Of a stretch of DNA of 64,000 nucleotides, positions 1-64,000 are shown piece by piece. This DNA is from Aplysia californica (Eukaryota). The position numbers were made by a program, and so were the translations under genes. The notes below the pieces were generated by a model. The model did no database searches. It saw only the letters and a list, made by a program, of their open reading frames with translations, and was not told the DNA's origin. The DNA lies in assembly GCF_000002075.1 (NCBI RefSeq), contig NW_004797557.1:554989-618988 (forward strand), read 5' to 3'. Each line of letters starts with the position of its first letter. Position 1 is the first letter of the stretch.

Positions 1-53
<53 letters not shown>

Positions 54-54
54 C
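1..54. repeat. (CAT)n microsatellite
   Basis: Perfect CAT repeats from the window start. Confidence 0.95.
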
Positions 55-179
55 GATTTTTGAATAGTAGCGCACATCTCTACTCCTAGCACAATGCCGT
101 AAGACCCCCTCCTCCCCTCTCACGACCCCCGACCCCACTCACACTACCACCACTACAACCACCGCCATGACCACCACCA

Positions 180-272
180 CTGCTACCTACTTACTCTACT
201 TTATGATTCCTCTTGTACATCTAGGGCGTTGAGGGGAGAAAGAGCTCCCTGTCTCTAGCAAATCTGGATCGG

Positions 273-357
<85 letters not shown>

Positions 358-840
358 TCTAGCAAGTTTGATGGCCTGGCTGGGATGGATATTGTGTGTT
401 CTCAGGGTATCCTTCACACCCTGGATCCAGGTCTTTCTTGGTCTTCCTCTTGCCTTGCACCCTGATACTTTCCTGTTGTAGGCTTTACTGGCAAGCTGGT
501 GAGGTGCCTTACGTATGAGATGTCCAAACCACCTGATTGTTTGCCTTCGAATATTTTGAAGGACAGGTGTTGTTCCCGCCATTTCTCTGATCTTGTTGTT
601 TCTGACCCTGTCCCGACTGATTTTATTCACGGCTCTCCTTAGACATCTCATCCCGTAGAAGGTTATCTTACGTTCCCGACTTTTGGTCAGGGTCCATGTC
701 TGGCACAGGTAGGTCAAGGTGGGGATTAGGATAGAGTTAATGAGCTTGGCTTTGGTCTCAATGGGGATGGGATGTTAGGATGTTTGAGGAGTAGGGCAAG
801 CTGGTAGCTGACGCTGTTAGCCTTTTGTACTCTCGTCCCA
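180..840 (-). mobile_element. 5'-truncated RTE-like LINE, 3' end of RT ORF, interrupted by (GA)n at 277-355
   Basis: ORF 196..717: TYLCQTW...MRCLR...IRWFGHLIR...RGRPRKTW, the typical RTE ORF C-terminus. Confidence 0.85.
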
Positions 841-844
841 ATTA

Positions 845-2130
845 CTACCTTCTTTCTTTTTTTCTTCTTTTTCCTTCCTCTGGTATCCTTAAGATGTCGA
901 GGGGAGGTGCATGTTTCGGTCCTGTGCTAGGTGTGTAGTGTCTGCGATAGATATGTTATGTTGTTCCAGGACCTTTTTAACCCCATCCAGCCAGGTCTTT
1001 CTTGGTCTCCCTCTTGATTCAATGCCGGATTCTCGGGTGTTGTAAGCTCTAGCCGCTAGATCTAGTTGTTTGTGGGGCATTCTGATTAAATGTCGAAACA
1101 ATATGACTCTCTGACGTTCTATTAATTTCATTACTGGTGGTATTGCAGTTTGTGGACGTATGGTGGTGACGTTGATGGTTTTGCGAAGACACCTCGTTTC
1201 GCATGCATTGATTTTTCTTTCTTGTGCCTTGTTTAGAGACCATGTCTGGCACTGGTATGTTAATGTTGGTATGAAGATGCTGTTGATGAACTGGGATTTC
1301 ACTTCGATCGGGATGTTCTGGTGACTGAGCAGGGGTGCTAGCTGGTATGTCACTGCATTTGCTTTCATAGTTCTTGTTTCTATTTCTTAGTCCATACGCC
1401 CGTCTTGGATGCTTCCCTAATATTTGAATTCCTCTATTTGTTGGAGTTGTGTTCCATCAATAAGAATGTTGAGTTTCCCTGGGTTTCTGCTGACCTTCAT
1501 AACTTCTGTTTTTGAGATGGACATTTTCATGTTCAGGTGTTTACATTCCTCATTTAGTATTGTGGTGTGTTTTTGTAATTCCTCTTCATCTGTATTTAAT
1601 ATACTCTAGTCATCAGCAAATAGAAGTTTGTTCAGTTCAGTGATGTTGTCATTTGCTGCTTTCGTGATCATATCAATGTAAGAGATGAAGAGAAGCGGAG
1701 AGAGAACACACCCTTGTCTCACCCCAGACCTGATGGGTAACTAGTCCGATAGTCCTTCTGTTGATCTTACGGCACACAGGCTGTTTTTATGAAGTGCCAT
1801 GATCTTCTCCCACAAATGTCCTCTTACACCATATTCCTCTTAAACTTCCCAAAGTTGAAATCTATCTACCCGGTCGAACGCCTTTTCCTGATCCACGAAG
1901 ACGATAGTGAGGTCTTTGTCATGTGCAATGGCAGTCTCACACAACTGTCTTAATGGCGAAAATAACGTCAGTACAACCCCTGCCTTTTCTGAAGCCAAAC
2001 TGGGATTCACTGAGTTGAGTCTCTACTATTCGTCTCATTCTCATTTCTAGTATTTTGGCAAGCATTTTGCCGCATGGCTGATAAGGGATATTCTTCTGTA
2101 GGTTCCACAGTCTTTTTTTGTTGTTGTTAC
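845..2130 (-). mobile_element. Degenerate RTE-like LINE (RT domain and C-terminus), same family as 180-840 and 40840-42290
   Basis: Minus-strand fragments YRRISLISH, QFGFRKGRGCTD, RQGCVLSPLLF, LFADD, IPTLTYQCQTW, RGRPRKTWLD, with stops and frameshifts. Confidence 0.9.
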
Positions 2131-2499
2131 CTTTCTTTTTCCAAATGGGTACAATAACCGCTCGTTGCCAGTCACAGGGTGTTGCTTTTGTTGCCCAGGC
2201 CTGGTTAAATATCCTCCATAGCCAGAGTTCACCGATATGGCTCCATTACTACCAGCAGCATTAATTACTATCTTCAGTTTGAGTTTTATATTTTCCCATT
2301 GCAGAAGCCCCTGATAAAGACTGTGAAACAACAGAAAGACTAGGGCCACTTGAGCAGAGCTTGAAAACCTTGCCCCCAAGGTATGTACGTGGGATCAGAA
2401 GAACCGTGTCAGAGCCGACGCGAAGTTTGAACAAATCCTTGTCGGAAGCTTTGAAGGATGAGATCGGGTGTATGATTCGCTTTAGACGTTTCACCGCAG

Positions 2500-2543
2500 G
2501 TTATGAGGAATTCGAGGAGGAAGACAAACCCAGAAAGAATATC
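2500..2543 (+). CDS. bZIP gene, putative upstream exon (YEEFEEEDKPRKNI)
   Basis: cgcag| acceptor, |gtaagt donor, ends in phase 0, compatible with the next exon. Confidence 0.55.
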
Positions 2544-3762
2544 GTAAGTTTTTCGGGACATTGTCATTGAGGTAACCTGAGCCGTGAAACGTTACGTCTG
2601 ACCGATAATCTTTTCCTGACGGGCATGAGATCTGTAGTTACTTCTTGTGTGTTTTTGTAGACAAAATGGTGTATTTACAACATGTCTGCACAATGTATTT
2701 TAATACCGTAATCGATTCACGGCACAATCTCAGAGTCAGAGTGTTCTTGAATAGATCAGTCTATCCTTTGAAAAGGGGCTCCAGATATTTCCCAGTGTTA
2801 CATGCTATTATTTTCATGTCCGATAAAAAGAAAGTAACCGGAAGAAGATAATAGACATGCAGACAGGGAGACATTGGCTGCACATTGACAGTCAGCCAGC
2901 CAGCCAGCCAGACAGCCAGCCAGACAGGCAGACAGACACACACACAAACAGACAGACCAATAGATAGGCACGCACACACGCATACAAATACACACACACA
3001 TACACATAGTAGACACACACATTCACACACGCATACACATACATACACACACTGCTTAGATTAACAGCCCGCCTCCTAAGTGATCTAAATGTTGTCTTTG
3101 GGGGCATAAAACTTCTACAATTATGATTATAATAGTACTTCTCTCTCTCTTTTCCCCCCTTTCTCTCTCTCTCTCTCTCTCTCTCTNNNNNNNNNNNNNN
3201 NNNNNNNNNNNNNNNNNNNNNNNNNNNNNNNNNNNNNNNNNNNNNNNNNNNNNNNNNNNNNNNNNNNNNNNNNNNNNNNNNNNNNNNNNNNNNNNNNNNN
3301 NNNNNNNNNNNNNNNNNNNNNNNNNNNNNNNNNNNNNNNNNNNNNNNNNNNNNNNNNNNNNNNNNNNNNNNNNNNNNNNNNNNNNNNNNNNNNNNNNNNN
3401 NNNNNNNNNNNNNNNNNNNNNNNNNNNNNNNNNNNNNNNNNNNNNNNNNNNNNNNNNNNNNNNNNNNNNNNNNNNNNNNNNNNNNNNNNNNNNNNNNNNN
3501 NNNNNNNNNNNNNNNNNNNNNNNNNNNNNNNNNNNNNNNNNNNNNNNNNNNNNNNNNNNNNNNNNNNNNNNNNNNNNNNNNNNNNNNNNNNNNNNNNNNN
3601 NNNNNNNNNNNNNNNNNNNNNNNNNNNNNNNNNNNNNNNNNNNNNNNNNNNNNNNNNNNNNNNNNNNNNNNNNNNNNNNNNNNNNNNNNNNNNNNNNNNN
3701 NNNNNNNNNNNNNNNNNNNNNNNNNNNNNNNNNNNNNNNNNNNNNNNNNNNNNNNNNNNNNN

Positions 3763-3816
<54 letters not shown>

Positions 3817-4155
3817 CTACTGACCCATAAGAAACCGGCGTCCACCCCACTCTCCTTCCGTACAGCTAACCATGGAAGACATTCGGCGGCGAGAGCTCGT
3901 GCGACAGAGGAACAAAAAACATGCCAAGGCCTCACGTGAACGATTCCACCAGCTTTTGGAGGATCTCAAAGAAGTGGGAACGCAAATACATGTGTTCAAC
4001 GTTGTTTGTTTTTGGTTTCATCTGTTTATTCCGGCAGTTGAAAAAAAAATTACATAATATAACACACCAGCAGGACATACATTTAATTTTCTACCGAGGA
4101 TATGTCAATCATGCAGACACTAAAGCAGGATGACAAACAGATAGACATGCATACT

Positions 4156-4214
<59 letters not shown>

Positions 4215-5736
4215 AGGCGCACACACACACACATACACAAGATCCAAGGACAAAATATTTCCACATTTTTAGAGCTGAATTTAATCTGTACGATCGACGA
4301 ATTTGAATAATTGACAGCCTCTGAAACCAGAGTAAAATGCATAACAACCGCTCGGTGTAAAGGTGTAGACAGAGTAGAGTCTCCTTTCTGGAGCTAGCCC
4401 CAGGCCTCTCCACTCCCCTTTTGGGGAGAGCAAGGGGAGAGGAAAGTCGGCGACAGAGTGAAGGCCTCTCCCCTCCCCCTACGTCCCCTATGAAGGGGTG
4501 ACATCTTCACTTTTTTTAAATCAGTGTTCGTGATTGTTATTACATTTTCTCAATGTAACAATATTTTCGAGGCTGGCCTAGCCCTGTCTGTGCAAGATGG
4601 ACGAAGAAATAATTATATTTCAGTGGATGGTTTTATATTGGTTAAGAAAAGAAAGCCTGAACAGACACCGTTACTGGGTTCACAAAATATACAAACGTCG
4701 TAGTAAGTATGGTGACTATCATCATTTAATGGAGCAAGTCCTTTCGGAAGAGGAAAAATATCTGTCATTTATATTGTAAGGATGATACCATCTACGTTTC
4801 AACTTCTCCTTTTGTATCGTGTGCAAGTGAGTACTCACACCGAGTGGGGGTCTTTGGTGACTGAAGGTGCGAGAAATTTTAGTGCTGCGTTAAATTTCAG
4901 TCACCAACCTTTTGGGGGCTTGGAGGGGACTCGCCTCAAAAAGGGGAGTGAGAGGTTGGTGACTCTACTCTGTCGCTTGCAACGCTTTCCCTGTAAACCA
5001 AACTTGCTGCTCCCCAAATTGGGGCCAGACGTGGAAAAGGAGCGGGGAATGTGACTCCACTCTGTCTGCACTTTAAGACTCCACCAGACGCCATTTTGAA
5101 AAGTGACATTTGACAGAGTCGTATACTGAGCAGTTGATAATATATAAGTTATATTCAATAGTATTCATTTCTAAAAAGAATATTTGAGCGCAATGTGAAT
5201 GTGCAACTTTATCTAACTAAGAGAGCTTGGCGATGTTTAACGTACTAGGGGTTTCCAATTTTTCAAATGCCGATGTGAATTTCTATTTGTTCTTCATTAT
5301 TCTTTTGTTTTGTCCCCTATAGAGACAATTGGACCTCGAGGCGGAAAATAACAGTCTACGCGCTGACGTCCAAAATCTTAAGTCCAGAAAAGAAATAATG
5401 TTGGAAACATTGCGGGGATTCGTGTCTGATGATCCCCTCAGCAAGCCTGTTGTTAGTTCCAACAGCCCTGGACATGGAAAGAAACATTATTTGTCTACAA
5501 ACCGCTGTTTTTCTGTCTTGACGCACTCACCAACAAGAAAATCCCAACAATGGCCCAACACATTCCCCAGGCAGAAGTTCTCTGTGACCAGAAAAGTAGA
5601 GGATTGGCTGCAGGCTCAGGCAACACTTCCGTCCACAAGTAAACAGAACCCAGAAGAACTGCTATGTTGTCCCACAAGCTCCGGAAAACGGGATCCAGTA
5701 AAATCGAAAACAAGTGGCATGGTTTGTATGTTTTAA
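2500..5736 (+). CDS. Divergent Fos/ATF3/BATF-like bZIP transcription factor (partial; 5' exons upstream of the window or not found)
   Basis: Exons 2500-2543, 3866-3973 and 5323-5736 (or donor after 5721) join in frame with AG/GT ends. Basic region RRELVRQRNKKHAKASR (N-x7-R) is followed by L-x6 heptads (L..L..L..L..M). Confidence 0.75.
3187..3761. other. Assembly gap flanked by (CT)n and (CA)n
   Basis: N run. Confidence 0.99.
3866..3973 (+). CDS. bZIP gene, basic-region exon (108 nt, phase 0/0)
   Basis: LTMEDIRRRELVRQRNKKHAKASRERFHQLLEDLKE; tacag| and |gtggga; same 36-codon size as the Fos/ATF3 basic-region exon. Confidence 0.8.
4361..5073 (+). mobile_element. PIF/Harbinger deletion derivative in a bZIP intron
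   Basis: TIR AGGTGTAGACAGAGTAGAGTC / GACTCCACTCTGTCTGCACTT; TAA TSD (4358-4360, 5074-5076); internal RYWVHKIYKRR..GDYHHL...(R)MIPSTFQLLL resembles a Harbinger transposase N-terminus. Confidence 0.8.
5323..5736 (+). CDS. bZIP gene, leucine-zipper and C-terminal exon
   Basis: Polypyrimidine tract plus ctatag| acceptor; RQLDLEAENNSLRADVQNLKSRKEIMLETL continues the heptads; stop at 5736 unless spliced at 5721. Confidence 0.75.
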   Translation, partial: RQLDLEAENNSLRADVQNLKSRKEIMLETLRGFVSDDPLSKPVVSSNSPGHGKKHYLSTNRCFSVLTHSPTRKSQQWPNTFPRQKFSVTRKVEDWLQAQATLPSTSKQNPEELLCCPTSSGKRDPVKSKTSGMVCMF

Positions 5737-5834
5737 AGTGTACACTTTACCTTACTTTCTTTTGGTGTTTTCTGTAGTTCATAAACCGTTGAAAAATAGT
5801 TAAAAGGGGTGCTTGATTCAAGTTAACACACACA

Positions 5835-5880
<46 letters not shown>

Positions 5881-6785
5881 CCGGATGCATATTACGTTAA
5901 TCAGGCTCATCGTCTCGTATAATATGCTTGTTGATTTACCAGTTAATTATATGCCTTCGCTAACTCTATATCCCAGAATCCCAGACTGCATATCGATGGT
6001 GTTGTGCAATAAACGTGTAACTGTCTTTTTTAACATTTTTTGACACGCAACTAAATCCCAGTGAATTTAGATGGTGACAGAAGACAATTTAGTCGACAGT
6101 AGCCTACTCTTATGTAAGCTTATTATACTATTTTTAGAGCTTGCCGACTCCTGATTTTTATTGCGCACACAGAAATGGGCAGTGACAATATGGTTATAGA
6201 ACAAACAAACAAAAAACCAAATGCCAAAAACAACCCCCCCCAAAAAAACAAAAAACAAACACCATCCCCAAAACAAACAAACAAACAAACAAGCAAACAA
6301 CAACCAGCAGCGACAAATGAACTGACCTGTAACTTGGAACTTTTTCGTTAGAGCATTACATCACAGCATGAGACATGCTGATCAACAGACACAAAAATGA
6401 GATACTGCTCGGATTTTAGCCCTTATTTAGACATAGGCACGTCAAATTTATCGGTTGCTATTATTATATGAAATGATTTAAAAAAGACATGTTTATGTTG
6501 AAGAAAATGGCATCAGTTTAAAATCTATTCGATATTTGAGTCATGTATCTCTATTCGAAGGTTGCGAGATGCAACTCATTTTGTCTGCCCACCTCAACTG
6601 ATTTAATATTACCCGAAAGATGAAGATTGTCCTTAGGGAGAAAAAAGTAAATTGTTTGATCTGCACAGACATTCGTATTTGTCTTTTCCTCTGGTCACTA
6701 ATAGAACGAATTATTTACCTATAAAGTCTCCATCTGTTATGTCTGTCTGTCAGTCTGATTATCAATTATCGTCTCCTGCGCTCTC

Positions 6786-7156
6786 NNNNNNNNNNNNNNN
6801 NNNNNNNNNNNNNNNNNNNNNNNNNNNNNNNNNNNNNNNNNNNNNNNNNNNNNNNNNNNNNNNNNNNNNNNNNNNNNNNNNNNNNNNNNNNNNNNNNNNN
6901 NNNNNNNNNNNNNNNNNNNNNNNNNNNNNNNNNNNNNNNNNNNNNNNNNNNNNNNNNNNNNNNNNNNNNNNNNNNNNNNNNNNNNNNNNNNNNNNNNNNN
7001 NNNNNNNNNNNNNNNNNNNNNNNNNNNNNNNNNNNNNNNNNNNNNNNNNNNNNNNNNNNNNNNNNNNNNNNNNNNNNNNNNNNNNNNNNNNNNNNNNNNN
7101 NNNNNNNNNNNNNNNNNNNNNNNNNNNNNNNNNNNNNNNNNNNNNNNNNNNNNNNN
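6786..7156. other. Assembly gap
   Basis: N run. Confidence 0.99.
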
Positions 7157-8050
7157 AGACATCGGCGATCATGATTTTCCATTCATTCCTTTGCTCGGAT
7201 GCTCTCACAAAAGCTACGTTTCCCTGATTTTTCCCTGTTACCCATTTGTTTAGGTTCCCTAACTATGTTGTTCTGGGCCTACCCCTGCCTCGCTTGCCCT
7301 CAATTTTGCCAGTGAGAGCTAGATGTTCAAGACCCTTATGTCTATTCAGGTGTCCCAAAAACTGCGTTTGTCGTTTCCTGATTGTTTTTAACATTGAGCG
7401 TCCCACGTGGGCTTCATCAAGCACTACCTCATTTGATTTCTTTTCCTTCCACGATACTCTTAGCAGTCTCCTAAGAAACCACATTTCTGTTGCCTCTATT
7501 TTCACTGTCTTTAGTGATTGTCCAGCATTCACAGCCATATAGAAGGGTTGACCAAACATAGCATTTCAGGACTTTCATTTTGGTGTTCATTGATATGTTT
7601 CTATTTTTCAGGATTGGGCTCATTTTATTGAAACTAGCCTTAGCCATTGCAGTTCTCCTTTTTATTTCTGCGGAAGATTTGGCATCAGATGTTATCATAT
7701 ATTCTAGATATTTAAACTGTTGGACTTGTTTGATCTTTTCACCTTTGCTAATGAGATTACAACTAGGATTTGCTGCTTTTTTAATATTACCATGCATTCT
7801 GTTTTCTTTACATTCAACAATAATCCTTTATGTTCACTTTCTTTTACAACAGTATCTAGAAGCATTTGAAGGTCCTTTTCGGAGCCTGCTATTAAAACCG
7901 TGTCATCTGCATACCTGATGTTATTAATATTTTCTCCATTAACTTTGAGGCCTGGACATTCTTCTATGTTTCTAAGGATTGTTTCACTGTACATGTTAAA
8001 GAGGTCTGGTGACATAACACATCCTTGCCTCACTCCTCGCCTAATCTGCT
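7157..8050 (-). mobile_element. RTE (BovB-like) LINE 3' fragment
   Basis: [50 protein letters not shown], with frameshifts. Confidence 0.92.
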
Positions 8051-9232
8051 TATATTATATGTATATATATATATACATTGACCAAGCTAAAGACCTTGCA
8101 TGCTGTTGATAGGCGGTCCATCATTGTAGGGTTGATTCACAGTGTCAGCTAGTGCATACAAATGAAAAGAAACTCTCATATTATTTTTTAAGACTATTTG
8201 TGTTCGGTGTTCTTTCCTCTTTCGAAATAAGGCAAATTTTTTTTACACCGAGGGCAATTAATTAATAATCTTTTTGGAAAACGACAACAAGGTCTAGATT
8301 TCTATGTGTTGATCGTACACAAACCCCTTGACCAGGAGAAACGGAAATGACCGCGAATCTCCTTAGAGGGGAGGTCACGCTCTTTATTTTGACAGTAGGA
8401 AAAATGATAAAATGACCCCCCAAAAAGCTGTGACAGTAACCAAAAAATACAAAGTGAAAACCAGAACTCACCATTTTGTTCTTAAAAATAAAACAATTTT
8501 TGCCTGTAGTGTAGTCTCAACAGAAAGGCCAATCTTTATTATTTCTTCGCAGTGAAATCTGCGCTCCTGGTCAACAGAAACATTTCGTTGTGAGGCGCCC
8601 CCCTCTCCTTTTCCTCTTTCCTTCCGTTTTGCGCTCCAGCTGGAACTGTGCACCCGAGTGAGGCAAAGTGTCGATTTCGACTGAAATTCTTGCCATTTCT
8701 CTCTCAAATAGTGTTAAATAATAAAAAGAAATCTACATATTGTCTTCTGCTGTTTTTTTTCTTTCGAAACATGGTACTCTTTTGTTACGCTGGAAGCATT
8801 TAATGAATAATACTTTGGGCAAACAACGAAAGGGTCCGTAGGTAGATCGTCGCGCTCAGCCTGGCACTGGCAAAACGATTTGCTCGTGGAGGGGGGGGGG
8901 GGGTGTGGCTAGATTATTCAGATAACGATACAAACCGCTTGTCCATAAAAAAAAAGGAAATGATCGTATCCATTGACCATGAAAAAGGGGTGATCTGCTC
9001 TCTCCTTAGATAGTAGACGAAGTGGAAAAGCGGGAGAAAACACCGAGTCAACAGCCAAAATGACAACTGGAAACACGCCCCCCCAAAAATAATAATCTCA
9101 AGTTAACTTTCTTAACAAGAAAAAAAATTCCGTGTCGTATCAACAGAAAGCTTTGTCTTTTTCCTCCACACTGATGTACAGTATATATACGGAATCTGTG
9201 CTTTCCTGGTCAAGCGAAATGTTTCGTTGAAA

Positions 9233-9332
9233 NNNNNNNNNNNNNNNNNNNNNNNNNNNNNNNNNNNNNNNNNNNNNNNNNNNNNNNNNNNNNNNNNNNN
9301 NNNNNNNNNNNNNNNNNNNNNNNNNNNNNNNN
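9233..9332. other. Assembly gap (100 N, probably unknown size)
   Basis: N run. Confidence 0.99.
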
Positions 9333-11770
9333 CCCCCCCCACCCGTTTTCTCTCATCCTTTTCTGCGCACAAGCTGGCCAACTGACGACCGCATAATCGG
9401 ACGAAAGTTCAAAAAGAGGATGTCTCCGCTAGATCTCGTAGACAGCCTAATGAGAGTACATCTTGCTCTGTTCTTTGTAAAGAGACCCTAATAATGTCCT
9501 TAACTTCAAGAAAATGTAATAAATGAGTATATGGAGTCATTGCATGATTGTATGACTGTTCAATTTCCCGCTTTTTGTAGTCTGCGTACTGCCTGGAATT
9601 TTCTACGTTTTGAATGAATTTGAATCGTGATAACTGTTTCATGCATTGCCCAAATTCAATTATTTAGATGGTGAATGTAATAGTTTTTACAACTCTTTTT
9701 GATCGAATAATAGCCTACACTTTCAAACGCTTTGACATTGTATTATAATGCTGAATCTTAATATCGTCTTTCACACATGGCGTCACGCGACCTAAATGTG
9801 GCCGTGCAGTGAGTGGAAACCCCGGATGTACGTACGTACTAGGTCAAGTAGGTTTTGAAGGTGGTGAACCTAAAGTTTACTTTTACCAAAATGTCATTTC
9901 CTTGTAGGTTGTTGGTTTTGGCTTCTTATTTTTCGTATGTGACAGATTTAAGGCAAACCATCCCCATTTTCTAGAGTCAAATACAAACTCATGTTCTGCA
10001 TACTACATACATCAGCACGTGAATCGCTTCTGGTTCTCTTTTTGTAACCTGACACAGTGTCCATGTTACCTCCCGCTTCAGCTTCAGAGATAGGGCAAAA
10101 GTAAATTTGGACCCCTTATTCTTAAAAGCGTTGTTTCGCATGATGTCATGGAAACCCAAACATAAGACAAGGAATATGTCTAATTATTATCTCATTGATG
10201 TAACCCGACTGAGAGTGAGTCTCCAAATGTGCGCAATAGGTCAAGTAAGTTTTAAATTGGGGCCCTTTTAAAAAAAATCCAACGATCTTCTCTTTACACT
10301 TTTAACAGCACTTTTCTTTGCCTTTAGTCTGTACTCACACAGCTCTAAACGAGGAGTCTTCTTTCACTGAGACAGTGTTGGTTACATTGCCAGCATGTAG
10401 TAAAAGACCTGAACTAAATCTACATATTATGTACATTATGTATAATGCTGCTTCTGGGTATACTTCAAGTTCAAACACCATGTTATATGTGTTGTAGCAA
10501 TTTGGATTTTGTTTTAGGTTTTCCTCTCAGGTTTAATTCCAAACCTGATTTTCATTCCTTCCCCTTTGTCCTTCAGTGTTCACAATGTGTTTTGTCAGGT
10601 TCGCCATTTGCACCAGAAGTGCAAAGGCTTTAGATCTCTATAAGATGTCTGTTTTTGTAAGTGGTAGATCTTATACTTAAACGCTTGGAAGAGACACTCG
10701 TGTGAAGTCAAATACAGTTGAAATTATGTAAAACATTTTTATCGAAAATAGGAAAGTATTTCTGGTAGAGTCTACGGTCTAGCATGCTCATAGAGAAATC
10801 GTCGAGAAGCAGAGATTTTTTCGTCATGTACGAATTTTACTATTGATGAGCTTTAAAATATATAGACTATAAAGATGTATATCAAGAATCCTATATGAAA
10901 AGATGCAAGACCTGAAAGTCTGTTCTTTGTGAACATGTTCATTATGTTGTCCTAATCTGTATTTTTATTCCTATCCTCTCAGAATAAAAAAGCAACATTC
11001 TTCGTTTATTGGACTGCCATCAGTACGTTAACTCGGGTCCAGTCTCTCGAGTATCTAAAAATTTTCAGTACTTTCCTAAGAGAATTTTTTTTCAAGGGAA
11101 ATGAAAGACACGAACAGTTTGATACATGTATTTAGCTGCATATTATAGTCTTTATTGTTATTATTTTTAAAATTATAAATATTTTAGGCTCATTGATTTG
11201 GTTTAGATCAATAAGAACGCAGATTGCGTTAACTGCCAGTCATCTAGTTCCAAACCTGACTGAATGGGATAGAGCATCTCAGCAGACACGATCAGTGAAA
11301 TAGAAAGTTCTCTCCGCGTTACCAAACTTACTTTCAGACTAGTTCTGTACGTGCAATGGCGAGGTACCTAACCAAGGCCACACTGGCCATGCACTGTGTA
11401 ATGTTTCATCACTTTGTGCCACAACGCAAATGACGTCAACTGCATCAGTTCAATTCTTTCTTTTTTTTTTTTACTTTCCGGCGCAGCCACGCAAAGATGG
11501 GAGTAAACTTTATTAGCAAATCAAAGCACAGCATACACAGCAGTTTCCCAACCGAATATATGCCTTACAAAAAATGAAGTCCTTAATCTATATCCAGGTC
11601 TTTTCAGCAAAATCGTGAAAGTACATTACTTATTAATTTTCTGTTGAGGAGAAAAAACACACTTAATGTGCACAATCACAGAGAATTGCGCTGTTATGCA
11701 ACGGCTTACTCAATAAGCCGCCCTTCCGAGCGGAAGACACGGTAAATTGCGCAGGTTTTTGAGCTTGCTA

Positions 11771-13729
11771 GGGAGAGTGGGGAGAAGTGGGCCACCGTGG
11801 GAAGAGTTTTTTAAAAACCGAAACAACTAAAAAATGAAGAAACAAAGAACAGAATGCGTTATATCAATCTACACAACTTTTATTGTGTTTAAAAACCAGT
11901 TGTAAGAGATAGAATGAAATTGGTTTTATAGAGTGCTGAAGTCAACATTACAAGTGGAGAGAAGAGGGCCATGGGTGGGGAGAACTGCCCCCCCCCCCTC
12001 CCTGTGGGGAGAAAAGGGCCCCCTGGGGAGAAGAGGGCCACAGGTGACATCTTTTACCAGAGCTATCGGAACCTTAACAAAAAACCCCAATAAATTCCCC
12101 ACAACGGCACAAATATGGAATTTAACGCAAATTAAGACCACCAAAGTGTCCAAAGTCAACCTAGATACGGATGTCACCTCTATGGTTCTTACAATAGTGC
12201 CTCTGAATTCAGAATGTGGGTGGGGGTAAAATGGCTCTAATTGAGTCAATGTGGACTGAAGAAATATCTTCCACTGCTGGTTTTACAAAGTGTAGGCTCT
12301 TTTTGCCCTTTCTTCTAAAAAAAAAAAAATCAACCCCAACATCACCTTCGTTTCTTTCTTTGTCAACAACCTCAACATAGTAAAACTGGGTGACTTTTGT
12401 TGAGAACTCACACACCACGCCACGCTCTGCTGATGTTATCTGGCCCAACTGCTCAGTAGGCCATCGCGAGGTCCAATGACTTTTGGGACTTTGTGAACTG
12501 TTATGATTCATGTTTCGTCTAGATTGAGTATCTGAGCTCCACAGACACCCAGGTCACAATCTAGAAAGAGCCTGCAGCAAGTTGAAAAATGTTCCCACAG
12601 AATGTCATTTGAAAGCTGTGGCTCTTGTCAATGAGGTACAAGTAGCCACTGGTTGTCGCAGACTGAGTAGCGGATGCCCTGCATCATCCCACGAAGATGA
12701 GTACGAAAGGTCTTCGGTGATCTGCAACAGCGACTTCATAGTCGAGTTTTCAGTAGTTAGCAGTTGTCAAACCGTAGGATCTTTTGGCACTTTTCAACAT
12801 GTACTGCGTCAATTCATCCTCTTGTTCTACTGTAAATAATTGACTGTGACGATAGTTAGGACACAATTCAACATCACCTTGTAGAGCTTTCTTCACATTG
12901 CTTTTAAGGGTAGTGCGAGCAATGCAGCGAAGGCATATGTGACTTCCCTCAAAGGAGCCCTATTTCTGATAGCTGCCACTGCATTGTTCAATGTATCAGG
13001 TAAGGCTGTGCCTATGCCGGTCTTCCTTTGATACGTAGCATTGTCCCTAGAGATTGAACGGAAAACAGAAGAATAAATCATTTAATGCGTGTCTTCGGGA
13101 CGCTGGTTCGTGCCGAAACACTTGCAGGAAGCGGGTACATGTACAGTGTCACACAGAGCATCAGTGAGGGGAAAACTCTGGAATGGTAAACTACTGTAAA
13201 ACTACCCCAAGGTTTGTTTTAAAAGTCAACATCTAGATTTAGATCTAAGCCTCTATCTTTGCCTTATATTCTAACAAATTAGATATTATGTCTAAAATAG
13301 CATGGAAATATGTTGAAGATTATTTTTCTACAACTGGGGAAAACTGGGCCCATGGTGGCCCACTTCTCCGCATTGGTAGTCTAATAACTATTATTCAAAT
13401 GTGTGTTTTCTTAATTAAACTGGCAGTTAAAACACGCAGAACACATGAAAATAAGTAATTATTTTAGATAAGTTCTTTAACTATTGTTACACTTACCCAA
13501 TCTGTTTTGCTCCTCTTTGTGGTAAAGTTGCGAGTTTCAAAAATCGAATATTTCAAGTTTTTCTTGATGAAAACGTCTTTTCCGCTCCATTCACTCAAAC
13601 CGGCCAGAAAAAGAAAGGAAGTTGCTTCCTTGCGCTGGAAACAATTTTTTACATGTTTTTTTCTTGCAAAATTGCTCTAGACATCTAGATTTTGGCTCTT
13701 CAGGGGGTGGCCCACTTCTCACTCTCCCC
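11771..13729 (-). mobile_element. Degenerate pogo-family (Tc1/mariner superfamily) DNA transposon
   Basis: TIR GGGAGAGTGGGGAGAAGTGGGCCACC / GGTGGCCCACTTCTCACTCTCCCC, TA TSD; subterminal TIR-like repeats at 11955-12040; transposase relics YQRKT..LNNAVAAIR..LRE (psq-type HTH) and QLGQITSAERG. Confidence 0.8.
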
Positions 13730-27700: not shown

Positions 27701-30476
27701 GAATACCACAGCTGTCGCAAGCAAATTAACTCACTTAAGTCAAAATTTTGAGAACTTTCTATTTTTGCACCCTCCCAAAGCATTATCAAAGATACACAAT
27801 TCAACATCACCAAGATGCAGTTTAATGCTAAGGTCAAGTATTACAATTTTCTTGTTCTTCTCGATTCTTGACAGAAACAACACAGCAAAAATAGTTTATC
27901 TGTAAAGAGTACCCAAACGGACTTAGGCAGATTGCTTGCGACACTGGCAATATATTAGTGCAATCAACATGGAAAGGGACTGGAATAGAAGATCTTAGAA
28001 CTCAAGCACTATTTCTATGATTCTTGACTAGTTGTCTTTCATTGCAAGACAAACTCATGAATAATTCAAGGCAAAAAAAATTTCTCTTCTGATTTTAAAG
28101 TGCTTTCAATGACAGGACTAACTTTTTCTTCTGTTATATAAAGTCACTTCAAGCATTTCGCAAAATACACAAAGGACTTGTCCTCACTTTTTAGTTGTAT
28201 TAGATAATATAAAATGTTGGGTAATAAATAATCATAAAGTCTTCAAGGAAATAAAAAATAAAAAGATCTTTTTCTACCAAAAATTTGCAAATACCTGCAC
28301 TGTGCAAAAAAAAAAAAATGGAAGATAATTTTGATATTCCAAACAGCAATGCTTGATAAAGTGAGATCTTGATGCAGAGTGAAAAGTACAAGCAGTAGTC
28401 AGAGCTTATGATTTAAGCAACTGACGCTCAATTACATTGCGAATTTCAACAAATTTGAACTTGGACCCACTTACGTCTGTGTTCACTTTTTGACCTTTAA
28501 ATCATAAATACCAACAGCAGTCACAGCTTACTATTTAAGCAACTGTCACTCACTAACACTGCAAACTTCAACAAATGTGAACTTGGACCTCTTTATGTCT
28601 GTTCATTTTTTTAACTTAACATCATCATTAGTTGATTGCGAATGTCATTTAAAAAATGTAATACAGCTTGCATTGGTAGTACTACTACAAAGCTGGAGAA
28701 AATAAGGTTTAGATATACAAAAAAAGAAACAGAACTAAATCTAAAGTGGTTAAGTTGGCATACCCCCTCCCCCAAACCCACCCATCCCCCCCCAAAAAAA
28801 ACCCCAGCAAACAAACCAAAAACAGAACCCAAATTTAAAACATTTGGGTTTTTTTACATCTTAAAGCATATTTACAATATTTTCGGGGGTATTTTTTTTT
28901 AAAGGTATTCGTTTTAAGAGCATATTTTTGTTTTCCTTCTTAAGCCAGCTTCCTTCTTTTCGAAATGAGTATAGGCCCTACAATCAAAATGGATTTTAAA
29001 AATTTGTAAAAGGCAGGGAAAGAAGGTGGCAGATAAAAAAATTAGAGACTCACAGTGTAATCTTGGTAAGTTATTATCTTTTGTTGAAGCTAAATAGGCA
29101 GTTTAAACAATCTTTTAAGTAGGACAATAATAATTGTAATTACCTTTGTTTTGACAGAATTCTTTGACTTTTGCCATACATTGAAAGACACTGTCTTCAT
29201 CAGTGACATCAAGGGAGACAACATGCATGCGCCCAGTAGTGCTTGCTTGGAGAAGAGCAGCCCCTTCGCTGCCAGCATTCAAGCAACCAGCGATTACTGT
29301 GTATCCATGTAAGTCAAGTCTTCGAGCACATGCATTTCCAAAACCTGTCAACAGACCACAGATGTAGGAGCATAAAAGTAGACATATAACTTTAAAAGTT
29401 TGGGGGAAAAAAAAAATATTGAGTTAAACCAAAATATCTGGTTGATGGGGGAATTGATACAAGAATGAGTTTTATAAATGTGAGGCATCGAGGTGTAATC
29501 AGGCACTTGTCAAAATAATTAAATCGAAGATACTGGTATTTTTCTGCGGGTTAGGCCATTTTTATTGAATTTTTCTTTTTTGGCTACACACTTTTGACAT
29601 CTACTTAAAAACACTTTTGATGTGGGCTCTACTGAAAATCGTTAATCAAAGTTAAAGAAACAAAAAATATGAGTTTGCTGTTTCCAAGGACTCTCAAGCT
29701 ATGGCAAGTCACCAAACTTCGGCCGCCGTTTTCTTGCTAATTTTACCTCTGAAATCAGGCAACCCCAATCTCCTTCAATCGCAACATTTCTATTTAAGAT
29801 AGACAGGTATTTTTTCATCAAAATAAAGGCATATAAACACGCTTTAAGATGATACCAGTAACTCCACATGCCCAAAAATTTATAAGCGCCTGATTCCACG
29901 TTATTGTGACACAAATTTGTTCTGCATGAGTACTATATTTTTTCTATAAGTATACCATATACCACACAAAATGATGAGATAGTCTCTTCCATCAAAACAT
30001 CTCTCCCTTGACTCTTCGCCCAATGAGGCACATAAAAAAAGTAGAATTGCTCACATGTATTACATTCTAGAAGTACCTTCTTGAATAAGAAGTGAAACAA
30101 AAATGTGGATCCACAAAGTCATTATAAAAGTAATTTTACCAGACGTAGGTGAAAATCTCCTGGAAGTTGACACTTAAAATAAGCAGGTCTACCAAGTCAT
30201 ATAAACAATTGAGATTATATATGCATAGATAAAAAGACGAATGGGGTTGGGGGGCTCAATACCTGAGTCACATCCACTGATGAACACAACACGTCCTTCT
30301 GGGTCTACTCTTCGTAAAAGTAAATATCTAATGACAACCACAGCTGTGCCAATGGCAAGTACAGTCAAAATGGCTATGGTCACTTCCCGCACAGCAACGA
30401 CGAATGGCAGAAAGGCTAGCACTAGTAGATATACAAGCTCAAATATCTGAAGACTGCAAAATTGCTTTACATCCAT
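19736..30476 (-). CDS. Membrane-anchored short-chain dehydrogenase/reductase (SDR9C: BDH1/RDH/HSD17B2-like), 365 aa, lacking catalytic Tyr/Lys
   Basis: 7 exons 30476-30263, 29344-29144, 26658-26506, 23942-23749, 22440-22339, 21496-21362, 19834-19736 (1098 nt, all GT-AG, phases consistent). Motifs [39 protein letters not shown], IRPG. Confidence 0.92.
21100..21299 (-). mobile_element. Short tRNA-derived SINE; related copy at 53570-53740
   Basis: Reverse complement starts GCCTCTGTGGTGTAGTGGTTAGACG; the two copies align along their length. Confidence 0.65.
21362..21496 (-). CDS. SDR coding exon 6
   Basis: 135 nt, VVTAMENAVT...YLVDG, gtaagt donor. Confidence 0.85.
22339..22440 (-). CDS. SDR coding exon 5
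   Basis: 102 nt, phase 0/0, ..QEVLNAYGTKHL.. Confidence 0.85.
23749..23942 (-). CDS. SDR coding exon 4 (active-site region)
   Basis: GRVINMSG...[36 protein letters not shown]. Confidence 0.93.
24533..25333. mobile_element. Tigger/pogo-like MITE
   Basis: TA|CAGTCAAACCTG ... CAGGTTCGACTG|TA, with subterminal repeats. Confidence 0.75.
26506..26658 (-). CDS. SDR coding exon 3
   Basis: [11 protein letters not shown]...EVNLLG...LPYVRKAK. Confidence 0.93.
28391..28612. repeat. Diverged ~122-bp tandem duplication
   Basis: ..TTTAAGCAACTG..TTCAACAAAT.TGAACTTGGACC.. occurs twice in tandem. Confidence 0.8.
29144..29344 (-). CDS. SDR coding exon 2
   Basis: GFGNACARRLD..VIAGCL..SLDVTDEDSV. Confidence 0.93.
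29480..29912. mobile_element. Second MITE of the 17185-17620 family, opposite orientation, AAAT TSD
   Basis: Shared GGGCATGT.GAGTTA.TGGTATCATCTTAAAGC block and TIRs; AAAT on both sides. Confidence 0.7.
30263..30476 (-). CDS. SDR coding exon 1 (hydrophobic anchor plus start of the GxxxGxG motif); exon begins at 30510
   Basis: MDVKQF...VVFISGCDS; acceptor tttcag at 30511; donor gtattg. Confidence 0.9.
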
Positions 30477-31262
30477 CTTTTAAAATGATACTGTTCTCTT
30501 GTCAAGTTGTCTGAAAAAAAAAGAAGTTAAAATTAAGCTGGTCTGAAAAGTTAGGATAAACAGAAAAAATGGTACGATGACAGGTATAACATCAGGCACT
30601 ATTGAGTAATAGTAAATTGTCAATACAATGTATTATCTTTGTTGCTAGAAAAATAAGAAAACCAGTTTGCTCACCCTGCGAGGCAGGGTGAAACAAAAGA
30701 AAGCCTCCTTGCAACAATGATTCTGAATTACTTTCAAACTTCACGAAATCCCTCATCAATCAGTTCTTATCATCCACAAAAAACATTTTACAGTACCTGT
30801 TCTTCTTTTCAAAACAGTGAAACTCGGAGCATAGTCGTAGGGCCTGACCTTTGATTTTGTTGAATCCAAGCGTTCATTACAGCAATGTGGGCAAAAAGTT
30901 GCGTCACAATGTAGGGCTTGGCATACAGCAACATCTGTTTCCACAGACCAGCGCGCAATTCATTACATAGATTTACATATATGTCTAGACGAGCCTTTCA
31001 TTGTCAAGTAGCCTGGGGGAGAGGTGGATATGATCGTGATGCGTCTGTGTCTTTGCCAACTGTTTACGTCTGAAATGCTTGTACCTACACGCCCTAATCT
31101 CTTCAGACACATGCATTATATATCAGCCCCCCAACCGACCTCCCTGACACACACTAAGACATGTCATGTCTTATGCACGTGTCAACAACGCACGTGTCAG
31201 TGAGAAAGAAGGCTTCCGATTGGACCCATCAGATGAACACAATAGGCTACGCTAAGCATGTA

Positions 31263-33153
31263 CGAGGGCTGTCCCATGGAAAACCGGAAAAGGTCCATAA
31301 AAACAACAATCTTTGTCCTATTATAATAAAAATATAACACATCATACCTCAACATGTGCATTATTTCTCAATGTAATCACCATCCCGCTGGGCGCATTTT
31401 TTCCCATCGCTGGATCGGGGAGAAGATACCCTCCCTGAAGAATTTTTCGTCAAGGGATTTCAACCAATCTTTCACGGCTTCCACGAGGTTTTCGTCGTCG
31501 GTGAATCGCTGTCCAGAAATATGGCGTTTCACAGGTCCAAAAAGGTGATAATCTGATGGGGCCAAGTCAGGACTGTGAGGGGGGTGTGGCAGAACTTCCT
31601 AGCCAAACCGTTGGATCCAGTCTTTCGTAGTGTTTGCAGTGTGTGGCGTTGCGTTGTCATGCTCCAAAATGACACTGCTGGACAACTGGCCTGGTTTTTC
31701 GGCGCACAACCTCTCTCAACTTATCAAGAGTCTGGCAGTATCTGTAAGCATTAACAGTTTGTCCTGGTTCAAGAATGTCAAGAAACAGAACACCCTTAGC
31801 ATTCCACAAAACCGTGGCCATGAGTTTCTTCACCAATGGCTGAACTTTAAACTTTTTCGGGGAGGTGAAGACATGTGCTTCCAAACCATTGAAGGGGGCT
31901 CTCGTGGCCTAGAGGTTAAGGTGTTGGCCTCTCATTCAAAGGTCCCGGGTTCGATTCCGGGTAGCGACCAAAAAATTTTCTTCTCTAAAATTGTCTCCTT
32001 TCACATCCTTTCCTGATCTCTAACAATGTTCTGTTGTCTGCTTTCATTTCCACTTTCTGCCCCCACCCCCTCACCCCCTTTGCCCCCTCCTCTGGGCTCC
32101 TGACTCTTTCTGCAGCCTTTCTACTGCTACTCCCTGGCTCCTCCTAACTGCTGTCTTTCTGCCACACCCCTGATCTTCTGGTAGGAAAGATCTACACCTA
32201 GCCTTCTCGGACAAGGGCGAAAAATCTCGGAGGGCCCGTGTGCAAGTTGCGCACGTTAAAGATCCCTTGGTGGTCTAAAATCGATAAGAGTAGGCTTCGG
32301 CCGCCACCCGGGCAAAATTCAAAATTTCCTACCAACGAAAAAGTATTAGGTGTGTCCTGCGCGCTCATATGACCTTATGCAGTTGCGAGCGCCGTAAAAC
32401 CCTATACTAAACAAACAAACAAACCATTGAATCCCTCTTCGTCTCAGGGGTCATGTGGTGTATCCAAGTCTCATCACATGTAATTTATATATAATGCTTC
32501 TCAAAAATGCTTCATCGTATTGTTGGAGGTCTCGAGATGCATTAATGACTCCCCTGACAGCTTGACGACAACGATTCAACAAAGTCTGAGACACTTCAAC
32601 ACGTTGCGTCTTGTGGTCAGCTGTCAGCTCTTTTGGGACCCATCAAGCAGAGACCTTTCGATAATGCAGCTCATCAAACTCTATCCTATGGACAGTTGAC
32701 TTTGAAATGTTTAGAGACTCGAAAATTTCGCGAATTTTTAGGCGCTTGTCTGTTTGAATGAATTCGTTAACACGACTCTCGTTGTCCTCAGTCTTAGCAG
32801 AAGAACAAGGTCCTGGGTGAACTTTGTCATTGATATCCGTATGCCCGCCTTTGAACTTACTACACCACTCATATACCTGTGACTTTGCCATTACTTTCTC
32901 CCCGTAAACTGACTTTATTTCAGCGTGTATTTCTATAGGTCTTAGACCTTTTGCAGTCAGAAACCGAATGACAGACCTCACTTCTATCCTTGACCAATTT
33001 TTCAAGGGGATAGTCATCTAGGGAGAACTGCTGTGTTCGTTTGGTTTGTGCGAAGCTCATGGTGCTCAATCGGGAAATTCCTATATGATTGTTTTACAAG
33101 TGTGCATTTACAGAATGTAAAAATATAGAATAGTTTTCAAATTACAGCCCTCG
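31263..33153 (-). mobile_element. Mariner (DD34D) transposon, inactivated
   Basis: TA|CGAGGGCTGT...ACAGCCCTCG|TA; ORF from 33017 (EVRSVIRFL..IHAEI..VYG), (R->*)WVPKEL, TCDETW, HSPDLAPSDYHLF; stops, frameshifts and a SINE insertion. Confidence 0.95.
31894..32419 (+). mobile_element. Full-length tRNA(Glu-like)-head SINE with Deu/Nin-like central domain and Nimb-LINE-like tail
   Basis: A/B boxes (GTGGCCTAGAGG, GGTTCGATTCC); core GCACGTTAAAGATCCC...AAGAGTAGG; (AAAC)n tail; 12-bp TSD CAAACCATTGAA (31882-31893, 32420-32431). Confidence 0.9.
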
Positions 33154-34075
33154 TAATTATCTGTGGGGCAAGTGTGATCAATGGTCTCTTGGAATAGAGT
33201 AAATAAGGTTAGTTAAATCCGATTTCGCTCATTTATGTGTTTGTTGTATCCTAGTTATTTTGTTGATTAAAAAAAAAACCCAAAAAAACAGGGAATCTGT
33301 CTTCTTTCGTTGAATCTGAGTTTTCGTTGAATCCAAGTTCCACAATATATGTTTTTGAAAGCTTTCAGACACACACGTTCAATATAACATGACAAAATAA
33401 AAATGGTTTTGAATATTAAATACTGATCACCTTATTTAATGGATTCTTTCATCACAAATGTTTCTTACAAACCTCAGCATGTATTAATTTCCTTGTTAAC
33501 TTTCCTATCTACGGAAAGTTTATGTGTGCATGCATGGATTCCTATCAGCACAGCTGGGAGAAGATAGAAGCTGTGCGCATCTCTCACTATCTGGTTACTA
33601 CTTTCACCGTTGACATAACAGTATCAACTGATAGAACTAAGAAATGTCTCTCCACTTCACGATTTCTGCATTTATAAAAGTGACCACTGTATATGACTGC
33701 TTTGCCTCTAATTCTTTGTTTATGGGAAATTCATTTTTACCATGTGATACCGGCACTGATATATTAGTTTTAAAAAATAAAATTATCACTTTGAACAGAT
33801 ACAAGCATTTCTCTTGAGGTAATGTACATGAAACTTAAACTTCATTTATAAAATGTATACAACCTTCGCTGAAAAATGTAAAAAAAACAAAAAAACCTAG
33901 TCACCAGGAAAGGTCATTTTATGCAGAAACATACAGGGTGATTCGCAGAAATTTGTACAAGAACGTTGTAATTTGGAACAGATTAATTCTTCCAAAGGAA
34001 TTTGTTTGACATAAAATTCATAAAGAAGAAAAACTTGTTTTCGAGAACAGAAATGGCTTTTATATAAACTACCTA

Positions 34076-34942
34076 CAGTAGTCTCCGCCTAAACGCACGC
34101 CATATAAAAGCACGCTCCGCTCAAACACACGCTTTCATCATCTGACAGGTTTTTTACAACATATTTTAGACGTACAAACGCACGGTCACTCTCTCTAAAC
34201 GCATGCTCCGATCCGTAAAACGCACAGACAGGTTAAGCTGAACAAAGGGAAATCTGCACAGTTTGCATTATAAGACAAGCCTAGACAGTATGATATTCGG
34301 TGAGACTGCCCCTCACGCCGAACAAAGAGAGTGATGGACAGCGTTTTCACACTCAACTTTCCACAGACAGTACATAGATCAAGGTCTAGGACTGGTCGGT
34401 GAAATGTTGGGGGGTTGGTTGACTGAAATGTTATTTGATTGGTCACTCAAGTCACTGGGTTTCTGACTGGTGTTAGGGTGACTGCATGTAATGTTTGGTT
34501 AGACCTAGGCCCATGATGCGAAACATGCATGAATGCTCGTCAATGAATTTACGGTCGGGGGGGCGGTCGCTTGGAAAGTCACGTGGCTGGGCCGTCGACT
34601 TTATTACTATCACCAACAGTTTCCTTTTACGCTATCTGTTCCCGACATTTTAAGGTGCATATCAATACATTGAGTTTGTATCCCCCCCACACACACACAC
34701 ACACCCATTCAACGCCTTTGTATTCTTAACCGCAATCGGGGAATCCTTCACAAAACAGTCACGTGTCGTGACTTTATCGGCCCAAAGTGACCCCCACTCC
34801 CAAGGGAGGTCACTAGAATATCAAGGTAATGAGGTGACTGCATCCCTTCCTCCCTTTACAAAAGTTCATGTAAACGCACGCTCCGTATAAACACACGTTA
34901 AGGAGCCCTCCCGAGCACCTTGCGTTTAGGCAGAGACTACTG
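34076..34942. mobile_element. Tigger/pogo-like MITE
   Basis: TIR CAGTAGTCTC(C/T)GCCTAAACGCA, TA TSD. Confidence 0.85.
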
Positions 34943-35155
34943 TATATAAATTAATGCAAAATGCACGAATTTAAAAGATCTTGCAAGGAGACCTGAAATG
35001 ATTGGTTTGCTTTTTCCCTTCCTTTTCTTTTTAAAATCTAATCTTTCCATCCCGGTAACATTTAAACAATATGATATATACATATATCGTTTCTCTTACA
35101 GAGCTGAAAAAAAATATTTGTAAAATTCTGGAATTCTGAGAACCAGTGCCCTATA

Positions 35156-35600
35156 CAGTGGAACTCGGATTCAACGAGGTCGCCGGGCCTGACCTAAAAT
35201 CTCGTTGAATATGAGTGTTCGTTATAGCAAATATGAGAGTTTGTGTAGATAATTACAGGCACTGAGCAGTTACAAGTAGTGCCTGAAATACCAGCATGTT
35301 ATAAGCTGTGTAAAAAAAGACCGATTCTTTCAAATGCACACGCCTGTGTCATCTCGATCGTTTACCAAAAAGTTGTGTTGCTGTGTAGAGCCTTGCATAC
35401 ACGGAAATTTTTGCTTCCATAGACCAGCGCACAATTCATTACGTAGATCTACGTCAAGACTATACATATCATTGTAATAATGATCAGTTGCCGAGGGGGG
35501 AAAAAAAGACTGTGACGCGTTTGTATCTGCGATGTTCAGCGCCCGGACCGCCAGTGCCGTCACACATGACGTCACCTGATCTAGATTTCTAGGCTTCGGC
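35156..35600. mobile_element. Tigger-like MITE, left part
   Basis: TA|CAGTGGAACTCGGATTCAACG; homologous to the 30815 element. Confidence 0.6.
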
Positions 35601-36365
35601 GTTTGAATTAGCAGAGGGTAGTGTCTACATACTCTAACGTTAGGCCTAGAGAACGTATACAAGCTGTCTACGTTCTCTAATGTTCAGTGCTTCCAAGCAT
35701 GTCAATATGTCATCAAATCCAGGTCCTGGAAGGTTTTAATTTTTCTTCTCCTGAGCCTAAAATTATTTTTTTTAAATAATTAGACTCACAGACCAAGGAA
35801 AGCCACTATCGAACTTTAACCAAGCCTAAATTGGCAAGGACCTACTTATTTGTAGAAAAGCTCCTCTTGCAGACAAAGAATGTGCACCATGCTTTGATCA
35901 TCACTACATAAAAAACTACAATAAGCAACAAGTTATAATTATGGGAAAAAATTGTCTGTCAGTCGGAAAAGGAGAAGAAGAAAAAAACACAAAAATCTTC
36001 CAGGACCGGGATTCGTACCAACGCTCATAAAATAATGGTTTGATTTCTAACGCAGACGCGCTGTCCATTCAGCCATATCAGAACTTCCAACAATTAAAGA
36101 ATCGTACGTAGTTTAAGCCTTATATTTAACACACGACGTTTTATTTAGAACTGGCGCTTATCGCAATGCTGCGTTTTATTTAGCACTGGCACTAATCGCA
36201 ACGCGGCGTTGCAAAAATAGGCATTTCCAAAAATGAAATACATATAGGACTTCTACGTCATGACCTTTGATGTAATATAGATCTAGATATCTAGATCTAA
36301 TCTAGATCTAGATGTAGCTGGAACTTGACAAAAATGGATTTTATTATTGATGTTTAATTCTCCTG

Positions 36366-36614
36366 GGTAAGATTGAAGAATACCGGACCAGCGGACTGAT
36401 TTTGCCTATGTCTCAACCTTAGGAATTCATAATTTCCCCGTTGTTAATATCTCTCAATGGAGATTCTCGGACCGGTAGATCTATTCATTAAAATTTTGTC
36501 TGGGGGAGATGCCCCTGAACCCCCCCCCCCCCTCCTCCACCCCAACTACCCGCCCCACCTACCCACTTTCTCGCGCAATAATGTACAAGTGGTCCGGTAT
36601 TCTTCAATCTTCCC
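36366..36614. mobile_element. 249-bp MITE, 25-bp TIR, 8-bp TSD (Merlin-like)
   Basis: GG(T/G)AAGATTGAAGAATACCGGACCA TIR; TSD TTCTCCTG at 36358-36365 and 36615-36622. Confidence 0.8.
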
Positions 36615-36690
36615 TTCTCCTGCTGAAGAATTAAGATTGAATTCGATTAATTCAAATCGCAAAATGCATAAAAGTAATCTAGAATCTACA

Positions 36691-36725
36691 TAGATCTAGA
36701 TCTAGATCTAGATCTAGATCTAGAT
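36691..36725. repeat. (TAGATC)n self-complementary microsatellite
   Basis: ~6 perfect units; shorter arrays at 36278-36313 and 37441-37470. Confidence 0.9.
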
Positions 36726-36924
36726 TCTAAAAACCACTGACATGCAAGTGAAAAAAAATTGCTCTCATTGGAGTCTGAGCACAGGCCCACCCCTCATTAA
36801 AAAGTAAAGTGTTTCCAATCCCTTCACATTCACATTTTAGGGCCTTCAATGTAGGCCCTGCACAATTCTGATCACTGCTACGAATACAGCAATGAACGAG
36901 AGGACTTTGTACAAGTTGACTTAC

Positions 36925-37369
36925 CTCTGTAGTTCTAGCTTTCGAATGGACTACTGATCGCAGGCCCGGACTATATATAAGATCTCTGCGTGTACCGGAA
37001 TTATGTTATCATCTCAACCTGTGCCCTGTTTGTTATCTAACTGACCCGTTGACCTGTCCTCACATAAGGCTTGCGTAACCTAACAATGAGTGATAACAGT
37101 GGTCTTTATTTCAATCTTTATTCCCCGTCTATTTCAGGATCGGATAGGGTCTCAAATCTCAACCCTGTAGCCTTGTCGATAGTCACTAGTCACGACTGAT
37201 TGAGTTGTCAAGTGTCAACACTGACTTCAGGGAAGTAACTAGAGTTTCACAAGCTCGTTTCTTGCTGGCGCGAAAGATGGTCTCCCTTCTCTTCCATCAA
37301 ACTGCCAGCTGATTGCTGTAAACAAAATAGAAAGTATAAGAAGCCCACAAGCCTACGGTGTGTGTCTGT
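36925..37369. promoter_or_regulatory. Putative bidirectional promoter with non-coding first exons of the SDR (-) and endonuclease IV (+) genes
   Basis: Minus-strand donor AG|GTAAGT at 36924 and plus-strand GTAAGT at 37370 face away from each other; TATATA at ~36972; TTGCGTAA at ~37071; no recognisable repeat here. Confidence 0.45.
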
Positions 37370-37874
37370 GTAAGTGATGTGATGCTCTGTTCGGTAGGCC
37401 TAGGCTAACAACTGCTTCACTGTAATACTACTGGTCAGTGTCTAGATCTAGAATCTAGATAGAATCTACTGGTTCAAAAGTTTTTAAGTTTTAGGCGGCA
37501 TTAATTTGTCATCTCATTTAGACTATTCTAGATCTAGGGCAGGGCCTATATTTATCCATAAAGAAATCTTGAACTCCAAATGACAGAGAAAATAAGTTTT
37601 TCCCTCTCCTGTAAAATTTGCTGCGTGTGGAATTCACAATTTCATCAGGCGACCGACGATATAGGCTAGCTATAGCTTTTATAGGCTAGCAGAAATCAGA
37701 TTCAGAATTCAGAATCTGAACAGCAAAAACTCCTCTGAATTGAATTTGTTATTGAACAATCTTCAGCTGCCTCCACACCCGAGTGTCACACACACATCAA
37801 GTCGTGTCAAGGGTCAGTAAGTCGGAGTACAGAGACCATGTCGTGGATCTAGGTTTAAGTCGCAAGAGATAGTT

Positions 37875-38425
37875 TTATAAAAGGCAGGCTCTATTTCTCA
37901 GAGCATTTGGGAAAATAAACTTGAACTCGATTTCTCAGAACGGTTTCCGATCTCGAGATTTGTTGATAAAATAGCGAATGGAGTGGCCCGTGTTTGTGTA
38001 TGTGTGTGTCTGTGTGTAAGTTGTGAACCCAGGGGGGGGGGGGGGGGGGGGGGGGGGGGCGTGAAGGATTTTAGTTTTTGCTGGGTGACTAAATGCAAAA
38101 TAGGTTACACTGCCAAGGTAGAGCAGTCTTGTTTTCTCCCAGTACCTTTTGAAGGTATTTTCAAATGAAGGAAGTATAGTTCGGGAACTTTGCCCCAACC
38201 TCAACTGAAGTACCTGAATATTCAGACTTTTAAAAATCTCTAGCTCTAAAAATTGAATTTGATGCAAAAAATGCTTCTTCCCAGTCCTCATAGAATTGCA
38301 GATGAAAGGATGACGCCTAAATCTCGCAAATAACCCAAAAAATCTTGAGATCGGAAACCGTTAGGAGAAATAGAGTTCAACTTTATTTTCCCGAACGATC
38401 GGAGAAATAGTCACTTCGTTTATTA
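37875..38425. mobile_element. Foldback-type MITE with ~90-bp imperfect TIRs
   Basis: CTATTTCTC..GGGAAAATAAA.TTGAACTC.ATTTCTC..AACGGTTTCCGATCTC.AGATTT is mirrored at 38340-38410. Confidence 0.8.
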
Positions 38426-38544
38426 TGGATCTAGATCTACATTGAAATTTTATTAACTCTGTGAATCTTTGGTTTTGGCACTTAGAGTACCGGTAGATCT
38501 TAAGAGAGTAAGTTGGAATTGAATGTTAGCGTTTGCATGAAGTA

Positions 38545-39420
38545 CAGTTGAAACTGCCTTAACGGAAACCTGTGTAAAACGGATACCTGTCTTAAAGGAA
38601 TCTCCCCGCTCCCCTCTTGATATTCCTCTTTAATTACTTGTATAAAACGGAAACCTGTCCAACACAGAAATGGAAAGAAAAATCTGCTCCCTTCCCAGGG
38701 TTTCACCTGTCTAAGACGGAAAATTCTTTGCCCGCTCAGCCCTGATTTGAAACAAAACTCGCAAGTTTGGTTCCGCCAGCTATGCCGCTAGGCGAGGAAG
38801 GGTAGTAGGGGTGCAATATGGGGGTAGATGTTACCCCATCATGTGAGCCCTGAGCGATGCAGATGGTCAGGGTAGTGTGGGTGTGAAATCTCACGACTGC
38901 CCGTGAGAGTGCTCTAGTAGCGAGCCATCACAGAAACTTTCCTGGGTAGCCAGAAGCCAGAGGTGTGAAATTAGTTTGAGTTGACCAATGCCTGCCACCC
39001 TGATCGTACAGCCAGCCGAGAAAAGAGTTCCTCGAATCGTTGTTACATGATGGTGGTGAGGGGTGACATTGGTTGACTGTGCTTGTTACAAGTTACACCT
39101 GTGGGTGGGGGTAAGGGTGGAAGCAAAGGAGATGTTCAAACGTTTCTGTTTTTAATAGGTCAAACAGTGATCCTATAAAAGGCAAGCACTGGTGGTAATT
39201 GGATAAAAGTAAGACTGATGCTTGTCATTATCAGACAAGATAGTAGTTGAGAGGTGTGAAGTTTTTACCACTGCTTGCCAATCGGACAAGCGATCCTTGA
39301 TCCCACCTGCTGGGCCTTTGAACCCCCCCCCCCCCCCCCCCCCATCTCTCCCTAAATTTCCCTGTCTAAGACTGAATTTTTTTCTGGCTCCCTTGTGGCG
39401 ATTCCGTCTGTATTAGACTG
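38545..39420 (+). mobile_element. Tigger-like MITE
   Basis: TA|CAGTTGAAAC ... AGACTG|TA; repeated AACGGAAACCTGT subterminal motifs. Confidence 0.65.
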
Positions 39421-40029
39421 TATATATGGAGTTGGCTAGATCGATGGTGCCAAAACGGGATGTATACAAGTTAAATGATGTCTTTCTAGAGGCTTTCTTA
39501 ATTTAGGGCATTCTTCATTTTGTTGTCGTGTACAGCCGAACCTATCCAAGACGACCTCGTGTCACATGGGAGCTAGAGTTAAACATTTTCCGTCTTGGAA
39601 GGGAAATTTAGAAGGGTGGGGGGGGGGGGGGGGTTCCATAGGGTCAGCCTGTGTTGGGATCAAGGGTTGTCTGTCAGGTTGGCAAGTCGTTGTCAAAATT
39701 TCACACCTCCCACTCCAAAACTTGTGATATAGATCCTAGCCTCTCTAAATTTTATAAATATGGCATGTGGCAGTCTTACTTATCTTATTTATCTCTATTA
39801 TCACCACTGCCTTCATGTCTTGATTGAACCACTGTTTGACCAATAATAAAAAAACAGAAGTAACGATTGAATCATGTCTCCTTTTTCTGTCCTTAGCCCC
39901 ACCTGTCTATAATTTGTTACGCTCATAATCAGGCTAAGGCTAATCAGCGACAATCAACCACCAGTGCCACCCCTCCCCTCATTTAAGAACGATTCAATTA
40001 ACTTTTCTCTTAGTTGGCCATTCGTTCAG

Positions 40030-40478
40030 GGAGGTAGACAGTGGTCAGATTAGTTTCACACCTCTTGCTACTCAGGGAATTTTCCATGCTGGAGCACCAC
40101 TCAAGCACTTTACAAGCAGAGTGGTGAGATTTCACACCCGCATGACCCTGTCAATCTGCACTGCCTAGGGCTCAAATGGGCGGGGTAGCAGCTGACCCCC
40201 AAACTTCTTTCCTTCTCCCGCCTTTCTTTGCCTGGCAGTGTGGTGTAAAGATTACTGCTGATGGAACCAAACTTGGGAGCTTTTTAGTGCTGATTGGGCA
40301 AAGCATTTCATTTTCTGTCTTAGACTGGTCAAAACCCTTCAAAGGGAATTAATTTCTCTGTCCATTTCAGGGTTGAACAGGTTTTCATCTACTGCAGGTG
40401 TATCTAGAGGTATTCATCAAGGGGGGAGCATGGAGTTTTGGTTATGACAGGTTCTTGTCTTGATCAGGTTTCCATTGT
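40030..40478 (-). mobile_element. Partial inverted copy of the 38545-39420 MITE
   Basis: Reverse complement matches GAGCCCT..TGCAGAT.G.CAGGGT..GGGTGTGAAATCTCAC..GAGGTGTGAAA. Confidence 0.7.
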
Positions 40479-40839
40479 TATTGTTTTTTTACTCCAAAAG
40501 ATTCCTAATACCTTGATACACACAAAGTGACAATTAAACCCAGATTCAAACAACAAGTGTTCAAAAACACTTTGAATTCTGGGTGAACCTTGCTATCCAC
40601 CGTGATGAAATGTTCAATCCTTTGAACCTCGCAAAAGCAGTGGCGAGGTTATAAGATAAAAGTTCACCGGTTGAGTGCCATGGGTCAGTGAACCTTGCTA
40701 TCTTCCTCCACGTGGTCATTTACTTATCGATTTCACTTAATGTGTTGAGGGACGAAATAATGTTCACCCTTGATGCAAAACGTTAGCTCACTTGCCTGCC
40801 GTTAGGACATCATAAAATGACCCAGAGCATGTTTTAAAC

Positions 40840-42290
40840 TTACTTTCTTTTACTTTTTCATCCTCTGTTGCCGTTAAGCGTCGAGGGGAGATGCAGATTT
40901 CTATGGTAGGCCAGCTCCGCTGCTTTTTCAGTAGTGATGTTATGTTTTCTTAGGGTTTCCTTGACACCCTTGATCCCCCTTTTGCTCGGCCTTCCTCTTC
41001 CTTTTTAGCCTGAGTGCTTGGTGACATGCATAACAGGTGACCAAACCATTTTATCCTCTGTCTTTCTATGTAATGCAGGCAGGACTCAGTGCTGATAGCT
41101 GCTCTTACTTGTTCATTTCTCTGCCTGTCTCGTCTTGTAATGTTAAGGGTTTTGCGGAGACATTTCATTTCGCTTGCAGTGGTTTTGCTTTCATGGGTTT
41201 TGCTTAAGGTCCAGGTCTGGCACTGATAACATAATATTGGTATGAACATTGAGGTGATAAGCTGTCTCTTTGTGTCCATAGAGATGTTTGGATGAGATAG
41301 GAGGGGTGCAAGCTGGAAGGTGACAGCGTTGACTTTTTGAGTTCACATTTCTATTTCTCTGTCTATGGACCCATTTTCAGAAAAAGTGCTGCCAAGATAT
41401 TTAAAAACTCCTTCACCTGTTTCAGTTGTTAACTATCGACATGGATGTTCGGGGAACTATGGTTTCGGCTCACTTTCATAACTTCTGTTTTTGATGTGCT
41501 TATTTTCATGTTGAATTTCTCACAGGTGTTGTTGAGTTCGGTAGTGTGATTTTGGAGGCTTTGTTGGTCATGATGAATAAAACATTGGTCGTCTGCGAAC
41601 AGAAATTCATTTAGGCTTTCTGGGCTTTGGTTTGCTTCTTGAGTTATTGTGTCCATTTATATTATAAACAGGAGGGGAGATAAAACGCATCCCTGTCGTA
41701 CTCCAGATCTTACTTTCCAGTCTGTATTGCCTTCCTTCGTTATTACTAAACTTCTGCTGTTGGTATACAGAGCTCTGACATTATCTAACATTTGTCCTCT
41801 GACGCCATACTTTTCGAGTGTGTTCCAGAGCTTTGCATGGTTTACTCTGTCAAAAGCCTTCTCCTGGTCTATAAAGACGATGTTGGATTCTTTGTTGTGT
41901 TTGATTGTTTTCTCGCGTATCTGTCGTCATGCGAATACGGCATCCGTGCATCCTCTTCCCTTTCGGAATCCAAACTGAGCTTTGCTCAGATTTCTCTCCA
42001 AAATAGGTCTTATGCGCTGCTCTAGTATTTTGGTGTACATTTTTCCTGAGTGGCTTAACAATGAGATGGCTCTATATGTTTTGCAGTCGTGTTTTTTGCC
42101 CTTTTTTTTCCATAATGGTACCACTATGGCTTTCTGCCAGTCTTCTGGGCATTTTCTTTGTTCCCAGGCTCTGTTGAAAATACGCCTCAGCCACAATGTA
42201 CCTGTGTTTCCACAAGCTCTTATTATAATGGCTTCCACTCTGATGTCATGTGGTCCTGGGGCATGTTTTAAACACTGTGCATTATTTTAA
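40840..42290 (-). mobile_element. RTE-like LINE, 5'-truncated and degenerate
   Basis: PEDWQKAIVVPLWKKKG, YRAISLLSH, QFGFRKGRGCTDA, LFADD, YQCQTW, IKWFGHL. Confidence 0.92.
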
Positions 42291-43218
42291 AGACAACCCA
42301 AAGATAGCAAGATTTGTGGAACAACCAAAAGTCACACATACTTTGCTTTGTAAATTGTTCATAACCTTGCTTACCAAAAAGCACTTGTGACTAGAACCTT
42401 TCTTACGAAAAAGGGTTTTGTCGCTGACTCAGATTGCACTTAGATTTATCAATACTTCCTTGTAGGATTTTGTCTAAGGCCCATCACAATACATAGTGGA
42501 CAAAATTTTGATTGTTTACATTGAACATTAACAATATTTGACTGTTGGTAATTTTTTTTCAATTGAGCACCAAGGACTTATATCTCATTTAGTTAAGTAG
42601 GTCAGAAGTTTTGTTTTTTCCAAAGTCAAAGGCCAAAACTTGTAGCTTTTCCTTTGTACTTTGTCCTTGCAGAATTTAGGCTTTCAGAATACGTCTGACT
42701 CTAATGACCAACCCTTTCATTTGTTTTGTGAGATCTTAAGTCTGGACCCTCATAGTTTGTGAAATATGTTGCTTAGTTTAGTGGTGATAGATTGCAAACA
42801 ACACTCTCACTTCGCCATTTTTTCTCCATTTAAATTCTTCTTAGCCTTAGAGACGGGAATATTACAGTGTTTGGCTAATTAATGTTTTGCAGTTTTGTTT
42901 TTATAATTTTAGGTTTCTTGGAAGTAGGATGAAAATTGATATGCCACATTTATAGAATTGAGAAGATGATAATATTTGATTTAATCGTAGATGTGTTCAG
43001 TGTTTTTTCAAAAGCGTATTGTAGTTATTGTGTGTACATTTTGAAATTTACTTAAATACCACCACTGTCTACCCTTTCTTTTCCAGTGTATTATTCAAGT
43101 ATGAAGGGTGGTCTCTTTCAAGGGAATGAACAAGAAAGAAGTGCGTAAATCGTGTCTATAACTTCTGAACGGAGATGCTTTTCCTGTACATTTTGCTTCA
43201 ATAACTTCAGAATTTCAG

Positions 43219-46200
43219 CTATGTCTTGGTGGAATAGTGATTTTGTTTCCCCCAAGTCTACAGGCAAAATCAGCTTAAGACGCATCAACTTATTTTGTCA
43301 AGCAGACATTAGTTTTGCCGTAGAACCTTCTTTAAGTAGATGTATACCAGATATAGCTTTGGGAAATATAATGCCTGACAAAACTGACACAGTTTCTTTC
43401 AATGATATTCTGAATAAAGATTTCAGTGGGATTGGAATGTCAACTCCACTAGCTAGCAAAACAAAAGGCAACGGATTATTAGGTGATACCGCCATGATAC
43501 CTCTCAAAGGCAGGAATGGAACTGAACAGATTGATGAAAAAGTTTTAGTTGAGTGTTTTTGGGATAAAAAAGAAAGTGAAGAAGGCGAATGTGGGAATGG
43601 TGTCGAAAATGAAGTTAAAAGAGATACATTAAGATCTGTGGTGCCTGGGAATTGTGACAATGTTAGTGTGAGACATTTTGTTACTTACAATGCCAGGTTG
43701 CTGCCAATGATGAATAGTTCACAGACTATTAGAGAAGAGCCTGCTGAAACAAGGGATGATGTGTTGAATAATTCTTGTAAAATGGTAAAGACGCTGCCCA
43801 GTAACAGAGCTGTTGGATGCCAAAGAGAGGAAGAAAATGTACAACAAAGAAGACATATTTATTCTAAAATTATGGCCCCAGTGAAATCTGGGTATGATGG
43901 AACTGATTGTATTTGTTTGACGACTGTGGATCATAACCCAAAAGACAATGGTCAGATGTTGAAGGAAAAGTGTCCTCAATTTACTGGTCCTAATGTAGAA
44001 GGAGATTTAGCAGACGCTGCCACAAATGTTAAAACAGAACTTCCTTCCTCATATGCAGATAAAGATTACAACTGTCCATTTGAATTACCTACTAGTACTA
44101 GACCTGTGCTACTAACCTTTGTCACAAATGCAGCTTCAGAGAATATAAAGTATCACAAAGTCAAAGATGCAGATCTCAAACTATGCTCTAAAAATTCTCT
44201 TAAGTGCAATGAGTTCTTTAAAGGTGACAGAGAGGGTAATTTTCTCAAAACTGAACGAAAGCTTCATTCAAGACTACTTGATGTTTCAAAACACTGTCTC
44301 AAACTAGACAGATACACTGAAAATCCGCGGCAAGCTGAAGAAAAGGAAAATGAATTTGAATGTACAGAGAATTTAAAAGTGAAAAGAGTAACAAACAGTA
44401 TTGAATTGACTTCTTCAAGAACTAAGGGTGATAACTATAGAGGTACAAAGCCACTAGAGAAGAATGAAATAATGGAGGCACATTCTCTAGCTCAAAGCAA
44501 TATCAGTTTTGCGAAGATGGAGACTGTCAATCAAGATTGTTTGAATGAGAAAAGTGGTGCAGGCCATCAAAGTGGTAGGTCTAAAGGGAATAAAGTTGGA
44601 AAAGTGTACTGCACGAGGGCAAGGGCAAAAGCATTGACTGAGAGTATAGAGAAAAGTTTGATGAAAGGCAATTTGAAATGTGATGTGCCAGATTTTAAAC
44701 CTGTACCAAAAGAACCCATAAATAGTTCGAAAAGAAAGATTTATAATACAAGGGCACTTAATAGGAAACAGAAGATGGAAGCAGAAATGAAAGTTCATTC
44801 TACTGCTATAGGTCAGAAAAGTCCTGAAAACGATTACCATGAAGGGCATAATGTGTGTGGAACAAGGGCACGGGAACACAGCGGTATGTCATCACATTCC
44901 ACAAAGCCGCCTGTATCTGAAATGACATTTGAGACCTTTATAGCATTGAGAACCAAACATGAATCAAATGATGTCTCTTCAATTACTTCAAACTTTGATA
45001 AGAAGTTAAGAGAGAGAACACACTACAGTGCAACAGTTAGCGGTGTACCTACCAGTGCAGATAATGGTGAAAAAATGAAAAGTGCTAATTTTGTTTCCAG
45101 TCGAGCAGCTGCTATGATTTGCTCCAAGAACACACACTCTTCCGCTGAGAAAGACCAGACAATGGGAAGAGTATTGAGAGAGCGAAAGCCAAAGTCTTCA
45201 AATTTTGAAGCTGTACTTCCTGGTTATGGATATAAAAATGTTAAAAAAGTTGGGGAATCAAAGCTGGTGGGGCAAGTAAAGTCAGTACATGTAAAGAAGA
45301 CTCAAGGAGGAAATGGCACCATGGACAGAAAACGTCAAGTGTGTGCCAAGGCAATCCCTGAAGTCAGGAATGAAATGAGTTCTAATTTAGCTTTAAAGAA
45401 AGAGAAGAAAGTCAAACAGCAAGAAAATAATCCAGGGAAAGTAGTCTCTCAAAAGTCTTCAACAGGTCCATCTGACTTTGAGAACAAATGCACAGAAGAA
45501 AAAAACCCTTCAAAAAAGCATGAGGAAACACTAATATCGGTTAGTGAACTTTGTTCTGTAGCTGGGGAGAAAAATGTTTCTGATTATCCCCATTATTCTA
45601 GTCAACATTTGAGTTTGACAGTTTTAGGGGCAGATACTATACTAAACTGTGACTCTGGTATTCCAAATCAAATTCAGGCAAATCAAAAAAGGTGTGAACA
45701 AGCTATGTGTCCTGACATCATTTTGAATAAAACAGTGACAAAACTTCCAGAGAGTGGCTCAGAAATAAGTCATATCAGCTTATCTCAAATGTCAAGAAAG
45801 ATACCAATAGAAACTCAGGCGTCAAGGCAAAAAACAGACTGTGCCAGGACAAAGGCAGTATTTCTAAAACCAGCTAAAATGAGGCTTACAGATTTTGTTC
45901 ATTCAAAAAGAGCTGTTCAGTCTGACTCAATAAAGACTGATGTGCCCGTGCAGAAAACTTCCAGCCAGAGAACAGACCTTGTCAAAACAAAGCCGATAGC
46001 TCTTGCTCTTAAGCAAGATGGAAAGAGAAATGCAGTTGCAGTGAGCTCCAGAAAAGCTGAAGAGTCTAATCAAATTAGGATTGAGGGATTGAGACCTGAA
46101 AGGTCAAGAATAAAAACAGATCCTGTCAAGTCAAAGTCAAAGCTGACAGTTCCAAAAAAAATTGAAAAGAAAAAGACAGTTTTGCTTTGTTCAAAGGCAG

Positions 46201-46830
46201 CTTTACCGCGTTCTCCAAATAGTGCAACCACCAGCACATCCTGTTGCAGAACTGATTCGTCAGTAAACTTTGTTTCTTCTGATAAATGTGGGATTTCAGA
46301 AGTCTTGAATGAAAATAAAAGACAAAGTGGTTCTCATGCAAATTTTGTTTCCTGTCCATCAGCTACAGTGACTGGCAGTCAGAGAACTCATTCTTCCACT
46401 GAGGAAGACAAGACCATGGGAAGGATATTGAGAGAGAGAAAGCCGAAGTCTTCCAGCCTTGGGGTTGTGCATCCTGGCAATGGACATGCTATTGTGAAGA
46501 AAGTTGGGAAATCTAAGCCTGTGGGCCAAACAAAATTGGTGAAGAAGACTGAAGGTGGAAATGGCCTCTTGGAAATGAAACATCAAGAGTATGCAGAGCT
46601 GGAGGCAATCACAGAAATGAAGAAGGAAGTGAGTAGGCCGACTGATTTGACGGTAAAGAAAGAGAAAAAAGTCAAACAGCAAAAAAGTAATCCGGGGAAA
46701 GGAGTCTCTCAGAAGTCTTCCACACACACAGGTCCTTCTGACTGTGAGAACAAATGCTCTGGGGAAATACAGTCTTTGGAAGGGAATGAGGAAACACTGA
46801 TGTTTGTTGGTGCTCATTGCTCTATAGCAG
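43219..46830 (+). CDS. APN1: Endonuclease IV gene, giant 3.6-kb exon (K/S/E-rich extension ending in the first TIM-barrel strand)
   Basis: Stop-free over 3.6 kb; ends [11 protein letters not shown]|gtgagt in phase 1. Confidence 0.85.
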
Positions 46831-49800
46831 GTGAGTCCTTGTGTCCTCTTCCTAGTCTTTGTTCACTCTAGAGTTGTTTTTATGTCTTTTGTTGTGACAT
46901 GATCTGTCTTTGATTGCATTGCCAAGATGCAATCTTGAAGGCGCTTTTATCTCATCATGTTTGTTACAAAACTTCTTGGCCGTGACAATGCCTCATTTAT
47001 TTATTTTTGTTTGTTTGTTTGTTTTGCTTCGTTTCGTTTTGTTTTTTGCTCTTGGTATTTTGGCGAAGATATTATGTAAAGTCACTATTTCTGGCTCTGA
47101 GCCATAGATTTTAACATTTATTATTGTTAACTATAATTCTAATTTTGTATCTTTAATGGAGGCAGCTTTCATGAAACAGATGATTATTTCAGTATCAGAT
47201 GCTAAAGCTAACTATTGTCTTCTCAACAAACTAGAGATTGTATCATGTGCTTTTGGAGCATGGATGTAAGAACATTTGTGTAGAAAAAAGGATTGTTTTA
47301 GAATTAGGGGAATCATCACTGTGAGACAAAAAGAAGTAATACAGCAAGTAGTAATGTATCTCTAGTTTCAAAATAAGAAGCAGAAAGGGGCGGGAGTCTC
47401 TGGGAGGGAGGTAGTGGGCCATATATACATATATATATATATTTTTAAAAATATTTTTGAAAATTTTTTATTCTACACACTCACAAGACTAGCAAAACCT
47501 TCACTTTCAAGGAATTGTAAATGTAATTTTTGTACTTTTGTGCCACAGGTGGTGTCAGCAATGCAGTAAAAGAGGCAAAATCTCTAGGTGCGAAAGCTTT
47601 TGGTTTGTTTGTGCGTAATGGCAGGACTTGGAAACTCAACGCTTTAAATGAGAGTGAAAGTGAGAGGTTCAAAGCTGCGTGTAAGGTCAGTATAACTGCG
47701 TACATGAAGAAGTTAATTACTTACTATCTGTTACGCCATCTGGCGTTTAGGGTAGAGACGGGCGGGAAGCACTTTTTTCTTCCCGAGCGAGAAGACCGAG
47801 AAGCTGACCTTCTTCTCGCCGGGACCGGTACCGTAGTGCTTCGTCTCGTGACCAATTTCTCTTCTCGCGCCATTCACGAGACGCTCACTAAGCGAGAAGG
47901 CCGGCCGTGGCTGGGGCCTAAACTAGGCTAGCCCTTTTGCACAGGCGCAGGCGGTGAAGGAAGGTCGGGAGACATAGGCCTAGGCCTGATCAACTCCCCA
48001 CTCGCCTCATCTCGCCACCCTCTCCCCTCCCATTCAGTTTCAGACACAGGACGGCACGGTGATGGGTGACACTGTCTGCGTGTCCTTTCTCGCTGGCTGT
48101 GCCGCTCTTTCCGTCGACACCTCCCACTTTCTCAATCTCGTTACTCGTTATGTCAAGCCAATGAGCGGTATCACTTCTCGGTACCGGGCAGTAGTTTAGT
48201 GGCCGAGCAGTGACGGGAAGGGCATTTCTCTCGAGAAACAGGTACTCTTCTCAGCTCGTGCCCGCTCTTAGTTTAGGGCAGCAACAATGGATCTCCAGTT
48301 CTGTCTGTTTTGGGCCATCTTGGTCAATGTCCCCGACGAATGGTTCCAGGACTTCATTTCAGACTCAACTGTGCGTCTCCAGGTCACTTTGGGTCTGCCT
48401 CTCTCGCGATGTCCTTTGGGTGTCCTGTGGAGGGCAGTCTTTACAATAGAGTCTGGTTCTCTTCTCAGAACATGCCCAATCCATCTCCATCTTCTCCTTG
48501 TTATTATGGTGGTCATGACCTCTTGCCTACATTTTTGTAAAAGATCTGCGTTGCGTTGGAAATTTTGTCGGGCCAGAAGATTCGGAGGATTTGGCGTAAG
48601 CTGGTTGTATGAAAGGAAGATAGCTTGACACGGTCATGATCACTCATCCTCCAGCATTCAGCTCCATATAGGAGTGTGGATAGTACGCAGCTGTTATATA
48701 GCTTTAACTTGGTCTGTATACTGAACTGTCCTGACTTCCAGATGTTGATTATGCTTCTGTGAACAGATCTTTCCTTGCCGGGTCTGTTCATGATGTTTTC
48801 CTTTGTGCCGCCGTCTGTTTTAATTATGCTGCCTTGGTAGGTAAATTTGTCTAATAGGCAGGTCTGCGTTGTTCCCCCTAATCAGCGATGGGGAGCCTGC
48901 ATTTAGTGTCATCACTTCTGTCTTCTTCTGGCTTATTCTTAACCCAATCTGGGGTCTGTATTTGTGAAGTCTGGTTTGTTTTTTCCTGCATGTGGTGGTT
49001 GATATGGGAGAGTAGTGCGAAGTCGTCGGCAAAATCAAGATCCTTGAGGGTGGAGAAGAGGGTCCACCTGATGCCTCTCTGTCGTTTTCCTCGTGACCTA
49101 GTCAATGGCAAGTTGAACAAAATTGCTGACATTTGCATTCTTCTCTAACTCCTGTCTTTACCTCAAAAGCAGTAGTACTGTTTCCAATGACACACTTGAA
49201 AATTTGGTAGAAGCTCTGGATGACCTCAACTATCTTGCAAGGGATTGCATAAGCTCGTAGAATGGACCAAAGACTTTCTCTATGCACACTGTCGAACGCC
49301 TTTTCAAAATCAACGAAGCTGACATAAAGTTGTCTCTGCCATTACGTGCACTGTTCTATTTAATTATGTTGCGGAGGGCAAATATCTGATCTGTGTATCT
49401 TCTTTCTTTTGTGGAATCCTGCCTGTTCTTTTCTTAAGCAGCTGTCCGCTACATACGATTAATAATAATCTTGGCCACGATCTTGCTGGGCACTGATAGC
49501 AACATGATACCTCTCCAGTTGTTGCAGTCTCCAAGAGCTCCTTTCTTTGGTACCTTAACAATGACTCCAGTGCTCCAGTCTTCGGGAATCTGCTCTCACT
49601 CCCATATGGTTTTGAATAGTGGCTGAAGAATGGTGGCAGTCAGTTCTGGGTCTACATTAAACAATTCAGCATTCAGGTTGTCCTTTCCTGGAGATTTTCT
49701 TGATTTCAGGCTCTTAACAGCTTTTACAATCTCGTGTTTTTGTGGTGGGTTAGAGCTGATATCAAGATCCAAGGTAGCTTCCTGTATGTCTGGGGTGTCC

Positions 49801-52800
49801 TCAGGTGGAGGTTGGTTAAGGACTTCCCTGAAGTGTTCTATCCAGAGTGCTTCTTGTTCTTTCTCGATTGTCAGCAGCTCGCCAGTCTTGTCCTTGATTG
49901 GTCCACTCATTCCACTGTGGTACTTGCCACATATTATTCTTGTGATCTTGTATAGATCTACGTTGCCTTGTTCACCTTTAGCAGTTGCCTCCTCTGCCTC
50001 AGTTGCCAACTCTTCCATGGCTTCTCTTTTGTCCTTCCTGACCAGTCTTGTAACTTTCTGGCAAGCTTCCTTGTAATCCTCTGCGTACTTCTCTTGTAGC
50101 CATATCGACTTAGCTGCAAGCTGTCTTTTCTTGATTTGTCTCCGTTCTTCAATAGTTTCCCATGTTCCTTGTTCTATCCATTCTTTGTTTGCATTCTTTT
50201 TCTTGACACCAAGACATGTCTTATTGCTCTCTGTGTAGGCCTCAACAATATGCTTCCTTTGGGTATTGACTTCATCTGCATTGGGGGTGGTTTCTTCCAG
50301 GTCTTGGATAGCTTGAAATCGGTTCTTTAGCTCTAGTTGAAAGGCAGATTCTCACATTGCCATCACTGAGCTTTTGAACATTAAGTCACGTCCTTGTCAC
50401 CTCCCTGGTGAATGTTTTCTTCAGCTTGTGTTTTATCCTTTCCGTCACTAGATGATGATCGCTGTCGACATCTGCTCTTCTTCTGACTTTCTCATCCTGA
50501 AGGGAATGTCTCCACATTCCTCCTATCATGAAGTGGTCAATCTGGTTCTTGTCTCGGCCATTTGGAGAATTCCAGGTCAGTTTGTGGATTGTACGGTGTG
50601 GGAAAAGGGTTCCGCCTATTACCAAGTTGTTCAATGCGCAGAAGTCCACTAGTCTTTGACCGTTCTAATTTCTCGTACCCATACCATGTTGTCCCATCAC
50701 TCTCTCATAGTTGGTGTTATCCTCTCCTACTTTAGCATTCAGATCGTCCATTACAACGATAAGGTCGTGACGAGGTATACCTGTCAATTCCCTTTGCAGC
50801 TGTTCATAAAAACAGTCCTTGCTTTCATCTTCACTGTCGTAAGTAGGGACGTAACATTGGATGATGCTTGTGTTGGTGTGCTTTCCCTTCAGTCTCACTG
50901 GCATCATTCTGCTGTTGATCGGTTTCCACTCTATGAGGCATTTCTCAAGTCCCTGTTTTAGGATGATAACTACACGTTCCCTATGCTGGTTGTCTTCTCT
51001 GCCGGAATAGATCAGTGTTTCTCCAGTTGCTGTTCTCAGCCTGCCGGATCCTGTCCAGTGACTTTCACTTATGCCCAGAACGTGCAATCTATATCTCCTC
51101 ATCTCTGCCGTTACTTGTGCCAACTTACCAGTTTTGTACATTGTCCTTACATTCCACTGTCCTATGATGACTTTTGTCTTTGCGGTGTTCAGGTCCTCCA
51201 TCTTCCTGCAAACAGCTTCCTTGCGGCTTTCACTGCCGGTATTCATACGAGTCCCAAGAGACTGAAGGTTCATTACACACAGAAATATGGTTCTCTTTGT
51301 TTCTGTTTCCGTAACATAGGATTTTTGCCAGTCTGGGTTGTTAGCCTTGAGCTGAACCTCCGAAACCTGGAGAGCCGGTGGATCACGCTTCGTCTGACCC
51401 CCACCCGTCAACCTGTCTGGCATGGGTGGCCCTACCAGGAGCATTAGCTCTTGGGGTGACTGAGGCACACAAGCTCTCTAATCACTACAAGGTAGTGACC
51501 CACTAGAGAGACATGAAGAAGTATCACACTGTAATTTGCTTTGATATATATATATATTATATGTTCTTTTGGAAACCCAGCAAAAAGGTTGGCGAGTATG
51601 CATTTGTGGTTACTTCTCCAATGTGAAATTGAGTCTCTGAATTTTTAATGGGTTTTTTTTTCATTTCATCCTCCTTTATACAGATGAAGAAGAGGTGGGG
51701 TTGATAAGTTGTTGAAGGGCACCTCTGGAAAGTCTTTCTTTTCCTCTGTTGTTTCTGCCCATTTATGTTGTTTTTTCTTTCCGATTACAAATATTGAATA
51801 TTGTCAATGTCTCTCCTCCGTCTTTTCTTTGTATGATGCTCACTAGTGACCTCTCTAATCTTTAGCACACGTACATATGAGTTAATTGTGTTGCAAGTCC
51901 CATAAAACTCTTACTAAAACTACAAAAGAAAAAAATGTTCCTCTTAAACAGAGATTACCTCTTCACCTTGGCTATGTTCTGCTAGACTAAATAATGAAAT
52001 GTATACACTTATGTTTTCCGGCAGGAACATGGCTATTCTCCACATCTTATTCTGCCCCATGGCTCTTATTTGCTCAACTGTGGATCATCAAATCCAGACA
52101 CATTGAAGAAATCGCGAGACACTTTGGTCCATGAATTGCAGATCTGTGAAAAATTGGGTCTGACTCTTTACAACTTCCACCCAGGTGAGCATTTTGTCTC
52201 TTTTAGTGTAGAATTGCTGGCTTTGCTCTGATAAGGTTATTCCATGATACTGAAATGTGAACATTGTAAAATATGAAAGATTTCAACTCATCCCCTATTT
52301 CTTCACTTCCTTCCCTTATTCCTTGTGCCCCTTTGAAAAGAATAAGCCCATTGAGTTTGTCTGATGCTCCTTGTCTTATTATATTTTTTTATATTTATCC
52401 CCCGGGGCAGTGCCACTGACTGTAGTGTCTTTAGGCCATTCCCAAAGGGGGGACATTTCTCGTTCAAGCACAGTAGAATTGTAAATGGGCTGATTCATCA
52501 TGTCACGCTCATAACTGTGCCTGATCTGCAACAGGGAACTGCTGCTTTTTCTTTCCTAATCCTTACTATTGTCATTTTCCTTTACTTCTTTTGTATGTTT
52601 GTAATACTCTTGTGACCCACTATTTCCTGGGTGCCTTGATAATTAAAGCAGACTTTGTGCTTTTGAAGCTAGAGAGGTGAGCAGAGTAAGTCTGATTCCC
52701 TGTAAGGACTTCTCTGCTGACACCCACCCCTTGGCGCTTATATGACCTTATGCAGTTGTGAGCGCCGTAAAACCCTCTACTAAAAAAAAAAAGTACCTTT

Positions 52801-55800
52801 TTGTGTAATGGTGCATCTTCATTGTTTCATATTGAGGGAAGCCATGAAATCTTTTTGTGAATTCACTACTCATAAGAAGAGCAATAAAGTTCGAAACATG
52901 ATTAAGATTCTTATGAAGCTTTTGAATTGTTTTTGGAATGTTGTGAATTCTACCAGTAGATCATGGCTCAAGTTGGGAAAGTGGTAAAAAAGGTTTCTAG
53001 GGGGAAACCACATTTCTGTTTCTTTTGATTCACTAGACAATTTTTTAATTTAATTTTTTTTTGGTCCCGTGTCCTGATTTTGGTGACCGTATTTGTTTGT
53101 TACGTAAAAAGAATGTTATGACATGGTTCAAATTGTTATGATTTCTAAAGAAACGAAACAAGGGAAAGGGGAATTGTTACGTCAGTAATCATGATGATGA
53201 TGATACCGCTGATGATGTTCTGATGTAGGAAATGACCTGCTTATTAGTCTTAGTGTTAAGTTTGTTTGGTGCTTACTCTAGATCCCCGCCAGGCTGTCCT
53301 GGGGGCAGGACACAACCCTCATTCCCAACTCCTCGCTTAGAGTGACCCAAAATTTGGAAATCATTCGTCATCTTCATCCCTGGCATTTAATAAAAGTATA
53401 CCAAAAAATCACATTGGGGCTACTTCTAAGTGATGACATTGTTAGTGTGTTTGTTACCCTACGTCTATGATATCATATTTTCATTAGACAATGGTTAATG
53501 TCTGATTTACACTTATTTGACTTATTGTAATCGTAATCACATTTTAAAATATAAATATATGTGCTTTTTTTGCCCCCTTTGACAATTTAGATCATTTAGG
53601 ATGTAGGGCCAACACAGACTAAGAGGGATACAACATAGTACCAGAAAGACTGAGATACTCAATAACAATTTTCCCTACTTGCAAATCACACTCAAGTTTC
53701 TTGTGTGACAGCAAAATGCCTACCACTACATCACAGATGCGGGTATTGTATTCACTATGGTGATAAATGTGAAATTGTAGTTTATCGTTGTAAAATATGA
53801 GAGGATTTTTTGCTTACTTATGGTGTTCTCCAATATCTTTGTTAAGAAAAGGGGACCTCCAGTCTGTGGGAGAGCCACTGGGAAAACCCAAAAAATAATA
53901 AACTATATGAAATAAAACCAAAACTAGAACAGCGATATCCTTCGGACCTCTCCAGAAGAGACGAAGTCATTTTTACTCGATTGCGCATCGGACACACGGC
54001 CCTGACCCACAAATACCACCTACAGGGAGATGAGAAGCCGTTCTATGTCGGATGCGACACAGATTGTACCATTAGACACATACGAATGTCTAGACTTTGG
54101 AGAGATCCGAAGGAAATATTATAAATGCAAGAAATTGCAAGATATCTTTTCCGTCGTTGTTCCCAGCAAAATTTTGAATTTTATAAAGGCCATTGGCCTT
54201 TATGGCAAGTTGTAAAATGAAAAATGAAAACGTACTATTTAAAATGTTTATTGTTACCTATAAGAGTTGTTTTAAATCACAAATATATTTACACTGAATT
54301 TTAATATTTTAACATTTTAGCATTTTAAAGTCAATCAGTTAACCAATCGTGGAATGAACTTTTGCGAAAGTAAACAACTTGTGTTTCGCGCGCTCATATG
54401 ACCTTAGCAGTTGCGAACGCTGTAAAACCCTATACTACATACATGATACATAGAAAAGGGGTCAATTTACATTTTTGTTCTTTTTTTAAAAACTGTTTTA
54501 TTTTGTGCTGACTCCACAAACTAAACTATGCAGGCTCAGCATGTGGCCAAGGGACTGTGGACCAGTGTATTGATACCATTGGGAAGAGCATCAACCTAGC
54601 CCACAGCAAGACAAAGTTTGTTAAAACTGGTGAGACTTCTTTCATAATGCCAGGTTCTTTTTATGCCATTTATATGTATGTAATGTATATTTCCGTATTG
54701 TAAATTTTATATAATTGTTTCCTAGTGCTTAGCATTTGTTTCCTTTACTGCCTCAGAAAAATTGTGCCAGGAGCTTACATTTTTATCTTTTACCTTTGGG
54801 CTCCCAATGTGATTCAGGTACACCTACTCCTTAAGCATCATATGCTGAGTAGCTTAATGTATTCATTAGATATATTATGCTACTCCAGACATAGTTCACC
54901 CAAGTATGGGTACTTGCTGAAAATGTCTCCTGGCAGTTGACAAGCAATTTTTTAGATGTTGCTATTGGTGCTGATAAAATTGTTTTGATTTGTTTTTCAA
55001 GAGGTTCTTTTAGAACAGTTTTCTCCTGTTTGTTTACAATATACATCATTCTGCAGGAATATTATCGCCATATGCTCAGTATATATCTGTGCTTCTCATC
55101 TTCCGTATTTTTACGGAAATCCGTACTTTCTGACAGTTTCGTACTTGCTCCCCCATCATTATCAACTCCATCCGTTAAAATAGTGGGATAGCGTAGGGCT
55201 ACCGAGATTCTGGGGCAAAGGATCTCTACTCATCATCGTATCATCTTGTATAAGTTAGGTATAATGGTAATTCTGTCGGCAATAGGTTAATGTTATAGAA
55301 ACCTGCCAGACCCGGGAGTATGAGGAAATCTGTGAACTGCCCCGTGAAAGACCCTCGAAAATACATAAAGTTCTTGAATATTTTGAAAACCAAATCGGAT
55401 AGGTCAGTAAATTAATTTTTCCCGGTCACGATTGTGATGTTTGTTCAGCTTTTCGCAGTCCGAGAGTACGTTTCTTGCGAACAGGCGGCTATGGTGCCAG
55501 GCGGAAGTGTATGTGACACTGAGGCTTGATCGGGAAAATCAAGATCTGCTTTCGCTTTTGTTACCACCCTGAAATTTGCCAGTGATAGTCTGATACCGCA
55601 ACATTTATGACATGCAGGTCGTGCATTTTAACTCTTTTTATCCTAGCCATACCCCCACGGACTCTGTACCAGTCCTTGGGCCGCCGCGCCGTATGAGTCG
55701 GAAGTCAGTGCGTATAGTTCAAAGTGCTATATTTCTTACATTTACTCTAAGATTTTTAGGAAATTTGGCAGTTATGTTAGAAATTGAATGTAGTTTTTGT

Positions 55801-58800
55801 AAATGTATGTGGTTAGGAAATACACCAATAGCACAATGTAGATTTTGAGGTGTATTCCACCCTCGAACTTGACCCTGATTGCCGCGCCCACAACGTCCCA
55901 TTGGATTTTATAGATCTAGATCTAGCCCTACCCTTCGAGCACAAATTCCAGTATTCACCCCTTCGCCATGATCTGAATCGCTATTAGATGAGTCTAAGTC
56001 CTGTTTCTTATCACCCAGAACGGAATTTACGGCACTTATTTCAGAGTCACTTTCATCAAATTAGTATCATTCCCCCTCACAACCCAGCGCCACTTCAAAA
56101 AGTACTTCGTCGGTCGTGAATGTGCGTTTTCGAGACATCTTTCAAGCTTCTACACCCATCAAAAACAAAGAAACCACAGTTCATTGGAAAATTAAAATAT
56201 TCAGACAGAGTTAGCATCGCCGTATTTGCGTATTTTGGTAATTACAAGCAGAACTAGCTTCTTTGACATGACCGTATCGCTGTTCCGAGAATACTCGTAG
56301 CCCGGACTGGTCCTCGTTACGAGTATACTCGTACCCCGGATAAAAAGAGTTAAACGCTTTGTCGCCCCGCATATAAATCAATATTTGTCACTGTATTGTC
56401 ACTTGTAAGAAAATAAAGTAAAGAAAAATATAAGCGTCATCCGATTTTCAGCTTGTCAGGCTGGTCATCATGACCAGTCAGTGAACCTGCGCGTGTTTGC
56501 ATCGCTTGATACAGCAACGTGTGAGTACCGGCGGTTGTTGAAGTTGCCAAAGTTCATTCAAAGTCTGAGCGTCGTGAAATATGGCTCCGAAATGGGATTT
56601 ATTTTTTAACACTTTCCCATCGCAAAGCTCATGTATAGTAAAAACTCTTTCCATCAAAGGGAAAGGCATTTTGGGGAAAATCCAAAGAAAATGCTTGGTA
56701 AACGTCGCGGATAGGCGAGATAAGGCGGCAAGTGTTAAAGATACACTCAGAGGTGCTGAAGGCAACTTGATAGCAAGTTTTAGAATTTTGATTAGAGCTC
56801 TCTGCAAAGCGCGCTTTGGTGCAAGCCTTGTGTGGAATCAGGATCCGCCGTACCTTGTAAGCCTTGTTATATTTAACTAAAGTGTTTGCGCTTCATCGGA
56901 TGGGTGCTAGTGATAGTAAATTATTACTATATTTTAGCTTTCTGTTCAAGATTGGCAGATTTTCAGTGTTATTGCATCTTGCCCTCCCTCAGTTCTTACA
57001 ACTCTCACACTGATATGTCTACTTGAGCCATTCAAGTTATTAATCTAATTTGAGTTTGAGCAATAATCTTGATGAAAAAAGTAGGTGTTATGGGTTGTTG
57101 GTATTCTCTTCAAACAGGCTCCCAAATGCCATTTTTAACCCTCAAAAAGCACTAAATTTCAATTTCTTCGGGGGCTTCGCCCTCTGAACCCCCACCGGGA
57201 TGCTGTCCCTGGACCTTGCTGGAAGCCTTTGCAGCCCTGAAACCCCCAGCAGAATTTTCCTTACTCTTCATCTTCAGCCGTTGGAAGCACTGATATATGT
57301 AGCTACCTGAAAACAGTATCATAAGTGCAATAATGTCAGTGTCATAACAAGGATTTGGGACGTTTTTAGTACTTGTCTTCTTGAAATGTACACCCTTTGA
57401 CTGCATGGAGCTGAAAAGGGACATGAATATTGTTCCGTACAAGCAGGAATGCTGTTAAAGTTTGGTGCATAGGTTTTTGTTAGTGGAAAAAGAAAGTTTA
57501 ATTTCATTTATTTTCTTTACACTCCGTAAAAGCAATTGACATTGCTGTTTCAGATCAAGTAGTCTTTGTCGTCTGTTGCCAAGGCATTTATGATAAAACC
57601 TGAGTTGTTGCCATCCATTCTTTGATGACTATCCACCTTTATGTCTTTGTCTTTCTCTGTCTGATATCATTCATGGCAAATGGATGCTGTGGTGCTTGTG
57701 TACAGTTTGCTCCTTCCTCTTCTCCCGCACAACAACTTGGTTGCCTTTTGTGGTTGTTTCCTTGATGTTTTGCTCCATTTATTTAATTTTTCTACCTTTC
57801 CACTTTATCTTACACATGTTCTTCTTTAGTTATGTTGATAGTAATACAGTCAGGCACAGATAATACGAGCACGGAAAATTCTTAAATCAGGGATAGCTCA
57901 TAGAATTTGCCTTTTCCGGACTGATACATCTTTCATTTTTTTATCAGTTACCCTGAATTATGGATGTGTCGAACACATTTTTCAATCATTGATGTGTTTG
58001 TGTTTGTTTGAGTTGTTTGTGCCCAACTGTGCTTCTGTTTGAAGTTTGTGTTTGTGTACATTGCTTAAATTCACATTGTTCTTTATTTCAGTAATTGAGA
58101 ATATGTCATGTCAAGGCCAGACTGTTGGTGGCAGGTTTGAAGAACTGAAAGCTATCATAGATAGAGTCAAAGACAAGACCAGAGTAGGGGTTTGCTTGGA
58201 CACTTGTCACGCCTTTGCAGCAGGTAAGGATTTGTATCAATTTTGTGTAAGCTTCATCAAATTGATATTTTTAATAAAATAACAATGCGGAGTATAAAAG
58301 TAGCCGTTATTCAACTCTATTCAGTTGTATGTTGTATGGGGCCATATTTTGGGTTGTCATTGCTCTATGTTGCTGCATAAAGTTATTTTTTGATAATAAC
58401 CAACTTGTTAACTCTTTATCTCTGTGGGGGGTAAACTCACTACACTGGGCCCCCTTTTTGGTACCAAATCTAAAAATGACAAAAACGTCAGTAAATGGGT
58501 CATTAGATCAAATAAGTCAACCTATTTTCACAGTTCTTCATCTAATGAATGAACTCCTGATAAAAGAGACCTATTGCCGAAAAATAATTTGGTGTCAAAG
58601 AGGAATGTGCCCGGGCTCGGCTCACAGGCAGAGAGGTTCCGACCGTGAGCCGCTGGGAGTGGCTTGCCAGAGATAAAGAGTTAAAACACAGATTGGAATG
58701 AAGTAATGTGCTTTCAAAGCTTGTTGCTTTACACAGATTTTCAGTTTGCTCTTAATGATCTTCTACTTTTGTGAAAAATCACTGTTGTTTAGATTTTTTA

Positions 58801-61259
58801 GTAGCTTTCTGGCAAGGATAGTCATTTATATGGTATACAACGCTGATTAGTAAGTGCTTGTTCATATTATGGTCTTTTCCGTGAAGTGCAGTGAGATTTC
58901 ACAGAGTAGAAATGCACAATATAATATTAATTTGTATAATCCAGCATTTTATTTTTTTATACTTTAAAATAATGATAGAACGTTATTTTCTTTGTGGGAC
59001 GAGTTACACTCTTCCTTTGTGTCCTTTCAGGGAACCTTGTGCTTTCGTCATAGATATTTTGAATCAGTTGTGCTTACAGTTCTTCAATTTTTACTAGGGA
59101 TTGATTTGGTTATTGTTTTACTACTTTCCTTGGCGTACCTGTCTGCTGTAGCTTTCTTCAATGGATAGTGTTCCTTTGTCATGCACAAGAGATGACTTGG
59201 TGCAGTGGTCCTATTTGAAAAGAGTCGTGTGAAAATAAATTCAAAGTTGGTTTTACTACTAGTTGACAACATATTGTTATTTTATTAAATGTTGACTTCC
59301 TGGTAAGGAACATGTGTATGTTTTTAAAGTCTTTCTGATTAGTTTAATAAAACTACTCATATTATTATATATAATGCGTTCAGATTTTCAGCGGTACCAC
59401 TATGTGATCAGTGATCATGAATATTGAATTGTGTGCCATCATGGCTTTACAGATGGCATTATACAGAGTTCCTTGCGTTTAACAATAACAGAGTTCCTTG
59501 TATAAGCTTAATTTTCTTTGTTGTAAACTGTCACTGTCAGTCTTTTGTCAAGAAAAGTGAGTAACCCAGTTTGACCCTGCGTCACTGGGTTAGGAAAAAT
59601 TTTGAGTTAATCGTATTCATTTTTCTTACCACACCACTAATGTTCTTTTCTTCTCTCTTCCATGCAGGCTTTGATTTGTCTTCTGAGGAGGGATACACAA
59701 AGATGATGAATGACTTTGAAGAGAAGATTGGTCTGAAGTATCTCAGTGCTGCCCACCTCAATGACTCAAAAGGTTACCATTTGCCTCTTGATGATTTTTT
59801 GTTAGAGAAAACTGTCGATATCTGTGGATTTTCAGTCAGCATCTGGCGCTGACACTGCTCTTTGTGAGAAGAAAAAGTATAGGCTTAGTCTGTACTCTTT
59901 CAGGTTAGAAACTTCCATCCGTCATATTTTCTTTTAGTTGATCATTCTTGCTTTAAAAATGTCTGCTTTGAAATGAAAGCGTAAAGCACATTTGGGCACA
60001 GATAACTCAAACTCATTGAGGATTGAAAATGTATTTGACACTCATCGATAATTAGAGTAAACTGATCGAAAGAAAGGTTGGAGAGATATTGAAGAAAATC
60101 AAGGGAAGTAGCTGTGATGGTACAATGGTTGAAAAATAAATTACGGTTACGAATTTTCTACAGCTTTTTGAATGATAAGGCCATATCTCTTTGTGAAAAT
60201 ATTCAACCTTCCTGTGTTGCTTATAAAGTCAAGGCCAAGTTTCTTTGCAATTTCATCTGGTTTTTTTAAGTTAAAATGGGACAAGAAATAGGAAGAGACA
60301 AGACACATGCTTCTCAGTATTTTCAAATTCGGCAAAGTGCAGTTGCTTTCTGAAGGGTTGACTTCCAATGTTCGATTTTATCTCAATTTGTTTTTTTAGA
60401 AATGTTGAAAACATTGATTTGGGGATGCCAAATCTCTTACAAATTTCTGTTTTCACGCAGTACTTCTACTTCTCATAACCTCTGCGAAAATCTGATGCCT
60501 GGTTTCAGTTGTCATGCAATAGTTTTCTCTTTTCTGCCATCATGAAAAGTGCCTGATATCGATAAAAGGATAGAAAAATGGATATGTTTGCACCTTGGTC
60601 AGTGTTGAAGCAAGCGATAAAGAGAGAGTGTTGCCAACAGGCTTACGGCTAAAATAAAATAGCTCTTACATCAGATCATGATCATGGCGATGTAACCAAC
60701 ACTGGCCAGAGCATGCCACCCACCCTTCTTGTGTAATACTTTCTCAACTGGTACCGTTCAAACAACTGCTCACACACATATTGATACTCAAACATGTAGG
60801 CTACACATACACAAACATAATTCACTCTCCACATGGCCTAATGCAGCACCACACTGTCTGTCTTTAATCACATCTCACTATCCAGTATCCACCATCATAT
60901 GAATAGATTCAATGAGTTCTAGTGCCTTATGCAAAGGTAATGGTGCGTCTCAATACCGGCACGTGTATCAAGCAAAAACAGTTTTTCTTGTTTTAGTAGA
61001 CTAAAATTGCCAGCAGCATCTTTCAGTGTAAGCCTATGTGTGGTTATTTTTCTTTTTTTTTGTCTCACGTTTTGGATCCCCAGGTGAACTTGGCTGTCAC
61101 CTTGATCGTCATGAGAATATTGGCAAAGGTCGCATTGGCATGGATGGATTTCGAAGAGTGATGAACGATCCACGATTTAGGAACATCCCAATGATCCTGG
61201 AGACTCCAGTGGGCGACTATGCTAAGGAAATTCAAACCTTGTATCAGCTCACAAAGTGA
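43221..61259 (+). CDS. APN1: Endonuclease IV family AP endonuclease (Nfo/APN1-like) with a ~1200-aa N-terminal extension, ~1470 aa
   Basis: Exons ~43219-46830, 47549-47685, 52025-52184, 54534-54629, 58092-58223, 59668-59772, 61084-61259, phases consistent. Motifs [59 protein letters not shown] small extra coding exon at 43101-43140 is possible. Confidence 0.93.
47549..47685 (+). CDS. APN1: Endonuclease IV exon
   Basis: [25 protein letters not shown]. Confidence 0.93.
47753..48270. mobile_element. hAT-like MITE nested in the RTE 3' end
   Basis: 8-bp TSD GTTTAGGG (47745-47752, 48271-48278); termini TAGAGACGGGC / GCCCGCTCTTA. Confidence 0.8.
51380..51510 (-). ncRNA. Candidate HDV-like self-cleaving ribozyme at the RTE 5' end
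   Basis: P1 CTCTCTAGT/ATTAGAGAG, P2 GGGTCAC/GTGATCC, short P3, J4/2 CGAA; P1.1 unclear. Confidence 0.45.
52025..52184 (+). CDS. APN1: Endonuclease IV exon
   Basis: [21 protein letters not shown]...LYNFHP. Confidence 0.93.
52400..52792 (+). mobile_element. Retroelement fragment ending in the Nimb-type tail and poly(A)
   Basis: GCGCTTATATGACCTTATGCAGTTGTGAGCGCCGTAAAACCCTCTACT-An; 5' boundary uncertain. Confidence 0.6.
53570..53740 (-). mobile_element. Short SINE, 21100-21299 family
   Basis: Sequence similarity along its length. Confidence 0.55.
53855..54451 (+). mobile_element. 5'-truncated I-group (Nimb-like) LINE 3' end
   Basis: [27 protein letters not shown]...decayed [18 protein letters not shown]; 10-bp TSD AGAAAAGGGG; (TACA)n tail. 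Confidence 0.88.
54534..54629 (+). CDS. APN1: Endonuclease IV exon
   Basis: [23 protein letters not shown]. Confidence 0.9.
55632..56349 (-). mobile_element. piggyBac-like non-autonomous element
   Basis: TTAA TSD, perfect 12-bp TIR CTCTTTTTATCC; decayed acidic N-terminus [22 protein letters not shown] on -. Confidence 0.75.
58092..58223 (+). CDS. APN1: Endonuclease IV exon
   Basis: VIENMSCQG...[14 protein letters not shown]. Confidence 0.95.
58412..58680. mobile_element. piggyBac-like MITE
   Basis: TTAA TSD, perfect 13-bp TIR CTCTTTATCTCTG. Confidence 0.8.
59668..59772 (+). CDS. APN1: Endonuclease IV exon
   Basis: GFDLS...[14 protein letters not shown]. Confidence 0.95.
60147..60543 (-). 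mobile_element. Decayed Tigger/CENP-B-like transposase N-terminal fragment
   Basis: [20 protein letters not shown] (HTH) and [25 protein letters not shown] (second HTH). Confidence 0.7.
61084..61259 (+). CDS. APN1: Endonuclease IV last coding exon
   Basis: [12 protein letters not shown]...IPMILETP...*; AATAAA candidates at ~62841 and ~62890. Confidence 0.95.
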
Positions 61260-64000
61260 AGAGAGCACATAATCCATATATATTATATCTCTATGTCAAA
61301 CAAAAGACATTGGCATACCTCAGTGGTGCTCTTTGGTTGTGGTGTCAAATTAGACACAGCCTTCCTTGAGAGAAGCACCTGAGATTTTAACTCAGGGTAT
61401 TTTTTTAATTTAGTAATTCGTTCCACATTTCTTTAAATCAGTATTATTTGCCTCCTGTTTGACCAATTGCACCCCTTTTTGTGGATGTGAAGTCTGCATA
61501 AATGGTAGTTTCGCTTGAATAGGGAGATCTGATGGCTCTTGCTAATTTTTAGGTATCTGCAGGGAGTGTGGGTTTGTTAGGGATAAGTCTGGACTCTGCA
61601 GAAATAAGGAATTTTAAAATCTAAGAATGACATAATTATTATCATTTTTAATGTTTTGATAAAGAGACAAGTGCATTATTCTTTTTAATTGAAAATGGCT
61701 CATTATCGTGACCAGTTCTTCTTTGCTTTCCTCAAATGGAAGTGGCCTGATCATTTTCACTTTCCATTGAGATTGTCTTTTCGTGAAGTTTCCTAGTTTG
61801 CAGAATATATTTCGCAGCAAAATAGATCCCTAGAATTTTATCTTTGGCAAGTTGCATGTAAAATTAAGAAGCGATTACTGGTACTAACACTCACTGAGAG
61901 AACTGGTATCAAGTGAAAATTCAAGCTTAAAGAAGCATTTTAATTGGGTACTCAAAACAGACCTTTGTGCCACGAGCGGAGGGAAAGATGGTTTTCCACA
62001 CAACTTTATCAACAAGTAAAAAGATTTCTATTCCCTGCTCAGAGAAACAAAATGCAACCCAAGAAAGAGTGTCTTTTTGTTGTTTCTTTCGAACAAGTGA
62101 CATATAAAAGATCTTATGTGGTGCTTGCAAATGAAACAAAACTGGGAGAGTGACCTCCTTTCTGATTTCCACACACCTTGTCACATCTCTGCTTTGGGAT
62201 ATAATATCATATATAAAAAGTCTCCTTCTCTCCAGTAGTGATTGAGCTTCCTAACAATATTATACCAAAAATATTATTAGTAAATTGAGTAAAAATTATA
62301 AATTAGTTTAAAAAAACAAAATTGTTGAATTTTCATAGAAAATACATGTTTCAGCGAGTCTGGTACGGTATCAAAATGAAGATAAACGCCATTTTTTAAA
62401 AACAGAAACTGAGAAAACTAGGTCAAAGTCTAGTGTACTGACACAGCTTGCTGTGTGAAAATGTATGCTTTCTTCCATTGTTAGCTGGTATCATTTTGTA
62501 GGCTGGCTTTCACCAGTGGTCAGCTTCTCAGGCTGCTCGGGTCGCACTGACCAGAGCCCTATTTGAAAAACTGACAAATGCACACCCAAGCGCTGTTTCT
62601 TAAACAACTAGTTCAAAAGCTTGAAAGGTTGCAGTGGAGAAAACAACTGGGTGCATTTTATGCGCTTTTTCTCAGAATGTGTTAAGAATGTTCAAGAGCA
62701 TGGGTACGCTACTTTGTTCACAAGACTTCTTCAAAATCGGCACTTATTCAGGTGTGTGACAATGACATAATTTTTGCATTTTTTCCTTAACAGCACAAAA
62801 TCTTTCATTACTATCCGATTGAGCTAAAAAAAATGCTTGAAATAAAAAATCAACAGACTGGAATAATATATTTCAAATTGCATTTTTTAAATAAATTGTT
62901 TTTTAGTTAAGTTCATGCCGGCTTTAAGCTCAGTAATCAGGAGAAAGCGTGAACGTGCTTGAGTGCGAAGTAGACATTGTCATTATAATCCAGAGATTTT
63001 TATGTAGAAAATGTCCTTAGTGATTTCCCTTTGTTCATAAGTAGTGGTTGCACAAAAGTGTGCGCGGGCATTTTTAGCTGCCATGATAGTTTTTGTTCCT
63101 TTTGTTTGTGGGCAAATGGGAAAGGAAAACTTAATTTAGACAGCCAGTCACGATACAGTACTCTAGGCCCACGCACTGCCTGTGTGTACCACTGCCCACT
63201 GTGCCACATTCATATCATCGCCTTCATCATCCCACCTCGCGTGTGATACATAATCGGGATTATCGGATAGCAAGGGACAAAGGTGAAATCGCAGCCAGCC
63301 TCCCTTTCCCGACTCCCCGACTCTTTGTATTTTTTTCGTCTGTGTGTAGCTTTGCCCTAGGCTAAATTCTATGTCCACGCGCGCGGCTGTGTGCATCTCT
63401 CTGCCTTCCTCACCGCGCGCTTATGTGTGTGTCTCCATCACTTGCGTTCTTTGTGTTTCTCTTAACACACTCACTGCTGCGGTGTAGACTGTGTTCCAAC
63501 TTTGGTGGGTCATCATGAAAGTATTGACTGTCTTGTAAGTGAAGCGTGTTGGAAGCCGAAGTTACCGTGCTTAAAAGGCGTGTAATTTATACAGAAAAAA
63601 TTCTGTAAGAGCCATTTAGCATGCTTGAGTCCGAAGGGTGTTTTATGCCAGCACGAACTGTACCTACTATAGTCAGCCTGCAGCGTAAAATAGGGTAGAA
63701 TAGATCAAATAGGATTCAATGTATAATTTGTGTAAGCAGAGATGATGAGGTCGCTCGTCATTAGTCTATGTCATGATGCTTTCTCCATGTTGGGCTCATC
63801 TGCTATACTATAGACTTCTCTTCCTTACCAATCAATTAGTTTCATCATGTCTTGGATTTGGTTTGATCAAGTCTAATTTTTTGTACAAGTTTTGCTTGTG
63901 GTTTGTTTATGTTAAAATTCTGTTTCTTAAAAGTAGAGAGAATGCTGTTTCTTTGTGAAAGCTTTGGCTGTAATACAAGATAGGGAAGGTGTAGCTTATG

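Follow-up and report, generated by a model that had tools for sequence, protein, structure and literature searches.

The window analysed here, a stretch of 64,000 nucleotides from Aplysia californica, carries on its plus strand a gene that, judged from its sequence, is the Aplysia endonuclease IV (EndoIV) and belongs fully to the Nfo/APN1 family. A stop-free frame at 43149-46871 (1,240 codons) is the longest in the 64-kb window. The frame of the giant exon contains no stops, whereas the remaining five frames hold 40 to 123; at this composition, 1,203 stop-free codons would arise by chance with a probability of about 1e-39.5. In its long form, this exon (43219..46830; 3,612 nt) has its ATG at 43221, encodes an N-terminal arm of 1,193 aa and the first barrel beta-strand, and ends after the barrel-start residues at a phase-1 donor (G/gtgagt, 46830/46831). 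Joined to six more exons with ag/gt ends, it yields a 1,471-aa protein with one terminal stop, in which the arm is followed by a 278-aa Nfo barrel. The six are the catalytic exons 2 (47549..47685), 3 (52025..52184, with the PHGSY and FHPG ligands), 4 (54534..54629), 5 (58092..58223, IENM and DTCH) and 6 (59668..59772, HLND) and the last coding exon (61084..61259, DRH, LETP and the stop), all on the plus strand. This spliced model is identical letter for letter to the A. californica RefSeq isoform X1 (XP_012939808.1). An earlier note on this DNA had proposed an extension of about 1,200 aa in a single 3.6-kb exon, some four times as long as the catalytic domain; both statements held, the ratio of arm to barrel being 4.3-fold.

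RefSeq gives three isoforms for this locus (LOC101847885), namely X1, X2 (XP_005101593.1) and X3 (XP_005101594.1), and the sequence cluster of the Aplysia endonuclease has three members, of 437, 406 and 1,471 aa. A small upstream exon (43088..43140, plus strand; ATG of X2 at 43101, MKGGLFQGNEQER; phase-1 donor at 43141), when joined to position 46363 and the six catalytic exons, reproduces X2 exactly (P0002, 437 aa). As the X1 and X2 models equal RefSeq, the anatomy of the gene was already annotated; the RefSeq names ("uncharacterized protein," "probable endonuclease 4") are silent on the motif and the duplication described below. The last coding exon is 100% identical to isoform X2 of the A. 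californica probable endonuclease 4 and has one match in the whole genome (single copy), and the 3' untranslated region extends beyond 62000. An origin of the giant exon from a transposon was considered and rejected, as its only match in the 927-Mb genome was to itself, both by DNA and by its first 45 aa; copy numbers from these searches are lower bounds.

Upstream of this gene, three exon-sized open reading frames on the minus strand (29118-29423, 26468-26767, and 23656-23949) match successive parts of PF00106 (adh_short), and the region 23656-29423 is, by its domain matches, a short-chain dehydrogenase gene. The dehydrogenase and endonuclease genes probably lie head to head around 37000-37800, and gtaagt sites at 37814-37823 and 38505-38514 are candidate donors for non-coding first exons of the latter. 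The window further contains Mariner/Mos1-type transposase remnants (31660-33017, minus strand; PF01359, PF17906), broken pieces of a non-LTR retrotransposon upstream of the giant exon (41432-42286, minus strand; RVT_1 in three frames), and additional non-LTR pieces (about 47700-51500, minus strand; Exo_endo_phos, DUF6451) in the intron after catalytic exon 2.

The catalytic barrel matched E. coli Nfo (1QTW) with an E value of 1.1e-81 and was recognized by the TIGR00587 (nfo; 336.2/333.1 bits, cut-off 129.65) and NF002199 (349.4/346 bits, cut-off 315) models. The residues that we take to be the nine ligands of the three-metal centre were all found in X1 (H1261, H1301, E1337, D1371, H1374, H1408, D1421, H1423, and E1453) and align with 1QTW, in agreement with the earlier reading of all nine Zn-ligand positions as present.

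The length of the arm had previously been judged against bacterial Nfo and yeast Apn1, a yardstick that overstated the anomaly, because the arms of animal homologues normally measure some 95-260 aa or more. Among the matches listed, 12 of 120 homologues were at least 700 aa long, and a search restricted to 675-2149 aa returned 38 proteins, several of them fungal fusions to other enzymes, but many of them animal proteins in which the barrel is the only domain. Arm lengths could be compared in the 104 of 161 stored proteins in which the barrel start was located (a sample biased toward long ones; P0133 was left out because the pattern used did not locate its barrel start). They amounted to 1,193 aa in Aplysia, 1,009 in P0161, 988, 986, and 845 in Mytilus, 950 in Bradybaena, 899 in Biomphalaria, 823 in Physella, 715 in Crassostrea, 642 in Tubulanus, 478 in Plakobranchus, and 458 in Protopterus, with most others at about 95-260 aa. 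Arms of 820-1,010 aa in other snails and mussels (Bradybaena, Biomphalaria, Physella, and Mytilus) do not support the supposition that a long arm as such is exceptional; comparably long extensions occur in these relatives, and the Aplysia arm is only the longest located. On these sequences it appears not to be different in kind. Two short homologues, P0003 and P0004 (365 and 356 aa), hint at short forms in relatives. Six proteins (P0137-P0139 and P0142-P0144), presumably from glomeromycete fungi, have the EndoIV domain joined to the arginine-biosynthesis domains PF00696 and PF01118, which is either a real fusion or a recurrent merging of gene models.

The giant exon is used in two lengths. Its short form (46363..46830, plus strand) begins at an internal acceptor, ttttgtttcctgtccatcag followed by CTACAG (46362/46363), which is the top-scoring acceptor candidate in the giant exon and yields the 437- and 406-aa isoforms. 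This form encodes the start of X3 (MGRILRERK) as well as an NLS-like stretch rich in lysine. The optional long part (43219-46362) comprises 3,144 nt, or 1,048 codons; in X2, the interval 43141-46362 is a regular intron with gt and ag ends.

RNA evidence was drawn from 4 of the 24 listed sequencing runs (X4 and X21-X23). The RNA label of run X4 is only a guess; the run was taken to be RNA because its contigs are spliced, as demonstrated by two exact length sums: the 170 off-stretch letters of record 3 equal 3+137+30, and the skip in record 6 leaves 334 letters, exactly the intervening exons. Such sums agree with catalytic exons 2 (record 3), 4 (334 = 334), 5, and 6 of the spliced model. Contigs of X4 extend across the long part (43326-44609 at a depth of 11.1 and 44582-46392 at 11.3), and another begins exactly at 46363 with a depth of 37.5, approximately three times that of the long part. 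The latter overlaps the long-exon contig by 30 nt, which is the pattern expected of a graph branch at a used acceptor. Two short intronic X4 pieces, at 51227 and 60598, had depths of 2.1 and 2.65. Both exon lengths exist in spliced RNA, in contigs of one run; the long form makes up roughly 30% and looks like the minority, contig depth in a single run being a poor measure. The raw poly(A) runs X21-X23 were too shallow over the exon (0-0.8x) and were dominated by intronic repeats. Short intronic repeats at 51885-52800 and 54400-54440 reached very high RNA depth in the raw runs, each of which also showed loose poly(A) ends near 52773-52792; the source is probably the 3' end of a common SINE or LINE that is part of many transcripts.

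The possibility that transcripts use only the internal acceptor was thus partly borne out: short isoforms are made via 46363, but the long part is still transcribed. Nor is the long arm supported as the standard form of the enzyme, the short isoforms apparently being the more abundant in the only run that was informative. The first X4 contig listed over the giant exon starts at 43326, with no joint at 43219 among those shown, and the 5' edge at 43219 is placed by the sequence and by RefSeq X1, not by an RNA junction. The MSWW start of RefSeq X1 is compatible with two 5' ends, an acceptor at 43219 preceded by a non-coding exon, and read-through from 43088. In the event of read-through, the MKGG frame stops after 15 codons and the same 1,471-aa protein results; splicing of 43140 to 43219 would give 1,485 aa. 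All three X4 variants listed in the long part (V236M, E663K, and V741I) change a residue.

Part of the arm can be traced to a duplication of the short exon. The segment 45083-45569 (plus strand) is 72.5% identical in nucleotide sequence to 46337-46835 (E value of 7e-80), and the duplicated unit corresponds to the short exon with both of its splice signals. The upstream copy (45083..45569) retains an acceptor-like start, while its copy of the barrel-start residues and of the donor has decayed (gctggggag versus gcaggtgag in the live copy, the gt of the donor having become gg); with this donor dead, the copy is read through in frame. Of the 160 aligned codons, 96 give the same residue in both copies, and dN/dS between them is 0.43 (0.26-0.69; 160 codons). 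The duplication accounts for about 160 of the 1,048 extra residues. A larger tandem unit of 1,254 nt was rejected: the spacer (45570-46336) resembles neither the sequence preceding copy 1, for which 43 of 200 shuffles scored as high (290 of 300 at the protein level), nor the downstream intron (197 of 200). The locus illustrates one route by which giant disordered exons grow: duplication of a whole exon, followed by loss of the upstream donor and read-through of that copy. Visible internal repeats are also present in the arms of Mytilus, Crassostrea, and Tubulanus.

The Aplysia arm has a pI of 9.3, with 16.5% K+R and 12.2% D+E; the net charge is -4 over the first third and +55 over the rest. 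Its description as a basic extension is accurate as regards pI, but the arm is only moderately basic and its first third is neutral. The disorder proposed for it earlier is supported by prediction, with FoldIndex below 0 over 74% of arm windows versus 23% in the barrel and a mean pLDDT of 30.9 in a single-sequence AlphaFold model, the latter being weak evidence without an alignment. Pfam returned no family on the arm at an E value of ≤10, an atlas search gave no usable match (rows to BRCA1 fragments at 0.81 are within the chance range and a lead at most), and a whole-arm homologue search (residues 1-1203; 7,989 candidates of 661-2106 aa) found none at an E value of ≤0.01. AT-hook-like [KR]RGRP motifs are absent from the Aplysia arm; there are four each in the arms of Mytilus galloprovincialis and Crassostrea, and PF02178 was found on P0102. 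The bivalve arms (P0068, P0102, and P0108; Mytilus, Crassostrea) combine internal repeats with these AT-hook-like motifs and apparently represent an independent route to a long arm; one of the three proteins carries the database name 'ATRX'. We infer that the bulk of the Aplysia arm evolves nearly free of sequence constraint.

The tip of the arm is different. A 15-residue motif, [ST]P.S[TR]G.I[ST]LR[RK].NL, is found close to the tip of the arm in four of five long forms from species that we take to be heterobranchs, the arms being impossible to align elsewhere; it begins at residue 10 in Aplysia (X1 residues 10-24; 43248..43292, plus strand), 50 in Plakobranchus, 50 in Bradybaena, and 41 in Physella. 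It was not found in the 899-aa arm of Biomphalaria (best score, 12-14) or in any of 10 non-heterobranch arms, bivalve arms included. Leave-one-out motif scores were 48-53, versus 10-20 for the second-best position of each arm (19.7 at the highest) and no more than 18.7 across the 10 non-heterobranch arms. When the first 300 aa were compared pairwise, none of 300 shuffles reached the score in five of six pairs (6 of 300 in the sixth); whole-arm pairs were marginal (1-4 of 60 shuffles in five pairs), and the top match of the sixth pair lay elsewhere. As the motif was spotted by eye before testing, the out-of-sample profile test weighs more. Among 1.84 billion proteins, the four-copy profile gave two matches at an E value of ≤0.001, P0160 and P0161. 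The match to P0160 was discarded as an artefact of a six-fold short repeat. P0161 (Logan, 3,645-nt contig) has the motif at residue 61 and an uninterrupted frame of 1,020 codons that ends in barrel-start residues at 1020, its stop lying slightly beyond the point that corresponds to the Aplysia donor. The presence of motif and barrel start in one frame ties the motif to EndoIV, and the sequence suggests that the giant exon is shared with the organism of P0161. Across the five sequences, 8 of the 15 columns, including the S/T-P site, are invariant. A second pattern, R..?LR.R[KP], occurs 127-137 aa before the barrel in three of eight long arms scanned (Aplysia, Bradybaena, and P0161), within the part of the arm common to the short isoforms. 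The motif profile had no match in the PDB. Literature searches covering sources other than subscription papers and supplements found nothing on a mollusc, gastropod, invertebrate, or Aplysia EndoIV arm and no description of the tip motif or the short-exon duplication. With the gene model already in RefSeq and long arms common in molluscs, the motif is the part of note.

In the reading that we prefer, and to which we give an even chance, short isoforms (406-437 aa) occur beside the 1,471-aa isoform, which adds a predicted tether of 1,048 residues whose tip motif docks a partner. By analogy with Nfo, the barrel would cut at abasic sites, and, as in C. elegans APN-1, nuclear import would reside in the basic arm common to all isoforms. 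The long form would be translated, adding a flexible, predicted-disordered tether, and the tip motif would attach the nuclease to a partner protein, with the invariant S/T-P site as a possible gate. The choice of 3' splice site would then switch docking on or off, and the arm would have grown partly by exon duplication. The scaffolding arm of the earlier note may survive in this form, as scaffolding or docking would suit the conserved motif at the tip. Retention of the motif in sea hares, sacoglossans, and pulmonates while some 1,000 flanking residues turn over points to a partner and to a level of regulation of which the literature searches turned up no description. Against docking stand Biomphalaria, which is without the motif, and the long-part variants, all of which are non-synonymous. 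A more specific version, which we consider unlikely, holds that a conserved splice switch joins an undescribed slug and snail motif, on a tether of ~1,000 residues, to EndoIV and, under proline-directed phosphorylation, recruits the enzyme to a replication or repair scaffold. If true, an enzyme family absent from mammals would here have a regulated form.

The same observations can be read in other ways. Arms that are unalignable between genera outside the motif, that range from 478 to 1,193 aa in heterobranchs, and that grow by internal duplication would also be expected if the translated arm were mostly tolerated bulk, with the tip motif serving as a localisation or turnover signal (import, a D-box-like [RK]xxL degron, or a phosphodegron). 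Indeed, the motif contains both S/T-P and LR[RK].NL. However, the arginine position of the D-box consensus is K in two of five copies, the eight invariant columns exceed the needs of a simple basic signal, and the short isoforms already have a basic stretch; we regard this explanation as somewhat unlikely. The earlier note had also proposed a chromatin-targeting arm, and the basic arm itself could do this by binding DNA or nucleosomes through its charge. Beyond its first third, the arm is indeed net positive (+20 to +55) in all five named heterobranch long forms and P0161, and the mussel and oyster arms with their four [KR]RGRP motifs each, as well as PF02178 on P0102, point in the same direction. 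The Aplysia arm, though, has no AT-hook, the first third is neutral or acidic, the Tubulanus arm has a pI of 5.2, and charge leaves the tip motif unexplained. Charge-based binding thus seems quite improbable as the main explanation, although it is compatible with docking as a second role of the arm.

Finally, the 5' 3.1 kb could be an untranslated retained intron or pre-mRNA, the short isoforms alone being of consequence. That 43141-46362 is a gt-ag intron in X2, that the short form dominates X4, and that the X4 long-part contigs show no 5' junction, the first starting at 43326, are all in keeping with this explanation. It nevertheless requires an open frame with a chance probability of about 1e-39.5 and is at odds with the conserved peptide motif and the similar open frame in P0161. 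The dN/dS of 0.43 between the duplicates, being below 1, argues in the same direction, although selection on the downstream copy alone could explain it. We therefore consider an untranslated 5' part very improbable.

Animal endonuclease IV has been characterised mainly in C. elegans. Compared with E. coli Nfo (1QTW; TIGR00587, NF002199, PF01261), the Aplysia enzyme shares the 278-aa barrel, the nine ligands, and scores above the curated cut-offs; unlike Nfo, it has an N-terminal arm, of 128-1,193 aa depending on the isoform. The long mollusc enzymes (Bradybaena, 1,228 aa; Biomphalaria, 1,177; Physella, 1,097; Plakobranchus, 758; Mytilus, 1,001-1,269; Crassostrea, 995) resemble it in having a long low-complexity arm ahead of the same barrel, but nothing can be aligned with the Aplysia arm beyond the tip motif, which three of these enzymes have. 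C. elegans APN-1 (396 aa) is likewise an animal EndoIV with a non-catalytic N-terminal arm, of which residues 1-63 are needed for nuclear entry (PMC7744777). That arm measures 118 aa, a tenth of the long Aplysia arm, which moreover is optional. Among vertebrate transcription factors, large exons that encode disordered regions and are subject to regulation have been described (as cited in PMC13702535). In vertebrate genome-stability genes, internal splice sites of ultra-long exons (ETAA1 exon 5, REV3L exon 13, ATRX exon 9, and Brca2) are repressed by RBMX (PMC11446547). The Aplysia exon resembles these in being a DNA repair exon of >1 kb that is shortened by an internal 3' splice site. However, the short form of ETAA1-type exons is there a cryptic product, while that of Aplysia keeps the reading frame, is annotated, and apparently predominates.
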